Positions 1 through 64,000 of a stretch of DNA of 64,000 bases are shown in pieces. The DNA is taken from NCBI GenBank assembly GCA_000091205.1, contig AP006500.2. One strand, 5' to 3'. The translations under genes and the position numbers were made by a program. A model generated the notes under the pieces. The model did not search any database. It was not told the origin of the DNA and was given only the letters and a program-made list of their open reading frames with translations. Positions within the stretch are counted from its first letter, which is position 1. Every line of letters begins with the position of its first letter. This DNA comes from Cyanidioschyzon merolae (lineage: Eukaryota).

Positions 1-590
1 AGGTCATCGACATGAGCCACCGCCTGGCCGTCCAATGAGGCCATCTGTTGGCGCATCGCCATACGGAGTGCCTCCGCGAAGCCCGTCAGGTGCCGGGCGA
101 GGCCTCTGTCCGACCCCTTGTCTAAATGCAGCTCCTCACGAAGCTGGACCAGCAGCATGTGGAGAATCTTTTCAAAGTAAGTCGGCGCCAGCCCGAAAAT
201 ACCATCGGTGAAAGGTTCCACCGCCCGAATGAAGCTCACTTTCGAAGGTGCGCTGTCGAAGAACTGTCCAATCCCATTCTTGGAGAAGAGGAACGTCATG
301 CGTCTCCCGAACATCTCGACAGTAAAAACATCACCGTGCTGTTTCCGTGCTGCTTCCAGGAAAGACTGCGGTGGTGCTGCTCCGAAGGCGAACTGGAACC
401 CTGCTCGAACATAGGGGCACCAACCGCGTATGCACGGCGGTAAGCGTTCCGCTGAGACGTCTCGGACCGGGAAGGTGTCTCCACGGAGTTGCTTGCGTCG
501 CTGTCGCCGCAAGAGCGTCCCTGGAACACCAAAGGTGAACGTTACGATAGCGATCGCAACAATCACGAACCATATAAATACGGGAAACAT
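1..590 (-). CDS. CYP51: Cytochrome P450, sterol 14-alpha-demethylase (CYP51)-like, N-terminal ~196 codons. The gene continues beyond the window start.
   Basis: Manual minus-strand translation from the ATG at 588-590 gives MFPVFIWFVIVAIAIVTFTFG (membrane anchor), a basic stretch, the Pro-rich hinge LPPCIRGWCPYV, then FLEAARKQHGDVFTVEMFGRRMTFLFSKNGIGQFF and later FAEALR. This matches the plant CYP51 N-terminus (LPP..W.P.VG ... GSVFTVNLVHKKITFLIGPEVSAHFF ... FTEALR). The frame stays open to position 1. It is absent from the ORF track because no stop lies inside the window. Confidence 0.65.
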   Translation of the reverse strand, partial: MFPVFIWFVIVAIAIVTFTFGVPGTLLRRQRRKQLRGDTFPVRDVSAERLPPCIRGWCPYVRAGFQFAFGAAPPQSFLEAARKQHGDVFTVEMFGRRMTFLFSKNGIGQFFDSAPSKVSFIRAVEPFTDGIFGLAPTYFEKILHMLLVQLREELHLDKGSDRGLARHLTGFAEALRMAMRQQMASLDGQAVAHVDD

Positions 591-945
591 GCTACAGGAA
601 ATGCCTCGGGTGCTGAGCGAGGCTTGCCGGAGTGCTGTTTCAGTCGGCCTCGCGCCGGAAAGGTTTGACCCGATCAACAACCTGCCCAACCTTGATGCAG
701 CTTCTCGAAGCCGACAGGTAGACTCTATCACTTCCGATGAGTTCACGGTTACAGGGAAGAAGTGTGTCCGAGAGAAAATCTTCGTGCGAGTCAGAGTCCG
801 CTACCAAGATATTCAACGAAAAACTCGCTCCTCTCCCGCTGCGTTTCGTCGAATGCTTTTTCGCTGTGTATCGCCGGAGATCGAATTGCGATACAATGCA
901 CCCGGTCGATCGTAGACGAATGGTTTCTAGGATATCTATTCTTGC

Positions 946-2252
946 TTGAACAATGCAAGGAGAATTGCATTCCTCCTTCAGATCAGTCGGGTCGCAGTGC
1001 TCAGATGGTTGAGGAGCACTGGAAGAAAGAAGTACATGCGCTCCGTACCAAAAACTGACATTTTTAAAGACTGCTTGCCGTCAATGGTGGTCAACGGTCC
1101 CTCGTTCACCTCACGGAAAGCAAAAGCGACGATAGTGGCCACCACGGACATCTCTATTTTGCAACAGCTTGCTCGCATGACCTTGAAAATACTGGGATAC
1201 AATCCCGGAAAAAGCCCTGGTTCACGCACCGCTACTCTCCACAGATATTGCCCCTAAGGAGTTCGTGGAATGCCGCGATCGGTATAAAGCACACGGACGT
1301 GTATTTGTTTTCAGTCGATGAGACTTTCTTGGGACGAAACCGTCGAAGCTTATATGGGTATTCGGGGAGCAGGGCCCCCGTTGTAAATACGATCGAAATC
1401 GAAGAGAACGACGACAACATCATCTGTTCTAGCTCCGGGTGATTCATTTGGCGACCTCAGCTTCGCTCGTAGGCAAGGCGCATACAACAGCACCAATCAC
1501 TTTGTCGAATCATAGAAGACTTTTCCGCTGACGTCTGGGGATGCTCTTCTATTGGACAAGATGACATTTCACCATTCACCTTGCGTTCAACCATTTGCCG
1601 AGTCTATCGATGGTAGAGCTGCTTTTCATTCCTCCAAACCCTGCCCGATTCAAGCCCATCGGATGAGTGTTTTCGGTTGTGGAACGTAGTGATCGCTCCA
1701 CTGGGCGAATTGCTGAAGCGTTCAGCATACTCTGATATCAGGGCATATTTCTCATTTCTTTCGCAAGTCCTTCTCCATTAGAGAAGGAACTTCCCTAATG
1801 AAATAAATAATTGTGTTCATTTGAAGAAATCAGAAACCCAGAAGAAAGTTATGGAACTTGAAGTCCGGGATCCTGGAGGCATGCTGTCGCTGGCTGAGGG
1901 AAAAAAGAAACCATCCTCTGCTGGTCATCCATCAAGCGAAGAAGAGCACTTGACGAAGAAGATGAAGAAGATAGGAGATAGGCGAGCAAAGATATCTGTC
2001 CGACGGGACGATGACGAGACTGTAGTGGCACAGACGGCGCAAGTACTCGTAATCTTTGCATTGGTAAGTTTAAATAGCGGCAATAAATGTACGGATTTCG
2101 TGAGCCGAGACTTCAACGCTGCCATCAATATCAGCCGATGTGCGGTGCTAGAGACACGACCTGAGGAGCTAACCCAAGCAAACTTTGTGGAGCAGCCTCT
2201 CAGGCTTGAAGTGTACTGGGCGAAACTGAAGACGATAGCGGCCGGCCGGTGA
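946..2252 (+). mobile_element. Degenerate Tc1/mariner (IS630-superfamily) DDE transposase remnant, split by frameshifts and stops over three ORF fragments.
   Basis: ORF 946-1257 carries an HTH-like ARRIAFLLQISRVAVLRWLRSTG and a GKSPGSR stretch, compare Tc1 KPGSGRPRK. ORF 1248-1442 carries KHTDVYLFSVDETFLGRNRRSLYGYSGSRAPV, compare the Tc1 first-Asp region KHVWSDESKFNLFGSDG..RRPVGSRYSP. ORF 1821-2252 carries RRDDDETVV ... SRDFNAAINI, compare Tc1 QQDNDPKHTS ... SPDLNPIENLW. All three are on the same strand and in N-to-C order. The region is visibly AT-richer than its flanks. No terminal inverted repeats were found by eye. Confidence 0.4.
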
Positions 2253-4046
2253 AAAAGGCCCAGAGGCGCCTGTGAGAAGGCATATAGACGCTACGGTCGT
2301 AGAACGTTTATCTTTTTCTTGTCCAAATACATACATCAGATGAAAAAGGAGCTCTGGAACTGCACGCCAGCTTCCTACGTCTCGATTTTATTCCGAAGTT
2401 GAGTTTAGATGCACATCCTCGACGTTCAACGTGAAGCAATACGCACTTACTAATGCATTCGCAGTCCTACGATCCTGGGTCATCTATTCGGAGCGAATCG
2501 TTCGCTTCTGTGCCGTTCCTCATGGTCACGTCACCGGAATCAAGAGGATTCGCAACGCCCTCGAAAAAGAACGCCCTATATACCAGATATCGTTGCCCAG
2601 TGCACACGTCCAAACCCCGATTCCTATGCTGTCCGTTCGTGTGCAGCATGCTGCAACCGTGCATGCTTCAAGTTTTCTAGCGTGCGGTTGCAAGGCAACT
2701 CGTGGGCCCAGCAAGGCGCCCAGCTGCATGGACGCGGTAAACTGCGCGATGGCGTCCCTCGGGGACTCGTTCACGAGCTCGTGTCCAAAGTCCACTGAAA
2801 CTCTCAAGTCAAGTAATCGATGCCTCTCGACAGAGAAACGCTCCTCGCTTTGCGGCCAACGAAGAGACCGCGCTCGACAGCAGCAATCGAGCCATGGCAG
2901 GGTATGTTCGTGGCGGCTCCGTTGTGTCCTGTTCGCATGAACAAGTGCCTTGGACTGGGGCTTGCGTCACCGCAGCGATCGCTTCAGGGGAAGGGCGCGT
3001 CACCGCTTTGCTCGAAGCGAGCGTAGACGGATCGAGATGCGTCGACATGATCTCCAGCCTGGCTCTCCCTCGTGTACTTGTTGCATCATGATCGGCGTAG
3101 CGCTGCGAGAATCCTCTACCAAATGGGGCAGCGTGCACCTGCGCATTCACCCGACAGAAGACGCGAGGACGGCATCGCTCAGAACTCTCCAGGTATCTTG
3201 GGGCACGGCAGCGAGCGCGGAAATGGAGCAGGGCATCCAGAGCAGCGCCTCCTGTAACCGGATCATGGGCATCTACCGAGATACGAAGCAAACGTTTACG
3301 CGCCGCAGGGCGGCGCTCGTCGGAAGACGTATGCTAGGCATCTGGAAACACCTGACCAGAGCCGTTCCACGGCTCTGCGCGTGTCGCACCGAGCCGCCAG
3401 AGCGACACGATGGGAGCGGCAAGCGCCATAGAGATCGCAGGTACCAGCTGTGCAAGCGGTACGCGAGTCAGACCACGGAATCAGCCTGGTTGGGGCTTGT
3501 ATGCTATCACCAGCATCCTTCGACTGCTCGTATCGAGATCAGGGGGACAGGAGAGCCTGGCGTATGGAAAGTCAGACACCAGAGACGGGCAAAGCAAGCG
3601 GACTCGGAAAGAGCCCGCCACGACCTATGTCGATTTCAGTGGAAAGAGGCCCAATGCATGGAGTACACGCCCGTGTTCGCTGACCTATTCCATTGTATTC
3701 TTACACGGGTGTAGACACATCCTACCAGCACCTACGTCGACCATTTGGATCCAAGGGAATCGCTGCTTAGCATTGCAGTAAAGCCTTCATCAAGCACCAC
3801 AGATGAGAGAAGCGTTTTGCGTTTATCGTGGTTTCGGCAATCTTCTCTGCAGCGGAGACCAGAGATGCACAGCAGCGTATCGAATCGTAACCTACGTTGC
3901 CCTATTTGAGCCAAGTACGTTGCTGCTTGTCATCGCTCCAACGCTTTCTGAATTGTGCGCGCCAAAAGGATGCACCTGATTCTATCGGGAACATGGCGAT
4001 GCCTCCGGCATCCGGCCTACAGCAGTGGCGACCAGTCACGGTTGTC

Positions 4047-5168
4047 TCAGCTCCAGCGCCGCCACCACTTACCCCAGAGGTACTGCAGGCTCCGCGAGGG
4101 TCCAGCGGTGATGAGACCCTTCACTGCCTGTGAGACAGAACTATGTAACACGCGACGTCGCAGGAGACCTCCAAGTGCTCGCGCGAAATACTCGATCACG
4201 ACTGGACCTTGAAACTTCCTCAGAGCTGCCGAGTTTTGATCTCGCAGTCGTTGCCGGATAGCGTCCTCCGCCTGAATGTTGCAGAAGAGCGGGAGCTGCA
4301 GCAGCGGGCCTAACAGACGGTTGCGAGCCCTATGCCCATAAACATCGGTCTGAAACAGCATCGATATGTCCAAGAGATCATCAGGTCGCCAGGGCAACGC
4401 CTGCTCGGGTCGAGTCGCTCTGTCTCCGGCACCTAGACGCTGGACCAGCCCTTCCCGTTGCATCTGCACCAAAGCGGTAGTATACATTCCAAGCAAGCGG
4501 TCCATATTCGCGTGAAGGATGTTTCGCGTCTTGTTCGGATGTTCAAGGCCGGAGCGCATTCGAATATCCGCCGAGTAAGAGAGGCCAACGACCTGCTCAA
4601 GCAGGGTCGCAACGGGGAGCAGGCGGGGGCCCGTGTCCGCTTCTGCACCCAGTAAGATACCCATCCGAACCGCTTGCACAAGGTTGTGCCTCTTGTTGGC
4701 TTCGTCGACCCGTCGAGCACACGCCTCAGCTTCGACGCGGGCCATATTCGATAGAATAATGAGCTCAACAGGTTTCTGCAAACGTCCGGCGGCGTAGAAG
4801 TAACGCCATTCGCGAATATCAGCGAGCAATGTCTCTTCGGCGATGACGCCGTACTTGAGTGCCTCCGCAGACCGGGACGCGAGCGGTACCGGAGGCACGA
4901 AACACATGCCCGCGCCCAGGTGCTGGAGCCAACGGAGAGCTCCTGGCCGTGAACGCAGGCTCCGAAGATACCAGGCAAAGTGCTCTGAATGGCGATCGAG
5001 CGCTTGCAACAACCATTCTGCGGGGTTGTCGACCACCAGGATGTAGTCGCGGGTGCGCTGGATCGCCAGCCGGCCTCTAGCGAGCTGCGGAAACACGCCT
5101 GAGCCGTAGGCCAGCACCAGCTTACCAGTTGGCAACGACTCGAGAAACTCCCTATCCGCCTCGTTCAT
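4047..5168 (-). CDS. TAM41: TAM41/MMP37-family mitochondrial phosphatidate cytidylyltransferase (CDP-DAG synthase).
   Basis: 373-aa ORF with an ATG start at 5166-5168. Contains LAYGSGVFPQ, DYILVVDNPAEWLLQ, KYGVIAEETLLADIREWRYFYAAGRLQKPVELI, as in the Mmp37 family. Confidence 0.65.
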   Translation of the reverse strand: MNEADREFLESLPTGKLVLAYGSGVFPQLARGRLAIQRTRDYILVVDNPAEWLLQALDRHSEHFAWYLRSLRSRPGALRWLQHLGAGMCFVPPVPLASRSAEALKYGVIAEETLLADIREWRYFYAAGRLQKPVELIILSNMARVEAEACARRVDEANKRHNLVQAVRMGILLGAEADTGPRLLPVATLLEQVVGLSYSADIRMRSGLEHPNKTRNILHANMDRLLGMYTTALVQMQREGLVQRLGAGDRATRPEQALPWRPDDLLDISMLFQTDVYGHRARNRLLGPLLQLPLFCNIQAEDAIRQRLRDQNSAALRKFQGPVVIEYFARALGGLLRRRVLHSSVSQAVKGLITAGPSRSLQYLWGKWWRRWS

Positions 5169-6635
5169 TCCTAGCTCGACCTATGGGGATACGAGCACAC
5201 TAACTGCCATCGCAAGGCAACAGAGCGAGACGTACGGGCTGAGTCGCTCACCGATCCGAGCTGCTTTCCAGAACACACCGGTAAAACCGGTCTTGTTGCG
5301 ATCTAACAGGCGCGGTTGCAGAGCGTGAACGTAGGTACAGGTGCAGATCAGCAGGAGAATGACAATCAACAACGAGTTAAAGTTGAATAACGCTGACATG
5401 AACGCTTTCGGTGGGAGTCGTACCGAAACGCCCGCCGCACCGCAGCAGTTCTCGGAAGCGAGCAACCGGGCACGCCAGCGCCTTCCGGGACCTCGACCGT
5501 ACGACTCCGAGTCGGTTGCAGCTCCGATCGCGATGATCCTTTCCTCCCCGGTGACCAGTTCACCGCTGAGACGCGCCTATCCGGCACTCGTCCGCTGCTT
5601 GCGATGGCGAAAGCGTCGCGTCCAAGGCGGTACACGTGTCAGCGCTGGAGAGTAGCAACGCGCCCCGGTATGGGTTGACCTGAAGGTTTCGAGTGCGACA
5701 ACGTCGGTTGCTCGTCGTTGTCACCAGAAGTTGACAGTCGGAAACTCACTGGAACAGAGGTATGCGCAGTGGTTCGTGTTTAGGACCTGCAGTTTTATAA
5801 CTGAGTGGATAAACGAGAATGTCTTGCAATCCGCAAGCAAGTCCGCGTAGAGAGGGTGCCGCGAACCTTGTTCGGCGTACGAGAGTGCGCTGACCCCGAA
5901 ACCCCCGACAAACACCATTCACGACGTATCGCTTGCACTTGTGCTCTATTTTCGTTGTAGAGAGAACAGTGTAAGTGTAAAAACAGTGCATGGTGCGGCT
6001 GAAACTCGGATTGCTGTTGCCAACCGCTGATACGCGCATATCCGGTGGTTCCACCAAAGGTGCACGCTCCGCGAGCCAGCTAACCTCTGCACCGATAGTT
6101 GCTGCTTGCCTGTGCATCTTCATCTGCGGGTAGTTGAATGATACTTCGATCTCGCCAGTATATGCAGCTCTGCACTCTAGAGATAGCGGTGGATAACTCT
6201 TTGGAGCTAAACGAAACTGTCGGCGAGACTGGGTCAGATGACGAGGCACGCCCGAGGTTTCGATCGTACGGCGAGCGCTTGCCCCGCTTGGTTTATTTTC
6301 AGAGAGCTCGCGTCGCTGCCGGTCAACGAGCGGTGCGATTCGCGTACACCACATGTATCCTCGTTAAGAGGCGCTTGTACAGCGCCCCGACTGTACTGTC
6401 TTCGTGTCGAGCAGCGCGGAACTCTAATCCAAGTCAAGAACCTATGTTCCGTGTAACGCACGAGTTGCCACTTCCCCGTCGCCTCTTTCTCTCGCGTGCA
6501 ACAGCCTTGGATTGGATCGATGGGCAACACCTCTGGATGTAACGGATAGGCGACATTCTCGCTTCATGAGCACTGCAATACATAGACAGGTTCACTTTTG
6601 AGATCCTGAGTGTATCAGGAGCTTCTCCTCGTTGC

Positions 6636-7931
6636 TCACGTTCGCTCCCGAGACGGCACATCGGTCGATGCCAGTGGCGCACTCGAAGCCGCTTGGACAA
6701 TGGTGTACCATTTTTGGAAATCCTCTGTGGCGAGCGCCTCGGCTATGAGCGCCTCTGTCTCCGCGCTTGGAGCAATCAACGGTATCGCCTTGACTGCGAC
6801 ATGCGTATCCGCGGGTAATAGCTCCCGCACCGCTTCCCGAATAAGTGTTTCTGCTCGGTGGCGGCGGTGTTCCGCGGCTACGGGCAGGGCACGGGATCCT
6901 CGGCAGTGTCCAGCGGACACGTTGGCATGTTGTGCTGCTTGCTGCTGGAGCTCGCGCTCCGTCTCCAGATACGCCCGCTCTACATCAGCGCCGCTGATCG
7001 CTACCGGGAGCTCAAGCCACTGAGCATTCCACGCTGGTGTGCCGGGATTCTCGGGACGTGCACAGGTCGACGCTGTCTGGCAAAGTGCTTGCTCCAGTGA
7101 GCGCATTCGTTTCCGGAACGCTGGATCGTCGAGCAACCGAGCGCAGACCGCCGGATCCCAGCACGACACAGCTGATCGCTTCGAGAGCTGATGTCTCTGG
7201 TGCAGGGCCTGCGAAGTCAGCAACTCTAAACAGAGCTGCACGCGTTTGTGCTCTTCATCGAATAGAATGGATGACGCATCGCATGCGTCATCGTCAGCGA
7301 TAATAGTGGACGCTGGTGCTGTACCTTGCTCCGATGTTGATGGTGTCTCCAAAAACCTTTCAATGAGCTTCCGCGGATCCCCGTAAAGGCGCACAGATGC
7401 TTGTCGCAGCAACTCTTCATCGGACACTGATAGCGTGACGCCCCTTCCAGTCGCTGAGCGGCTTTCGCACCTGGGCAGTGGACACAGTGCGGACGTGTCT
7501 CGCGCTGGTGCCGACAAGCCGGATACTTGCTCGACAGGCACTGAAGCCGGCTCTCGTCCTGGACTTGGTAGGCTCTCTTTTTGCTGAGAGCTTGCGTCGA
7601 GCACTCTCGTCAGTTCCGCAAAGCGTTGTGCACAAGCGTCTGCTGTTCGGCCCGGCAGCAGAAGCGCAACGGTTTGCCACTGCCCAACCAGCGAGCGCCC
7701 CACCTGAAGCAGCAGCCGGTCTTCCTGGACGGTCCAGTTCCCTCCGCCTTTCAAGCTTGGATCAGCAGAACTGTAAAAGTGCTCCTGACACTGTAGAGCA
7801 GTTTTCCCTGGCAAGAGTGAAGCTATTCGGCGCCACTGATTGGTTCCGCAGACTTCGACTGCGGCCCGCAGGACGAGCTCTTCCGGCAGGCTCCAGTCCG
7901 AGGACGATCTCAGGTGGAAGCGGCGGGTCAT
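6636..7931 (-). CDS. Myb/SANT DNA-binding domain protein with two tandem Myb-like repeats near the N-terminus.
   Basis: 431-aa ORF with an ATG start. The repeats are WSLPEELVLRAAVEVCGTNQWRRIASLLPGKTALQCQEHF and WTVQEDRLLLQVGRSLVGQWQTVALLLPGRTADACAQRF, with the W/W spacing and LPGRT...C motif of Myb repeats. The rest is low-complexity. Confidence 0.5.
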   Translation of the reverse strand: MTRRFHLRSSSDWSLPEELVLRAAVEVCGTNQWRRIASLLPGKTALQCQEHFYSSADPSLKGGGNWTVQEDRLLLQVGRSLVGQWQTVALLLPGRTADACAQRFAELTRVLDASSQQKESLPSPGREPASVPVEQVSGLSAPARDTSALCPLPRCESRSATGRGVTLSVSDEELLRQASVRLYGDPRKLIERFLETPSTSEQGTAPASTIIADDDACDASSILFDEEHKRVQLCLELLTSQALHQRHQLSKRSAVSCWDPAVCARLLDDPAFRKRMRSLEQALCQTASTCARPENPGTPAWNAQWLELPVAISGADVERAYLETERELQQQAAQHANVSAGHCRGSRALPVAAEHRRHRAETLIREAVRELLPADTHVAVKAIPLIAPSAETEALIAEALATEDFQKWYTIVQAASSAPLASTDVPSRERT

Positions 7932-9163
7932 CGCTCTGTCCCTACTCTAGACGACACTGTCTGTGCAAGTCAGCCATGTGTTGTCCGGGTCGCCAGCTAA
8001 CTAGCTTGCGAGCGCTTAGAGGCACAAGTAGAGTCCAACTGGACCTGTACCGCGCGTTCGCGAACGCTAACAACTCTGTGGCTACTCTCGCAACGACGAC
8101 GGTAGCAGCGGACAAGCACCACCGTCCCTGAAGCAACCCAGCAACTATGTACGGTATGGATGGGCGCAGCGGAGAGCCACATCATCTCAGCTGATGTTAC
8201 CTTGAAGCCGTATCCAGTGCCGATCGCTGCATCGGGCCTGTGCAATGCAGCGAAACAGAGCGTCTGGTGCTCACCAGTGGATAGGAAGCGTTTGCGTAAC
8301 CGAGTGCATTCGATTTGATGCGACGATGCAAAGCGATGTGTACCAATGCGGAAGAGGCCGTCATGTCGGTCTCCCATGGAAGACGTATACATTCCAGCGT
8401 TTACAGAGTAATGAGCGCGCGACAATAGGCAGTGGCGCGGGATCGGCGAAACACAAGTGAACGGCACGTCTCGAAGCGACTTTGTTTAGGTCGATGCTGG
8501 GTCAGCGCTTTTGGTGAAGCTGCACGCGATCGCTGGAACGCGCCCGTTTCCAAGCGCACTCTTCATGAACACCCCCAAGCATCGTTTACCATCCGGCGAC
8601 ACACGTGCTATTCGGGTCACAAGTGGCCCACAGAGGCTGCTTCAGCGTGCACCAGGGAACGACGTCTTCTACGTTCGGACAATTTGCCCACTTGCAGGCC
8701 CCATGTTGTCCGGAATGGTAACCTACACTGTCACAGTGAGCGTCTGCTCGACTTTGCGAGCGCCGCTGAGGCTAGGGTTCCAGCTGTCCGCACCAGAGAC
8801 TGCTGCCGCTGCACCGCGGCAACGAAAGCGCCAGCAGCCGCATACGAAACATTCAGCTAAGCTCCGCAATTTTATGCCAATACGTAGAGTCGAGTCCCCG
8901 GAACGAAGCGGCTCCAAGAGCTTGTCAGCGTCGCTCACATTAGGTGTGCAGTGCAAGGCGCAGCGCTTCCCTGAAGCAACTCTGAGCAATCGCTGATGGG
9001 ACCTGGAAGCATCCACGCAGGGACTGCGCCTTCCTCTACGCTTATCAGCTGGATGCTTCAAACCCAGCATCTGATTCTATTCAACAATTCCATACGATCA
9101 AAACATATTCTCATCGGGTTCAGAACGAGGCAAACAACCCGTATGCACGATTTGCGGGTACGT

Positions 9164-10000
9164 TCAGAATTTTCCAGCTTCGTAGTCAGCGAAAGCCTGG
9201 ATGATCTCTTGACGCGTGTTCATCACGATCGGTCCGTACTGTACGACAGGCTCGTGGAGCGGTTGTCCTGCCAACAAGACGAAACGACAACCATTTTCGC
9301 CGCTCTGCACCTCGACACCGTCATCGTCACCGTCTTTTTCAAAGACACCAACGCTGCCCGCGTCAACCGGCTGCGAGCCAGCAACCAATGATCCAGTCAC
9401 AACGTAGAAGCATGCATTCCAAGAGGACGGCACCTTGTGCTGAAAAAAGGTCCTCGGGCCCAGGGTTACGTCCAGTAACTCAGTTGGCGTCAAGGTGAAC
9501 ACATCGGACTGAACTCCCCTGAAAGAACCGGCGAGAACCTTCACTTGGACATGCTCTGTTGGATCGTTGTACACGGGAATGTCGCTCGAACGCTTCTCCT
9601 GATAGTTCGCAGGGACGAGTTTGTCCTTCGCCGCCAAGTTGACCCAGATTTGAAGACCCTCGTTTTCATCTGGTGTCGCCGGCATCTCGCTGTGCACGAT
9701 GCCTCCACCCGCAGTCATCCACTGCAGGTCCCCGGCTTCAATGACGCCTTCGTGGCCGCGGTTATCCCGGTGGCGAAACTTGCCCTTGAGCATGTAGGTC
9801 ACCGTCTGGAAACCCCGGTGCGGGTGGTCCGGGAATCCTCCTGGAGGCTTCACGTGAAAATGATCTAACAGCAGAAACGGGTCCAAGCGTCCCAGGCTAG
9901 GCGTCCCGATGCTGCGACGTACACGCGCCCCGACACCGTCCTGTTGCTCCCGAGCCGCCACGACGCGCTCCAACACGCGCGGTTTCTCGACGGACGACAT
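9164..10000 (-). CDS. Pirin (cupin-fold, Fe-binding nuclear protein / quercetinase family).
   Basis: The track ORF is 9164-10129. It is trimmed here to the in-frame ATG at 9998-10000 (MSSVEKPRVLERVV...), which matches where known pirins begin. It contains DGVGARVRRSIG, LDPFLLLDHF, GFPDHPHRGFQTVTYMLKG and GDLQWMTAGGGIVHSEMP. Confidence 0.85.
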   Translation of the reverse strand: MSSVEKPRVLERVVAAREQQDGVGARVRRSIGTPSLGRLDPFLLLDHFHVKPPGGFPDHPHRGFQTVTYMLKGKFRHRDNRGHEGVIEAGDLQWMTAGGGIVHSEMPATPDENEGLQIWVNLAAKDKLVPANYQEKRSSDIPVYNDPTEHVQVKVLAGSFRGVQSDVFTLTPTELLDVTLGPRTFFQHKVPSSWNACFYVVTGSLVAGSQPVDAGSVGVFEKDGDDDGVEVQSGENGCRFVLLAGQPLHEPVVQYGPIVMNTRQEIIQAFADYEAGKF

Positions 10001-11374
10001 GCACCTTATCCCAGTTACGGCGCGAAGCAGTGAATGTGCGCGGCTCTGATGACCAGGATGTTGTCGCAGGGTTGCCCAGCTGCGCTTATTGGCAAACAAC
10101 AAGCAAATAAACGCAATCTTCATGAACACGTGGCATACAGCGCTGTCGCCTCCGTCGCTCCGGAGCGCACCGGCACCCGCTCTTCTCGATGCGTCGGCGG
10201 CGTTGCGCTATGCTGCGACGCGCGCCACCTCCGCGAGATGCAACACCGGTGCTGCCTGCAAATGGGTTCCATATGTGTATTGTCTACTTGAAGCGCGCGA
10301 TGGGGAAGCGCGTTCTGCTCTGGTCGAAGCTGGGTTTTGAAGATCCCATTTCATAGCGGCGATGAGGCATCATTTACGGTTCAAAAGTGGACGCCTCGCG
10401 ACTGCCGTCCAGCAAACCGTGATATACCGCAGCGGTCGCTATACCAAAGGAGCTGCGGAATCGATCGTAGGTCGCCTGTGTCTGTGTCCGAGGAACCGGA
10501 CATGAGGCGGTGAGCGTTCCAAGGGCGTTTCGTGGGAATAGGACAGGCGAACGACCCGAACGCATTGCGGTACGAGCTTTGTTTTGCTTCGGGACCTCAC
10601 CGAGACGAATACTCGTAGACGGAGTGTATTTGCATTGGTTATGCGAAAGTGAACAGGTTTACGCAGATCATCGTATCAATCGCTATTGGGAGTCGCCGCG
10701 CAATTCGCTGCCCCGATTTCAAGCAGAGCAAAAGCGTCCTCCAGCGTATGCAGCATCATGTTGCTTCGCGTCTACGCCTCAGACGGGGCCGGCTTTTTCA
10801 AGGTTCATACACACGATGTGTCGCACCGGTATCCGTCGGATGTCAAGACTCTAAAAGCGCCTCATGCGCTAAAGCATCCGCTTTCTACTTTTGATGGCGC
10901 AGGATTGTTTCCGCTACCCAACGGACCCTGGAAAGCGCGATGCATACCGGCATCCGAGCGTGTGTCAGTAATACAGCACCAGGTCCTCCAAGTACATAAA
11001 GGCACAAACACCACCACCCATTCTTCCCATCAGAGAGCAAAGCTCGTTCACATGACGCCTGCAGCGCTATTTTGGACACCACTTGGAAAGAAAAGGCTTC
11101 GTCGTGCCCCTGTGGGCGTCGACTGGAGCATCCGCTTTTCAAAGCACCCTGTTCGCAAAGTCGCCGCACCAGCGCCAGTGGCGACGCCAATGTGTTGCGC
11201 TCCAACGCGAACGCCCGATGCTTATCTGGTGCATACGCCCTGTTCACCATCTTTGTACTTATTTCAACACGTGTCGAGACGCTTTTGTTGAAGGGAAACT
11301 TGTTTCCCTCTACTGATGCATACAAGCGCTCAACAGACTTACTCTGCAGAGCTGCTGAGCGTGCAGTTTGCGTC

Positions 11375-12271
11375 ATGGCGTTTATGGCGTTTGGACTCTC
11401 GAGTTGGCAACGTGCTACCGATGCGACACGCGGTGCAGCGGCCGTTTGCTCCAGCGACGCACGTGAACAGCATTCAGCCAAGTTCGTTGTCACCTCGGGA
11501 ACACAATCTTTGAAGAGTGGACCGAAGCTCTTGGGGTCAGCGGGAACGCACGGGCGTCCACCACTGATCGCTGGGCTGGCGGCTGCAGCGCCCCTAGTAC
11601 CACCTTACCACCACCACCAGCAGCAGCAGCAGCAGCAGGTTGTTCGAAGAGCGCTTCCGCTGGGTTTGCTCTCCCAAGTGCTAGGGTGGCTTGTGATCAT
11701 CGGTTCATCGCTATACAAAGTTCCTCAGGTGGTGCGTATTCTTCGCGTGCGATCCGCGAAAGGCATCTCGGTCACAACATACGTCTGTGAAACCGTAAGT
11801 ACGGCGTGCAGCTTCTGCTATGCGCTTCGACAGCGGTTTCCGTTCGATACCTTTGGGGAATCTGGCTTCATTCTTATTCAAAATGTCATGATTCTGGTTT
11901 TGATGAGTCATTTTGATGCGAGACCTCGACGCTGGGCAACCTTGGCAATCTTGGGATCCATCACGCTGCTCATGGGCGTCTTGTTGAGTCCGCGTTTGGC
12001 ACCACCCGTGGTCGTCACGGTTGCTCAGGCCGTTTCCATACCTCTTCTGAATCTGAGTCGCATTCCTCAGATTGTCATGAACGCCCAGTTACGTACAACA
12101 GGGGAGCTGAGCATCACGACGATGCTCCTCCAGCTCCTGGGAAATGCTGCCCGTTTGTTCACAACGCTTGTACGCCTCGATGGGAATCTTCCGTACCTGC
12201 TGAGCGCGATTGTCGCTCTCGCGTTGAACAGTATTTTGGTTTACCAATACTTCAGATTTTACGCGGAATAG
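11375..12271 (+). CDS. MPDU1: MPDU1/Lec35-like PQ-loop repeat membrane protein with a ~90-aa N-terminal extension containing a His3-Gln7 run.
   Basis: The track ORF starts at a TTG at 11072. The first in-frame ATG is 11375. Two PQ-loop motifs are present, LYKVPQVVRIL and LSRIPQIVMNAQLRTTGELS, with about 7 hydrophobic segments. The C-terminus is LVYQYFRFY. Confidence 0.6.
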   Translation: MAFMAFGLSSWQRATDATRGAAAVCSSDAREQHSAKFVVTSGTQSLKSGPKLLGSAGTHGRPPLIAGLAAAAPLVPPYHHHQQQQQQQVVRRALPLGLLSQVLGWLVIIGSSLYKVPQVVRILRVRSAKGISVTTYVCETVSTACSFCYALRQRFPFDTFGESGFILIQNVMILVLMSHFDARPRRWATLAILGSITLLMGVLLSPRLAPPVVVTVAQAVSIPLLNLSRIPQIVMNAQLRTTGELSITTMLLQLLGNAARLFTTLVRLDGNLPYLLSAIVALALNSILVYQYFRFYAE

Positions 12272-13377
12272 CAGCTGGATGAAGGGAATTTTCGGGTCCA
12301 AAGTCTTCCGCAATGTGACCGCTATCGTGTGCTTTCCGCTGACCTAGTGCTATGGCATCCACTAGAGCAAATGGACCGGAGATCTCGTCCCGCATACAAC
12401 CGCCTGGTGACGTCATCAACGGTGCTATGCAGTGCGCATGGTGACGCTGCCGGAGCTCGAACGGGCAACGCGAACCCTATCCTACGATCGCCTTCGGATG
12501 CGGTGAAACCCCGGAGCCTGAACCCCGAAGCTCACCAGAAAAATGCTGCTGAGCCAGTGCGTCAGCCGTGGAGCACGAAAAACAGGGCTGCGAGCCGCGC
12601 ACCACAGCTCTACCGCTGCTGCACTTCGTGAAGCGTGGACTAGTGTGCTGCTGTATCCCGGGGGAGGGGCCTCCTGCTTGTGCTTGCTGCTTGCAGATGC
12701 GAGGCAGTGCCTGCCGCAGTGTGCCTAGACTGCCAACAATATGTACGGAACTTGATTTCTACCACACCTTGACGCTCTGCATCCAAACATGAACCCAGTT
12801 CAGGGACAGCAGTCTCTAAGTTTGCTTCTGGTGGCCGACTTGCAGCGCGCTTTTCTTCGTGCAAGGTCTGTGCGTTTCACCGGAGTACGCAAACGAGCGC
12901 ACGCTATCGGGCTCCAGCGAAGAGACCACAGTTCCCTCTCTGTACAGCTTTACGGTAAACAAGCTCCGACGCAGTCTTCCCGCTGGGCGCAGAAGTTCGA
13001 TCGACCGAACGGCACTCGTGTACTGCGGGCACTGTGTCGAGCGTGTCGTGAACGCTCACTGCCGCAGAGCGCCTGACAAGCACAGTCGTAGCCAACGTCA
13101 ACAGGTACAAACTCCAAGGCCCGTCCCTCAGTAGCTACGCATCATCGTTTTGCAACAGCGCTTCGAAGCGCTCCCCCTACCATACTCAGCATAAAGCAAA
13201 CACGTAGTTCCAAAGGCGTTTTTTTGAAACGCTATCGTCAAGCGAGCGCAGCAAGCACGCCCGCCAAGCCACAGAAGGATGCCATAGCGCCCTCGGAGCG
13301 CGTCTCCAGGTGTAGACAGTGGAAGCGCAGCGTGTGCACTCATACTCACGATAGTATGCAGGAACGCTCGACGATTC

Positions 13378-16300
13378 ATGGATGAAGCGCTATCAGGTGC
13401 TTTTCTTTGCGTCAAGATAATCAATATCGACTACTACCTCTGGCAGCCGGAACACCTCTCCAGTGATCCAGGCTGGCTCGAGAGGTTTACACCGGCCCAG
13501 CGAGGTCGTTCGCTTCCGGCGGTACGGATCATCGGACGCACTTCAGCGGGTTCTACAGTCTGCCTGCACTTGCACAATACGTTTCCTCGCACGTATGTGC
13601 CATTACCCGAAACCGTCGCACATAATCCTGAGGCTGAACGGCGCTGGACGCAGCGACTCCGGGTTGCGCTGGAACGGGCACTCGAGCAGTTGCACCTGCA
13701 GCAGCGCGACCAGCGACAAGCTCCAGATGCCAACTGGTCTGCAAACCAGCCAGGTTCTGGTGCTGCCACCGAGGCGCCTTCATCAGTCGAGGACGCTGCT
13801 GCTGACCGCTACATTTATGATATCACGATTGAATGGCGTCGCTGCATTTACGGCTTTAAAGCAAACGCACAACGGTTTGCTCGGATTCGGTACATTCATC
13901 CAGCAGAGAGCGCACGTCTCGTGCAGGCACTCGCTAGCGGGATGTTGGCCGCTGTGGACGACGGAACAATGGACCCAGTGTTACCCGCCCGTTTACAGCC
14001 GTACGAGGCACACCTGCCATACGTGCTGCAGGTCATGGCAGACTACGGCCTAGCCGGGTTTGGGTGTATCGGACTTTGCAGTGGTCGTTTTCGTCCACCG
14101 CTGGCTTCGCCGCGCGATGCTGCCAGTGAAGATGCTGATCATGGCATGCAAGCACGACACAGCGCCAGCTTGGTCGACAACCTTCCACCGGACATGGTCT
14201 GGAACGTGCCCGTCAAACGGCAGACCGACTGTCACCTAGAGGTGGATGTGTGGTTACCCAGGGATCTGCATCCAGCACATCTTCACGGTGAGCAGGAACC
14301 AACTGATCTGGAGCGCCACGTTCCGTCGCTTCGGCTCATCTGGGAGAGCGAACGCAGACGTCGATGCCTCTCTTCGTGGCGCCAGATGTGGGTCCCTATT
14401 GCACACTGTCGACTGGAGCGCGAGGTGCAACCCATGGACACTGGTTTGAAGCAGCGCCTTGGGATGGTGGTTTCTCAGGCACTACGCAAACGTGCAGGAG
14501 CAGGGAATCGGCAACATCAAGAACGGAGGAACGCAATCGCCCTGAACGATGAAACGAGCCAAGCTGATGATCTCGCCAGTGCGCTTGCAGCTCAGTTTGG
14601 CTATGCAGTTGAATCCAGCACTGCAGAGCGCCTTCATCCAGAGTCGGATTTGGAGGATGAAGTGCTCTGGAACTGGATGGAGCAGAACTACCGAACTGGA
14701 GTGGGTGCAGCGAACGGTCAGCCGGTGGACACTTCCTTTGCATCAGCGTACGCACTGGACACATCCGTTTACGAAGACGAAGAGCAGCCCGTGGATGAAG
14801 TCGCTACCCAGAAGGAATGCGCAGACATTCTGGAATGTTCGCTGCCTTTGAATGAAACACCAGGGCTAGGGGCGGAGACGGCAAAGGTGGCAACCTCGCC
14901 GGCGTCATTGGTGCATCGTCAAGACACGGAGCTGGGACTCAGCCCGCCTTGTTCCCCGTCGGTCGCCCCAAGTAGGACGCCTGTTCCAGAGTCCGTGTTG
15001 GCTTCTGCATCGGAACTACAGCCTGGTCACGAATCGGAGGCGGTTCAAGCACAGGCGTCGACGACGTCGAGGCCCCGACAGGCGAGCTGGTGTCTGGCGG
15101 CTTTCCATCTCGAGCGATCAAACGTATCGCCAGCGAATTGGTTCATGATTCCAGATCAGCACCCGCCTTTTCCCTTCAAGTCAGAATGGGGCGTTGCTCA
15201 GCAGAAACCCTTTTACAGCGCCATTGAGGACAAAGCTTTCACGACAAGCGGGTCGAGCGTACGCTGGTTTCCGCAGACGCCTCTTTGGCGAGAGGTCGCC
15301 TGTCGGGCTTTCAGTTCCGACTCGGCGGCGGATGCTGCTGGCCTCCAAACCTGGCGGACACCGCTGAGCTTGCCGCCTTTGCCACAGCACATCGAGCGAA
15401 TTGAACGGTTTCGAAAGCGAAGCAGGCTCCTGGGAGCATCAAGAAAGGTCATTGAGGTGCGGATGGATAGTTACGGTCGCGAGGTGCGCACTGTAGCGGT
15501 GCTCGCAGCAGCGAAGCATGCGGTTTCGAATTCAGTAACCGTAACAGAAGATGCACTGGCCAATGCGAGGCCGGCTAGCGTCGGCATCAAGGCGGAAACT
15601 GCACCGCGGTCGTGCCGCTCACCAAGGAGCATTGAGCTTGGAACTAGTCCAAAAGCCTGGCGCTCTCCATGGACCAGGGCGTCCGAGCTTGTCGACGCCC
15701 CGGAGTCCCGAAGCGTGGCGATAGAGACCCCAGCGTCCGTTGATTCCGTGCAACAAGGAGCGCCTCGTGCGCATCGCGAAGAGGAGCTACCCGCTTTGCC
15801 CGCTGATCAAGCGTATGGCGCTGCAAGCGCAGCTGCACCTGGCCCCATGGAGGCAGCGTGCAGTAGCGAGAACGGTAGCGCGTCCAAATGGGTGTCCCCC
15901 GAGTTGTTGTCAGCAAGCAGCTCTGCGGATTCTCAGCACACTGAATGGAAAGCAACGTCGGACGTTGACGCACACCGAACGACCGCCCTACCCACGCAAA
16001 CGGATCGTAACTGGCAACTGCATGGAGTGCAAGCGTCGCTCGATGCCTATGATACGCGGGTGCATTCGAGCTCGGCACATGCATCAGAAGTGCGCTCCAC
16101 ACGTAGCCCAGTACTGGATCCGTCACCGTACCCAAATTCGGACCCGAGTCTAGCACAATCATCAGAGGCGCGCTGCACGAACAGCCAAGTGCTGGATCCG
16201 TTACCACACCCAGACTCGGACCTGACGCTTCGTCGTCCAGCCAGAGAGCCGCTATCGTCGGCGGCAGCGCAACGATGTCGCACGTTCAGCGACGAAACTG

Positions 16301-19300
16301 GTGCCATGGACCCGCTCCCAGACACGGTTGCTGAACTCGAAGACGACGAAGCACAACTGGTGCCGCTCGTTCGACCGGCTTCGCCTCGTTACGACGAGCC
16401 GTCCGAGTTCTGGAGCGACGCTCCGCATGCTGCGCCCGCTTTCTCCAGCGCTGCGATACGATCGTTGAGAACGGATCGCGAGAAACGCTCCCGGGGGCGA
16501 CTCTCGGATATCACGGGCCCATCACAGATATCCAGCGGCAGAGACTCCTCGGGGATTAGTGGAGAGCCCGCACCACTTGAGCCGCTGGCGCTTCACCATC
16601 AGTACGGCACCGAAACCTTTCGAGTACTAGCCATAGAGTCACTCTCGATCAATCGTCGAGAGCAGCGCCCTGACGCTCTTCAGGATCCGCTGGCTGCAAT
16701 CGGACTCGTCTTCCGGGGCGATGACTCCGATGCCGATCGTCATATCATGCTCGTGAACAGCGCTTTACGCACAAACACTGGAGACGATGCGAGTGCTGCG
16801 CTTACCGAGCGGACGGCGCTCGGCCTGGTGCCAACCACGGGATACACGTTGCGGCCTACTCGAGTCGTGGTGCTGGGCTCGGAAGCGGCGCTGCTGCGGC
16901 AACTTGCGCTGCTCTGTCGTCATCTGGACCCGGATATCCTGGTATCGTATTCGTTGCGCGATGGAGGGATCGGTTATCTGCTGCAGCGAGCAGGCGTTCT
17001 GGGTTATGACTTGGCTTCGGGGCTGTCTCGGGTAGCACTCGGCGTTCATGACCCGAAAACCGAGCGGCAGTGGAGCCTGTCGATGCACCCGTGGGAGACG
17101 GATACTGCCTCCGGTGGTATCCGCCTGCTGGGTCGATACGTTCTGGACGTATGGCGGATCATGCAATCGGAGGTCAAGCTGTCGAACTACACGTTCTATC
17201 GTGTTGTGGAGGAGATTCTCGGACGCCGGATGCCCCGCTTACCGTGGTCTACCCAACGAGACTGGTTCACGCGGGGTACCGCCGCCGACTGTCGCCGAGC
17301 CCTCGAACTGGTTTTGTTTCGCGCTGCCTGGACGCTGGACCTCCTTGAAGCGCTGGATATCCTCGGACGCTCGGCCGAGATGGCCACCAGCTACGGCATC
17401 GACCTGTTATCTGTGTTTCTTCGGGGCAGTCAGTATCGAGTGGAGAGTCTGATGGCGCGACTCGCGCACGCCCAGGGGTACGTGCTGGTCTCGCCTACTG
17501 CTGCACAGGTCCGATGTCAACCGGCAACGGCCTTCATTCCGCTCGTTATGGAGCCCGAAGCCCGCTACTACAGCGATCCGGTCCTGGTGCTAGACTTTCA
17601 GTCGCTTTACCCGTCGATGATCATCGCCCACAACATCTGCTTTTCAACCTGTCTGGGGCGCGTCCTGCTCGATAGCGAAAGCGACTGGTGCACTTTTGCA
17701 AGCGGCATTCCGCGCGTGTTCGGTGTGCTGGAAGCGTACAGCCCCGACTGGATCGGTCTCGTAGAGGCGCTCGCAACAGACGCAACACCGGACGTGGAAG
17801 CGTTGCTAACGGTGCTTCCGAACCAGACAGTTTTCGTGAAGCCTCGGGTACGGCATGGCATCTTGCCGCTGATGCTACGAGAGATACTGGAAACGCGGAT
17901 GATGCTCAAAGGCGGCATGGAGGCCATCGAGAAGCAACACCGCACCGCACCGGTACCCGAAGCGGAACGTCTTCGCTTACAGGCCATCTATCGAATGCTG
18001 AATGCTCGTCAGTTTGCGATGAAGTATATCGCCAATGTGACATATGGGTATACATCTGCGTCGTTTTCGGGACGCATGCCCTGTGCAGAGATCGCCGACG
18101 CGATCGTCAGTGCCGGTCGGGAGGCCATGGAGCGCATCGTAGCCACCGTGGAGCGCCTCTGGGGAGCATCGCATGGAGCACGGGTCGTCTATGGCGATAC
18201 GGACTCTATTTTTGTGCTGGTGCCGGGCGCTTCTCGTGAAGTCGCCTTTCAGCTGGGTCGTGCCATGGCGGAGCAGTGCAGTGCGCTATTTCCAGACCCG
18301 GTCCGACTCAAGCTCGAAAAGGTATACAGCCGTTCGTTGCTGCTGGCGAAGAAGCGCTATGTTGGTTGGGCGTACGAGTCAGAGAACCAGCTGATGGGAA
18401 TGCTTGATGCAAAGGGTATCGAGACGGTTCGGCGCGACTCGTGTGGTCTAGTTCAGAAGATTCTCGAGCGCGCGCTGCGCTTACTCTTCACCGGTGATCA
18501 GGATCTATCGCCCATCAGACGCTATGTGCAGCGGCAACTTCAGCGAGTCCTTCAGAATCGCTTCGATTTTCGGGATGCTATCTTTTTCAAAGAGGTTCAA
18601 CTGGGTCGTTACAAACCCGGCTACGAACCGCCTGCAGCGCTCGTTGCCCTGCGACAGCTGGATCAGGATCCAGCAGCAGTGCCGGCGTTTCGGGAACGTG
18701 TCCCTTACGTGGTAATCTATGGAGAGCCCGGAAGTACGCTGCGCGAACTCGTCGTGGACCCGGGGCAGTTTCTAGAAGCGCGGCGACAAGGGCGCATCCT
18801 TCGCTTGAACACGCAATACTATGTGCGAAAGCAGATCTTACCGGCTTTGGAGCGCTGCTTTTCGCTGATGGGTGTGGATGTTTTCAGTTGGTTCCAGCAG
18901 GTGCCTCGAGTTGCGTACCGTGCTCCACACAGTCGGGGCGTTCCGCTTGGAGCGCACCAGAAAAGCCGCATAGAGCACTACCTTCCCGGTTTCTGCGCCG
19001 TATGTGGTGAGAGCTGTGCCCCACAAACAGAGGTTTGTCGTGTCTGCCTCACACGCATTCCTGATAGCCTCGCGATCGTCCAGCGGAAATTGCACACTGC
19101 ACAGCAGCGTCTCTTTCGTCTTCAGGAGCTCTGCCTACGTTGCATTGGCGAAGGTATCACCGCAAGCGAATGCAGGGATCGCCCGGGCGAGCCATTAAGC
19201 GCAGGTGCTTGTTTGGCGCCGGAGCAGCACCATCAGCACCAATCGTGTTGGACGCAATGCTGGTATCCGCCTTGTGCACATATAGAATGTGCGCTGCTTG

Positions 19301-19368
19301 TAGAGCGAGACAAGGCCTCTTTGACGACCGCCACATACATGCATGCTTTGGGGGAACTCTCTGGCTAG
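13378..19368 (+). CDS. REV3: DNA polymerase zeta catalytic subunit (REV3), B-family polymerase. 1996 aa, no intron.
   Basis: The N-terminus VKIINIDYYL...AVRIIGRTSAGSTVCLHLHNTFPRTYVPL matches the REV3L N-terminal domain. The Pol B motifs are LVLDFQSLYPSMIIAHNICFSTCLG (motif A), KxxxNxxYG (ANVTYGYTSAS), YGDTDSIFV (motif C) and KKRYVGW. C-terminal CysA/CysB metal-binding clusters are present (CAVCGESC...CRVC and CLRC...C). A long Ser/Ala/Pro-rich insert sits between the N-terminal and polymerase domains. Confidence 0.92.
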   Translation: MDEALSGAFLCVKIINIDYYLWQPEHLSSDPGWLERFTPAQRGRSLPAVRIIGRTSAGSTVCLHLHNTFPRTYVPLPETVAHNPEAERRWTQRLRVALERALEQLHLQQRDQRQAPDANWSANQPGSGAATEAPSSVEDAAADRYIYDITIEWRRCIYGFKANAQRFARIRYIHPAESARLVQALASGMLAAVDDGTMDPVLPARLQPYEAHLPYVLQVMADYGLAGFGCIGLCSGRFRPPLASPRDAASEDADHGMQARHSASLVDNLPPDMVWNVPVKRQTDCHLEVDVWLPRDLHPAHLHGEQEPTDLERHVPSLRLIWESERRRRCLSSWRQMWVPIAHCRLEREVQPMDTGLKQRLGMVVSQALRKRAGAGNRQHQERRNAIALNDETSQADDLASALAAQFGYAVESSTAERLHPESDLEDEVLWNWMEQNYRTGVGAANGQPVDTSFASAYALDTSVYEDEEQPVDEVATQKECADILECSLPLNETPGLGAETAKVATSPASLVHRQDTELGLSPPCSPSVAPSRTPVPESVLASASELQPGHESEAVQAQASTTSRPRQASWCLAAFHLERSNVSPANWFMIPDQHPPFPFKSEWGVAQQKPFYSAIEDKAFTTSGSSVRWFPQTPLWREVACRAFSSDSAADAAGLQTWRTPLSLPPLPQHIERIERFRKRSRLLGASRKVIEVRMDSYGREVRTVAVLAAAKHAVSNSVTVTEDALANARPASVGIKAETAPRSCRSPRSIELGTSPKAWRSPWTRASELVDAPESRSVAIETPASVDSVQQGAPRAHREEELPALPADQAYGAASAAAPGPMEAACSSENGSASKWVSPELLSASSSADSQHTEWKATSDVDAHRTTALPTQTDRNWQLHGVQASLDAYDTRVHSSSAHASEVRSTRSPVLDPSPYPNSDPSLAQSSEARCTNSQVLDPLPHPDSDLTLRRPAREPLSSAAAQRCRTFSDETGAMDPLPDTVAELEDDEAQLVPLVRPASPRYDEPSEFWSDAPHAAPAFSSAAIRSLRTDREKRSRGRLSDITGPSQISSGRDSSGISGEPAPLEPLALHHQYGTETFRVLAIESLSINRREQRPDALQDPLAAIGLVFRGDDSDADRHIMLVNSALRTNTGDDASAALTERTALGLVPTTGYTLRPTRVVVLGSEAALLRQLALLCRHLDPDILVSYSLRDGGIGYLLQRAGVLGYDLASGLSRVALGVHDPKTERQWSLSMHPWETDTASGGIRLLGRYVLDVWRIMQSEVKLSNYTFYRVVEEILGRRMPRLPWSTQRDWFTRGTAADCRRALELVLFRAAWTLDLLEALDILGRSAEMATSYGIDLLSVFLRGSQYRVESLMARLAHAQGYVLVSPTAAQVRCQPATAFIPLVMEPEARYYSDPVLVLDFQSLYPSMIIAHNICFSTCLGRVLLDSESDWCTFASGIPRVFGVLEAYSPDWIGLVEALATDATPDVEALLTVLPNQTVFVKPRVRHGILPLMLREILETRMMLKGGMEAIEKQHRTAPVPEAERLRLQAIYRMLNARQFAMKYIANVTYGYTSASFSGRMPCAEIADAIVSAGREAMERIVATVERLWGASHGARVVYGDTDSIFVLVPGASREVAFQLGRAMAEQCSALFPDPVRLKLEKVYSRSLLLAKKRYVGWAYESENQLMGMLDAKGIETVRRDSCGLVQKILERALRLLFTGDQDLSPIRRYVQRQLQRVLQNRFDFRDAIFFKEVQLGRYKPGYEPPAALVALRQLDQDPAAVPAFRERVPYVVIYGEPGSTLRELVVDPGQFLEARRQGRILRLNTQYYVRKQILPALERCFSLMGVDVFSWFQQVPRVAYRAPHSRGVPLGAHQKSRIEHYLPGFCAVCGESCAPQTEVCRVCLTRIPDSLAIVQRKLHTAQQRLFRLQELCLRCIGEGITASECRDRPGEPLSAGACLAPEQHHQHQSCWTQCWYPPCAHIECALLVERDKASLTTATYMHALGELSG

Positions 19369-20431
19369 TGCGTAAGAGGAAACGGGAATAAGCGCACATC
19401 GAGATATCGATCATGTTGGTGGCGCTTCTCCTCAGTCCGATCGAGGTGACAAGACTTTCTGGCTAACGTGTGCGCTTCCGTTGGGGTCATTGCGCTTTCA
19501 GCGTACGAACTTGGTGCAGATGGCGTCGGGTTCCGGGCACACTCCGAGGTATTCCGTCAATGCGCGAGCGCCGGGGCGTCCATCGGCTGCTGGCGAGATA
19601 CGGCGAACGGTCCTCGAATCCGAAAGATAACAGTTACGGGGCTATTGGTATGTGTGTGTATGTGTGTCGCCGCGTATCTTGCTTGCTTGGGCGCGAGACT
19701 TTGGAGGCCACAGCACCACTGCTCGCACATGGGCGACTCTTCACACACGAATGCATTTCGCAGCAGAATCGATCATCGTCGGACGCGTAGCGAGGACTCG
19801 CGCGTACAGCTGCACGTTTTCGCCGACGATAGCGCGCATGAGGCGCCGAATAGGAGCTCGTTACGAACCGTAATACCCGCCACGCCCAGCAACCGCATGC
19901 CAGGGCGATATATCGCTTCCGCTTGTTTAGGCCTGGCACTCATCAGCGTATACGTCCAAAGTGTCATCCGTTGCCAAGGCTGGATACCAGCGTCAGCGAA
20001 GCGCTTGGTCTCGATCAGCGGGCATTGCATAGCGCATGAGCTCTCCGGATGCGGATCCAAGCCTCGCACAACGCCCCGCGACCACTTGTATATAAAGCGT
20101 TTGCTATAGCTCGCGAAAGGAAGCGCTTTTGCTGGTCATCGTGACACTCACGGTAACCACAACAACAGCATAGCGTGCCCGTCAATCAGAGTCTCAGCGC
20201 GTCTGGGAATCATACGCATGAACCGTGGTTCTTCTGGTTCGTCTCGAGTCCATGCGCAGCCCATAGTCGGATGATATTCATGGACAGTCATGCTTTCCAT
20301 GGACACACGAGTGTCGATCATTGGTATCGACACCGTTGCCGACACAACTGGTGCGTCCCCATTTGCATCCATGCTCGCGTTGTATCCGCCGAAAGGCGCC
20401 CTGCGCTCGAGCGCGCTGGACACGTACCCTG

Positions 20432-20770
20432 TCGCGGGAAACGTCCTAATCTTGAAAGTACTGGCAATGAATGTACTACACTGTATTATTTCGTACTAAA
20501 AGGACATCAGTGTCCATCGCGGGAAAAGTCCTGATCTAGAATGTACGAACATCTAATGGATTAGAATGGATTATTTCGTACTAAAAGGACATCAGTGTCC
20601 ATCGCGGCACACGCCGCAATCTAGAAAGTACGAACATCTAATGGATTAGAATGGATTATTTCGTACTAAAAGGACATCAGTGTCCATCGCGGGAAACGTC
20701 CTGATCTAGAATGTACGAGCATCTAATGAACTAGAATGGATTATTTCGTACTAAAAGGACATCAGTGTCC
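20432..20770. repeat. 85-bp tandem minisatellite, about 4 copies (one variant copy), with a GGACATCAGTGTCC inverted-repeat core. It sits immediately upstream of the following gene.
   Basis: Unit tcgcgggaaa(a/c)gtcctgatctagaatgtacga(a/g)catctaatggattagaatggattatttcgtactaaaaggacatcagtgtcca. Copies start near 20432 (degenerate), 20517, 20602 (variant middle) and 20687. Confidence 0.8.
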
Positions 20771-20902
20771 GTTGTTGGCCAACTTCGTGCCTACGTCATC
20801 GTGTGTCGCAATAGCGAGCATACGCATGCGTTTGTTTCTCAGGCCGCTCGGGGACGTTTTCAGGGCCTGCGCTCTTGTCAACCTCTTTATGTTGCTTCAT
20901 AT

Positions 20903-22273
20903 ATGTTTCAAGGACCTGCACGAACATTTATAGGCACGTATGGGTGCACAAGGTATCAAAGGCTCCGAGCGCTCGCCGCATGCCGATCTGAGACTCGAGC
21001 AGAGCGGCGTGCGACGCAGCGGTTCGATGCAGCTGCTTCCGGTGCGCGACGGGCAAGCAAGCTTGGACACCGGCGGCGCCGCCTAGTGAAAACGCATGGC
21101 GCCTTGGCGATCCAGAGCTCACTCATCCAGCCAAATAACTTCTGGGGTGTCTGGAGCTTGCTCATAGGCTCAGCAACAGCTGGCGTCTGGTTCGAGCGTA
21201 CACGCATCGGAGCGGCGCTCTCGGCACCGCTTCTCTCGTCGCTGCTGGGACTGGCGTTGGTCAACTTGGGCATCTTGCCGGCATCTGCGCCCGCATACCA
21301 GACAGTGAGTAAGGTCGTCGTGCCGCTTGCGATTCCGCTCCTGCTCTTCAACGCGGATATGCGTCGCGTCTTTCGAGAGACAGGTCGACTCTTGAAAGCG
21401 TTTTGGATCGGTGCATTGGCGACAGTGATCGGCACCTTCGTGGCGTGTGCCCTTGTTCCACCTGGAGCAATCGGTGCGGATAATCTTTATCGAGCAGCCG
21501 TGGCTCTGAATGCACGCCACATCGGAGGCTCCGTGAACCTCGTCGCTGTCGCGGAAGCCACCCGAATGGAGCCTGCATTGGTCTCCGCCTTGCTTGCCGC
21601 GGATAATATCGTGCTCGCTATTTACTTTCCGCTTATTTTCGCCTTGTCCAGTTCAGCAGCGAGACCAGATGCGGACGCGAAGCAGGCCGTTGACGGAAAC
21701 CGCAGAGAAACCGACCTGGCAATGCTGTCACTTGCACTTGCGGTTGCGTTCGCGCTATGCTTCCTGAGCTTTGGGATCGCATGCTGGCTGCATCTGGAGT
21801 CCTTCGTGCTGCCGCTCCTGACGCTAATGATCGTCTCACTGGCAACGCTTTTTCCGCGACAGTTTCAACCACTCCAGACCGCTGGTACCATTCTGGGTAT
21901 GTTTTTTATGCAAGTTTTCTTTGCGGTGACGGGTGCGTTAGGCTCCATCGGTGCCGTTATACGCACTGCACCTCTCTTGCTCCTTCTGAGTGTGGTTCAA
22001 GTAGGCGTTCATTTAATGGTGATGCTCATTTTAGGTAGAATTTTAGGTATTTCAAGGGACGATCTCATGCTGGCGTCCAACGCGAACATTGGCGGCCCGA
22101 GTACCGCTGCGGGCATGGCCGCATCCAAGCGCTGGACCGCTCTCATCGTACCTGCTATTCTTATCGGTGTCTGTGGTTATGCTATCGCAACTTTCGTTTC
22201 ATTGGGTTGCTTGCCGTTACTCCCATATTTTGTCCGTGTGTTGCCCTGGGCGTCCGCACTCCAACGCCCATAG
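20903..22273 (+). CDS. Polytopic membrane protein, DUF819-like (plastid-envelope/bacterial membrane family), with an Arg/Ala/Ser-rich N-terminal presequence.
   Basis: The track ORF starts at a GTG at 20765. The first ATG is 20903 (MFQGPARTF...). There are about 10 predicted hydrophobic helices, with segments such as SAPLLSSLLGLALVNLGILPASAPAYQTVSKVVVPLAIPLLLFNADMRRVFRETGRLL and NANIGGPSTAAGMAASKRW. Family assignment is from memory, not from a search. Confidence 0.45.
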   Translation: MFQGPARTFIGTYGCTRYQRLRALAACRSETRAERRATQRFDAAASGARRASKLGHRRRRLVKTHGALAIQSSLIQPNNFWGVWSLLIGSATAGVWFERTRIGAALSAPLLSSLLGLALVNLGILPASAPAYQTVSKVVVPLAIPLLLFNADMRRVFRETGRLLKAFWIGALATVIGTFVACALVPPGAIGADNLYRAAVALNARHIGGSVNLVAVAEATRMEPALVSALLAADNIVLAIYFPLIFALSSSAARPDADAKQAVDGNRRETDLAMLSLALAVAFALCFLSFGIACWLHLESFVLPLLTLMIVSLATLFPRQFQPLQTAGTILGMFFMQVFFAVTGALGSIGAVIRTAPLLLLLSVVQVGVHLMVMLILGRILGISRDDLMLASNANIGGPSTAAGMAASKRWTALIVPAILIGVCGYAIATFVSLGCLPLLPYFVRVLPWASALQRP

Positions 22274-23074
22274 GGAGAAACGCCTCTACAGCGAAGCGAA
22301 GTTGGATGCTCGCACGCAGCGTTCTGGATCCGTTCTAACGAGACCCGTATGATGAACATGGTGCCCGGCGATTTCATGAACTGGTCCGCAACAATCTGGA
22401 TCCGTTCTTGCGATGCTTCTCAACGCCGCGACTAGGTGGGATGCGTCTGAAAGAAGCCTGCGATATTTGGTTACGATGCTCGGATCGGTAGTGTGCCCTG
22501 CAAACGTTTGGTTCTCGTGTCCGAACAAAGTTCATGGTGTGCGCAGCACTTCAGCTTGCCTCGGGCTTGGAAACAATGCCACTACAAGTTCGAAAACATT
22601 AGTGACGCTGCAGATGCCTTCTAGTCGCATGAAAGCATCACTGATGGAAACGCTCCAAAAGTGGCCAGTATCACGTGTGCGCTTCTGCGGCTATCCTGCG
22701 GTAACGCGTGCTGTGCAGAGCCCCGCCGCTCTCGACTACACGCTCGACGACGGTTGCTCGCATAAACCCCAACAATGCCTCATCGAGTTGCGCCAAGGGC
22801 GCTTCTCGAAGTGCACGGTCGTATCCAGATTCGCATTGGTCAGGATACGACCTCATCGAGATATGCCAGGGTTTCGGTTTCGACCGATTCTGCGCAAATC
22901 GACAACTCCGAAACAGTAAACGCTCTTCGGGGGTGCCATTCAGCCTATCGAAATATCGGAATGTTTCAGTTGCATTGCGCTCTACCCAAGTTGCCAACTC
23001 CGGCAGCGTGAACGCTCTTCCAGCTGACGTTTTACCCTATCGAGATATCCCAAGGGATGCCATTGCGATGCGCT

Positions 23075-25519
23075 CTACCCAAACAGATAGCTTCGGAGCA
23101 GTGAACTCGTCTCATTAAAGTCGTGTTCTCCATCGTCGATGATGCTGGTTGCATCGGTGGGGAACACATCCGGAAACGGGGTCGTCTCCGACGCGGCCTG
23201 CTTCGTTCGAACCAAAGCATCTGGCGTCCGTAGCTCGGCCTCGTGAGCGCGCTCCGGTATCGTCCAGTCGCTGAAACTCGTATCCAGCGCGACTTCGCCG
23301 GTGTCGGTGGTAGCCAGCTTGTGCACCTGCTCCGCAACAGATGTCGCCAATCGCAGGACCTCCGTCGCGCGCTTATCCGATTCGCCAACCGTTGCGATGC
23401 AGGCGGCAAACGGGGCAAAGCGCTGGAGTTCAGCACCAGAATATTGCGGGGTGGCCTCATAGAGAACCGCAGCAAACGGCACAAAAAGTGCATCTCTCGA
23501 TGAAGGCACAGTGGCCGGTGTTACCTGCAGGCACACCGGATCCGAAGCGTGTCGCTCTATATATCGCTCCAGGGCGAAGCAGAGGCTGTTCGGCGTGTGG
23601 TATTCGCGGCCCTCGAAAACGAGTGGAATATAATGCCCGCCCTGGAAATACTCCAGTATCCATCTTTGGAGCATGCCGGGTGCAGTCATCGTCCCCAGAG
23701 CTGTATACATGTTCGCTTCACGGTTGGCGGCCAGAAACAACAACCGTTGCCCTGGCGCCGGTTGCGCCGCCTTCAGTAGTCTCTCGACAACCAGCGCCAC
23801 TTGCGCCTGTGATGACGCTCCGTGAAGCACATAATCGTACTCGAGCTCGGCTTCCTCGGTCAGAAGCATGAGTGAGCCGCGATCCAGAGCGATCGCCACG
23901 CGCCCTCGCTGCTTCAGCACATCATCCGCATCCCTTCGATGAAGCGCAGCGAAAAGGTAGCGACCAGTCGACGGTACAAGCGGATCGAAACGAACGCACG
24001 TGGGCACCAGCCCCAGTCGACAGCGCATCTTAAGTCGGAACGCGTGACGGCGTTCCCGTTCCCGCAGCAACAGACTCCAGGTCCGATTGCATTGTTCCCG
24101 GCATCGAACGAGGTCGCGGAGGAGTTCGCTCTCTACCAGGCAGGACAGGTCCGCTTTCGAGGCCTGCGACTGCTGCTGTCTTCGATACAGGGCTTGCCAG
24201 GCGACTGCCTGCAGGCACAGCGCTGCGAGGTGTCGGCGTACGCGCTGCACGGCTGCGGGCTCGTTCGTCATCGGCAGCGGCTGCCCCAGTGGCGAACGCT
24301 CGGAGATGGTGGCAGCGCTACCGGCACCAGCACCACGATGGCGCTGGTGCTGTACACGGCTTGCCAGCATGCTCCAGTAGAGTAGCATGAAGCGCTGGAG
24401 GCGTTTCTGCTTGCGTTGCAGTTCTGCGATAAGCTGATAGGCGCGAGTGCGTTCACGGCGTAGTGAATCCTCCAAACCGGTGACTCGACCTTGTAAAGTC
24501 GCCAAGAGCTGGGAAGACTCCGAGTCCGTCGACGTTCGCAATGTGTGCGCTTCTAGCTCTGCAGTGTTTTCGGTGTGAAGCGCTTTTTTCTGAACGCTTT
24601 GCAGCCGGTACATCAGCAGCCAGATACGTGCGACAAACAAGGCCGTTGTGGTAGCCTCCGTGGTCTCGAGTGGCGTCGATATGCCTTCGGCGTCCGCGAG
24701 TACACTATGCGTTGTCGTCGGTGAGAAGCTGCCCGGCTTCATGGGTGAGTTCAGCACCGATGACCCGCGTTCCACGGCATGGCGAAGACAGAGCGGTAGG
24801 ATCTTCTCAAGGGCGTTGATGGCTCGCACCAGCGCTGCGTGGTGCTGGATCACCAGGTTCGCAATGGTTTGGCGCATGCTTTCATCGTTTTCGACCTCGA
24901 GCTGCTGTGCATAGCGTCGCAGCTGACTCTCTGCGTCTTCGTAGGCAGCTCTGGCTTCGGCGAGCTCGAAGCGTTCCACCGCACCAGGCTCTTCGTCGAC
25001 GTTCTTCTGATGTGCTTTGAATGTTCGTTTGACGTCCTTGTAGTGGAGCTTTTTCTGACGAAATTCGCCGTAGCAGTAGGATTTGGTGAAATTTCGTCGA
25101 GGTTTGATCATGTTGAGCTCTACGGCTCGGCTGAAGGCCGAGAATGCATCGTGGACATCGCGTTCGGTGCGTCCGACAGTTACGAGGACTTCGCGCAGCT
25201 CCCGCGAGAACAGGTACTTGTCTACAGTCTCCTGACTCAGTTCTTCTTCGGAGATGACTTCACCTCGAGCGCGCAGGAGGCGAGCAACATCGATGAGCGA
25301 CTCGGAGCACTGGCGTCCGTGCTCGACCATGGCCACCAGGTCGCTGTTGTAGCGCGCATAGTTCCGTGCTAATAGGTCGTTGGCCCGACGCACGTCCTTC
25401 AACGTTAGCAGTTCCAGACGAAGTTCGTGGTCATCCTCATAGACGTCCTCGAGATGAAGGCGCTCACGTATACGAATGCCGAGTTTTGCGCTCGAGAACA
25501 GCAGCTTACGAGCCGCCAT
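23075..25519 (-). CDS. Hypothetical 814-aa protein with an N-terminal coiled-coil (possibly BAR-like) region and an acidic C-terminus.
   Basis: Long uninterrupted ORF with an ATG start and no recognised catalytic motif. The N-terminal ~250 aa are helical and charged (KSYCYGEFRQKKLHYKDVKRTFKAHQKNVDEE). It is transcribed divergently from the 27722 gene. Confidence 0.4.
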   Translation of the reverse strand: MAARKLLFSSAKLGIRIRERLHLEDVYEDDHELRLELLTLKDVRRANDLLARNYARYNSDLVAMVEHGRQCSESLIDVARLLRARGEVISEEELSQETVDKYLFSRELREVLVTVGRTERDVHDAFSAFSRAVELNMIKPRRNFTKSYCYGEFRQKKLHYKDVKRTFKAHQKNVDEEPGAVERFELAEARAAYEDAESQLRRYAQQLEVENDESMRQTIANLVIQHHAALVRAINALEKILPLCLRHAVERGSSVLNSPMKPGSFSPTTTHSVLADAEGISTPLETTEATTTALFVARIWLLMYRLQSVQKKALHTENTAELEAHTLRTSTDSESSQLLATLQGRVTGLEDSLRRERTRAYQLIAELQRKQKRLQRFMLLYWSMLASRVQHQRHRGAGAGSAATISERSPLGQPLPMTNEPAAVQRVRRHLAALCLQAVAWQALYRRQQQSQASKADLSCLVESELLRDLVRCREQCNRTWSLLLRERERRHAFRLKMRCRLGLVPTCVRFDPLVPSTGRYLFAALHRRDADDVLKQRGRVAIALDRGSLMLLTEEAELEYDYVLHGASSQAQVALVVERLLKAAQPAPGQRLLFLAANREANMYTALGTMTAPGMLQRWILEYFQGGHYIPLVFEGREYHTPNSLCFALERYIERHASDPVCLQVTPATVPSSRDALFVPFAAVLYEATPQYSGAELQRFAPFAACIATVGESDKRATEVLRLATSVAEQVHKLATTDTGEVALDTSFSDWTIPERAHEAELRTPDALVRTKQAASETTPFPDVFPTDATSIIDDGEHDFNETSSLLRSYLFG

Positions 25520-27353
25520 TTCAACGGGCGTATACAGGTGCAGCGCGTCTCTGAGAGGACGCTGAACGTATTTAGAAGCGATCTACGTAAACAAGCGGCT
25601 AGGATACAGCTGATTGTACCAGAACTGGGAAGTGCAGTCCCTGAAGACGATGGTTGAAGCCTCCGGTGCGGCAGTAAAAACTGTTGGTGTCGTTCTCTTC
25701 AGGTCGCTTGAGAGAGGGCGCCTTCTTGAGCCCCACCTAGTAACCTGCCACAGGTACCCGAAGCAGGCTCTACAGCTTGCAAAAGGAAGGACTTGCCCAA
25801 TATCCAAAGTAAACGGCGCCTATCCTGAGAAGCGCTTCGGTCTCTGCGTCGTTTGCGGCTTGGAAATCACGTGGAAGGGTAAAGTATAACGGTGCCGGGC
25901 GAGGCGAGGCCAGGCCAGGTCAGGCCAAGCCATTGTTTGCGTTATCGATGCTTCGCGCTATTGTGCCGGTGCGGAAAACAGGTGACGTGTACTGCAACCT
26001 GGTCAGCATTGGGTGCCTTCATGCCGCGTAACGTTCCCGGCTAGGCTGAGCCTTTCATGAACTGGGAAAAAGTAGCGATTGACTCGCTCGGAGCCGCTGC
26101 CGCTGGCAAGGCCTCCACAGCGGAGTTCTCTGGGAGTTCACCGGACTCGCTGTGTCTGCCGTCGACAACTCGAGACGCTTTGGGGTTGATCAGCCTGACG
26201 TGCGCCTATATTTATGAAGCGTACGCCCCAAGCGAATAGGTGAAGCAACTTGACACGGAGCAGCGGTATGTGCGGTCAACTGCAGCCGGTCGCGTGGGGC
26301 TTTGGTTGGGCGCTCGTTCGCTTAGCGCGTTTCTGCTGGATATTTCGAGAGATCCGCTGCAACCGTTACGTGAAAAGTAATCCAAAGAAATTGAGTCCGA
26401 GTTCTTCGAAGGCAGGAAGCGTCGGTCGGACGTGACCGGTGGCCTCGGTACTCGCCGTCCCATGTGCAAGTGTACGCTCTAGTTTCCTTTCATGAGGGCA
26501 GCATGCGATCCCGACGGTGACCTATAACGCCGTGAAGATACCGTCTGTGTGTGCTGGACCAGATTCCATGCTTCGAGAAAACACTGACTCAGGACCTGCT
26601 GCCTGCCGTGCAGTTACGATAGTCTGACCTGGAGCTTGCCCCGGTTTTGTTATCATGAAGAGAGGTACGCTCTGAAAGTTCCCAACCGCAGCTTCGTGAG
26701 TAGAGGCAGCAACCGGCGACACAGTCTATTGTATCAAAGCACCACAATAGGATCGCGAGCTAAGTTTCTAGGGTAGCCCTTTCGCAGAAACTTTTGTGCA
26801 CGATCTTATGTGCGCCTGTTTGTACGTCAAGCGAGGCATTCGCGCGATGCCCAGTGCCAGCACTGGCGTGTCGCGAAGACACTAGCGCAACGACAAATCA
26901 CGCCGTTGACTCGTTGATCGAGCACGGTTGCTGTGGACAGAGCGCTGATGTGATAATGAAAAGCTCGGAGCGCATACTGCTTCGCGCCCGCTGGAATAGC
27001 AACGAGCGGTGCTTTTGCACTCCAGTCGGAAACCGGGAATCGAAAAAAAGCCTCTTCCCAGCGGTCTCTCCAACGTACAGAGCGCTCCGCAAAGACGCTT
27101 TCGGGGATCCCCGGCCGCCACATAGACAGGAAGGCGCGCTCGCTTCAATGCATCTCATTCTCTGTGATGCGGAATGCGTGCATACAAGTATCTATCGAGC
27201 CGTCGAGGCAAAAGAAAGGGCATGACATGTACAGCGTAACAGATTCATTCTAATAGACAGTAGATCAATATAACCAGCGTTCTGAGATCAGCAGCTTGCC
27301 CCCTGTGACTTTGCACCTCCTATCGAAGCATAAACCGCTCTGTCGGTGACGCG

Positions 27354-27400
27354 ATGTCGCTGGTTCGATCACGATGTCGCTGGTTCGATCACGATGTCGC
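27354..27400. repeat. 20-bp direct tandem repeat, 2.35 copies (atgtcgctggttcgatcacg).
   Basis: Seen directly in the sequence at 27354-27373, 27374-27393 and a partial copy at 27394-27400, about 320 bp upstream of the 27722 ATG. Confidence 0.8.
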
Positions 27401-27721
27401 AACATGCTCCTGGAACAACGCGCAGACGTTCATGGAGATGCTCCATGGAAAGCGGCGGATCCGCGCACGCATCCATCTCTCAGAGAAATGGTACCCAACT
27501 GTACATTTATGTACTTAATAAGAATAATAAGACATTGATGCGGATCCTCGTGCATCGGCATGGATCCTCGCTTGCCGCGAACGTTGATCGCAATGCAACT
27601 CGGATCGTCATCTGGTGCCGCGGCATCGATCGCGCACACGCGCTGCCTTTGATGCTCATACGCAAGCAGGATTCGCACCGTGATAGCGTTGCATTGCGTG
27701 CGAGCATAGGAAACGTTTTCC

Positions 27722-29440
27722 ATGCATATGAGCCAAAGTTTATTGTCCACGATAACTGACCTGGCGTTGAACAAAACAGATACTGGGAAAAAAGGTCAAC
27801 GTGCAACAACGAGCTCGCGGATAAGCGGTGTCGTGCACGACGACCGACGACACGAGTGGGTTGTTCCGCAGCTCCGACGCTACGCTTCTGCCACGCCACA
27901 GCGACTGCGATATATAGAACACGACAAGTCTGAACCCGATATAGGGTTTATTTTGTCACTGAACGCACGCGAGTCGGCGTTCTATTCCGGTACGAGAACA
28001 CGCAAGCGTTGCAGCGTTCTGGTTCGACGACTTCAATTCACTTTGGCGTGTGCCTCGGATGGACGCTCCGATAAGCCACGTCGGTATTTCCGTTCGAAGA
28101 AAGTGTCTCCAGTGAATCCCGCTGCAATACAGCCGCAGACGCCGGGACATGAAACTGGGTCGTCGCGAAAGAACGCTTTTGCGGCACGATCGCAGCCCCG
28201 TGATGCACCGCAAGGTGTCTTCGAGACAATTCGTCGATGGCTTCAGAAGCACGAACTAGAATCCAGCAGTCTCTGCATCCGGCTTCTTGATGACTATCGG
28301 CACGTTGACGAGTTGCTTCAGTGCTTCTGGAATGCCGTCGAGGATGTGGCCGGGGGCTCCTCTGCCGACGTCCTGCTGGCGCTGCCGCCGCTCCCGTCAT
28401 CCCTTGCCAGTGCCTTGATCGGTCACCTTCGAGAGTGCGCTGACGTCGGTGATGTCTTTGGCTCGCACGTGTTTCTCAACGCGTACGGACCCGATGAGGG
28501 AGCACCTCGGTTCTGTTTGCGGTTACGAAAAGGCTCGTCAGCTGCTGGTGGTGTCGGCGCTACGTCCCAGGATGATCCTTTTTGGTCCGATGACGAGGAC
28601 GACTTTTTGGACCCGCGTTTCGCCGAACTTTTGCGCGCATCACGCGAAGAAGATGCGGGAGAAACGTCACCCGTAGCCGTGGGGCAAGATGCTGCCCCGA
28701 CCGGCATCACGACCAATGACGACCTCGATACCAGACAGAAGCTGCAGTCCAGCGAGCTGTCCCTACCGTCGGATGAAGTGATTCTAGCAGAGAGCCGCGC
28801 TTGGGTCCAGCATATGATCGTCGATGCTGCTGTATGTCCTTTCATGATGTCCGCCGTGCGTGGTGGCTTACCAGCGGGCCAGGTACGCTATGCGGTATCG
28901 CACGCGACAACACCTGAGCGAATCTATCGTGAGTTTTGGAACGAAGTCGCCCTGCTTCGACGGACCCCTTCGAAGGACGTCTCCACCACGTTGCTGGTAC
29001 TGCCAGAACTGGTACAGGGCATAGAAGGCTTTGATGCCATTACCACGCCGCTGAGTGCAGCGCTTGAAGCGCTCCAACTCGACGCCTTCATTCAACTGGT
29101 GTTCTTTCATCCAAAGTATGCATTTCGCGACGGTCGGGATCGCATCAATACGCAAGGTTGCACGGGCGGACACGCCGCGAACTACGTGCGCCGCTCACCC
29201 TACCCCATGATCAATATTCTGCGAACAGAGCAAGTACAGCGTGGGCAGCGGGGCATCCCAACGGAACTCGTTTATCGACGGAATGAGTCATTGATGCGCA
29301 CCATTGGAGCCGAACGACTTGAACAAATGCTTCATCGACGATCTTGGGAGGAGCTTCTCCAACTCGTCCAGGACAATCGTCCCTATGCGGATCTCGAGGA
29401 AGCAGTCAAGCGTGTACGCGATCAGTTTGCGAGTTCCTGA
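27722..29440 (+). CDS. Hypothetical 572-aa protein. The C-terminal ~180 aa resemble the DUF1415 family.
   Basis: ATG start. The C-terminal region contains VCPFMMSAV, FFHPKYAFRDGRDRINTQG and NYVRRSPYPMINILRTEQ. The N-terminal half is low-complexity and basic. The DUF1415 resemblance is from memory. Confidence 0.4.
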   Translation: MHMSQSLLSTITDLALNKTDTGKKGQRATTSSRISGVVHDDRRHEWVVPQLRRYASATPQRLRYIEHDKSEPDIGFILSLNARESAFYSGTRTRKRCSVLVRRLQFTLACASDGRSDKPRRYFRSKKVSPVNPAAIQPQTPGHETGSSRKNAFAARSQPRDAPQGVFETIRRWLQKHELESSSLCIRLLDDYRHVDELLQCFWNAVEDVAGGSSADVLLALPPLPSSLASALIGHLRECADVGDVFGSHVFLNAYGPDEGAPRFCLRLRKGSSAAGGVGATSQDDPFWSDDEDDFLDPRFAELLRASREEDAGETSPVAVGQDAAPTGITTNDDLDTRQKLQSSELSLPSDEVILAESRAWVQHMIVDAAVCPFMMSAVRGGLPAGQVRYAVSHATTPERIYREFWNEVALLRRTPSKDVSTTLLVLPELVQGIEGFDAITTPLSAALEALQLDAFIQLVFFHPKYAFRDGRDRINTQGCTGGHAANYVRRSPYPMINILRTEQVQRGQRGIPTELVYRRNESLMRTIGAERLEQMLHRRSWEELLQLVQDNRPYADLEEAVKRVRDQFASS

Positions 29441-29509
29441 ATAGCGTCCTAACTCGCGCTGTAGTTGCGGCAATGAGACATGGCACAAAGACACGTTTCC
29501 GCAGATGCG

Positions 29510-29624
29510 GTGCCTCGTCTGCGGATACGTAAGGAGGCAATGCTCGGGCATTGGCGATTGTCCAAGGCACCATCGGGCGTTTCCGCGGTTACAGTGCCTC
29601 GTCTGCGGATACGTAAGGAGGCAA
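29510..29624. repeat. Two copies of a 31-bp direct repeat (gtgcctcgtctgcggatacgtaaggaggcaa) spaced 84 bp apart, in the 250-bp convergent 3' intergenic region.
   Basis: Copies at 29510-29540 and 29594-29624. They lie between the stop of the 27722 gene (29440) and the stop of the minus-strand TypA gene (29691). Confidence 0.8.
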
Positions 29625-29690
29625 CGCGCTGTTATCGGCTGGTGAGCGGGGAATGCCCCGCCAGGTATCAGAGGCAGCTCTGATATCCGC

Positions 29691-31898
29691 CTAGTTTTTC
29701 GCTCCGACGATGCTCCTGCGTTTGCTTAGCACCTTAAACATGCGTATGCTTTGTGGTGTGACTTCGACAAACTCGTTTTCACCGCTGATGTATTCAAGCG
29801 CATCGTCTAGCGTGAGCGTGCGAATCCCCTGCAACGTTTTCACGACCTCTTTGGTTGCGCTGCGATGATTCGTCAGCTGTTTCACCCGACAGACGTTCAC
29901 TCGCAAATCCTCCGGATACTTATTCTCGCCAACAATTTGGTTTTCATAGACTTCAGCACCTGGCGCGACAAACAACTGGCCGCGTTCTTGCGCAGCCTCG
30001 ACGCCATAGGTGGTCACTCGACCAGTCTCGTGGGCGAGCAGTGAGCCAACTTCCCGCAGTCGAACCTGACCCACGTAGGGCCGGTACGCTGCAAACGATG
30101 TATGAATGATTGCGGTGCCCCGAGTCAGGGTCAGGAGAGCATTGTTCAGACCAAATAATCCGCGCGTTGGTACGATATACTCCACAATACTGTACTGCTC
30201 ATTGTCCTGACTGTGCGTGAGGTTCAACATTTCTCCCCGTCGCTTGGCCAGCGCGTCCACCACCGCGCCCAGATACTCCTCGGGAATTTGAACCTCGACG
30301 TGATCAAACGGTTCAAGAGGCGTATTCGTTTCCGGGTCCATTTTAAAGATGACCTCAGGAGCACCCACAATCATTTCGAATCCTTCTCGTCTCATGGATT
30401 CGATGAGGATTGTCAAATGCAGTGCTCCTCGGCCGCAGATGGTAAACGAGTCCGCCTTTTCGCCATCTTGAATCCGTAAGGCTACATTGGTACGCGTCTC
30501 GCGTTCTAGACGCTCGCGAAGTTGCCGGCTGGTGAGGAATCGTCCCTCGCGCCCCGCAAAGGGCGTCGTATTGATCGCCAAGGACATGCGCACTGTGGGC
30601 TCCTCAATCTGCACGGGTGGCAGCAGCCGCGGATCGGCAGCATCACAGATCGTTTCGCCGATGCGGATGTCGTCTACACCAGCAACCATGACAATGTCGC
30701 CAGCGTGCGCGCTCTCCGCGCTCACTCGACCGAGATTCTCGAAAAGGAACACCTCATCCACGCGGGCGGTCCGAAGTTCCGCCTCGTCCTTTGCAGGCGT
30801 GCCAACGCGGACAGTTGCACCTTTGCGCAGTGTTCCCGCGTGAATGCGCCCGATGCCAAGAATACCTTTGTAATCGTCGCTGCTAATGTTGGAGACAAGT
30901 AACTGCAGGGGCGCATCTAGTGCGACTCTCGGGCGCGGCAGTCTAAGGATCTCTTCGAACAGGGGTCCCATGTCGTTCGCCAGCTGGTCCGGTGCATACC
31001 CAGCAACGCGCTTCAGCGCTGACGCATACACCACCGGAAAGTCGGCCTGCTCATCCGACGCACCCAGCTCCACAAACAAATCAAAGGTTTTGTTCACGAC
31101 GAAAACAGGTCGGGCAGCGGGGCGATCGATCTTGTTCACAACGACAAGAACGCGTTGGCCCAGGCGCAACGCCTCCCTTAGAACATAACGGGTCTGCGGG
31201 CGTGGACCCTCGACGGAATCGACCACGAGGAGCATCGCATCCGCCATGGAGAGGACTCGCTGCACCTCACCGCCAAAGTCTGCGTGACCCGGCGTATCGA
31301 TCACGTTGATGCGGACTCCACGGTACACGACTGCAGTATTCTTGGACAAGATGGTGATGCCTCGCTCGCGTTCTAGCTCGTTACTATCCATGACAAGACT
31401 AGAAACAGTCTGGTTTTCGCGGAAGACTTTTGCGTGGTGCAGAATTGCATCGACCAGCGTCGTTTTCCCGTGATCAACGTGGGCACAAATGGCAATGTTA
31501 ATAACGTCGTTGCGGGTTTTCAGTGCAGCTGACGCACGTGCAATAGCCTCTGGTATCGCAGAGGTGGTGCGCTCCGCCTGCGCTCGCAAGGCGCGTACCT
31601 GAAGCGTGTGTCGTGCGCTCCGCGGCAGCTGCCGAAAGCTCACTGGACGCCAACCGGGCCGACCAAACGACGTTGAACGATGCCAGAAAGAAGAATTTGG
31701 GCAGACTATAGTCTTTGGCAAAGAAAGATGACCGCTTGGCACAAAGCCGCTCAGTTTATGGGACATGCTTTTTGTTCTCAGGGCGCTGTTAGGAAACACC
31801 GACCGCGTATCCGGCGACCGCTTGTTCCATGCGATTGCCACGGGTGACGGCGGTTCACCGAGGGCCAGCCAGCGACGCAAACTCTGAATTATGGACAT
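29691..31898 (-). CDS. TYPA: TypA/BipA translational GTPase (organelle-type) with a ~125-aa N-terminal extension.
   Basis: G-domain AICAHVDHGKTTLVDAIL, DTPGHADFGGEV and NKIDR, then EF-G-like domains. ATG at 31896-31898. A second in-frame ATG (MSHKLSG, codon 45) is an alternative start. The extension is Ser/Arg/Pro-rich, like a transit peptide. Confidence 0.9.
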   Translation of the reverse strand: MSIIQSLRRWLALGEPPSPVAIAWNKRSPDTRSVFPNSALRTKSMSHKLSGFVPSGHLSLPKTIVCPNSSFWHRSTSFGRPGWRPVSFRQLPRSARHTLQVRALRAQAERTTSAIPEAIARASAALKTRNDVINIAICAHVDHGKTTLVDAILHHAKVFRENQTVSSLVMDSNELERERGITILSKNTAVVYRGVRINVIDTPGHADFGGEVQRVLSMADAMLLVVDSVEGPRPQTRYVLREALRLGQRVLVVVNKIDRPAARPVFVVNKTFDLFVELGASDEQADFPVVYASALKRVAGYAPDQLANDMGPLFEEILRLPRPRVALDAPLQLLVSNISSDDYKGILGIGRIHAGTLRKGATVRVGTPAKDEAELRTARVDEVFLFENLGRVSAESAHAGDIVMVAGVDDIRIGETICDAADPRLLPPVQIEEPTVRMSLAINTTPFAGREGRFLTSRQLRERLERETRTNVALRIQDGEKADSFTICGRGALHLTILIESMRREGFEMIVGAPEVIFKMDPETNTPLEPFDHVEVQIPEEYLGAVVDALAKRRGEMLNLTHSQDNEQYSIVEYIVPTRGLFGLNNALLTLTRGTAIIHTSFAAYRPYVGQVRLREVGSLLAHETGRVTTYGVEAAQERGQLFVAPGAEVYENQIVGENKYPEDLRVNVCRVKQLTNHRSATKEVVKTLQGIRTLTLDDALEYISGENEFVEVTPQSIRMFKVLSKRRSIVGAKN

Positions 31899-32659
31899 AC
31901 TTGTTCAAAATATGATACACTTCTCGGGTGCTGCGCTCTCGTGTAAGACGCGTCGCAGCCAGCCCGTCCTCAATCGTCGTATACTACTACCAGACACAAA
32001 ACTTACCGATCTTGATGTAGAGATATTGGATCGAATTGTGTTCCTATGAATGCCCAGAAACTACCCGTGACAAGCGAAGAGCACTCTGTTCCCCGAGAAA
32101 CGCATGAAGAGGTTTCGCACGGCCCCAGACTAGTCCTTGCGTCGGGCGTAGAGGTGGGATCGATCTCGCGATGCTTTGGTACACTCTCTGGTGTATGCTT
32201 GCTCGGCGGCAGCCGCGGTCACCGTGCGGGGGCAGCACGGCCTCGGGCACCTCGCGGACGTGCGCCGGAGGGCGCGGCGGGTTCCCTGTGTGGCCCCGCG
32301 CGCTGCATGCGCCCGCATCGTTCCACGACCTTCCATCACCGGCCAGCGCTGTATAGCCGCATCCGTGCAGCATCTGTACGGTATCCGGGTGTGCATCTGT
32401 TGAGAGCATCTGGGAAAGCATCCACGTGGCAGCGCAGCTGTCGACGCGCGTGCCTGCCCCTCCGCCGGAGCGTTCTCGAAGCTGGGCGATCACCAGAGCG
32501 AGCGCGCATCGCGCACGCCACAATTCGATGACTCGAGATGCGCTCTCAGCGCTACTTGTCGCGCATAGAATGTTTGTGCCTCTAGCTCGATATACAGCAA
32601 GTGCAAGACAGGAGCGGGCTTTTGCGTGTTCCAAGGCTCAACATTCGAGACGCGTATCC

Positions 32660-33232
32660 ATGTCGACTGGCAAGACTGTGCTTTATAGTGCGCCAAACTC
32701 GCGCGGCGCTATGGTCGAGTGGTATATTCGATCGATCAAGGCGCCAGTAGAAGTTGTAAACCTGGATATGGGCAAGGGAGAACACAAGTCACCAGAATTT
32801 CTTCGAGTGAACCCGTTTGGTAAGGTTCCAGCGTTGGAGGAGACCGGCCCAGAGCCCTGGTCATTGAACGAGTCGGGAGCGATTCTCTACTACCTCGCCG
32901 AGAAGTATGACCGGAACTTCCCGAAGGACGCGCATCAAAGAGCTCAAATACTGCAGTGGATTCTGTTTGCGAATGCTACACTGGCGCAGACTGCTTTTAT
33001 GGAATCTCTCCGAGAGAAGCAGTTGCCTGGACTGCTTGCAGCTCTGGATCAGCACTTCAGCAAGCATACCTTTGCTGTAGGGGAGACGTTCACCGTTGCG
33101 GATGTAGCGTTGGGCTCCTATCTCGGCTATATTCCGATGTTTTTCCCTGGGAAAGTCGATATGACGCCGTACTCACACCTGAATGCGTACATGGAGCGGG
33201 TAAAAGAACGTCAGGCGGCCGCGAGTGCGTGA
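32660..33232 (+). CDS. Glutathione S-transferase (190 aa).
   Basis: The track ORF starts at a GTG at 32426. The first ATG is 32660 (MSTGKTVLYSAPNSRGAMVEWYI...). GST N-terminal thioredoxin-fold motifs are LRVNPFGKVPALEE and ESGAILYYLAEKY, followed by a helical C-terminal domain. Confidence 0.75.
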   Translation: MSTGKTVLYSAPNSRGAMVEWYIRSIKAPVEVVNLDMGKGEHKSPEFLRVNPFGKVPALEETGPEPWSLNESGAILYYLAEKYDRNFPKDAHQRAQILQWILFANATLAQTAFMESLREKQLPGLLAALDQHFSKHTFAVGETFTVADVALGSYLGYIPMFFPGKVDMTPYSHLNAYMERVKERQAAASA

Positions 33233-36200
33233 GAGCAGCTCAAGTTGAGTTTGGACGGTAGGTATGGCACCCAAGCGGCGCACGAAAATGCCAGCAAAGC
33301 GAGCGGGCGCGTATCGAACGGGTTCTATGGCTGGAGCCCGAAACGTTGCGGATGCGTTATGAGCCGCGGGCCGGGTACCTGCTGATTTTTTTTGGATGAA
33401 GGTAAGAAAGCATCAGAAGCGCAACGCGGCTCCTGATGTGCTACATGCTGATATGCGCAGGGAAAGTTTGGCGCACGCTTAACTTAATGTAAAGCATGAG
33501 GAGTAATTGAGGATGTTCTCGTTCTTCCCATTGCTCTTTGCGGCGACAAGGCAGACCTTCGAACGCGCTGAATGCTGCTGCTGTCGCTCAAGTGCTATAG
33601 TTCATGGATTCGTTGCGATGCTCGCGTCATTCCCGAAGCTTGGATACGCGCGCTCGTCTGCATGAGAGAAAGGCCTGGGAGCGTCTTCGAATACCACGTG
33701 ACCGTGTCATAGCAGCGGCTACAAATGGTTTTCTCTGACACCCAGCAGAAAGCGTAAAGAAAAGCAATGTCTCCCTAGCGACCGCAAAAGCGATGAACGC
33801 TTGCTCGCGGACGCGGAGAAGGATCTGCCCATGTCCGCGCGCCTGCCGCTAGGGTTTGCTGACTCGCCTTGCCAATGGCCTTCACTAGCAAGCTGCCGAG
33901 TTCAACGTTTGGTTTGCCTAACCATGGACCTCTGAGTTGCTTTGCGTGCGACCTACGCCAGACAGTAGCTCGCAACCTTAAGTGGTGTAACTGGCGATAG
34001 TACGCATTCTTGGTACATGCGCCACTAGAACCAGGTAGAGACCTCCATGAGAGCCTCGTCACTGCAGCTTGAACTGAGAACACTCCTATTCGATTTCGTT
34101 GGACCGCGGGATTGTCTAAACAAAGCACGAGATCCTCGACTGCGCGATGTTTAACGTCGCAGCAGTGAAGTACGGAGCACCCGCGCTAGCACGTCGTTCT
34201 TGTTTGATTTGATTTTCTCGCAGATATTCTTCACAAGGAATGCTTCCAGTATCTTCAAGAAAAGTCGCTGGGATGCTTTATACTGTCACAGCTGGCTTGC
34301 GAAAATTATCGGCCTCTTACAAGCAAGTTATTCCAAATTCAGTGGGTGGACAAACCTTCCGCCTCGTCGTGCATATGCACGCCGTCATGCGCCCAACGCA
34401 GAACTTTTCTTTAACTCTGTTTACACAACTGTATCTTCGTCAATCCATTCCATTCCGTACCTTGTCTTCGCGAGACTGCCAAAGAAGCCACGCGATGTGA
34501 AGTTCATGTTCCGTTGACTCGATCGCTGACGAACAAACACGGATGGACGAAAAAAAGCAGGCTTCAACCGGAAGCGTCCAGCGTTGAATACCACGCTATC
34601 GATATCGGGCGGAAACGCGGATGCGCATTTCATGGGTGACGGGCATTCGTCTCACTCGATGACACTTCACTCCGGAGATGTCGTCCACCGGTAGATGGGT
34701 ACACAAAGGGCAGCAAAACGCCGTTCGTGAAACTGAGACATGCAAGCATGACGACAACATCAGCCCTGGCCGCGGTTCGATCACATGGTTATCGACAATT
34801 CGAATAACGCGCAAGTTCCTACGAAACCTGATGCTTCGTCGAAGCACGCTTCGTGGCTTCTCACTGCGATACGCTTCCGTCCTACTCTTCGATAATGTGA
34901 CTTTCGATCGTTCAAAAACGGTCAACAAGTAAACAGGTGAGATTGGCACTGAGCGGCGCATCGAGCTAGCCTATTTTCCCTGGTTCAGTCCAGTCCACGA
35001 AGCCTTCTCTGTTGTCAAACGCCTCGTTTATGGCAACAGATTCATAGACGAGTCGTTCGCATCCGTGATCCCTTTCTTCGGAAAATCGTTCTGTACCTTT
35101 GTTAGCCCTGAGCTGCTGTGCAGGCGCTATGATCATGCACGGGAGAGAGAGAGAGCTTATGCACTTCGGTTCATGGGCGTGCTCGTGATGAAGAAAATGA
35201 CGAAAATGTCGGTAAGAAATAGGCGATACACGATTAGAGAAGGCTAGCTTCGGGAAAAACGTCCAGCCAGAGTTCCGAAGAAAGAACGGTTATGGAGTAC
35301 ATCAAATACTGTTACGCAACCCAGCCAGGTAAAGGAAGATGGGAAGACGGGGCTGGTCTCTGCGAGTAGATACGAAAGATGCGAACAACCTCACGAAAAG
35401 CATCTGCGATGCTCATTCAAGCTTCCTTGTTTACGGAGAAGAAATGAAAAGAAGTTTACCGGGAAGATGCGGATCGGCGACATGTCCATCTGCATGCACT
35501 TCATGAAACCTAGGCCTACATCGAGCAACGGAGCTTATTTCCATTCATTCAAGGCAAATGAAGAGCAAAACTTTGTGATGAGCATGTATCCCGGGTTCGA
35601 GGAGGTTACAGCGGCCGCCGAACCCTGAAATCATGCGCATGGATCAAAAGACGTCAATGGAAAGCAAGCCAAGCGGCTAAACGGTTTCAACATTGACTAG
35701 TATAGAGAGTCGGGCATGGCAGACGCCAGGACGCATACGAACAAGAGGAATGACGGCGTCGAAAGTTATCTCGACGTTCTGAGCACCGCATCGAGCATGG
35801 CGTTATGCTTTGTATGTCTCGTTCGGAGCGCATACAAGTGTCCAAGTTGCACGTGCGGACCGTGTTTCGTGGACATGGACAACACAGAGCTGGAGTCGCC
35901 AATGACGTGCATTAGACGGGGTATGAAATGTGCATCCACCAACTGGCTCAATATCCAGGGAGGGGATATAAAAGACGCATAGCATCGTTTGATGGTGATA
36001 GCAAATTGCACTGGACGTGCCGTGGTACGGAATGGGTGGACTCCTGCATTCTCGCCGATAGCGTACCACGAGTGCAGAAATCGGCTCTGCTCAATTCCCG
36101 TCGATGCGGTTACAGCGACATACACACGTCATGAGCACGGGTGAACGCTCTGACAGACACAGAAGAAGAGTTTGGAGCGGATCCGTGCGCTTGAGTTTTG

Positions 36201-37540
36201 TGCGAGGTGAGCCAACCGAGCATCCGATGCCGAGGCCATTAAAAATAAAAAGGCTCGCTATGGAGTTCTTCGATCGGCAACTATATCCGCGCAAGCACTT
36301 TCCGCACCAAAACGTGACCGCTCCGATTAACATTCGAAGATGTCTCGTACTTCAGAAGCGTCCGGTGGCTTTACGTCGAGCGATTTTCTTCGATGCAATC
36401 ATTCTGGACTTAGTGTAGGTATTGCGCTGAAATATACAAGACTTGCGTTGAAAAAATCAGTGGCCAAGAGCGCGAGCTTGGATTCCCGCCTGGAGCAACC
36501 CACAGGGGTGGCACGGTTCAGGAATCCAGCAAGGCTCCAGTACCGCGCACATCTTTCCACCTGAAACGATTTCTATGGACAGTCGGTAGACGATCATCAT
36601 ATTCCATTATTCGATATTCCTAGCAATAAAATCAGCTCGATGCGAATTGCTAGCCTATATAGGTGCACGCGAAAGTGAGCAGCGCTCTTTTGCAACCTCG
36701 CGCGTCTCGGATGCGTGCAGCGCCTCCGAAGTGACGGATTTCATGGACGCTCGTGACGTCCGATTTTTCCATGGACAAAACGTCTACATTGGCCAGCGTG
36801 CTCCGATTACGCGCTTTTATCTTCTTTCTTTTTTTCTGTGTTTTTTTGCAGTGCGCGGTGACGTCCGATCCGTTTCCGACACATGCTCAGATACGCCGCA
36901 ACTCAAACTCAGGGTAAATTATCTCATGAGCAGTATTCACTGGTAACTTTGAAAGATCACTTCCAGCCGTAACAGCTACCGCTTGAGAATACTGAGGCAA
37001 TCGCATTGCCAGCGGCATCTGGAGCTCAACGACGCCATCGCGTTGCCGATCCTGGAACTTGCCTCGCTCTCCGAGCACGCAAAAGTCGCTCCGTCTCCGT
37101 GCGAGGCACGCGCAGTGGCCGTCGATGCAGCGCCGTCGCAAGCGTCCACCACAGGCGCGCTGGGAACACCCATATCAGTAGTGGATCCCTCCAACTTCTA
37201 TTTCAAACAAGAGGCCCGTTCTACACCTTATGGAACGTACTGATCTTTAGAAAGCAAGGATAATCCTATTTTGGACTGCTGTTCGGCATGATGCATCCCC
37301 AGGGTGCTCCTTCAGATCGTCGACCTACCAGCGTCCAGCAGCGCTCGCGAGTACGCGGCAGTGTGCGCGCGCTTGACACGCGGCCCGCGACACGCATCGC
37401 GTTCGCCAACGAATCTGCATCCGCACCTGTCACGTGTACTGACGAGAAACGGGGCGGGTAGCAACGCCTTTGGACGGAGGGTTTGTGTTTGCTGCTCGTT
37501 GCAGCCGTTCTGGGTGCACTCAGTGACTACGTGACTGGAG

Positions 37541-37602
37541 CTGCGAGGTCTAGGTTGGGTGCTGACCTCGCAGTTGACTGCTCATCGACCGCTTTTTTTT
37601 TT
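37541..37602 (+). promoter_or_regulatory. Perfect 10-bp inverted repeat (CTGCGAGGTC, 13-nt loop, GACCTCGCAG) followed 20 nt later by a T10 run, ending 4 nt before the GDPD ATG.
   Basis: Stem 37541-37550 and 37564-37573. T10 at 37593-37602. ATG at 37607. Confidence 0.5.
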
Positions 37603-37606
37603 GTAA

Positions 37607-39841
37607 ATGAGCGCACCCGTGGAGCGACTCGAGGAAATTGACGTGGCAGTTCAGCGGGCTGCGCAAGACTTTAGCCTTCGGGAGTTGCACTTCCACGCGC
37701 TGCCGGCGGTCTATCGGCAGGAACTGGAGGAGCAAGAAGGTGCGGTATCGCAGCGTGCGAGTGGTCCCAGGTGCAGCGTTGGTGTTGCGGTGAGCGGTGT
37801 GCCTGCAGAGGCGGCGGCGCGCAAACTCGCGCGCGACACCCGTGCGGACATCCTGCTTCGCGTTACGCTCGGTGAACCGCGCATTGGCTCTTTCCAAGCA
37901 ATAAGCTTGCGTCGCCAGAGACTGCGTACGAATTCGGAACTGGAGGTATTCCAATGGCTGGAGCGCCGTCTCGAAGGCCAGGGCCACGGCGTCGCGGATC
38001 CGAGCACAGGAAGCGCTGCGGATGGAGGCGCGCTCCTCTTCCGCATCACCGGCCCTGAAGGTGTGCAGCATGTATTTACAGGTTGGTCGAACGATTGGAT
38101 ACAGTGCACGGCGGTTTTTCATGCGAACTTTTTTGATGATCTAGACATGCTGGTGGACGTGCTCTGGAACCCGCCCGAAAACGGAACATCTGGAGGACAG
38201 GCCACCTCCACGAGCCAGTTTATCGGCAGAGCGGCCATCATGGCTTCAGAGCTCGTCGAGATGAAGGGTGTACTGCAGCGACCGTTGGTCAATGACGCGC
38301 ATAGCGTCATCGGTGAATTCCGGTGCGAATACTGTGTGATTAAGCCGTACGCGGGTACCTTGCCTCCGCGAATGGCACAGTTGCGTTTCAGTCTGAATGA
38401 AGGAATCAATGAGCGCAAGAAGATCCAACTTATCGGTCATCGCGGGGCTGGTAGTCAAAAAACGCGCAGCCGCGTCCAGGAAAATACGGTGTTGAGCTTT
38501 CTGACCGCGATACGCAAGGGCCTGGTGGATGCGATCGAGCTGGATGTGCAGTTGACCCGCGATCAAGTACCGGTCATTTACCATGATTTCTTCATCCGTT
38601 GCGTAGACGAGGACGACGTCGATGAGAGTGACGACGAGCGTTTTCGGACCGCGTGGAGCGCTTCACCCGTTCGCTCGGATCGCGGTGCGCGTCTCAACGA
38701 GAGCATGTTGAACGGCTCCCGGGTTTTGACGCGCTCATCACGGACTCCAGATGACAGTGCCGAAGACGTACACTGCACCTGTGAAACGGCCAACTTAGAG
38801 TATGCTTCGGAGCGTGACAGTTGCAGAGCGTCTGCAGTCTCGGCGAACAGCACACACCATGTTGCAGCAGCGGATGCAACGGCCCCGCCGTCGACGAACA
38901 CGCTGACGAATGCCTCGACGAGCGATCAGCCGCACTGTCTCCGGGATCATGCTCGGGCGAGTGGCAAGGCGAACCAACCGAAATCGAGGCGTTACGGAAC
39001 ACCTATTTATTCTCTAACGTACGAAGAGTTCAAGAGCGCGTGCCGCAGCATGCCCCGTTCGCGCAGCCGCGGCGGTAATCTCCGTGTCCACGGAACGACA
39101 CCGCAGAGAGAGCCGCGCTGGTCCGATGAGTGGTCGGATTTCACGCGGGTGGCATCATCGGACGGGAACCTGGGGTATCTGGTACGCCATTTCTCCGAGA
39201 GCAGTGAGCGCACCGATGACGCGAATCCTATCGCGATGATACGGGACAACGCGCTGCCGTCGCTGCGTCGCGTTCTTGATCGGGTTCCCGAGGAAATCAC
39301 GCTTCTTGTCGAAATCAAGTATCCAACACCAGAATTAATGAGAGAAACGTCGCTACCCTATCCGGAGCGCAATCACTTCATCGATCGCGTCCTCGAAGTC
39401 ATTTTCCAGAAGGGCAGCCTCAAGCGTCGCATTGTCTTTCTCAGCTTCGACCCGGATGTTTGTCTGATGGTTCGCAAGAAGCAAGCCATTTACCCGGTAT
39501 GCTTCCTGAATGCGGCTGGACGAAGCGCCATGAGTGAACATAGCGACCCGCGGGCACTTAGCGTAGCGAACGGCATCGCGTTTGCGGTCTGGGCCGGCCT
39601 CGACGGCATGGTGCTTCTGTGTGATCTGATTTTCGAAGAGCCTGGTATCGTTGAAATCATTCATTCCGCTGGACTCAAAGTTTACTGTTACGGGAGCTCT
39701 ACCGCCGAGCCTCATTACTGTGAACAGCTCATTCATTGGGGTGTCGACGGTATTATCGCCGATCGGGTCGGCTACATTGCACGAGCCTTGAACCCACTCT
39801 TCATGGCGAATGCGAATCCGGAAACGATCGAAACCGCGTAA
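37607..39841 (+). CDS. Glycerophosphodiester phosphodiesterase (GDPD/GP-PDE) domain protein, 744 aa, with a ~270-aa N-terminal domain and a long low-complexity insertion splitting the GDPD fold.
   Basis: GDPD catalytic motifs LIGHRGAGSQ ... ENTVLSF ... AIELDVQLTRDQVPVIYHDF. The C-terminal half of the barrel is LLVEIKYPTP, FLSFDPDVCLMVRKK and GLKVYCYG, after a Ser/Ala/Arg-rich insert of about 230 aa. N-terminal domain not assigned. Confidence 0.75.
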   Translation: MSAPVERLEEIDVAVQRAAQDFSLRELHFHALPAVYRQELEEQEGAVSQRASGPRCSVGVAVSGVPAEAAARKLARDTRADILLRVTLGEPRIGSFQAISLRRQRLRTNSELEVFQWLERRLEGQGHGVADPSTGSAADGGALLFRITGPEGVQHVFTGWSNDWIQCTAVFHANFFDDLDMLVDVLWNPPENGTSGGQATSTSQFIGRAAIMASELVEMKGVLQRPLVNDAHSVIGEFRCEYCVIKPYAGTLPPRMAQLRFSLNEGINERKKIQLIGHRGAGSQKTRSRVQENTVLSFLTAIRKGLVDAIELDVQLTRDQVPVIYHDFFIRCVDEDDVDESDDERFRTAWSASPVRSDRGARLNESMLNGSRVLTRSSRTPDDSAEDVHCTCETANLEYASERDSCRASAVSANSTHHVAAADATAPPSTNTLTNASTSDQPHCLRDHARASGKANQPKSRRYGTPIYSLTYEEFKSACRSMPRSRSRGGNLRVHGTTPQREPRWSDEWSDFTRVASSDGNLGYLVRHFSESSERTDDANPIAMIRDNALPSLRRVLDRVPEEITLLVEIKYPTPELMRETSLPYPERNHFIDRVLEVIFQKGSLKRRIVFLSFDPDVCLMVRKKQAIYPVCFLNAAGRSAMSEHSDPRALSVANGIAFAVWAGLDGMVLLCDLIFEEPGIVEIIHSAGLKVYCYGSSTAEPHYCEQLIHWGVDGIIADRVGYIARALNPLFMANANPETIETA

Positions 39842-41088
39842 GCTATCAAGATGATTCACAGGGCCCAGTGCTGCGCAAAATCGGTCACCAATGCGAAACC
39901 GAAAGTGGGTTCAGAAGCAGCACCTGACCCGATGAGTGCGACACCGCGTCGGTACTGACGCAAGCACGACGTCTACACGCGAGCGACCGGCATGCCGGGC
40001 AACGGTGTTACGGTCGACAAGTCGCACCGTCGACGCACCCAAGGACGAGCGTCGTCGGCGCTTTGTGCCGTGCGTGCACGTTCGTGCGTCGTGAACTAGA
40101 GCGCCACCAGCATCAACGGTATCATCGGTATCACCTCGGGGCGATCATTTGCCTTGAAGCGACGCTTGGTCGTTTGCGTATGCCTCGAGACGCGATGTGT
40201 GCCGCGGTCCGACGTGTACGCAGTGCGGCAAGTACCGCAGCAGCATGACGACCTTACCAATACCATGCAGGATATCGCGAGCGCCGGACGATCGATGCTT
40301 TTGTGGATTTCGCTCCAACACTGTGGACAGTGGGATTTGGTGCACACGACGTGGGCGTCCATCGCTGGGGTCGGCAAAGGTGCCGATCACGCGCTTCGCC
40401 TTGTGATTTCGATGTATTGGGAAATGCTCCAGGCACAATGCCCGAACGATCGAACGAATGCTATACAGCACCAAGCGCTGCAGGGACCCAGACCAGACCG
40501 CAATGACAGGCAGGGCTATTTGTGATGGGCGAAGCTCGTCGTGATGCTAGCGGGGCGATTCTGGGGTCATCCAGCATGATATAAAATCATTTCAAAGAGC
40601 GCAGGGAACTCGCTCGTTCCGTGGGAGTGCGCATCTGAGTAATCCCGGATGCTGATGAAGCGACTTGTTCTGCTCTCGTGCTCGAACAGAAAGGTTACCA
40701 TTTCAGATACAGTGTGTAAACAACATCTCGAGCACCTGCGGTTACAAATGCGTTGTTTCGGACGCAGGTCTGCGTCGGTCTCGGAGGCATTCGTTTGGAG
40801 CTTGTGTCCGGGGCACGCGTTCCCGAAACGCTTTTGACACCGTCTGGCGCTGATCCGCTGTACCCTTTCTAGCATCGGATACGGATACAGTTGGCGATTT
40901 CACACGGGGAGCCGAATGTTGCACGGGCGTATCTCGAGGCCAGCAAGCATACTGCTATTACGCTTGCCCGTGTGGTGCGTCTGCGCGAATACCCTGGTGA
41001 TGGACCCGACCGTCCAGGTCTGTTCATGGTCCGACCGAGGCGCTCGATGACACAGGCCTCTCGAGTGCATTCCTCGGAGCTGCAGATT

Positions 41089-41781
41089 CTAGACAAACTT
41101 GGGAGACGGTCCCGCTGAATTGTCTCGGGCCGAATCTGAACCCTCATTCGTACCGGACTTTGCCTCTAATAAAAGCTGCGTACAACGAAACAGCGCAATG
41201 GGATGGTGGACGACCCCACGGGTCTCGGGTGTCGCTCGTGTGCGCACCTCAGCGTCCCATACTTGGGTAGTACGGCCGGCGTGCCGCAGCCATGCCTCTA
41301 CCTCCAAGTCACCGCTGAGGGCGGTACCAAGAAACTGGCTCGAGAGCTGCACGGTTGCAAAGTTAATACGGTTTGGCGGTAGGCTTATATAACAACCGTA
41401 TCCACATGCAGTGTCAGCAAGCGTGACGATGCTGCCTGCGTGGAGGTATCCGTTCGCTGCTAGCAACGAAGGCTGAATCGGCAGTGACGCGACGACACGA
41501 CCATACTCAACGTGGTCGATTCGGAAACCAACTAGCCGCGGTAGCCCCGTTACGCGCTCATTCAACAAGCCCACGAGTGACGCCCAGTCCTTTGGGGTAC
41601 GCTCACGAGTCCGTTGATCGGCGTTCTGGTGCTCGCCTGCGCGGTGGCTCTTCCGGCCTGAACCACTGGATGCAACTCGGCTCCGTGGTTGGCTCCAGCG
41701 TGACGATCGGCCTCGAGGCCGTTGCAGTTGAGCCAGAAGCGGTAGTCTCCAGAGCGATTCACCTACAGGCCGAGAAAGCAT
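41089..41781 (-). CDS. Hotdog-fold acyl-CoA thioesterase (PaaI/thioesterase-superfamily-member-like) with an N-terminal presequence.
   Basis: The track ORF starts at a GTG at 41799. The in-frame ATG is 41779-41781. Contains LVGFRIDHVEYGRVVASLPI ... NGYLHAGSIVTLADTACGY ... TTQVWDAEV. Confidence 0.55.
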   Translation of the reverse strand: MLSRPVGESLWRLPLLAQLQRPRGRSSRWSQPRSRVASSGSGRKSHRAGEHQNADQRTRERTPKDWASLVGLLNERVTGLPRLVGFRIDHVEYGRVVASLPIQPSLLAANGYLHAGSIVTLADTACGYGCYISLPPNRINFATVQLSSQFLGTALSGDLEVEAWLRHAGRTTQVWDAEVRTRATPETRGVVHHPIALFRCTQLLLEAKSGTNEGSDSARDNSAGPSPKFV

Positions 41782-42893
41782 GGACCCGTGACACCACACG
41801 CAGCGCTGCTGGAGCAGTACGCACCCTGTTTATCGCACACGATCGCTGCGTCTAACCAGACCCTGCCCGCTCCGATGGTTTTGTCGACAACCCGAGAACG
41901 AGACTAGCCCAGATACCCTACGATATTGAAACGGAAGCGTGTATATGTTTGTGTTTGCCGGTCAAGGGTAGCCAGGTTGCTAGCGATCAACGCGCTGCTC
42001 GAATGCTGATAATGAGCGCATCGTCAGCGATCCGCTGCTTCTTGCCGCAGGTGGTAAAGCGCACTTGCACAAGCACGAGCACTCGAATATTTCACCAACC
42101 ATATGTACTCGTTTGACACAACGTTTACATAAATCATGAATTCCCGATTGCGTGATGCATCTTGGCATTCGAGTGAGCACTGATCATGCTTCACATCTAC
42201 CTCCAGGTACCCGGATGGAAACTTGCTCTCGGATGCGCCAGCTGGTCGATGATTGTGCCTGCGCAGTCGCAGGGCCTGGGGCGAGGGCGTCTACCGGCGC
42301 CTCTGCAAGGCTGAGCTGGAGGTCCTCGCTCCGGGCACTAGACTTTGTTTCATGGAGGATCTCTGAATCTAGACAGGGATACCCGAGTCTGCCACTTTTT
42401 TATCTGTCTGTGTGGGAGCAATCAGCGATCCGTCGCCATTCGGTTGTGTTGCTCTTGTTTCAGCCCAGACTTGTGCTCCGGGATCATGGATATGGCGCAC
42501 GCTTGTCGCGCAGCGGCCTGGAAGGACACTGAGCGCACGAAGCGCCCTCAAAAGGTTCTCCGCATCGAAACGAGTGGATATGCGGTTCGAGCGATGCTGC
42601 AAGCGGGTTGTACATTGAGACATCTCGCTTGAGGCATCTGGGCTGACGCTCCTGGCGTTCATCGCCCAAACGGGGGAAACCAAGCCTCCGAGCAGAGACA
42701 CGTGCGTGCTGCGTATCGTTCACAAACCACGAATTGCACCGATCCGTCGCATTCTGGACGATAATGACGCCTCCAGTGGGCGCCTGCATACGGTTGCTGC
42801 GCGCTTTTCCAGGAGCCCGAGATACCTGCGAGGCGGAGGCGCTCGACAGAGCTACCCGATGTGCCGCAGCCTGGGGCGCGTTGGCGAGACCCG

Positions 42894-42894
<1 letters not shown>

Positions 42895-42940
<46 letters not shown>
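42895..42940. repeat. (GCT)15 microsatellite.
   Basis: Seen directly. It lies in the 1.4-kb divergent intergenic region between the thioesterase gene and the purple acid phosphatase gene. Confidence 0.9.
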
Positions 42941-42941
<1 letters not shown>

Positions 42942-43173
42942 GTGATCTAGGGGATACGTCCCCGTCTATCGGCTCGAACAGGTCACTTGTCAAGCGTCGA
43001 TATTTCCGTGGATGCACCAGTTGGCAGCGGCCGCGCAGATGCGCAAGATTCGATCCAGAGCGCATCCACGGGAATCGAAGCCTCAGCTGCATCCACCTCG
43101 CCGATGTGCACATGGAGTCTCATCGAAGGAAAAACATTTTTGTTGTTCATTCTGACTAGCACGAGACCATCCT

Positions 43174-44814
43174 ATGATGCGTAGACTTTGGGCAATTTTA
43201 TGCATTACAGCAATTGCACTGGTGAGCGTGAGGCCGGCACGAACGATGCCCGCGGATGTTCAGGTGCGCAGGGACGTGGATCTGTTCCACTCGTTTGGTC
43301 GATATCTGCGCGAGAAACTGGTGCACGGACGCGAGGTGGTGTTCGATCGACCACTTGTGCAGTTTTTTCAACGCGCGAGCACGCAAGGCGAGTGGTTCAA
43401 ACACGTCCTGAAAGGCTTGGAGGGCTACTTTCCCTTTGATCCAAACCTGAGTGGTCAACTGAGCCTCTTCTTCAGCGCGCTTGTCGAGGGAACCTGGTTC
43501 GAGCCCCAAAACAACGGCACCTGTCAATGCTGCGACCCGTCGAACCCGTTGTATGCGTATCATGTGCATATCGGAATGACTGGCAACGCCGGCGAAGTGG
43601 TGATCTCGTACAATACCCAGGAGAAGCCACCGCAAAGCTGCCTCTACGTCGCCGAAGAGCACACGAGCAACCAGACCAAGTTCTGCACGGAGGATGTCCG
43701 GACGACGTCTCTGGGATCCGGCCTGAGCCCCTTCCTGTGTACCGGTTGGTCCGGCTATGCGAGTCATGTGAAAGTGAATGGTCTGCAACCGGGCAAACGC
43801 TACACCTACACGATTCCAGGTAGCCCCGGAAACGTGTCGTACACATTCATGGCGCCCTACGGGAACACCACAAAAACCACGAAACTGGCGTACTTTACGG
43901 ATATCGGAACCAAAGGCGGCGAGCCGGTTATCAATACGCTGCTGTCGCGGCTCGATGATTTCGACTACATGATCATGCCTGGAGATCAGAGCTATTGCGA
44001 CGGATATCACGGATGCTTCGATGCATACATGAAGTTGATACAACCTCTCGCAGCCCAGAAGCCGTATATGGTTGCAACCGGCAATCACGAGGGTCCCTGG
44101 AATTTCTCGTACGTGCGCACCAACTTTTACTTCCCGGTGAGTGAGAGCGGCGCGGCGCCTGATGCGCTCTGGTACTCGTTCGATGAAGGTCCAATCCATT
44201 TTGTTATGATGAATTACGAAAATTACTTCGATTATCCCGATGGAGAATGGTCCATGACCCAACCGGCACCGATTAGCACCTATCCGGGGCAGATCGAGTG
44301 GCTTCGTCGCGACCTGGAGGCCTTCGCCAAGCGCCGCGAACACGATCCCTCGCTCTGGCTGATCATGATGGCACATCGACCGCTCACCTGCAATGTCACC
44401 GACAAGAGCTGCAATCATTTTGGACCGATCCTCGAGCAGGATGTGTTTCCACTGATGTACGAGTACAAGGCGGACATGTATTGGTGCGGTCATGTGCACG
44501 CGTATGAGCGTGTCAGCCCCATCAACAATGTGACCCGCGAGCTATGCTCGGACTGCGTACGGGATAACGCGACGTTGTACTACAAGCCGCCGTATCCTGT
44601 GCAGATCATGAACGGCATCGCAGGGCGTGCAGTCGCCGACAATGATTATTTCACCCCTGGTGTGAGCTATCCACCGTTTGTGGCGCAGCATTATAGCTCG
44701 ATCAATTACCCCTATGGTGGGTATGCGCTGGTAAGCGTGGACAACAACGTGCTCAATTTCACGCTCTACAACACCAGCGGTGCGGTACTTGACCATTTTC
44801 GTATTGAAAAGTGA
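43174..44814 (+). CDS. Secreted purple acid phosphatase (metallophosphoesterase), 546 aa.
   Basis: N-terminal signal peptide MMRRLWAILCITAIALVSVRPARTMP. Metal-ligand motifs GDQSY, GNHE and GHVHAYER. There are many NxS/T sequons. Confidence 0.85.
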   Translation: MMRRLWAILCITAIALVSVRPARTMPADVQVRRDVDLFHSFGRYLREKLVHGREVVFDRPLVQFFQRASTQGEWFKHVLKGLEGYFPFDPNLSGQLSLFFSALVEGTWFEPQNNGTCQCCDPSNPLYAYHVHIGMTGNAGEVVISYNTQEKPPQSCLYVAEEHTSNQTKFCTEDVRTTSLGSGLSPFLCTGWSGYASHVKVNGLQPGKRYTYTIPGSPGNVSYTFMAPYGNTTKTTKLAYFTDIGTKGGEPVINTLLSRLDDFDYMIMPGDQSYCDGYHGCFDAYMKLIQPLAAQKPYMVATGNHEGPWNFSYVRTNFYFPVSESGAAPDALWYSFDEGPIHFVMMNYENYFDYPDGEWSMTQPAPISTYPGQIEWLRRDLEAFAKRREHDPSLWLIMMAHRPLTCNVTDKSCNHFGPILEQDVFPLMYEYKADMYWCGHVHAYERVSPINNVTRELCSDCVRDNATLYYKPPYPVQIMNGIAGRAVADNDYFTPGVSYPPFVAQHYSSINYPYGGYALVSVDNNVLNFTLYNTSGAVLDHFRIEK

Positions 44815-46152
44815 GCATGGACAGGACTCTGCGAGGCGATAGCAGGGATGGAAAAGGAGACGCGGCTGGTACCATGGACGCGCGTGCTGCTAGCCCCGCA
44901 AGTGCATCGTTGGGGCACATACACACACCGTTCACGGCGGGTTCGCGAGCAGGCACACGGCCCAGTGTATACTCGGGTTCTGGTCCAAGACGAGGATGCA
45001 CAAAGTCGTGGTATGCGCCGGGGTGACGTATTCGCTTCTACGAAAAAGCTTGCACTCTATGGTTTTTCGAGCAGATTGCCCCTGCGTTGGAACCAGTAGT
45101 CGACTGATGGCTCTGCCGCGACGCCCTTTTCGAGTCGCTGCGAAGCAGGCAACAAGTTGCATCACAGGGCGGTGCGCTTTACTGCTGGCCGGACAGATAG
45201 GTAGAGGGTGTTTGTTACGGACAGCTTCTCATTCATGGGTAAACAGAGTGACGTACGGTGGAAAAGCCGGCTCCGTAGACACAAAAGGAGAGACCTCCAT
45301 CTTCCATTTTCTCGTTTCACAGCGTAGCACATGCGGTGAACAACCTCTGGCGGCGCTGGATGAGGCGAGCACTCTGAAAAGTGCACGCGCTGTGCACTGC
45401 CGGTAGCCTGAACGCCAAATGCCGACTCTACTGGCAGCCGCGAGCACCTCTGGTCTGGGCCTCGTCGATAGTGCAGGCGTGTCCAGAGTATACACACACA
45501 CACACATACAGAGAGCGAGAGAGAACCACGCTAGGTGGCTATACTCGTGGTCGACGCGCTGGAACAGGCTGGGCGACGAAGCACGAACTGTCGCATGGAT
45601 TTCGGTTCAAGACCTGCAGAGTCGACCGGACAAAAGCAACCCAGTAAACCTCATTCATTGCCTGTACCTCGGTATGCTTGTGGGCGTTTCGTTGGTGACT
45701 CGTGATCTTCCTGGACCTTCGACCCCGTTGTGTGGCGCTTAAGCTTGTTATCTGCCTCTGCGACCAGGCAGCGAGAAGCTTTTCGCGATGCTGGTAACAT
45801 GTGACGTTGCTGCCGGCTTTGTTCGGCATGTTCAGTTGCACCTTGAACACTGCAAGCTTCAAGAGATGGCGGAAATGAAACCGTGCAACCTCCGGGACGT
45901 GATCACCCTATGGAATCCGCAGAGAAGTGGCCTGTTGTTGCAGCTTCTCGCGCAGACCAGAGGTCAGCATGCACTGGGCGCTTGTCTGCGCGCGTACATG
46001 CATCTGCACTGCTACCTCTACGCGAACGATAAGGACTGGTCCGGTTCTCGTAGGACGTAAAAAGTTTCTGTGGCGAGGCAGTGGTGGCCTCCTCCGTGGT
46101 CATCGGCAATGTCCGCGGATCTCCGAAAGTCCAGACAGAATCCGGGATCTTG

Positions 46153-46411
46153 CACCGTCATCAAACATCTGGACGCATTCATGAAAACTCTGGCAGAAAC
46201 GGGGATCTTGCACCGTCATCAAACATCTGAACGTATTGATGAAAACTCTGGCAGAAACGGGGATCTTGCACCGTCATCAAACATCTGAACGCATTGATGA
46301 AAACTCTGGCAGAAACGGGGATCTTGCACCGTCATCAAACATCTGAACGCATTGATGAAAACTCTGGCAGAAACGGGGATCTTGCACCGTCATCATCACC
46401 ACCATCATCAC
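46153..46411. repeat. 59-bp tandem minisatellite, about 4.4 copies. Each unit holds a TCATCAA/TTGATGA hairpin. The array ends in a (CAT/CAC)7 run.
   Basis: Unit gggatcttgcaccgtcatcaaacatctgaacgcattgatgaaaactctggcagaaacg, with copies starting at 46153, 46212, 46271, 46330 and a partial copy at 46389. His-codon run at 46391-46411. It lies in the convergent intergenic region. Confidence 0.8.
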
Positions 46412-47528
46412 GTACCAGGCGGGGGTCTCGCGCTGCTTCGCTGCAGGCGAGCGGCTGACAGAGCGTCGAACGACAACTACGGGATGTACCGCACCCACCG
46501 GGGCGCTCGATTTAATGATCTCGTCCGTAGAGGAGCACTCGTCTGAGGATGACGGTACACGGCATTGCATGCCAAGGAGCTGGGATCTCTGTCGAGGTCC
46601 CGTCCCCGGGCAGCGTGGACAAATCCATGAATGCATACCTCATGAGACACATCAATCGCATTGTATCCGAGAGCGCAACACAGGGCACAGGGTCGTTCGC
46701 TCGTCAAATCTGAGCACCCGTGCGGAACTCGGGAGAGGCGTTGCAAGAACCCTGAAGCATGCAGCAAGAAACGAAGGTTTCTTCCCGAGTTATTAGCGGC
46801 AGCGGCGCATCTGACGGTGCCGAGTTCGGATCATCGTTCCTACGTACCATGCCTGTAACCAGAGAATCTTCAAGTAGAAAACACGGGCAAACGGGCCTCT
46901 CTCTGTCGCACGCTGGCATCCGCTGCTTTAGGTTGCCACCTATATTGCCGCTCGCAACGGGACGGCGTTGTCACCTGCCTAGCTCCGAGCGTGTGCGTTC
47001 CGCAAGCCTCTGTCACTGGGAGCGCCAGTACGATGCGTCATCGCTGCGTCACAAGGAAACCGCGCTTGGCGATTCTACGCTCCAACCAGATCATCGACAG
47101 CGGGTATCGAACTGCTGCCCAGACGTACGGGTAATCTCTTGGCGTGAGCACAGCCGCTTCCGCGGGTTATGCAGGAGCGGCGCCAAGCGGTACAGACCCG
47201 ATGGGAAACGCTGCCCAGCAAGCACCCACGTCGTCTCGTTCGTCAACTGCGAAGACGCGTCCAGAGACTTCGAATTGGTAGCTTTCGAGCAAAAGCTCCG
47301 CAATCGGCACGCCTGGGCCGCTCCTCTGATAAGCGTCCGGCATCTGCACCAAAGAATATCGATCACATGTGTATAGATAGAGTATCCTCGCATGAAGCTT
47401 TCATTGCAGGTAGGACGTGTACGGTGACTCGTCGACGGCAGCAGGTACGCGCCCCAGAGAACGATGTTGCCTTGACCCGGGTCCCGGTTACGAAGCAGAC
47501 GTGAAGGCAACACAGCTGCCTTGCCAGT

Positions 47529-49193
47529 TCAGGGCATGTGCCTGAGAACGCGTGCCAGAATATCCAGGAGTATATCCGCGTGATGCTTGTCGAAGATGAG
47601 TGCGGGGCGTAAGCGTACGGTTTTGTCCCCCGAGCTGCCTACAAGAACACCCTGATTTCGCATTTCGCCAAGCAAATGATCTCTTTGCGCTGGACTCGGT
47701 AAATCGAATGCAATGAATGTTCCCCGTCCACGAATGCGCTCCACAAGTGGGTGATTCAAGTCCGCAAGCGCATGTATGAGGTAGTCCCCGACACTGTGGA
47801 CGCGCTCAACCAAGTGATCAGCGACAATGGTGTCAATGATGACGCTTGCCTGCAGCGCACGCAACGGGTCGCCACTCCAAGTTGAATAGATGCGAAACGC
47901 TTGCGGTGGCAGAAACTCTGGTTTGAAAAAGAAACCGCTCGCCTGCATCTTTTTCGCAAAGGTCACCATGTCTGGGGCGAGCTCCGCAGCGCCGGTGCCA
48001 ACGCCTTGTCCCGTTTTCTCGAGTCCCTCGGACCAGTGTTCGTGCGCCCAAAAACGACCAGTAGCGCCGACGCCAGTTTGAACCTCGTCGCAAACCATCG
48101 CAACCTGATAGTGGCGGGTCAGTTCTCTGAGTCCGCGAAAGAACGCGGGCGATGCATGCAGGTCTCCGCCCTCGCTCAGGATTGGCTCCACGATAAGTGC
48201 CGCGACCCGCTGCTCCGAGAGTGTTTTGTCAACGAGATCGAGACACCGCGCCTCGTCTTGTTCGTCTTTCGGAAATGGGAGCACTGGCCAGTTGCCAAAT
48301 GCGGGGATATCGACCTTATGAATCGACTTGGAGCGGGTCGTCGATAAGCTCCCGAATAGTCGGCCATGGAAAGCGTGTTCAAAAGAAACGACCGCCATGC
48401 TGTTCGGACTCCCCGGTTCACTGTTTCGCATACATGAATCGAGCTCAGCGGTCGTTGGGTTCACGTCACCTCGCTCAAGCGCTCGTTTTCGAATAAATGC
48501 GGCCTTTAGGGCATTCTCGACGGCAGACGCCCCACACCCGCAAGTCATCTGTACATTGGCGAGACCTTGGGGTGCAACGGAGAGAATCTTTGTGCGCAGC
48601 GTGTGAACCCACTCTGGTGGTGCTGAGTATCCCAACGCCGGCCGTTGTGCAAGGTGCGGCAGCCAAGCTGGCGACTGAGCAGCTTCAACGAGGTTCGGGT
48701 GATTGTACCCTAGGGGCAGCGAGGCTATGAAGCAGAACGCGTCTAAAAGCAGGTTACCATCTACATCTGCAACATAGTTCCCAAATGACTTGTGCGGATC
48801 ATGGAAGAACTGCACGGTTCTACCCTCTGATACCTCCTGAAGCTCGCGAGCCAACTCGAGCGACCGCGGCCCCGGCACCAGTGTGTGCACCAGAGGTCGA
48901 GCCGGTTCCTCGCGCGCCAACGTGCTCAACAGACACCGACACCTGCGGTGTGATAACCCTATACAACGAAGAGAGAGCGTCCTAGGCATATAGATGCGTA
49001 CGCAGTGCACGAGAGAGCGGCCTGGCTGTCCTAGCGTCTCCCCCGTTCGAATGAAACAAGCGGTGGTACCGTAGTCGCTCGAGAGATTCCGACGTAGCGC
49101 CATTGGGGATCGGAGGTGCGATTTCCACAGGCGGGATGCTGGTCGCCTCGGGAACGCCTCTGAGGAATACAACGTACACCCATGTGTGTGCAT
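47529..49193 (-). CDS. 4-aminobutyrate (GABA) aminotransferase, eukaryotic ABAT type (class III PLP aminotransferase), with a mitochondrial-type presequence.
   Basis: Near-collinear match to animal ABAT: VPGPRSLELARELQ, FFHDPHKSFGNYVADVDGNLLLD, SVAPQG, IVEPILSEGGDLHASPAFFRGLRELTRHYQVAMVCDEVQTGVGATGRFWAHEHW, TFAKKM and RGRGTF. ATG at 49191-49193. A second in-frame ATG is at codon 31. Confidence 0.9.
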   Translation of the reverse strand: MHTHGCTLYSSEAFPRRPASRLWKSHLRSPMALRRNLSSDYGTTACFIRTGETLGQPGRSLVHCVRIYMPRTLSLRCIGLSHRRCRCLLSTLAREEPARPLVHTLVPGPRSLELARELQEVSEGRTVQFFHDPHKSFGNYVADVDGNLLLDAFCFIASLPLGYNHPNLVEAAQSPAWLPHLAQRPALGYSAPPEWVHTLRTKILSVAPQGLANVQMTCGCGASAVENALKAAFIRKRALERGDVNPTTAELDSCMRNSEPGSPNSMAVVSFEHAFHGRLFGSLSTTRSKSIHKVDIPAFGNWPVLPFPKDEQDEARCLDLVDKTLSEQRVAALIVEPILSEGGDLHASPAFFRGLRELTRHYQVAMVCDEVQTGVGATGRFWAHEHWSEGLEKTGQGVGTGAAELAPDMVTFAKKMQASGFFFKPEFLPPQAFRIYSTWSGDPLRALQASVIIDTIVADHLVERVHSVGDYLIHALADLNHPLVERIRGRGTFIAFDLPSPAQRDHLLGEMRNQGVLVGSSGDKTVRLRPALIFDKHHADILLDILARVLRHMP

Positions 49194-50883
49194 AAAATGG
49201 GATTGGAGCTATGAGCTGATTCGTTTCGCGTTTTGTAGGTTGCTCATGTTCGCCCTGTACTCAAGAGCAGTCTTTGCGGGATTTCTATGTGACTGCTTTC
49301 TTCAGCCACCTCGTATTCCTGGTGCTCCATACACCGGTTTCTATCGCGCCTGTAGCATCGCTGTCAGCAGTCGAAGAATATTGATGGCGGATTTCGGGTC
49401 CCTTTCGTTGTCGACGCATTGCACGCACTAGCAAAACTCGTTATCTGCGCTTCGCTTGCTTTTATCGTCTCAGGGTGTACAGCGTCGGTGCACGCTTCAC
49501 AGCGATGACCCTGATGTGATCTGGAGTTCCCGCATGTCTAACACACCTTGCCATCCACTGAGGGCCGCGCTCTGTCGCATACGAGCTTACCTTATCGCTA
49601 GGTGGATGCCCTTGGCGAGAACAGGAGACTATGCACGACGCCCTCGTCTGCTTCCGCACCCGATGCTATCTACGAAGCCTGCGTGTTCCTTGGAAGCAAT
49701 CACACCGACGACTAGGCTGTGCGTTGCACGCGCAACCGCAAGCTGTCCATCCCAATAAAGGCTTGCGGAACGCGATGTTGTTACCTGGAAACCAGTACGG
49801 GGAGGCAAATCGATGCTGGACAAGTCTTAGAGAAATTCTGACTTGTCTACGCTGCACGCGATGCGATCGCCACGATGAATCAAGTGCGATTGCGAGATCC
49901 TATTCGATGGGAACAGAAGAAATGGAAGCCTTTAGGAGCATGTTCCGTGAAATGTATCACGCTGCTGTGGAATATCGCCTTGTCGGTGGTTACAAAGAGA
50001 CGCGGATTTCGCTTTCGGAAGGACTCGATGATCATTTGACGTGAGGACATCACTGAAGTCTCGGCATGAGCTTGTGAACAACAGTCCAAGAGACGACGTC
50101 GATAGTCTTCATCGGGACGAAAGCTCAAAAAAAACTCGAAGAGTGCGTGCATCAAGCATGCCACGTTCAACGACAGGAGAAGAGCGGAGGCCTGAACCTA
50201 TAAACTCGATCATGGTATCGTTTATTTGAGGAGATTTTGGTCAGGAGCGCCGCGAATCATCTGGATTCCCGTAAAGTAACCCCATGTCACCGGCAACGAT
50301 GCGACGGATCCACCCAGCAAGCACGACCGATAACCCCAAACCTACGTCTGAATCCGTACCCACATATTGACGAACATCAATTGTCGACTTTGTGCACCCA
50401 AAATCGTTCGGAATTTTGGAATGAAGGAGCAGAATGATCCATTCAACGCTCCCCTTTTATCCGAAACCCGACACAGATACAGATGCAGGCTTCGATCCAC
50501 GAGGATGTTGCAACCTATGCCGCACCTGAGCGCGCCTAGAGAAGCAGCAGCGCGCTGCTGCTGCGGCCATCAGGCGCTGCGATAGAGGCACGACTGGCGA
50601 CGCGCGCATCCGTACAGCCGCCACGCACGTTTTGTATCATTTTATGCTTCTTTGTACAGCATTTGGTGAGCAGGAGGCGCATGCATCACCTGCGCCGTCG
50701 CCGACGGCCTGCGACGTTCAGGCCCCCACTCGTGCGCGGAGCTGGCAACGCGTGCTTCCTCCAGCTCCATTACGAACGCTTGCGGGACAAGCGCCACGCA
50801 CTTGTCGCCCAGTTGCGTCTAGCAGTGGTGCAAAAAGCACGAGTGTCGAGACCGAGTCGGAACATTAACTTAGCGGTTCAAAT

Positions 50884-52309
50884 ATGTTTGCTTTTCTGGT
50901 CTCGAACGCCGGAGTCTTGCGTGTAGGGGCAGCTCGTCCGAACGGTGCGCTCTGCCGTCAGCAACTGCGGTGGCGCAGCGCGGGCTTGCAGGCGCCGCGC
51001 CGCACACGAGCAGGCCTGCTTCTGGCCATGTCAAACTCAGCAGAGGGCTCTGAGGCTGCTGATGCGGCGGCGGCGGCGGCGGCTTCGCACACTCCAGCAC
51101 AGAGCGCTGAACAGGCGACCGTTGAGTCACCGGCTGCAGCAGTCGCGCCCAGCGAGCCGCACGAGTCCGCGCCAAGTGTCCGTGAAAGCGCAAGGGCTGA
51201 ATTATCCTCTGAACAGTCCGCGGAGACTGAACGAGAACAAGATACCGAAGCGCAAGCGGGCACGGCTGGCCAGGAAAAGGGTAAGGTGAGTGCTCCCCGG
51301 CGGTGACACTAACCGACGGCGCGGTCCGCGGGGTGCTCGGCCTGGTCGTCGTAACCAACGTTTGCCCAGGTTACCGCTGAGTGAAGTCCAGGTCGGTTCG
51401 CTGGTCAAAGGAAAAGTGCGCTCAATCGTCCCATATGGTGCCTTTGTCGACATTGGCACCGTCACAGATGGTCTTCTCCATGTGTCGCAGATGTCGCTGG
51501 AATACGTTCGTGATATCGAATCAATCATGAAGGTGGGGGATGAAATTAATGTGCGCGTCATCAGTGTCGATTTAGAGAAGAAAGAATTTTCGTTGACGCT
51601 TTTGCCGGAGGGTGTGGATCAGGAGCGAAAGGAAATGGTCATGGCCGCACGGGAGCGACGTCGGGCGGCGGCCTACGACGAGAACCCAGCACAAAGTGCG
51701 CCGGTTGCACGACGCAACGAGTCGCGGCGACAGCAAATGTTGAAAGAAGCGGTCTCGCTTCTGTCGGATGACGGCGCAAAGGCAAACGCTGCAGCGCCGA
51801 GCACTGAAGCCGCCAATGCTGCCACTGCCACGAGCACCGATGCTGATGCTGATGCTGAGGCTGCAAAGGAGGCTCCAGTTCCCGGCGCGAAGCGTGATGC
51901 TGCTCAAAAACGGGGTGCAATGCGCCAGTGGTTCGAGAGCACCCCCGCCGCAAAGGATCAGAAGCTCTTTATCCCAGGAAAAGTGGTAAGCATCGAGGAG
52001 TACGGCGCGTTCGTAGCGATCGGTGCCCCGACAGACGGCCTCGTCCACATCAGCGAGATCTCCAAAGACCACGTATCCAAAGTCGAAGACCAGCTGAAAA
52101 TTGGCGATGAGGTGCAAGTACGCGTCATTGGTGTTGACCAGCGACGTGGTCGAATCTCGCTCAGCATGAAACCCTATGAGGAGCGCCAGCCGAAAGCTTC
52201 AAGCGCCGCGGAAAAACGAGCATCTGCACAACCAGAATTTAAGACAACGATGGAGCTGGCCTTTGAAAAAGTGCGTGATCAGCTCGTAGCAGCAGGCTTA
52301 ATGAAGTAA
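50884..52309 (+). CDS. S1 RNA-binding domain protein (two S1 domains) with a transit-peptide-like N-terminus. Two-exon model with an intron at 51286-51391.
   Basis: Exon 1 (50884-51285) has an ATG start, then MFAFLVSNAGVLRVGAARP... and an Ala/Glu/Ser-rich region. Exon 2 (51392-52309) has S1 domains VGSLVKGKVRSIVPYGAFVDIG...LLHVSQMS and GKVVSIEEYGAFVAIGAPTDGLVHISEIS. The two parts are in different frames. A phase-0 GTGAGT donor at 51286, an ACTAAC branch-like site at 51308 and a CAG acceptor at 51389-51391 join them in frame. Confidence 0.55.
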
Positions 52310-52958
52310 GTAAAAGATCTTGCGTTTTGCATTCACGGATAGTTCGGAGCGTTCCTCGGGTATTGCGTTGCTCGTGCTTACATTCGCACTGGATTCGGCA
52401 GCGTGATCGGTATTGCCGATCATTGGTGCGGCTCCTTGGGTCCCGGAGGGGAGTTTCCCGGTGCACGTGTACCTTCCAAGACGCAACAGAGCGTGGTTCG
52501 TTCGTTTGCGGAGCGCTAGCGACCCGAAAGCGACTCGCCTGGCAGTATGCGTCCGTCAACGAATCCGGGTATGCGGACTCGCCTTCCAGCATACATCCAT
52601 GGATGAAACTCGGCGCGCAGACTCGCCTTGCGGTATATACCCAGGGACAAAACTGAGCGTGGGAGTCGTCATTGGCGCTTACTTTCGTTGCTGCTGTGCT
52701 CGGGCCGTGCTTCTTGCGCCTCGCAGTGTGCAGCGGGCGGCGTTCTCGAGTCCTTGATTCGCGGCCGTGTTCTGACAACGAGAGCTGCTCGAGAGCCAAG
52801 TCCTGGGCGCTGGTTCGCCCACATGCCTGTCGACCGTCAGCGTCGTACCACATCGATGCATTTGCGCTTATGCCAGGATATTGCGCGTCGATTTGGCGAC
52901 CTATTCCCGTCCCGATCGCTTTCGCGTGAGCAGCAGGGCTAGCGAGGCGCGCCCGTGT

Positions 52959-53960
52959 TTACCCTTGCGTCCCTGCGGGCGCACTGGCGAGATCCGAGCT
53001 GTTTTGGCGCATGGTGAGTTCGACAGCTTTCGGCAGAAAGCGTCCGCCGATGCGGGGTCTTTGTTTCGCGACGGCCCGCCTGCGGTCGGGATGACGCTCG
53101 CGTTCGCGACGAAACGCCTCGATCTGTAGCCGTCGCTTCTGGCGCCAGCGTAGAATACGCAATGCCCTCTGGTCGCGACCCAGCGAGACTGATTTCTCAT
53201 CTAACTTGTTGGAATTGGTGAAGCGTTCGCCTCCCAGCGATAGCTCCGGTGAGAGGCTCATGCTCGAGATATCTGAATGGAAGTCGCGCGCTGTGTCCTC
53301 TGCTATACGTGTGCAATGTGTCGAGCACGACGAGGCCGACAGCGAGGCGCCAGATCCAACCGCTTTCGCATGCAACGTAGCGTGCGTTCTCGAGCCTCGC
53401 TCTTGCAGTATTCGCCCCGCTGCCCTATCTGGATGCTCTACTGGTTGTGACTGGCAACTGAGAGGCACCGCCCAAGACGGGAACGAGGCAGCCGATTCGA
53501 AGGTACCGTTCCCGAGCACGACGCCAGTGCCTCCGTTCGCACCACGCAATACAGTCCCAGTGGAGGGAACCGGCGGAACCCAATACACCGGTGTCCCGGG
53601 CATTAGGCAAAGGTCAGGAGCTGCTACTTGCAGTGTTCCAGCAAAGCTCGTATCTGCCGCTGCAGGTACCCACGCGAAGGATTGAAGAGCGTGTGGGAGG
53701 GCGTCTACAGCAACCGGAACCAAGAGCGTAGCGCTGTGACCCGGTGGCGGTGTTGGTGGCGGCGGTAAGCTGCAACTCGCCCCCGGCATTGAGCCGTTCA
53801 AGTAAAAAGGAGCCATTTGTGGTGGCGTATGCCCCAAAGCCAGCCCCGGTAGTTGTGGACACCCGAACCCCCAGTTGAAGGCAGCCTCTGGCCTAGGACG
53901 CCGCTGCCCGACACCGTTCACGCCAACCTGTTGGGTTGTGTTTCCAAGACTATGATTCAT
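52959..53960 (-). CDS. CCT-like motif protein (CONSTANS/CO-like/TOC1-type C-terminal motif), with no B-box or receiver domain detected.
   Basis: The C-terminus RDQRALRILRWRQKRRLQIEAFRRERERHPDRRRAVAKQRPRIGGRF compares with the CCT consensus [40 protein letters not shown], though the spacing is slightly longer. ATG start. The N-terminal 250 aa are Pro/Gly/Ala-rich. Confidence 0.45.
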   Translation of the reverse strand: MNHSLGNTTQQVGVNGVGQRRPRPEAAFNWGFGCPQLPGLALGHTPPQMAPFYLNGSMPGASCSLPPPPTPPPGHSATLLVPVAVDALPHALQSFAWVPAAADTSFAGTLQVAAPDLCLMPGTPVYWVPPVPSTGTVLRGANGGTGVVLGNGTFESAASFPSWAVPLSCQSQPVEHPDRAAGRILQERGSRTHATLHAKAVGSGASLSASSCSTHCTRIAEDTARDFHSDISSMSLSPELSLGGERFTNSNKLDEKSVSLGRDQRALRILRWRQKRRLQIEAFRRERERHPDRRRAVAKQRPRIGGRFLPKAVELTMRQNSSDLASAPAGTQG

Positions 53961-56270
53961 GACCGTTTATATTGCCTGGGGAATAGCACCCACAACCAGT
54001 CCAAACCGGTTTGACAATGCACATCGACGTTGTGACACGTGCTGTAGTGTTGGCGATCGTGGTGGCGTGTGCCCTGCGTCCAAGATCGCCACCGCATCGC
54101 GTGTCGAGCCTGTAGCGTGCCACGTGTCCCATAGAGGGAAAAACGATGCTGTGGAGGCCCTCGGTGCCACGACGCTGCGCGCTAGGGACAATACTGTACA
54201 TGTCGTTGATCGTCTCCCATACCAATTGTGTTCCACAGCCCGGTGCGTGTCCTGAAATGCTTTTTTAGCAGATCATAGCAGATGCGATCGAGTTGGGTTC
54301 ATTTGAAGAAATAGAAAATCTAAGGCAAAGTTGTGGAGATAAGCGCAGGGGATCTCGAAGAGCCGATGTCGCCGAGTGCAGGAAAAAGCCGAAAGGAATA
54401 CCTTCTCGTCGGCCATCGATCGGAGATAAACAAGCGACGGCGACGAGGAAGAAGATGAGAGGGGAGGAGATCGTCGAGAAAAGGTATTTACTCGACGTCA
54501 TGATGACGAGATTATAGCATTATAGAGGGCATGAGTTTTAGGCATCCTTGCAGCGGCGCGTTCAGCCCGCGTCAATACGCGCATAGAGTTCGTGAACCGA
54601 TACTTCAACGCCGCTGCAGATATCAGACGATTTGCGGTGCTGGAGGCCAGTCCCTGGTAGCTCACGTGATCCAACATTGTGGGGCAGCGTCCCAGACTCG
54701 AAATGTGCCCAGATAAACTGAAACTGATGGAAGGCGGCCGGTCGAAAAAGGCTGGGAGGCGTCTTCAAGTCGCCGTATATGCATACCCCCCGTGGTCGTG
54801 GGGCATTACGTTCTTCACTGAACACAGATCGGAGCGCGCAGATCGTCTAGTCTGCTGTAGAGAAGAGAGGCATGCGAGCCGTTCTCGGTGTTCAAGCATT
54901 AACGAGTCGCTCGTACGCATGGACACGACAACGAGACGTCGAGCACGAGGCAGTGCATAGCCATATGCGTCACTTTCGCACGCGCGTGCACGTAGGACAC
55001 GTTGTTGCCGCGCAGAGGACAGCGAGGTATCTAGTCTGAGCCAGTGGATAATCCAATGGGCCGTTTTCGCATTTTTATGCACGACGGGATGCTGTCTATT
55101 AAAACGGACTGGCGCGGGTACGCGGACGCAGCCGGTCGTGAGAGCGGAGTCCACAGCTTCCCTCTAGGGTATTTGTGGAAACGACCGTCTCCCGCACAGA
55201 CTTATGGTCTAGAATGGAGCATTCGGCTGGGGAAATCTCTGATTCCCTCGCAGGCGTGGAACGGGCACTGGACACAAGGCCGCGATGGTCGCGCGCTCGA
55301 AGGCCGGAGGGTTTCACGATACCCTGACGTGATCCAGCCCGAAGTTTCGGAACACTGCCAACTGAGGAGCGTGCACACACAGGGTGCTCCTTGACTTGCG
55401 GTACTGGGGCGGCAAGACGGCAACGATTCGGATTACATGGAAAACGGGTTCGGGCGAGGCGCTTCGGCCTATCATGATGTTTGTGCTGTCGTCGTTGTGC
55501 ATGGCAACGAAGTGCGGGCCCGTCGGACGGTAGAACCACCGCTCTCCAAAGCGACAAACCTCACCACCATGAAAACCCGCGTACGGTGGCTTTTCTGCAT
55601 CACCAGTACTGATTCGAGGGAGCGCCTCCCTGAGGCTTCGGTGTCCCGGGCGCGATTCACTTTGCCTGCGCGGTATTCCGGGCCCAGCGCTCGCATCATT
55701 CATTGATTAGGGTTTTCTGGCAACTTGCTTGTTGCTTGCATGAGCGGTGCGCGCTCTGGGTATGAATTCCGGCATCAAGCCAGGGTCGACTTGCGTATAC
55801 GGTGCGCCAGCTGCTCCGATCAAACATGCAATGCAGCGGAATGTTCGGTTGACGTCGCGCAGCGCTTACAACCATCGGACAAGCATGACGTTGATGCTTC
55901 CGGCACTAAGTCAGAAAGAGCCGTCTCCTGCATTCCAGTATGAAGAAGGCGACAGGGACAACAAAGACACCAGTTTACGGTTCTGGTGAACAAGTTTTCG
56001 AACCGATGCCCCAGTGGCATGAGAAGACCGTTCGGTCTCTGTGCTGCACACGCTCTGGTGCTACAGGAGCTATTGCAGACGCTCAAGGCAGGCTTTGTGT
56101 GATGTAGAGCGTACGAATGACCAATAACTTCAAGGGAGAGTACGAAAAGGATATGGTGGAACTCGGATCTAGAGCTTGGAATAATGGACGCTCTCTCGGA
56201 GGCCGATCTGCTTCTAAGACTAGGTTATCTCTAGTCTCTGCAAACGTTCTGTCCATGAGGAGAGCAATAG

Positions 56271-58514
<2,244 letters not shown>

Positions 58515-59304
58515 GATGCGTAAGGATAAAAGGTCATGAATTTTCGTTTGGATGTTCCGCAGAGAGACCGGCGTGATCGCGACAACATTCCAGTGCATGA
58601 CGCATTCGGCAGTGTCTGGTCACTCGCTATAATGGTGATGGTGCTGCCGCTGCTACGCCCACGCATCGACCACGGGAGCGCTTCGTAATCGAGCCTGGGC
58701 GTTTGTGTGTTTGAGTGTGCGGTGCGTAGCGTATCGTGGCGTCTATCGGTTGCTGTCGACCAGCTCAGAGCACATGGCATGGTGATCTCACAGCAAGTGA
58801 CACCGGGGCGCGTCTGCGTTGTCGCTGAGAAGCTGGGATCTGTTGGCATATGCAATTCACGAGATGGGGTACGTCGAGGGCATGTCAACTGTCGGAAAGA
58901 ATCGGCGCTCAGTTTATACTCCAAATGTCGAGATGCAAAGTGAACTGCGCAGAAAGGAACTCGGTATATCCGGCGGTTCCCCGCAATCATGCTCTCATGC
59001 GCAATACTTAGAAGCTTAAGCGTTAGTCCCCGAGTTGGAGAGAAAGTGCAGCGGAGACGCGTGCAAATTCACCGCATGCGACACGCACGTTTCGCTCTTG
59101 CTCGAGCTCCCGGGCGCTTACCGAAGAGAACCTGAGTGCTCACCAAGAGGCCTCGAGATGAACAAGTAGAGCTTGAAGCCAAAGAGCTTTCTTTCGGTCG
59201 TGTTAGGCATTCGACGGATACCGCACGTCCTGCAAGCATTCGTCCCGCTCCAATATACACTCGATGTACGCTGCGAAACCCCCGGAGTACTCGAACCCAA
59301 CCAC

Positions 59305-59916
59305 CTATGCATAGCCGCATGACACGAGAATCTCTTTCAAATCCGCAGGTAATTTGGCTTCCGCGCGTGCCTTAGCCTCTTCTAAGAGTTTATTCTCCTG
59401 TTTGCGTCGCTCGTACCGTTCCTGTGCCAACTTTTTGCGCTTTTCTTCGAGCTTGTCTACGATTGCTGCACGCTTCCAACCTACTTCAGCACTCAGGCGT
59501 CCAAGTCGGGTCCACTTGCGATCTGGTCGGAGTCGCAGTATCCTCAGGGCACACGGCACGACGCGGCGCTTTGCCTTATCATATGGCGGTGGGATGCCGT
59601 CGAAGGTCTCGAGGCGCGCAAGCGCCTGTGCCCCGCGGGCCGTCTTATGCGGCAGCATGCCTCGTACTGTTCGCCAAAATATTTTTGATGGCGCGCGATA
59701 ATGCCAAGGACCGCATCGCGTCGGGTTCGACGCGTGACGCTTCTGGAGGAACAAGAGGTACTTGTTCTTGTTCCGGATGAAAAGGCCGGAGATCACAAGC
59801 TCCTCACACCGAACCACTATGATCCGTTGTCCGTTTAAGAGCTCTTTCGCTACGACAGCCGCCAGCCGACCAAGTAAGTGGCCGCGTCCGTCAATGACAA
59901 TGGGGCCCTCAAACAT
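59305..59916 (-). CDS. RPL13A: 60S ribosomal protein L13a (uL13), cytosolic.
   Basis: [71 protein letters not shown] and [11 protein letters not shown] are collinear with eukaryotic L13a. ATG at 59914-59916. Confidence 0.92.
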
Positions 59917-62711
59917 CGACGTGCGCTTTGTCCCGCAAGACTCGGAACCCAGTGTTGAAGCGGAATTCTCGAACGCAGAGCTGCTGCGGATCGTCCGTCG
60001 GACGTGTTGACGCCGCGTCGCGTCACGTGACGTGGCGCCGCTCCGATGCGCATACGTTATTTACAATAAAGTACAAGTTTTAACCTAGCGTGCTGGGAGC
60101 GGTACAGGGACTCTCGATTTCTGGAAATTTATGGACATTGGCGTGGGCCTTCTCATCGGCGGCGTGCGGCTGGACGCCGCTAGGGCGCATCGCACGACAT
60201 TGATGTCCGTATAGAATGGAGCTGGTCCACGTCATGATCTCGGGCGAACACGCAAAAATTTGGTTTTCTACTGTTGGCATGAACACGGGCCCTTGCGGGC
60301 TTTCTCTGGGACTGCTCCCTTTTTGCCATTCTAGGCTCCTGCTTAACATGCATCGGTATCTCCTGTGCCTCCAGCTCCGTTGTCCGTAGTCGAAGCACGT
60401 GGATGGCAGCGTTAAACTCGCGACTAAAGAGCGAAGGGCTGCTGCTCGCGCATACGCGATTATCACATAGAAAGTTGTTATGATCTAGGCGTCGCTTGCC
60501 ATTTTCATCTTTTTTGTTTGGAGCCTAGATTCGCGCTCCGGAGCGTGAACATTTGATTTGCTCGGGTGTGCCACATATGTCCACCAATGCCCCGCATCCT
60601 CCTCCGAGACCCATACTGTGGCGCGTGAAGGCTTGTTTCGTCGCTCAATACATGCCGTTGATGAGCACAGTGGGCTAGCATCGATACTCTCATCTGTTTT
60701 CACTCCAACCGCCGAACCTGACGAAGGGGGTTTTGTTCAGAGCGCCCTCAGTGCATACTATGTGGGGTGCTCATGCAAGCGAACGCTGTTCCATTGGATA
60801 CAAGCTTTCCTGAACGCGAAGCCTTCCATGATGAAACATTTACTTGAAGGAAAGCGCAAGCAGGCGAAGAGATGAAGAAACTTCCATCCGTCTACGCTCC
60901 GTTCATGCAAAGCGATGACCTGCTCTCCACTGGAAGCGATCGCCCCAGCGATGAAATATCGTGTGCAAGCCCGTTTCTTGACTAGCACAAGAGACGCCAG
61001 CCAATTAGATGTTCTCTTATGAACGGTTTTGCGCTGCTTCGGAATGCCGTTTGTCGATGGTCGTGAATTTAGAAGTAATTGTGTTTCGAGTGGGCTCCAT
61101 TATTTTATGTGGAAGGTTCATCGAGTTTTCGGAATGAGTTTGTGAACAAGTCGCCATTTTGAGGACGTCGAGTGCCTTTCACTGTCAATCCAGAGGCCCG
61201 AATGGCTGTACCCACGAGTTACCTTGAAACAGAAAACTCGAAAAATTGAACATTGCATGTTTTCAGCAGTCTACAAGTGCGCAAAAGAGAAGCGCTGATG
61301 TTTCTACACATGCATTGGATGATGATATCGGATCGAATGCGAACCCCTATTCGAGGACTTGGAGAATTTTCTTTATGAAAGTGACGTAACGAATTCCAGA
61401 TGAAAGAATCGCGGAAGCAGCTCCGAAATAGCGACCGAGAATCCTGAAACTGCACGCTCATCCGAAGGCCCTTCATCCTGGACTTTTAATGCCTAGCGGG
61501 TAATTCTAAAACCAGCTCGAACATGGACCCAAGTACAGAAAGAGATCATGCAGTACAGTGTTCCATTTCCATCTGACATGGCATTGGATACGCGCCACCT
61601 TCTCCAAGCAAGGTTCAGCGAGCCGGTAGCGCATGCGGATCCAGCGCTCCATGCAATTCCTCATCGGTGAATACCGACCGACGACCCGTGAAGCGAATCT
61701 GCGATGCAGTCCAAACACGATTGCAAGGGCGAGGCTCGGTGCCCAGGGACTCGTCCTCATCGGCGGACTTGTCCAACGCCTCGGGCCGCGGAGACAGGCC
61801 TACGTACGCAGCCTGTCCGAGCACACACTGACGTACAGACGCGATTACGCATGGGGTGAAACATTCCTCGAATGGAAACATTCAGCCGTATGGCAAAGCT
61901 AGTGCGTCTCCGAGCTGCATTCGCAGTGTCGGTATAGATGACATTGCGGATGTGCGCGGCAGGCTCTGGGTACGGTGTCCATGCAAAACGACCATCCTGC
62001 CCGCCATAACTGTACGGGTGATGGCTCTCGGACCATGAGGTTACAGTGCGACATAATAGACACACTCCCATATGCCGGTACTCATTGCACAGTCGCAGAT
62101 TCCTGGTTCTCGTAAACGAATATGCAAGGAGATATCCCGCGCGCCGCTCCTCTATGCATCGATTCCGCCACAGAGCGCCTGCAGCGGGGCACACACCCAG
62201 CGACCCCGTTCACGGAATAGCTGACTCGAGCCTTATCACCACATGACCAACCCGTATTCTATTGTAAACGGAGAGCGAAAGCATGAACGCTGCGAGCCGT
62301 TACTACCCAACGCTCTCCGGCTGGTCGATGACGTCCTGTCTTCCGCGTGCAGCGACGCAGCTGTAGACGAAACGGCGCGCGCTACGCATACCCTGTCGCA
62401 GTGTGGATTTTTTAATCGGACAGAACTTTTGCACAGGCCAGCGTTCCCCGACTGTGCGCTTCATATCAGCGCATGGTAAAGCATCCATCATTCCACGCCC
62501 TACTTCCAAGTTCCACTACCAATACTTCCTCTCAGATATACCAGTCGTTTGATCCGTTCTATCGTGTGCCGGGTGCATGCCCTGATCATCGGCGATAGCG
62601 CCTAGAGCGCCGGAGCGCGCTGCCGATGCGCGCGTCGCCGACGCCGCATCCGTGATTCCACGTTTCAACGCGCTCACACGAGCGATACGAAACCTCACCT
62701 GTTTTCACTCT

Positions 62712-63878
62712 ATGGCGAGTACTGCTACGCATCGAGCGGAGCGTCTAGTCGGGGATGAAGTTTGGGACCCAGAAACCCAAGAGGTTCACGGCGGTCAGAC
62801 GTGGCAACGCTGCGGAGACGCGTTCGTGGAGGACTTTTCCGTCACCACAAATGCGTTAGGGGCACCGGCGTCCGCACTTGGTGCTGCGCGAGAAGCTCTC
62901 AGCCTGGTCCACCATTACCCCGCGGCGGACTGTGCCGAGGCCCTTAGAGCGCTGTCAGCGTTTTTAGGCGGCTGGCCGACAGATCAGCTCCTTCTCGGCA
63001 ACGGTGCGAGCGAGTTCATCGATCTCGTGATGCGTGTCGCAACCCGAGCCGGCGGTGGCGTTTGTCGAACTGGCCCCTACGAAGCTGCGTACCGGGAATA
63101 CGACAGGGCGGCACGGGCCGCAGCTCGGCGGGTTTGTACCTGGGCCGATACCGAAAACGGCGACGCGCTCACGCTCGGAGAGCAGGTCGGTGTCACCGTG
63201 ATTGTGCACCCGAACTCTCCGACTGGAGACTGTGCTTCCCTCGAGCAACTGGAGGCGTGGATTCGAACCCCGAGCCCAGTAGAGGCGCCCGATGCGGTCT
63301 TCGTAATTGACGAGTCCTTCATGCCGTTTCAGGGTCCACAATGGCGAGCGCAGTCTGCGCTGCAGCTCGTGGAACGGTACCCGTCTCGAGTTCTGGTCAT
63401 CCAGTCGTGGACGAAGCTATGGTGTTGTCCAGGGCTGCGGCTGGGTTCCATCGCCGGATCCAAAGCTTGGATTCGAGAGTTGAAGCGCCTGCAAACGCCG
63501 TGGAGCTGTAACACGATGGCGCAGGCGTTTTGCGTCGCTGCCGCATACGATACCGCCTACATGCAATCAACGTGGCAATTGCTGCCTAAATGGCGGGAAC
63601 GGCAGGAGCAGCTCTTGAAAGCGTTTCCGCTGCGCTGGAGTGTGAATGAGAACAGCCCCCGATGGGTGCCTTGGGTCTACGTCAACTGTGGCAGTGCGGA
63701 GATCGCTGAACGTGCAACGGCCTGTGCTTTCCGGGCCGGATGCCCCGTGAGATGGTGCGCGTCCTTTGGTCGACCGACGTGTCTGCGTCTTGGCGTACGC
63801 GCACCCGAGAAACAGGATATTCTCATGAGCGCACTTCGAATGGAATTCGCCTCGGACGGCTACGAGGCGTCATCGTAG
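62712..63878 (+). CDS. Class I/II PLP-dependent aminotransferase of the HisC/CobD family (histidinol-phosphate aminotransferase or threonine-phosphate decarboxylase-like).
   Basis: The track ORF starts at a GTG at 62652. The first ATG is 62712. Contains VIVHPNSPTG (the N-P-x-N-P-T-G motif) and the PLP-lysine region SWTKLWCCPGLRLGSIAG. The N-terminus has HGGQ, as in HisC/CobD. Confidence 0.7.
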   Translation: MASTATHRAERLVGDEVWDPETQEVHGGQTWQRCGDAFVEDFSVTTNALGAPASALGAAREALSLVHHYPAADCAEALRALSAFLGGWPTDQLLLGNGASEFIDLVMRVATRAGGGVCRTGPYEAAYREYDRAARAAARRVCTWADTENGDALTLGEQVGVTVIVHPNSPTGDCASLEQLEAWIRTPSPVEAPDAVFVIDESFMPFQGPQWRAQSALQLVERYPSRVLVIQSWTKLWCCPGLRLGSIAGSKAWIRELKRLQTPWSCNTMAQAFCVAAAYDTAYMQSTWQLLPKWRERQEQLLKAFPLRWSVNENSPRWVPWVYVNCGSAEIAERATACAFRAGCPVRWCASFGRPTCLRLGVRAPEKQDILMSALRMEFASDGYEASS

Positions 63879-64000
63879 CGCGTCAGGCGCTTGGTGCGGC
63901 ATCCACATGCAACTGCGAACATGACTGTGCGCCGCGGGGATCATGCGCACGCGTCGAGGTACGCGGTAGGGATCACGAGTCCCTGCCAGGGACCAACAGG

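Follow-up and report, generated by a model that had tools for sequence, protein, structure and literature searches.

The window, by which we mean the whole stretch of 64,000 nucleotides analysed here, contains at positions 806-2334 an island with a GC content of 48.1%, compared with 56.5% on its left, 57.1% on its right and 56.0% across the entire window. The lower-GC island described in an earlier note on this DNA is thus borne out against flanking DNA of 56-57%, and foreign, AT-richer transposon DNA is probably the source of the low GC content. The island adjoins a P450 gene (PF00067) that is encoded on the minus strand with its start codon at 590. The same note had called this gene CYP51. 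Its assignment as a P450 stands; the CYP51 label is uncertain, since the best matches among solved structures are CYP7A1 (1e-19) and CYP51 (1e-14). The features of the island and two further Fanzor1 fragments in the window are as follows:

808-2323, + strand: composite element, dead and non-autonomous, very probably of the Tc1/IS630 type with Fanzor1 (ends approximate, within ~15 bp)
808-840, + strand: left terminus, decayed relative of a terminal inverted repeat (consensus left end TA|GTCTTTCAACTCAATTTTGTTCCACC)
934 to ~1790, + strand: IS630/Tc1-type (DD34E) transposase pseudogene in three frames with several stops (tblastn, profiles)
955-1011, + strand: N-terminal helix-turn-helix-like motif ARRIAFLLQISRVAVLRWL, aligning with LRKTAxLLQVSHxTVxRW of intact relatives
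1308-1373, + strand: first catalytic Asp region with FSVDETF (1308-1328) and YGYSGSR (1353-1373), compared with S.DETsFGRN...YGYS
1546-1575, + strand: second catalytic Asp region LLLDKMTFHH, compared with invariant LLDNvxFHHS (D218)
1619-1663, + strand: catalytic Glu region LLFIPPNPARFKPIG with the Glu lost, aligning with PPYSPWFNPIEGVFS (E253)
1851-2252, + strand: internally deleted Fanzor1 remnant of the CMe-1 family, open ORF (CMe-1 match)
2103-2132, + strand: SRDFNAAINI, the Fanzor1 RuvC-III (RD) motif RDxNAAxNI, aligned to NRDFNAAINI of CMe-1
2253-2323, + strand: untranslated 3' tail with the decayed right terminus, aligning with the CMe-1A consensus 3' end ...GCAGCGTTTTTCTTTTGAAAGGCG
35362-36388, + strand: third Fanzor1 fragment, older and heavily decayed (CMe-1 residues 343-697, tblastn E=3e-23)
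54262-54774, + strand: second Fanzor1 remnant, deleted to N- and C-terminal parts, stop-broken and without a transposase part (66% nucleotide identity to 1811-2271)

The helix-turn-helix-like, FSVDETF/GSR and SRDFNAAINI motifs were all found on the plus strand where the earlier note had placed them; they sit in separate reading frames with stops between. They go beyond chance, as DDE_3 proteins match the raw window with E=4e-30 and the ORF carrying SRDFNAAINI matches Fanzor1 with E=1e-19. The former value was obtained by tblastn with the intact protein P0004, aligned at 934-1602 and 1613-1732, and other intact DDE_3 proteins, P0014 and P0018, reach 5e-21 and 1e-13 against the raw window. Pieces of the window and a stitched window protein stay below the profile cutoffs (DDE_3, E=1e-3 to 7e-3; IS630, E=6e-4). 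A consensus of seven copies passes the cutoff of Pfam DDE_3 (PF13358; E=5.2e-17, 62.5 bits, cutoff 28.6) and lies just below the equivalog cutoff of 100 for IS630 (NF033545; E=4e-28, 98.7 bits); stitched and consensus proteins depend on the frames chosen, whereas tblastn against raw DNA is independent of that choice. The frameshifted fossil of a Tc1/IS630-superfamily (ITm) transposase that had been proposed for this site is confirmed by the raw-DNA match together with the consensus above the DDE_3 threshold. As to the two domains by which it was to be judged, DDE_3 is recovered by way of the consensus, but matches to helix-turn-helix profiles are weak and below cutoffs (HTH_33, E=1.3e-3; HTH_Tnp_Tc3_2, E=0.011), as they likewise are in intact relatives. 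Used as a query, the consensus transposase matched 43 proteins, among them DDE_3 proteins of ~300 aa, with a best E of 5e-68, and by sequence it had no match among solved structures. A protein search with the stitched window transposase returned zero matches, this copy being too decayed for the word index.

The catalytic triad of intact relatives, D141-D218-E253, corresponds to window positions ~1317, ~1555 and ~1660. FSVDETF...YGYSGSR aligns with an invariant block in which the Asp is D141 of P0018, and the region around LLLDKMTFHH covers positions 80-116 of the DDE_3 profile. Both Asp residues are present in the window copy (1317 and 1555); at the Glu site it reads FKPI-G followed by a stop, so that the Glu is gone and the frame is broken. 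In the consensus and in intact relatives 34 residues separate the second Asp from the Glu, giving the DD34E spacing, and their alignment also features the motif YSPxxNPIE. The window transposase belongs to this family by ancestry and has ceased to be an active enzyme.

The third fragment belongs elsewhere. The earlier note had named TnpB/Fanzor as profiles worth trying. The published Fanzor1 protein CMe-1 covers this fragment: its residues 640-733 match window 2016-2294 (50% amino-acid identity) with the E of 1e-19 given above, while residues 1-55 match 1851-2027 (E=7e-7, 49% amino-acid identity). The window Fanzor, 133 aa long from an ATG and 143 aa from a TTG at 1821, is therefore a fusion of residues 1-55 to 640-733 with ~56-639 deleted; at the nucleotide level, the Fanzor part shares ~71% identity with CMe-1A 2840-3083. 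CMe-1 in turn matches the canonical Fanzor1 proteins VCa-1 (3e-13) and CRe-1 (1e-5), and SRDFNAAINI also aligns with FVNRDQNAAINIRR of the Fanzor1 from locus L088. The RuvC-I Asp (GADPG; xDPG) and the RuvC-II Glu (VDEFRTS; DE[FY]xTS) are absent from the window copy because they lie inside the deleted residues 56-639, and full-length family members retain both motifs. RRDDDETVV was rejected as a RuvC-II motif and represents the Fanzor N-terminus (compare RRQYDEMVV). What the window contains is a Fanzor1 gene fragment and not a Fanzor1 nuclease. Matches to the profile OrfB_Zn_ribbon / Cas12f1-like_TNB (E=0.0085 to 0.25) were always below the 26.3-bit cutoff and mostly limited to the last 10 profile positions, SRDFNAAINI being the only part touched. 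With Pfam and NCBIfam, the ORF 1821-2252 and intact CMe-1-like proteins gave nothing but this Cas12f1-like_TNB tail (E~0.1-0.2), and a sequence search of the ORF against solved structures gave no match. The remnant is not classed as prokaryotic TnpB (IS200/IS605 OrfB).

The ends of the window element were set by alignment alone. A block conserved in 7-8 independent copies begins with (TA)GTCTTTCAAC, which reads GATATTCAAC at 808 in the window, and closes with ...ACTGAC, for which the window has ...CTTGTC at 2323; identity between the window and the composite consensus amounts to 81% across 1,432 bp. The consensus left end resembles the terminal inverted repeats (TIRs) of L088, CACTTTGACCAGTCAATTGTGTTACACCT, and of L097, with the motif TGTTACACC in common, and TA precedes the left end in three of six composite copies. 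A TA duplication is unrecognisable in the window copy, which has AA on the left (806-807) and CA at the aligned position on the right. A search for inverted repeats inside the window copy and locus L005 yielded nothing convincing, the right repeat of the window copy having decayed beyond recognition.

Two window segments, 948-1825 and 2026-2266, have aligned counterparts in L005 (69%), with unrelated flanks. At seven independent loci (the window, L005, L007, L015, L034, L080 and L090), a Tc1-like part has a C-terminal CMe-1 fragment behind it in the same orientation. L020 is an eighth locus, where the Fanzor part behind the Tc1-like part is weakly seen as fragments of the N-terminal start and of the C-terminus (E=2e-7 and below). 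The recurring junction spans at least three sample groups, always in one orientation and with continuous DNA homology through it. Two types of deletion are represented: in type A, that of the window, Fanzor residues 1-55 are joined to ~640-734, and in type B the Fanzor starts from residue ~611. Neither is derivable from the other, and every deletion derivative retains the last ~100 Fanzor codons and the 3' end. The stop-broken remnant at 54262-54774 matches CMe-1A 840-967 and 2898-3089 (CMe-1 residues 646-729, E=2e-15), and further stand-alone CMe-1 fragments reside in L003 and at 6502-6975 of L001. A full-length copy combining transposase and Fanzor1 was not found among the cyanidiophyte contigs searched.

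The constant retention of the last ~100 codons and the 3' end could be read as a sign that the 133-143-aa mini-Fanzor ORF or its 3' RNA is still functional, as a domesticated protein or as a guide-RNA scaffold acting in trans. The ORF is indeed open, and a 98% identical one (P0001) has been called as a gene in both related assemblies (L001 and L002). We nevertheless consider a functional remnant very unlikely. A second copy of like structure is stop-broken, two of three RuvC residues are missing, and the ORF has changed at the rate of its surroundings, with three nucleotide differences between the window and L001 (two amino-acid changes, one silent) amid DNA that is 99.2% identical. An RNA structure gains no covariation support either: RNAalifold on 34 3' ends, copies that are partly coding and too alike for a negative outcome to speak against a structure, gave a covariation term of -0.1 with one compensatory pair, and an Rfam search of the retained 3' segment matched no family.

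Distant relatives (38-46% identity) preserve both genes intact. L088, an element of 3,055 bp, encodes a DDE_3 transposase (4e-25) together with a Fanzor1 of 623 aa (E=2e-90 against CMe-1), and its 29-nt TIRs agree at 25 of 29 nt and have TA on each side. The pair also occurs in L087, L089, L095, L096 and L097, of which L095 and L097 possess inverted repeats as well, and in the viral contigs L098-L100, L099 and L100 being giant-virus MAGs; in L088 and L095-L100 both genes are on one strand. The pair was seen in nine of the 11 relatives with readable downstream DNA. In intact relatives the genes are 0-160 bp apart within one pair of inverted repeats. The layout of the intact form reads TA, an inverted repeat of ~29 nt, a transposase of ~300 aa with putative helix-turn-helix and DD34E triad, 40-160 bp, a Fanzor1 of 620-870 aa, inverted repeat and TA.

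In all likelihood, ~808-2323 is what remains of a two-gene, cut-and-paste IS630/Tc1/mariner transposon carrying Fanzor1, a dead copy with an internal deletion. Neither gene survives in functional form: frameshifts, stops and the lost Glu have disabled the transposase, and the absence of ~56-639 the Fanzor. The earlier note had reckoned with fragments from unrelated families as a contrary outcome; two families are indeed matched, yet both belong to one two-gene transposon. It is very unlikely indeed that an old fossil of Tc1-like type and a CMe-1 fragment unrelated to it were inserted independently and are neighbours by chance. Lone CMe-1 fragments do exist (54262-54774, 35362-36388, L003 and L001 6502-6975), as does CMe-1A without a transposase, but the identical junction and orientation at eight independent loci in at least three sample groups, with unbroken homology, and the pairing of both genes in intact relatives speak against coincidence.

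The earlier note had itself assumed a single Tc1/mariner transposase gene with SRDFNAAINI as its third DDE motif in the spacing of such enzymes. The three motifs are ordered on one strand, and the helix-turn-helix-like and FSVDETF motifs do belong to an IS630/Tc1 transposase. However, the transposase alignment stops at ~1732-1790 with the second Asp at ~1555 and the Glu site at ~1660, whereas SRDFNAAINI is found ~150 codons past the Glu site and in another gene, in a segment that matches CMe-1 640-733 and aligns with RuvC-III of full-length Fanzor1. The assignment as a DDE motif is consequently wrong, and a single transposase gene is extremely improbable. That the entire 946-2252 is one decayed TnpB/Fanzor gene, with the Tc1-like motifs as its degenerate N-terminal and RuvC-I region, is vanishingly improbable, for although ~264 codons from FSVDE to the RD motif fall inside the range D-X(125,275) given for Fanzor/TnpB (PMC3627910), the consensus passes the DDE_3 cutoff, nearly reaches that of the IS630 equivalog and matches ~300-aa DDE_3 proteins, and the Tc1-like part is dissimilar to CMe-1 56-639 and to the CMe-1A 5' region. 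The Tc1-like stretch was accordingly rejected as a Fanzor N-terminus by the CMe-1 comparison, the DDE_3 profile and the DDE_3 protein matches.

Transposases of the ITm superfamily bind inverted repeats, excise their element and reinsert it at TA. For the two-gene transposon, knowledge of the families suggests that the transposase would bind the inverted repeats, cut the element out and reinsert it at TA, and that Fanzor1, together with an RNA from the 3' end of the element, would cut matching DNA and probably help the element to be retained or to home. In a cyanidiophyte red-alga lineage, the element would have decayed to derivatives of ~1.2-1.5 kb, consisting of the left part, the last ~100 Fanzor codons and the 3' end. 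We infer the ancestral state in cyanidiophytes from the two deletion types and the distant intact relatives.

For annotation, what had been a 143-aa "hypothetical protein" and, next to a P450 gene, a spacer of low GC content becomes a defined transposon remnant. CMe-1 relatives are now physically linked to an IS630/Tc1 transposase fossil at eight loci, a modest addition for the Fanzor field, and this linkage points to a possible origin of CMe-1, a family that had been left unclassified. Tentatively, and with rather less than even confidence, we propose that CMe-1/CMe-1A descends from, and was once mobilised by, an IS630/Tc1-type DD34E transposon of a clade that nearly always carries Fanzor1 and is also present in giant viruses. 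If this holds true, Fanzor1 could plausibly have reached the Cyanidiophyceae by way of viruses, and the ~330-450 bp at the 3' end that are kept in all deletion derivatives would mark cis elements still required for propagation, comprising the right end and a guide-RNA scaffold. Environmental contigs, eukaryote-like ones and those of giant viruses, contain intact gene pairs together with inverted repeats and TA duplications, and compact, apparently intact transposase and Fanzor1 elements such as L088 are suited to experiment.

Among characterized Fanzors, that of Spizellomyces punctatus (SpuFz1) was reportedly described by Saito and co-workers in 2023 as an RNA-guided DNA endonuclease. Among PDB entries, a CMe-1-family profile ranks SpuFz1 (8GKH) top, the match consisting of two colinear segments at a non-significant E of 0.33, and both fall into the same protein class in the classification by Bao and Jurka (PMC3627910). 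Unlike SpuFz1, the CMe-1 family seems, as judged by eye, to be without most of the zinc-finger cysteines. CMe-1A/CMe-1 was published as a C. merolae Fanzor1 family of ~150 copies with a 3,169-bp consensus and a 734-aa protein, of unknown classification, without TIRs and without an associated transposase (PMC3627910). The window element resembles CMe-1A in its Fanzor part, which is homologous and represents a diverged member, and in the 3' terminus that both have in common. CMe-1A differs in a 905-bp 5' region, the first 635 bp of which are TE-N2_CMe, where the window has the transposase pseudogene. An identity of the Tc1-like stretch with this region was rejected, as the CMe-1A 5' region and the transposase part of the window share no similarity. 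Because CMe-1A without transposase is abundant, most Fanzor copies in the C. merolae lineage are not linked to a transposase.

The present family shares with IS630/Tc1 the layout of a putative helix-turn-helix and a DDE domain, the DD34E spacing of the consensus, YSPxxNPIE and, in an intact relative, the TA target and inverted repeats of ~29 nt, and differs in bearing a passenger Fanzor1 gene. This architecture is already known and does not constitute a new kind of system: Fanzor1 is borne by the Mariner/Tc1 elements PUl-1, PUl-2 and PUl-4 of Pythium ultimum and PGv-1 of Phaeocystis globosa virus (Bao & Jurka, 2013, PMC3627910). Compared directly, the transposases of PUl-1 and PUl-2 show weak similarity to the present family, that of PUl-2 being a distant relative of the stitched L005 transposase (20% identity, 34.7 bits, colinear over 232 aa). 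In contrast to the PUl elements and PGv-1, the present element has a Fanzor partner of CMe-1 type, and its copy in the window has been shortened by deletion, with both genes dead. Like our intact relatives, PUl and PGv-1 elements combine a Mariner/IS630-like transposase with a following same-strand Fanzor1, inverted repeats and TA duplications (PMC3627910), and just as PGv-1 is viral, some of the intact relatives reside on giant-virus contigs.

The window comes from a eukaryote, contains few introns and has a GC content of about 56%; the low-GC island reported in the earlier note is confirmed (48.1% at 806-2334 as compared to 56.5% and 57.1% in the flanks). The note took 900-2450 for a single Tc1/mariner transposase fossil. 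Its three motifs do occur on the plus strand, in differing frames with stops between them, and our all-frame reading adds two that it lacked. The Tc1/IS630 assignment holds for the first part of the island, while SRDFNAAINI is instead RuvC-III of a Fanzor1 protein. In the list, L001 is a metagenomic contig 98-99% identical to the first kilobases of the window and CMe-1 the 734-aa Fanzor1 protein of Cyanidioschyzon merolae.

1-590, minus strand: P450 gene, start at 590 (full gene, L001 7283-8770)
955-1011, plus strand: HTH-like motif ARRIAFLLQISRVAVLRWL
1308-1373, plus strand: FSVDETF and YGYSGSR
1546-1575, plus strand: LLLDKMTFHH, from the all-frame reading
1619-1663, plus strand: LLFIPPNPARFKPIG, from the all-frame reading
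2103-2132, plus strand: SRDFNAAINI
35362-36388: third Fanzor1 remnant, CMe-1 residues 343-697
54262-54774: second Fanzor1 remnant, with N- and C-terminal parts joined by deletion as in ORF 1821-2252

The hand-stitched transposase matched profiles weakly (DDE_3, E=7e-3; IS630, E=6e-4) and found no match among 5.8 billion proteins. Further copies of the Tc1-like sequence, all decayed, reside on L005/6, L007/8, L015/18, L020, L034, L080/81 and L090. A majority-rule consensus over seven copies restores FSVDETFFGRNGRSLYGYS, LLLDNVVFHHS and LLFIPPYPPWFNPIEGVFSIVKR, with 34 residues from the second Asp to the Glu, and matches DDE_3 with E=5.2e-17 (62.5 bits, cutoff 28.6) and IS630 with E=4e-28 (98.7 bits, cutoff 100). 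It retrieved 43 proteins (best E=5e-68), the majority DDE_3 transposases of about 300 aa. Intact proteins match the raw window DNA directly (P0004, E=4e-30, 934-1732, two frames), and the transposase identity is thus independent of frame choice. Alignment with intact relatives shows that the window copy has kept both Asp and lost the Glu.

The protein database contains only three relatives of ORF 1821-2252, one of which (P0002) carries an upstream extension with LIDEFRTS...C resembling the RuvC-II motif of TnpB/Fanzor. In a metagenome scan the family turned up at more than 369 loci, and some of these have open frames of 600-780 codons containing VVGADPGNTN, VDEFRTS and NRDFNAAINI. Comparison with the CMe-1 protein, published along with the consensus in the supplement of PMC3627910, gave two separate matches, window 1851-2027 with residues 1-55 (E=7e-7) and window 2016-2294, which includes SRDFNAAINI, with residues 640-733 (E=1e-19). 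The ORF is therefore a Fanzor1 gene in which residues ~56-639 are missing, among them the RuvC-I Asp and RuvC-II Glu. Pfam does not recognize even intact members of the CMe-1-type family, and a family profile run against PDB gave only a hint of SpuFz1 (E=0.33). The assignment to Fanzor1 is therefore based on the family as published and on pairwise matching with canonical Fanzor1 proteins. Full-length frames of this type (L012 3183-5519, L014, L035, L026 and others) carry tandem repeats of ~20 residues (…KHEE.KEA.PATQKVQDND.VVDA…), varying in number, directly upstream of RuvC-I GADPG. Of the four zinc-finger cysteines that would be expected between RuvC-II and RuvC-III, most are apparently missing.

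Both halves belong to one element. The window and L005 share 69% identity from the transposase part across the junction into the Fanzor 3' part, with unrelated flanks. Wherever the Tc1-like part occurs, it is followed on the same strand within 100-300 bp by a C-terminal CMe-1 fragment (weakly detected in L020). Residues 1-55 and ~640-734 remain in the window, L007, L015, L020 and L090, and the sequence from residue ~611 on in L005, L034 and L080. As each deletion type holds sequence missing from the other, we infer a common, longer transposase-Fanzor1 ancestor. Intact relatives have this very arrangement. L088 encodes a 297-aa transposase (DDE_3, E=4e-25) and, after a 92-bp gap, a 623-aa Fanzor1 (CMe-1 residues 52-694 aligned, E=2e-90) in a 3,055-bp element with 29-nt inverted repeats (1059-1087 and 4085-4113, 25/29 matching) and TA on either side. 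The pair is also found in L089, L095, L096 and L097 (E=4e-19 to 2e-94), in L087 and in viral contigs L098-L100, altogether in 9 of the 11 relatives whose downstream sequence could be read; it is absent from L094 and L101. The composite left end, TA|GTCTTTCAACTCAATTTTGTTCCACC, is similar to the L088 and L097 inverted repeats. Alignment places the window element's ends at about 808 and 2323, where decay is too advanced for an inverted repeat or TA duplication to be visible.

The viral contigs (L098, L099, L100; IMG/VR, GVMAG-S-1092401-23, UViG 3300045974_000323) are AT-rich, L099 and L100 being giant-virus MAGs with 23-36% GC. In L094, a related transposase gene adjoins Peptidase_S74 and DUF5906 genes in place of Fanzor. 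A third, solo copy of the right-type inverted repeat (AGGTGTAACACAATTCACTTTGTCGGAGTAC, L088 914-945) is preceded by a series of CAATCAAGA repeats and lies ~115 bp upstream of the L088 element's left end; it may be left over from a previous insertion or belong to a miniature derivative.

ITm transposons are moved by cut-and-paste at TA targets by a DD34E enzyme, and RNA-guided cleavage by TnpB and Fanzor probably favors retention or homing of the host element. By analogy, the transposase would have catalyzed cut-and-paste transposition at TA sites and Fanzor1 RNA-guided cleavage favoring element retention or homing. What is directly observed is the order of the genes, the inverted repeats and the TA duplications in the intact relatives, as well as the lesions that inactivate the window copy. 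The 3' segment kept by all derivatives gave neither covariation support for a conserved RNA structure nor an Rfam match.

Contigs L001 and L002 (JGI samples 3300050357 and 3300050359) are 98-99% identical to the window's first kilobases and carry genes for CpeS, SRP19, P450, Tam41 and Myb; related contigs stem from hot-spring-type metagenomes. This suggests a cyanidiophyte red alga as the source. The label CYP51 for the neighboring P450 could not be established. Among solved structures it matches CYP7A1 best (1e-19), with CYP51 structures only distantly similar (1e-14), and it may be another sterol-related P450. A decayed Fanzor1 fragment (L001 6502-6975, CMe-1 residues 534-697, E=4e-20) lies on the far side of this gene, ~1.2-1.7 kb before window position 1, such that the P450 gene is bracketed by Fanzor remnants. 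A 1,376-bp segment (2335-3710, equal to L001 10516-11891), which encodes a ~208-aa ORF without Pfam match, starts about 12 bp or less from the right end of the element. A second copy (L001 735-2110, 98.8% identity) lies ~7.4 kb before the window begins, directly preceded by DNA faintly resembling a Fanzor 3' end; relatives (64-69% identity) occur at window 60775-60943 (minus strand) and on further contigs from cyanidiophytes. The duplication may be due to gene conversion or to a second mobile unit. Elsewhere, tandem repeats at 56220-56709, open in several frames on both strands and encoding short peptide repeats, directly precede a ketol-acid reductoisomerase-like ORF (56760-58514).

CMe-1/CMe-1A has been described as a Fanzor1 element of C. 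merolae that numbers ~150 copies, lacks TIRs and is of unknown classification, the first part of CMe-1A being shared with a separate repeat, TE-N2_CMe (Bao & Jurka, 2013, PMC3627910). Four window fragments match the first 270 bp of CMe-1A with 73-75% identity:

42114-42235, plus strand
55982-56093, minus strand
61855-61924, minus strand
62419-62617, plus strand

The TE-N2_CMe family is therefore also present in the genome sampled here. In the literature searched, we found no description of Tc1/IS630 elements in cyanidiophytes or of a link between CMe-1 and a transposase. Fanzor1 in Mariner/Tc1 elements, virus-borne ones included, has already been published (PMC3627910); new here are a cyanidiophyte representative of such Fanzor1-carrying Tc1/IS630 elements and a probable source from which the unclassified CMe-1 family arose.

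What the first reader, a model, noticed from the sequence alone, without database searches (positions are those of the whole stretch)
20432..20770. 85-bp minisatellite with a palindromic core abutting a membrane-protein gene
Four copies of an 85-bp unit are present. Each contains the inverted repeat GGACATCAGTGTCC and an internal ATGGATTA duplication. One copy carries a replaced middle segment (ggcacacgccgca). The array ends about 130 bp before the ATG of the DUF819-like gene. The array could act as a copy-number-variable promoter element or a binding-site array for a palindrome-recognising factor.
Basis: seen in the sequence. Interest (0 to 1): 0.5.

Follow-up and report, generated by a model that had tools for sequence, protein, structure and literature searches.

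The report
Variable 85-bp minisatellite upstream of DUF819
This is a real, single-locus tandem repeat of an 85-bp AT-rich unit just upstream of a membrane-transporter gene in the red alga Cyanidioschyzon merolae; its copy number differs between natural strains, as it does for other minisatellites nearby, and nothing shows that it does a job.

Summary
Tandem Repeats Finder reports 4.0 copies of an 85-bp unit at 20432-20770. Each copy carries GGACATCAGTGTCC, and the array ends 132 bp before the ATG (20903) of a DUF819 gene. That protein is 100% identical to Cyanidioschyzon merolae 10D XP_005538406.1, so the window is C. merolae or a near-identical strain.

The array is locus-specific. A 23-nt core found only this locus in the metagenome collection and nothing in viral contigs. 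It is also lineage-specific: the syntenic spacers of Cyanidiococcus and another cyanidialean do not align.

It is the most variable part of the locus among ~99%-identical haplotypes. Two assemblies have 4 copies and two have 2 copies. The two 2-copy haplotypes carry non-orthologous second units. Four further assemblies break inside the array. Two other tandem repeats in the window also differ by one unit between assemblies.

I found no Rfam hit, no base-pair covariation and no second occurrence of the palindrome motif in the window. An E2F-like 8-mer in three units is at chance frequency.

Best reading: an ordinary hypervariable promoter-proximal minisatellite. A regulatory role is possible but untested. 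One oddity remains: the copy-3 patch rebuilds a perfect hairpin.

The parts
20432..20770 (.). 85-bp x 4.0 minisatellite array; 40.7% GC, in a genome that is 56% GC
   Evidence: TRF score 503; GC content; present in independent assemblies L007, L001/L008 and L015
20432..20516 (.). Unit 1, the most diverged unit (12 differences from unit 2, clustered at unit positions 22-53); identical in all four haplotypes that span it
20517..20601 (.). Unit 2; retained as the second unit in the 2-copy haplotype L001
20602..20686 (.). Unit 3, which carries the substituted patch
20608..20618 (.). Copy-3 patch: six substitutions turn CGGGA-AACG-TCCTG (a 5-bp stem only if a G.T/G.U pair is counted) into the perfect hairpin GCGGC-ACAC-GCCGC, shifted by 1 nt, and destroy the E2F-like 8-mer. 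An intermediate form (GGCACACGCCCTA, 3-bp stem) exists in L015 and L016
20687..20770 (.). Unit 4 (84 nt; the last base is replaced by the flank)
20418..20431 (.). Degenerate partial unit end in the 5' flank (GGACACGTACCCTG, compare GGACATCAGTGTCCA). This is the likely short direct repeat at which the first duplication arose
   Evidence: read from the sequence; the origin is inferred
20502..20515 (.). Inverted repeat GGACA-TCAG-TGTCC, first of four; the others are at 20587-20600, 20672-20685 and 20757-20770. Invariant in all 16 complete or partial units seen
20434..20441 (-). E2F-like 8-mer TTTCCCGC, also at 20519-20526 and 20689-20696; absent from unit 3. Occurs at chance frequency in the window
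20903..22273 (+). DUF819 (CPA/AT-superfamily) membrane protein gene, 456 aa, 100% identical to C. merolae 10D XP_005538406.1. The N-terminus is Arg/Ala/Ser-rich and presequence-like
   Evidence: superfamily placement from PMC8396727
13378..19368 (+). Upstream gene: REV3 (DNA polymerase zeta catalytic subunit). Its stop codon lies 1,063 bp before the array

Best explanation
The array is an ordinary, young, single-locus minisatellite (VNTR) in the 5' intergenic region of the Cyanidioschyzon merolae DUF819 gene. It most likely arose by tandem duplication of an AT-rich ~85-bp segment bounded by a short GGACA-containing direct repeat. It has since expanded, contracted and exchanged units in register, by replication slippage and/or unequal recombination within the 30-nt 3' part of the unit that is nearly identical in every copy. 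The short inverted repeats in each unit are properties of the duplicated sequence and may add to its instability. Any effect on DUF819 transcription, through spacing, AT-richness or chance factor sites, would be incidental. Shown here: the tandem structure, the single-locus distribution, the lineage restriction, the hypervariability, and the same behaviour in neighbouring minisatellites. Inferred: the mutational mechanism and the absence of a dedicated function.
For: 1. Tandem structure in perfect 85-bp register with no indels.
2. Single locus. The 23-nt core found only two metagenome contigs, both at this locus, and no viral contig. There is no second copy in the 64-kb window.
3. Lineage-specific. 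The syntenic REV3-DUF819 spacers of Cyanidiococcus yangmingshanensis (L002) and of a second cyanidialean (L003) align only in the coding flanks. The Cyanidiococcus spacer is about 496 bp, against 1,534 bp here.
4. Hypervariable.
   - The window and L007 have 4 units; L001 and L015 have 2. The differences are exact multiples of 85 bp.
   - L001 and L015 are 99.83% identical over 7.5 kb, but 9 of their 13 mismatches lie in the 85-bp second unit.
   - Four contigs from four samples start inside the array.
5. Generic behaviour. The 58-bp array at 46136-46395 lacks one unit in L009-L011, and three contigs end at it. The 84-bp duplication at 29494-29624 has 2 copies in the window and 3 in L001. A 46-bp x 6.2 array follows the DUF819 stop in L003. 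TRF finds four arrays with period >=20 in this 64-kb window.
6. No sign of an encoded product or dedicated site.
   - No Rfam hit, even at E<=10.
   - 0 of 22 predicted pairs show a compensatory change.
   - The H2 stem is broken in unit 1, in L7_4 and in the L015/L016 units.
   - GGACA-N4-TGTCC is absent elsewhere in the window.
   - TTTSSCGC occurs 12 times against 15.7 expected.
   - ORFs overlapping the spacer have no Pfam match.
7. Between the two 4-copy haplotypes the array differs at 3 of 339 positions (0.9%). That is about the same as the 0.73% of the surrounding 5.3 kb, so there is no extra constraint.
Against: Variation within the unit is uneven. 21 of 53 columns vary at positions 1-53, against 1 of 31 at positions 54-84. 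Fisher p = 2e-4, or 0.014 without unit 1, but the substitutions are not independent events. The GGACA-TCAG-TGTCC hairpin is invariant in all 16 units. This could reflect constraint on the 3' core, but homogenisation by recombination there would give the same pattern.

The copy-3 patch rebuilds a perfect 5-bp hairpin where a weaker one stood. Only 9 of the 729 alternative substitution sets at those six positions would do so.

The array lies where a proximal promoter is expected, 132 bp from the ATG.

The 2-copy alleles come from short-read metagenome assemblies, so collapse cannot be excluded for any one contig. However, L001 has more copies than the window at the 29.5-kb repeat.
Confidence: 0.75

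Rival explanations
1. The array is a functional cis-regulatory element. Each unit would be a module carrying a dimeric-factor site (GGACA-N4-TGTCC) and possibly an E2F-type site (TTTCCCGC). Unit number would then tune transcription of the adjacent DUF819 transporter gene, giving hot-spring populations heritable expression variants, as described for promoter tandem repeats in yeast.
For: - Position: the array ends 132 bp upstream of the ATG, and both flanking genes are on the + strand, so it lies in the DUF819 5' region.
- It is an AT-rich island, 40.7% GC against 56%.
- The 3' 31 nt of the unit, including the inverted repeat, are almost invariant across 16 units from 6 or more assemblies, while the rest varies.
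- A consensus E2F-like 8-mer is present in three of the four units.
- Copy number varies between strains.
Against: - No homologous sequence or array exists in the orthologous spacer of two related cyanidialeans, so the gene is expressed without it.
- The motif is not found upstream of any other gene in the window.
- The E2F-like 8-mer is at or below chance frequency, and it is lost in unit 3 and in the second unit of L015.
- Between haplotypes the array diverges as fast as its surroundings.
- Minisatellites in non-promoter (3'-3') spacers of the same window vary in the same way.
- No expression or binding data could be consulted.
Confidence: 0.16
2. The array is a tandem cluster of small structured RNA genes. 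Each unit would give one ~85-nt RNA with three hairpins, read from the + strand and processed from a precursor, in the manner of snoRNA clusters.
For: - Each unit folds into three hairpins. The folding z-score reaches -4.3 for unit 3 on the + strand, and the whole region gives z = -3.9 as DNA.
- Hairpin 1 needs a G.U pair that exists only on the + strand.
- The copy-3 patch replaces hairpin 1 with a different, perfect hairpin (nominal chance 1.2%).
- A-to-G changes at unit position 33 keep pairing as G.U on the + strand.
Against: - No Rfam family matches, even at E<=10.
- No pair shows a compensatory change, and the counts equal the shuffled controls.
- Folding z-scores of units 1, 2 and 4 are unremarkable (-0.35, -2.0, -1.4).
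- The H2 stem is broken in several units.
- I saw no C/D or H/ACA box arrangement on either strand. The only CUGA overlaps the only UGAUG-like motif, on the minus strand (read from the sequence).
- The replacement hairpin is shifted by one nucleotide, so it is not true covariation.
- The array is absent from related species.
Confidence: 0.04
3. The array is a fragment or local amplification of a dispersed mobile element (MITE-like or foldback), i.e. a generic genome-wide repeat.
For: The units contain inverted repeats, and the array is AT-rich relative to the genome.
Against: - The core 23-mer hit only this locus in a collection that holds >100-kb contigs of this organism, and no viral contig.
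- There is no other copy in the window or in the fetched loci.
- The finished genome is reported to hold only 26 class I and 8 class II elements (PMC1955436).
- The P-MITE survey abstract names Cyanidioschyzon as the one species in which no MITEs were found (PMC3964958, listed).
- Caveat: the scan required an exact 23-mer, and allelic variants of that core exist.
Confidence: 0.03

Closest known systems
Minisatellites / VNTRs of eukaryotic genomes (units of 10-100 bp, hypervariable by slippage and unequal exchange)
   Same: Head-to-tail units of 85 bp in strict register. Alleles differ by whole units. Unit variants are interspersed, and their order differs between otherwise near-identical haplotypes. 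The array is non-coding and occurs at a single locus.
   Different: The array is very short (2-4 units) and AT-rich, unlike the classical GC-rich human minisatellites. It lies in an unusually repeat-poor 16.5-Mb genome (PMC1955436).
Unstable tandem repeats in promoters that tune expression (yeast promoter repeats, Vinces et al. 2009; human INS-VNTR and MAOA-uVNTR). Cited from my own knowledge; not consulted here.
   Same: The position is immediately upstream of a gene, the sequence is AT-rich, and copy number is polymorphic in natural populations.
   Different: In those cases expression was shown to depend on copy number. No expression, nucleosome or binding data exist here, and the TSS is unknown.
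Quasi-palindrome correction by template switching (Ripley-type mutations). Cited from my own knowledge.
   Same: A cluster of substitutions converts an imperfect inverted repeat into a perfect one in unit 3. Positions 13-16 become the exact complement of the unchanged positions 3-6.
   Different: Three of the six changes (positions 7, 9 and 17) are not explained by a single switch, and an intermediate allele (L015/L016) indicates at least two steps.
Tandem snoRNA gene clusters
   Same: The unit length (~85 nt) and the tandem arrangement on the same strand as the flanking genes.
   Different: No boxes, no Rfam hit, no covariation and no conservation in relatives.

Membership tests
Minisatellite / VNTR | Head-to-tail tandem copies of a 10-100 bp unit | tested here: met
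   TRF: period 85, 4.0 copies, 87% matches, 0% indels, score 503
Minisatellite / VNTR | Copy number polymorphic between individuals or strains, in whole units | tested here: met
   4 (window), 4 (L007), 2 (L001/L008), 2 (L015); the differences are exactly 170 bp. Caveat: the 2-copy alleles come from short-read assemblies. L001 has more copies than the window at another repeat, which argues against systematic collapse.
Minisatellite / VNTR | Non-coding, with no product of its own | tested here: inconclusive
   Overlapping ORFs have no Pfam match, there is no Rfam hit and no covariation. Transcript data were not available.
Dispersed repeat / MITE | Many copies at unrelated loci | tested here: not met
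   The 23-nt core found 2 metagenome contigs, both at this locus, and 0 viral contigs. There is no other copy in the window or loci. The complete genome itself could not be searched.
Dispersed repeat / MITE | Terminal inverted repeats with target-site duplication | tested here: not met
   Only short internal hairpins were found. No inverted repeat brackets the array or a unit.
Known RNA families (Rfam 15), including snoRNAs | Match to a covariance model | tested here: not met
   0 hits at gathering threshold in the whole window. Within 20000-21200 at E<=10 there were only two chance hits, both outside the array.
Structured RNA (any) | Base pairs maintained by compensatory changes | tested here: not met
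   0 of 22 pairs have a change on both sides, and the counts equal the shuffled control. Power is low: 7 variants at 92% identity.
Regulatory promoter tandem repeat | Located in the promoter of the regulated gene | tested here: inconclusive
   The array ends 132 bp before the annotated ATG and lies 1,063 bp after the stop of the upstream gene. The TSS is not known.
Regulatory promoter tandem repeat | Expression depends on copy number | not testable with these tools
   No expression data for alleles with different unit numbers.
E2F-site cluster | TTTSSCGC sites enriched over background and conserved | tested here: not met
   12 sites in the window against 15.7 expected. The site is lost in unit 3 and in the second unit of L015, and the region is absent in related species.

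The most novel reading that the evidence does not exclude
The 85-bp unit is a self-contained regulatory module: an invariant GGACA-N4-TGTCC dimer site, a TATA-like CTAAAAGG and an E2F-like site. On this reading its number (2, 3 or 4) sets the expression level of a plastid-type DUF819/CPA-AT transporter in different hot-spring populations of C. merolae. That would be the first natural 'evolvable promoter' VNTR described in a red alga. The rebuilt hairpin in unit 3 would then reflect selection for a hairpin or cruciform-forming element rather than mutational chance.
Probability: 0.1. Interest if true: 0.45.

Novelty: new member of a known kind. Interest (0 to 1): 0.17.

Why it matters
The practical value is modest. 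The array is a ready-made, PCR-sized, hypervariable marker for typing Cyanidioschyzon populations that differ by less than 1% elsewhere. It is also a recurrent breakpoint in short-read metagenome assemblies of this alga. C. merolae is genetically tractable by homologous recombination, so the array offers a clean test of whether promoter minisatellite length tunes expression in a minimal eukaryotic genome. Nothing found here suggests a new kind of element.

Tried and rejected
- **Kinetoplastid origin.** Long intronless ORFs suggested it, but genes alternate strands, and the protein hits place the window in Cyanidiophyceae.
- **snoRNA or other small RNA cluster.** Rfam at gathering threshold and at E<=10 gave nothing. 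I saw no box arrangement and no covariation.
- **tRNA-like or permuted tRNA.** ARAGORN found none in the window, and the 4-nt loops do not fit tRNA arms.
- **Dispersed or MITE family.** One metagenome scan and one viral scan found only this locus.
- **Donor for the copy-3 patch.** None in the window.
- **Progenitor single-copy unit in related species.** The spacers are unalignable.
- **Hidden gene in the 1-kb spacer.** Five ORFs, no Pfam match.
- **E2F-site array.** The motif is at chance frequency.
- **Exact-protein look-ups that returned nothing.** The window's 456-aa DUF819, the 554-aa, 213-aa and 814-aa ORFs, and P0126. As a result the 10D chromosome record itself could not be fetched.
- **Literature.** No paper describes this array or interspersed minisatellites in C. 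merolae. Tandem repeats are only bulk-annotated by TRF in Ensembl Plants (PMC11050394).

Full report
**1. The observation**

Tandem Repeats Finder reports one array at exactly 20432-20770. It has period 85, 4.0 copies, 87% matches, no indels and score 503.

The four units are in perfect register. GGACATCAGTGTCC occurs once per unit and nowhere else exactly. The 33-nt 3' part of the unit occurs four times against zero expected.

The array ends at 20770. The only in-frame ATG ahead of the DUF819 domain (Pfam PF05684, E = 4e-76) is at 20903, which is 132 bp downstream.

Three details need correcting:
- The 'palindrome' is a 5-bp inverted repeat around a non-palindromic TCAG.
- The AATGGATTAG duplication is exact only in units 2 and 3.
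- The replaced segment is six substitutions at unit positions 7-17 of unit 3.

**2. The organism and the neighbourhood**

The window has long intronless ORFs on alternating strands, is about 56% GC, and has no tRNA or Rfam hit.

The 456-aa DUF819 protein read from ATG 20903 is 100% identical over its full length to Cyanidioschyzon merolae 10D XP_005538406.1 / BAM82370.1, which lies on a 1,253,087-bp record. The next named relative is Cyanidiococcus yangmingshanensis at 78%. The window is therefore C. merolae, either the finished 10D reference or a near-identical strain. The annotated start agrees with ATG 20903.

Upstream on the same strand is REV3 / DNA polymerase zeta (13378-19368). Downstream on the opposite strand is an 814-aa ORF without Pfam domains. 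The gene order PQ-loop, REV3, DUF819, 808/814-aa gene is conserved in Cyanidiococcus (L002) and in a second cyanidialean seen in metagenomes (L003/L004).

DUF819 is placed in the CPA/AT transporter superfamily (PMC8396727).

**3. Is the unit a dispersed family?**

A 23-nt core shared by all four units was scanned against the metagenome collection. It matched only two contigs, Ga0078972_1000527 (four hits) and Ga0080006_1183218 (two hits). Both are this same locus.

The viral collection gave nothing. BLASTN of the unit against the window and all fetched loci gave no other copy.

There is a caveat. The scan needs an exact match, and I later found allelic units with GTTCT instead of GTACT in that core. 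The scan therefore under-samples alleles and would miss diverged copies. The complete genome could not be searched.

Independent support comes from the literature. The finished genome is reported to contain only 26 class I and 8 class II elements (PMC1955436). The P-MITE survey abstract names Cyanidioschyzon as the one species without MITEs (PMC3964958, listed).

**4. Comparison across species**

The REV3-DUF819 spacers of L002 and L003 align with the window only in the coding flanks. No unit-like sequence is present.

The Cyanidiococcus spacer is about 496 bp, against 1,534 bp here. The array is thus a recent, lineage-specific acquisition, and the gene functions without it in relatives.

**5. 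Comparison across strains**

Several metagenome assemblies hold haplotypes 98.9-99.5% identical to the window.

| Assembly | Identity | Units |
|---|---|---|
| L007 | 99.27% to the window over 5,348 bp, no gaps | 4, same unit order, 3 substitutions in 339 bp |
| L001/L008 | 99.1-99.5% to the window | 2 (unit 1 plus a unit-2 type); exactly 170 bp shorter |
| L015 | 99.83% to L001 | 2 |

In L015 the second unit is a different type. Nine of the 13 mismatches between L015 and L001 over 7,509 bp fall in that 85-bp unit. That is 10.6%, against 0.05% elsewhere. The two '2-copy' alleles are therefore not the same allele. They are either independent contractions or conversions of longer arrays, or differently collapsed assemblies.

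L016 carries at least two non-terminal units of yet another variant. L016-L019, from four different samples, all begin inside the array, at window positions 20640 or 20720.

The array is therefore by far the most variable and least assemblable stretch of the locus.

**6. Is this special to the DUF819 promoter?**

No.
- The 58-bp x 4.5 array at 46136-46395 lies between the 3' ends of convergent genes. It lacks one unit in L009-L011, and three other contigs end at it.
- The 84-bp tandem duplication at 29494-29624 also lies between convergent genes. It has 2 copies in the window and 3 in L001. This also shows that L001 does not systematically collapse repeats.
- L003 has a 46-bp x 6.2 array right after the DUF819 stop, where three contigs end.

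TRF finds four arrays of period >=20 in this 64-kb window. Unit-number variation is thus a generic property of minisatellites in these genomes.

**7. Anatomy of the unit, and tests of function**

Each unit can form three hairpins on the + strand:
- H1, positions 4-17: CGGGA-AACG-UCCUG, with one G.U pair.
- H2, positions 27-65: GTACGAA...TTCGTAC.
- H3, positions 71-84: GGACA-UCAG-UGUCC.

Folding z-scores are unremarkable for units 1, 2 and 4 (-0.35, -2.0, -1.4). Unit 3 is stronger at -4.3.

Counting pairs across seven distinct unit variants gave no compensatory change at any of 22 pairs, and values equal to the shuffled controls. H3 never varies, H1 is paired in only 69% of cells, and H2 is broken in several units.

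Rfam gave no hit at gathering threshold, nor at E<=10 in the array.

GGACA-N4-TGTCC does not recur anywhere else in the window.

Units 1, 2 and 4 carry TTTCCCGC, an E2F consensus, on the minus strand. However, TTTSSCGC occurs 12 times in the window against 15.7 expected. The site is also lost in unit 3 and in the second unit of L015.

ORFs overlapping the spacer have no Pfam match.

Between the two 4-copy haplotypes the array diverges at 0.9%, about the 0.73% of its surroundings. I see no extra constraint.

**8. Two observations that point the other way**

First, variation is uneven. 21 of 53 columns vary at positions 1-53 but only 1 of 31 at positions 54-84. Fisher p = 2e-4, or 0.014 without unit 1. 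The substitutions are clustered and not independent. Homogenisation by recombination within the shared 3' segment would produce the same pattern, so this is only suggestive.

Second, the copy-3 patch converts H1 into a different, perfect hairpin (GCGGC-ACAC-GCCGC), shifted by one nucleotide. Only 9 of the 729 alternative substitution sets at the same six positions would give a Watson-Crick stem of >=5 bp. An intermediate form with a 3-bp stem exists in L015 and L016.

This fits either selection for a hairpin or stepwise quasi-palindrome correction by template switching, a known mutational route (from my own knowledge). It is one post hoc observation, and I leave it unexplained.

**9. Verdict**

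The array is copy-number variable, gene-proximal and not a dispersed family. There is no evidence that it is a binding-site array or a promoter element, and several tests that could have supported this came out negative.

The best explanation (about 0.75) is an ordinary, young, single-locus hypervariable minisatellite that changes by slippage or unequal exchange in register. Rivals:
- A regulatory promoter VNTR, about 0.16.
- A small-RNA cluster, about 0.04.
- A mobile-element fragment, about 0.03.

It is a new member of a well-known kind. Its interest is low, beyond its use as a strain marker and as a tractable test case.

Noticed in passing
window 46136-46395: A 58-bp x 4.5 minisatellite (97% matches) lies between convergent genes. 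Its unit contains a 7-bp inverted repeat (TCATCAA...TTGATGA). Three assemblies (L009-L011) have one unit fewer, and three other contigs (L012-L014) end at or inside it.
   Followed up: partly
window 29494-29624 (L001 18734-18948): An 84-bp-period tandem duplication with a 47-nt conserved core lies between convergent genes. There are 2 copies in the window and 3 in the metagenome haplotype L001.
   Followed up: partly
window 56336-56624: A 45-bp x 6.4 array (91% matches) is flanked by CAG/TAG-type short repeats and a CGG run. Several reading frames stay open through it (15-aa repeats), so it may be coding. It lies just upstream of the ORF at 56760-58514.
   Followed up: no
L003 11179-11494: The related cyanidialean has a 46-bp x 6.2 array (also scored as 92 bp x 3) immediately after the DUF819 stop codon. 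Contigs L004, L005 and L006 all end in it. There is no counterpart in the window or in Cyanidiococcus (L002 has no array scoring >=80).
   Followed up: partly
window 20402-20413 and 20773-20782: Perfect palindromes flank the array on both sides: GCGCTCGAGCGC (12 bp) about 20 bp upstream, and GTTGGCCAAC (10 bp) 3 bp downstream. Their significance is unknown.
   Followed up: no
window 19369-20431: The spacer between REV3 and the array is about 1 kb longer than in Cyanidiococcus. It is GC-normal (56.8%), has no alignable counterpart in relatives, and its ORFs (for example the 213-aa ORF at 19468-20109) have no Pfam match. Its origin is unexplained.
   Followed up: partly
window 20940-21085 and 21096: Out-of-frame ATGs lie just inside the 5' end of the DUF819 coding region, including a 48-codon ORF starting at 20940. 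The DUF819 N-terminus (MFQGPARTF..., Arg/Ala/Ser-rich, Phe at position 2) looks like a red-algal plastid transit peptide. This comes from reading the sequence and was not tested.
   Followed up: no
window 27352-27400: A perfect 20-bp x 2.5 tandem repeat (CGATGTCGCTGGTTCGATCA) lies just upstream of the ORF at 27722-29440.
   Followed up: no

Follow-up and report, generated by a model that had tools for sequence, protein, structure and literature searches.

Fanzor1 proteins are eukaryotic homologues of TnpB, an RNA-guided RuvC nuclease. [quoted passage not shown] The same species carries 253 copies of an interspersed element of about 3.2 kb, whose WSV486-like ORF is truncated (Nozaki et al. 2007, PMC1955436), and we infer that CMe-1A and this 253-copy repeat are the same. 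The class I elements reported for C. merolae are non-LTR only, amounting to 26 non-LTR elements.

This study concerns the spacer between a glutathione S-transferase (GST) gene and a glycerophosphodiester phosphodiesterase (GDPD) gene, within a window of 64 kb, which is the whole stretch of DNA that was analysed. The spacer contains an element relic that belongs to an already known kind, as it matches the interspersed element/CMe-1A of C. merolae by the published descriptions. Like CMe-1A, it occurs in a Cyanidioschyzon-type red algal host, is of a family of about 2.5-3 kb with a single, usually truncated Fanzor1 ORF and dispersed copies, and is devoid of TIRs and recognisable TSDs. By the published description, copies of CMe-1A stand at about 80% to the consensus, whereas the relic shares 57-61% identity with its nearest copies. 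The density of copies is three relics per 64 kb here, against about one per 65 kb expected from 253 copies in 16.5 Mb. With regard to the structurally solved proteins, the family profile shares the RuvC-I motif DPG, the RuvC-II motif DEFRT and the RuvC-III motif RD.NAA.N with the Fanzor1 of Parasitella parasitica (9cf0) and the Fanzor of Spizellomyces punctatus (8gkh), whereas in the spacer copy the three catalytic residues and the reading frame are all lost. The family resembles bacterial TnpB (IS200/IS605, IS607; NF040570, PF07282) in a weak C-terminal TNB/RuvC-III match (E=9e-7 and 5e-6). It differs from TnpB in being eukaryotic, with about 600-700 aa and a long N-terminal extension, and its intact metagenome relatives, on contigs of 3.7-4.9 kb, adjoin a DDE_3 (Tc1/mariner-type) transposase rather than TnpA.

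Results

The spacer measures 4,374 bp and lies between two CDSs on the plus strand, that of the GST (32660-33232; Pfam GST_N and GST_C) and that of the GDPD (37607-39841; Pfam GDPD, E=3e-34). An identical copy of the GST protein is present on 17 metagenome contigs; an exact look-up of the GDPD protein gave no identical record. A first-pass annotation had described the spacer as an ORF-poor island of lower GC. It is indeed the longest gap without a long open frame in the window, at 4.3 kb; the runner-up measures 2.5 kb. Its low GC content stands out at the scale of 2.5-3 kb, where it is the minimum of the window (49.6-49.8%, about 3 SD under the mean), but is matched at the scale of 1-2 kb by two other stretches, 679-2678 (48.6%) and 60452-61451 (47.6%). 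Over its whole length the spacer has 51.8% GC, compared with about 57% in ORF-covered DNA, and its core (34196-36695) has 49.6%, compared with 56% for the window. Subtraction of the two insertions described below leaves 1,797 bp with 54.8% GC, and this stripped spacer of about 1.8 kb is ordinary in size and GC.

The two ends of the spacer are unique DNA. The left end (33233-34159, GC 53.8%) is probably the 3' UTR/terminator region of the GST gene, and matches to it were absent from about 1 Mb of related contigs. It holds the short ORF beginning MAPKRRTK that had been noticed earlier (33264-33362, 32 codons); the ORF exists as described and is a chance ORF. The right end (36870-37606, GC 56.0%) is GC-richer DNA upstream of the GDPD gene, probably its promoter and 5' UTR, in which no repeat matches and no coding signal were found.

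The region 34160-36620 is occupied, on the plus strand, by a decayed CMe-1A-like transposable element of the Fanzor1 type, 2,461 bp in length and with 49.9% GC, in which the ORF is no longer intact. Between 12 and 14 independent decayed copies, one of them from the same samples as the organism of the window, align colinearly with this relic at 57-61% identity and with E values down to 1e-140. Their alignments end at 34140-34163 on the left and at 36612-36621 on the right, and the 3' tail (36392-36620) also aligns to other copies. The low identity indicates that the relic is probably an older copy or a member of a different subfamily; a DNA profile built for the younger, better-preserved subfamily picks up very little of it, 119 nt with E=4e-4. 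Neither a TSD nor terminal or inverted repeats were found at the ends of the element, and a search of 32-39 kb for repeats (direct, inverted or tandem) returned chance-size matches only, without LTRs or TIRs. Because these ends carry no footprint, the case for an insertion is built on the boundaries of the copies and on synteny. Of 130 other loci that were scanned (L011-L140), 54 contain relics of the family. The window itself has three relics, and three of its low-GC gaps carry copies of the family, namely the spacer and the GC-poor stretches 679-2678 and 60452-61451. The AT-richer and ORF-poor look of the spacer is due to the relic, which has an intrinsic GC content of about 49% and a purine-rich sense strand.

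The protein-level evidence comes from a HMMER search of the island's open frames against 1.84 billion representatives, which gave non-self matches, among them a protein of 699 aa (P0253). This protein in turn matches the window at 35350-36186 (tblastn, E=4e-21) and at 36119-36388 (E=3e-7). A family profile, A1, was built from 37 members and searched with hmmsearch. It recognises a plus-strand pseudo-ORF in frame 1 at 35350-36216 (E=3.3e-20), which spans positions 290-570 of the 618 in the profile and with them RuvC-I and RuvC-II, and, after a frameshift, its C-terminus in frame 2 at 36290-36391, with the relic of the RuvC-III motif (profile positions 572-605, E=1e-4). Over its N-terminal half (34160-35350), the pseudo-ORF gave no protein-level detection and was recognised by DNA similarity to old copies only. 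The earlier statement that the spacer contains no ORF with recognisable similarity agrees with Pfam in all six frames, whereas the deeper search yields a Fanzor1 pseudogene on the plus strand.

When compared with solved structures, profile A1 matched 9cf0 with E=1.8e-15, 8gkh with E=1.1e-10 and 9cer with E=0.12. The Pfam family PF07282 (Cas12f1-like_TNB; cut-off 26.3 bits) was reached by one member, P0340 (26.9 bits), while P0294 (25.2) and P0288 (17.4) scored below the cut-off, and it was undetected in P0253 and P0278. The NCBIfam guided_TnpB scores of the family members were also under the cut-off, and P0253 on its own gave nothing useful against Pfam or, by phmmer, against the PDB. The assignment to Fanzor1 was obtained because the family alignment was used; P0253 alone did not reach it.

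The pseudo-ORF is heavily damaged, with six in-frame stops and one frameshift. Three residues that are invariant across the 37 family members, D421, E592 and D658, are replaced in the island copy by Y, A and N, respectively. The RuvC-I motif reads MSMYPGF instead of the profile's vgvDpGr, with a tyrosine in place of the catalytic aspartate; the RuvC-II motif reads VDAVTAT instead of vdEFRtt, with an alanine in place of the catalytic glutamate; and the RuvC-III motif reads HQNVTAPINIRRCL instead of nRDlNAAiNIrrcl, with an asparagine in place of the catalytic aspartate. Judged by its sequence, the island copy belongs to the Fanzor1 family as a dead relic, not as a working member.

A second, much shorter insertion, of 93 nt, occupies 36765-36857. 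It represents a retroposon-like repeat of high copy number, is truncated at its 5' end, has its A-rich 3' end on the minus strand, and is 84.5% identical to positions 5019-5114 of locus L020. It is flanked by two copies of a 12-nt TSD, GTGACGTCCGAT, at 36753-36764 and at 36858-36869, which were seen both on reading the sequence and in a TSD scan. The 24-nt core of the repeat is present in at least 120 metagenome stretches. Its copies have the T-run end in common, differ in where they stop on the opposite side, have element lengths of about 100 to 450 nt, and are flanked by direct repeats of 10-22 nt; some are arranged as tandem arrays of 149-150 nt. Adjacent direct repeats of at least 10 nt accompany 18 of 50 distinct copies, compared with 5 of 50 control flanks that had been shifted. 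The constant A-rich end, the variable truncation, the 10-22-nt TSDs and the high copy number are shared with 5'-truncated non-LTR retroposons and SINEs. The repeat was probably moved by target-primed reverse transcription. It could represent a SINE-like retroposon, and TE-N2_CMe, left unclassified by Bao & Jurka, is its putative counterpart.

This repeat also accounts for a splice-like signal. The strong polypyrimidine tract followed by CAG that had been pointed out in the first-pass annotation is present (36814-36849, with CAG at 36849-36851), and no other tract on the plus strand of the window is as strong. It is, nevertheless, a piece of the 93-nt high-copy repeat and not a splice acceptor. 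The mimicry arises because a poly(A)-ended repeat of the minus strand is read there on the plus strand.

The short repeat was also seen next to Fanzor1 elements elsewhere: its poly(A) end lies directly upstream of a Fanzor1 5' end in at least three independent junction types (L021, L085, L034). In the island the two are 144 bp apart, and the poly(A) end faces the relic.

With regard to related species, the GDPD gene has syntenic orthologues in Cyanidiococcus, Cyanidium and metagenome relatives, and the protein is 63% identical to those of the nearest named relatives (Cyanidiococcus, Cyanidium). Proteins of C. merolae were absent from the search results, even for the conserved BipA, which would be compatible with, but does not prove, an origin of the window from C. 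merolae itself. The GST-GDPD spacer measures about 1.0-1.15 kb in two related cyanidiophycean lineages. When the island was compared with the syntenic loci of relatives by blastn and tblastx, the flanking genes matched and nothing else did; the Fanzor and short-repeat profiles likewise found nothing in the loci of four relatives. The alignment to related genomes that the first-pass annotation had proposed thus shows that the syntenic spacer of relatives has neither insertion, and the Fanzor1 relic was probably inserted after the split from these relatives.

Polymorphism differs along the locus. Variable sites make up 1.38% of the relic, against 0.57% of the unique flanks (Fisher p=0.0096); at codon position 3 they amount to 1.03%. 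The relic is the most polymorphic of all segments tested, as expected of neutral DNA. The left end of the spacer (33233-34159) has three variable sites in 927 bp, with none in 33233-33884. The longest called ORF of the island is interrupted by a 4-bp GAGA indel, which breaks the frame in four of six haplotypes.

Discussion

The spacer is best explained as an ordinary one that has been enlarged by two mobile-element insertions, both now inert, a reading to which we assign a probability of about 0.9. A Fanzor1-carrying element of about 2.46 kb would have inserted on the plus strand at 34160-36620 and would then have decayed by stops, a frameshift and the loss of all three catalytic residues. A 93-nt, 5'-truncated, poly(A)-ended repeat would have inserted at 36765-36857 on the minus strand, producing the 12-nt TSD. 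Neither insertion is likely to be functional now. Among the options raised in the first-pass annotation, a decayed insertion is therefore the one that agrees with the results, in the form of a dead Fanzor1-type transposon of about 2.46 kb together with a 93-nt retroposon-like fragment and its TSD.

The other two options fared differently. A multi-intron or micro-exon gene, for which the tract and its CAG (36814-36851) would supply the 3' splice site and GTAAAT (36914-36919) the 5' one, is the least credible of all the readings considered. Splice-like strings do exist in the spacer and no other pyrimidine tract of the window equals this one in strength, but the tract and its CAG are inside a 93-nt repeat with at least 120 copies and a TSD of its own. 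The GTAAAT is present where it had been noted, and the micro-exon that it was thought to delimit has no support, its CAG partner being within the repeat. A codon-usage scan in six frames, which discriminates weakly in this genome, gave no score near those of real genes, Pfam found nothing in six-frame translations at E≤1, tblastx against relatives found nothing in the island, and the longest called ORF is indel-polymorphic. The TATAAAA box that had been reported in the spacer is real (35967-35973, plus strand), but it lies inside the pseudogene and is a chance match, since three occur in the window against 1.78 expected and 28 of 100 shuffles reach three. It is also very unlikely that the relic or the DNA beside it now serves as an exapted noncoding RNA or regulatory element, such as an omega-RNA-like transcript or a lncRNA acting on GST or GDPD. 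The 253 repeat copies of C. merolae are reported to show transcriptional activity (Nozaki et al., PMC1955436), the stretch 32687-33884 is invariant among seven haplotypes, and two 150-nt windows have MFE z-scores near -3.5. Against this, the mean MFE z-score across the island is -0.09, so that predicted RNA structure is not in excess; the invariant stretch lies outside the relic, beside the GST gene, where a 3' UTR is expected; and the polymorphism of the relic is the highest among the segments tested. An Rfam scan, suggested earlier as a check on the noncoding RNA option, returned nothing for the whole window at gathering thresholds or for the island at E≤5. A tRNA and tmRNA scan also found nothing, and a scan for bacterial-type promoters and terminators, which is unsuited to a eukaryote, stayed at chance level. 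A telomerase RNA was considered separately and dropped, as no C-rich template-like run was seen on reading the sequence.

A centromere deserves separate consideration, as the regional centromeres of C. merolae are described, in the account of Kanesaki 2015 relayed in bioRxiv 10.1101/096016 and in PMC4976089, as 2-3 kb long and of 48.4% GC, against 55% for the genome, and as having no other pattern. The island would then be unique, gene-free, low-GC DNA of 2-3 kb that recruits CENH3. Its core (34196-36695) fits in size and GC, being about 2.5 kb of unique DNA at about 49-50% GC in a genome of about 56%, and it has no internal repeats. What sets it apart from such a centromere is that its GC dip coincides with, and is explained by, a transposon relic of a family that is intrinsically at about 49% GC, and the idea was demoted for this reason. 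Two further, equally GC-poor stretches with element copies recur within the 64 kb, where one centromere per chromosome would be expected, and the syntenic spacer in two relatives is just about 1 kb. As a rough prior, the 20 centromeres are far outnumbered by long spacers or element copies, of which there would be hundreds. A centromere is consequently highly improbable, marginally more so than an exapted RNA.

With an ordinary spacer enlarged by two dead insertions as the preferred reading, the stretch should be masked in annotation as a decayed Fanzor1-family repeat and a retroposon fragment, and searches for introns, a hidden gene or a centromere should pass it over. Long, GC-poor, empty spacers in compact red-algal genomes can be fossils of one element family. 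Standard Pfam and Rfam screens miss such fossils, which are revealed only by family-specific profiles or by copy-to-copy DNA alignment.

That Fanzor1 elements are mechanistically coupled to retroposition in this lineage is improbable, although less so than the alternatives weighed above. Reverse transcription might, for example, be primed by breaks at the borders of Fanzor elements, or these elements might home to sites beside the tail of the repeat. If true, such a coupling would address the transposition mode of CMe-1A-type elements, which have neither TIRs nor TSDs. The short repeat's TSDs, and the fact that it recurs beside Fanzor1 elements, could also help to classify two families that have been left unclassified in the literature.

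Locus and composition of the island

The island is the 4,374-bp spacer between a glutathione S-transferase gene (GST; 32660-33232) and a GDPD-family phosphodiesterase gene (37607-39841), both on the + strand and both assigned by Pfam; the closest named relatives of the latter are from Cyanidiococcus yangmingshanensis and Cyanidium caldarium (63% identity). These relatives place the window in a cyanidiophycean red alga of the Cyanidioschyzon type; the hits to GDPD and to the highly conserved BipA came from these genera and other red algae, with no C. merolae protein among them. The island lies in a eukaryotic window of ~56% GC with few introns and, at 4.3 kb, is the longest gap there that lacks a long open frame (runner-up, 2.5 kb), as the first-pass annotation had claimed. 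The low GC content attributed to it holds in part: the spacer has 51.8% GC compared with ~57% for ORF-covered DNA, and the window minimum at the 2.5-3 kb scale falls here (49.6-49.8%), but at the 1-2 kb scale two further stretches are equally GC-poor. Reading of the sequence located the reported GTAAAT (36914-36919) and MAPKRRTK ORF (33264-33362, 32 codons). The TATAAAA box is also present (35967-35973), but at a frequency expected by chance. On the other side of GST, a block of 67-70% GC at 32050-32500, far above the rest of the window, separates GST from the divergent BipA gene and is presumably their shared promoter or 5' UTR region.

A noncoding RNA locus, one of the readings offered earlier, finds no support in the searches: Rfam gave zero families in the island even at E<=5, a tRNA scan found none, and predicted RNA structure showed no excess (mean z = -0.09). 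Internal repeats, LTRs and TIRs were not detected in it, no frame has coding-like codon usage, and Pfam returned no domain at E<=1 from its six-frame translations.

A decayed Fanzor1 gene

For a HMMER search of 1.84 billion protein representatives, the island's nine longest open frames were concatenated. The non-self matches, weak to moderate, comprised short ORFs of other contigs and one full-length protein of 699 aa (P0253). In tblastn, P0253 matched the window at 35350-36186 (frame +1, E=4e-21, with in-frame stops) and at 36119-36388 (frame +2, E=3e-7). It has ~100 relatives of 580-780 aa, and D421, E592 and D658 are invariant across the 37-sequence alignment built around them (A1). With positions 290-570 of its 618, the A1 profile matched 35350-36216 (E=3.3e-20), and a second match fell at 36290-36391 (E=1e-4), so the statement that the stretch has no ORF with recognisable similarity fails for its + strand.

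P0253 alone matched nothing in Pfam or PDB. Some of its relatives match PF07282 (Cas12f1-like TNB), P0340 just above the cut-off (26.9 bits against 26.3) and P0294 (25.2 bits) and P0288 (17.4 bits) below it; the NCBIfam family 'RNA-guided endonuclease TnpB' was also matched, with scores under its cut-off. The A1 profile matches the Fanzor1 structure of Parasitella parasitica (9cf0, E=1.8e-15), the Fanzor structure of Spizellomyces punctatus (8gkh, E=1.1e-10) and, at E=0.12, the Fanzor1 structure of Guillardia theta (9cer). Intact relatives of P0253 are adjoined by a DDE_3 transposase on contigs of 3.7-4.9 kb. At its catalytic sites the island copy has Y (MSMYPGF; family vgvDpGr), A (VDAVTAT; family vdEFRtt) and N (HQNVTAPINI; family nRDlNAAiNI) in place of all three residues, and it carries one frameshift and six in-frame stops. 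It is a dead Fanzor1 gene. The first-pass observation is real, and its suggestion of a decayed insertion is correct. ORFs of 120-300 aa are repeatedly called antisense to the Fanzor1 pseudogene in different copies (34596-34961 on the - strand here, and the homologous ORFs P0249, P0255 and P0257); their likely cause is composition, as the purine-rich sense strand leaves few antisense stops, and they are probably not genes.

The locus of another matched ORF, P0251, which derives from the same samples as the organism of the window, contains a paralogous decayed copy (L016) colinear with 34208-36147. Many loci on ~1 Mb of cyanidiophycean contigs match 34301-36536 at 64-72% identity, and relaxed scoring recovered 12-14 independent colinear copies (57-61% identity, E down to 1e-140). 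Their alignments begin at 34140-34163 and end at 36612-36621, with unrelated DNA outside, which places the relic at ~34160-36620 (2,461 bp). Neither TSDs nor TIRs can be seen at these ends. The relic has 49.9% GC, and better-preserved copies elsewhere have 49.0-49.2% within contigs of 52-54%.

Built from 11 better-preserved copies, a DNA profile picks up just 119 nt of the relic (E=4e-4); it also finds two internally deleted copies of that better-preserved subfamily on the + strand of the window. The relic is thus an old copy or a member of an older subfamily. One of these copies (1628-2296, ~670 bp, nhmmer E=1.7e-33) fuses a 5' part (profile 213-581) to a 3' part (2422-2672), retains a nearly intact RuvC-III motif, FVSRDFNAAINISRC (2082-2192, E=3e-10), and is located within the other GC minimum of the window (679-2678, 48.6%). 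The other (54189-54778, profile 292-478 plus 2428-2677, E=1.3e-27) has a decayed RuvC-III motif (54571-54675) and falls in the ORF-free gap 53967-56233.

The feature is a member of an already described repeat family. Nozaki et al. reported a C. merolae repeat of 253 copies, each with a truncated ORF of weak kinship to WSV486, a protein of white spot syndrome virus; these repeats average 3.2 kb, are spread over every chromosome, account for ~5% of the genome and show transcriptional activity (PMC1955436). Bao and Jurka (2013) described a single Fanzor1 family each for C. merolae and white spot syndrome virus; the former, CMe-1A, is ~3 kb long, with ~150 copies at ~80% identity to the consensus, no TIRs and undetermined TSDs, and its 5' 635 bp share 95% identity with TE-N2_CMe, another repeat of ~70 copies (PMC3627910). 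From the two descriptions, we infer that CMe-1A and the 253-copy repeat belong to one family. The relic resembles it in host group, size, ORF type, absence of TIRs and dispersion, but is far more diverged. Pfam and Rfam miss such transposon fossils, and finding them takes family profiles or alignment of copies with one another; the practical value here is correct repeat masking of the island.

A short retroposon-like repeat

No other pyrimidine tract on the + strand of the window equals the strength of the one at 36814-36849, which CAG follows. Its existence stands, while its reading as a splice acceptor does not, since it lies within a multi-copy repeat with flanking direct repeats. In self-comparison, 36762-36816 resembles 62406-62461, and matches to P0252 and P0254 span 36752-36860; at the P0254 locus (L020), 97 nt align at 84.5% identity, and the alignment takes in the entire T-rich tract with the CAGTGCGCG that follows. 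A degenerate core of 24 nt, GGCCAGCGTNCNCCGANTNNGCGC, is present twice in the window (0.01 expected) and was recovered from at least 120 metagenome stretches. What the copies have in common is one end, a run of 5-9 T (poly(A) on the opposite strand); the position of the opposite end varies, and direct repeats often flank the copies, such as GTGACGTCCGAT at 36753-36764 and 36858-36869 on either side of the 93-nt repeat. Among 50 copies with distinct flanks, adjacent direct repeats of at least 10 nt were found in 18 (5/50 in controls with flanks shifted 40 nt) and of at least 12 nt in 15 (controls, 2/50). This is the signature that 5'-truncated, poly(A)-ended retroposition would leave; non-LTR elements are the only class I elements reported for C. 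merolae.

A second copy in the window, at ~62381-62533 (locus L060) with its poly(A) sense on the minus strand, is longer and more diverged, and lies ~200 bp upstream of an ORF at 62652-63878. The three copies seen first (island, ~62381-62533 and L020), out of more than 100, all point toward a downstream + strand gene. In at least three junction types (L021/L025/L039; L085/L057/L114/L061; L034), a Fanzor1 element in the same orientation has its 5' end directly after the poly(A) end of the repeat or within ~25 nt of it. This adjacency may be the composite of Bao and Jurka, in which the 5' 635 bp of CMe-1A correspond to TE-N2_CMe, or could reflect target preference. Head-to-tail arrays of the short repeat with a 149-150-nt period (L043, 735-908; L086, 104-276; L122, 1952-2124) are not predicted by a simple retroposon model.

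Synteny, population variation and alternative explanations

L007, from a metagenome relative, and L008, from Cyanidiococcus, keep the gene order DUF1415 - BipA(-) - GST(+) - GDPD(+) - 4HBT(-) - purple acid phosphatase, and in two loci of the Cyanidium lineage (L009, L010) GST is missing and BipA adjoins GDPD. The GST-GDPD spacer measures ~990-1,090 bp in L007 and 1,148 bp in L008, with the GDPD start mapped to 9419. Neither blastn nor tblastx matched the island to these loci; hence the window lineage has ~3.3 kb of extra DNA. Once both insertions are subtracted, 1,797 bp of spacer remain with 54.8% GC, within the normal range of the window; the unique flanks, at 53.8% and 56.0%, have the higher GC content.

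Six metagenome contigs with 99.1-99.5% identity to the window across the island (L001-L006) were used as population haplotypes; wild C. merolae populations may be those sampled at this identity in hot-spring metagenomes. In the window plus L001-L005, variable sites amount to 1.38% in the relic, 0.57% in the unique flanks (Fisher p=0.0096 vs relic), 1.03% at codon position 3 and 0.62% over all CDS. A 4-bp GAGA insertion at 35142, in a (GA)n run (~35143-35155), opens a 165-aa ORF that is called on L001 and L003 and destroyed in the other four haplotypes. The relic is present in every haplotype and behaves as unconstrained DNA.

A hidden spliced gene, the multi-intron reading of the first-pass annotation, is practically excluded: its supposed acceptor belongs to the repeat found in at least 120 stretches, and the codon-usage and six-frame Pfam results are equally empty of coding signal. 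It is very improbable that the island is a centromere. Two reports describe C. merolae centromeres as unique, 2-3 kb long and of 48.4% GC vs 55% (bioRxiv 10.1101/096016; PMC4976089), but the GC dip here is the transposon relic, similar stretches recur within the same 64 kb, and the spacer of relatives is 1 kb. Exaptation of the relic or its flanks as an RNA or regulatory element, to which the transcription reported for these repeats (PMC1955436) and an unexplained diversity trough beside GST would lend some weight, is unlikely too, if slightly less so.

That trough (32687-33884, 1,199 bp) takes in most of GST plus the initial 652 bp of the spacer and shows zero variable sites in seven haplotypes. 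No invariant gap in 23800-41900 is longer (mean spacing 96 bp, next gap 801 bp), and 3' UTR constraint, a sweep or an unannotated element could account for it. L006 (JGI 3300050386) contains GST and the island's first 1.8 kb, with a Snf7-domain gene replacing BipA directly upstream (junction at 32598). Its SNPs form a mosaic of the other haplotypes, and it is either a population structural variant or a chimeric assembly.
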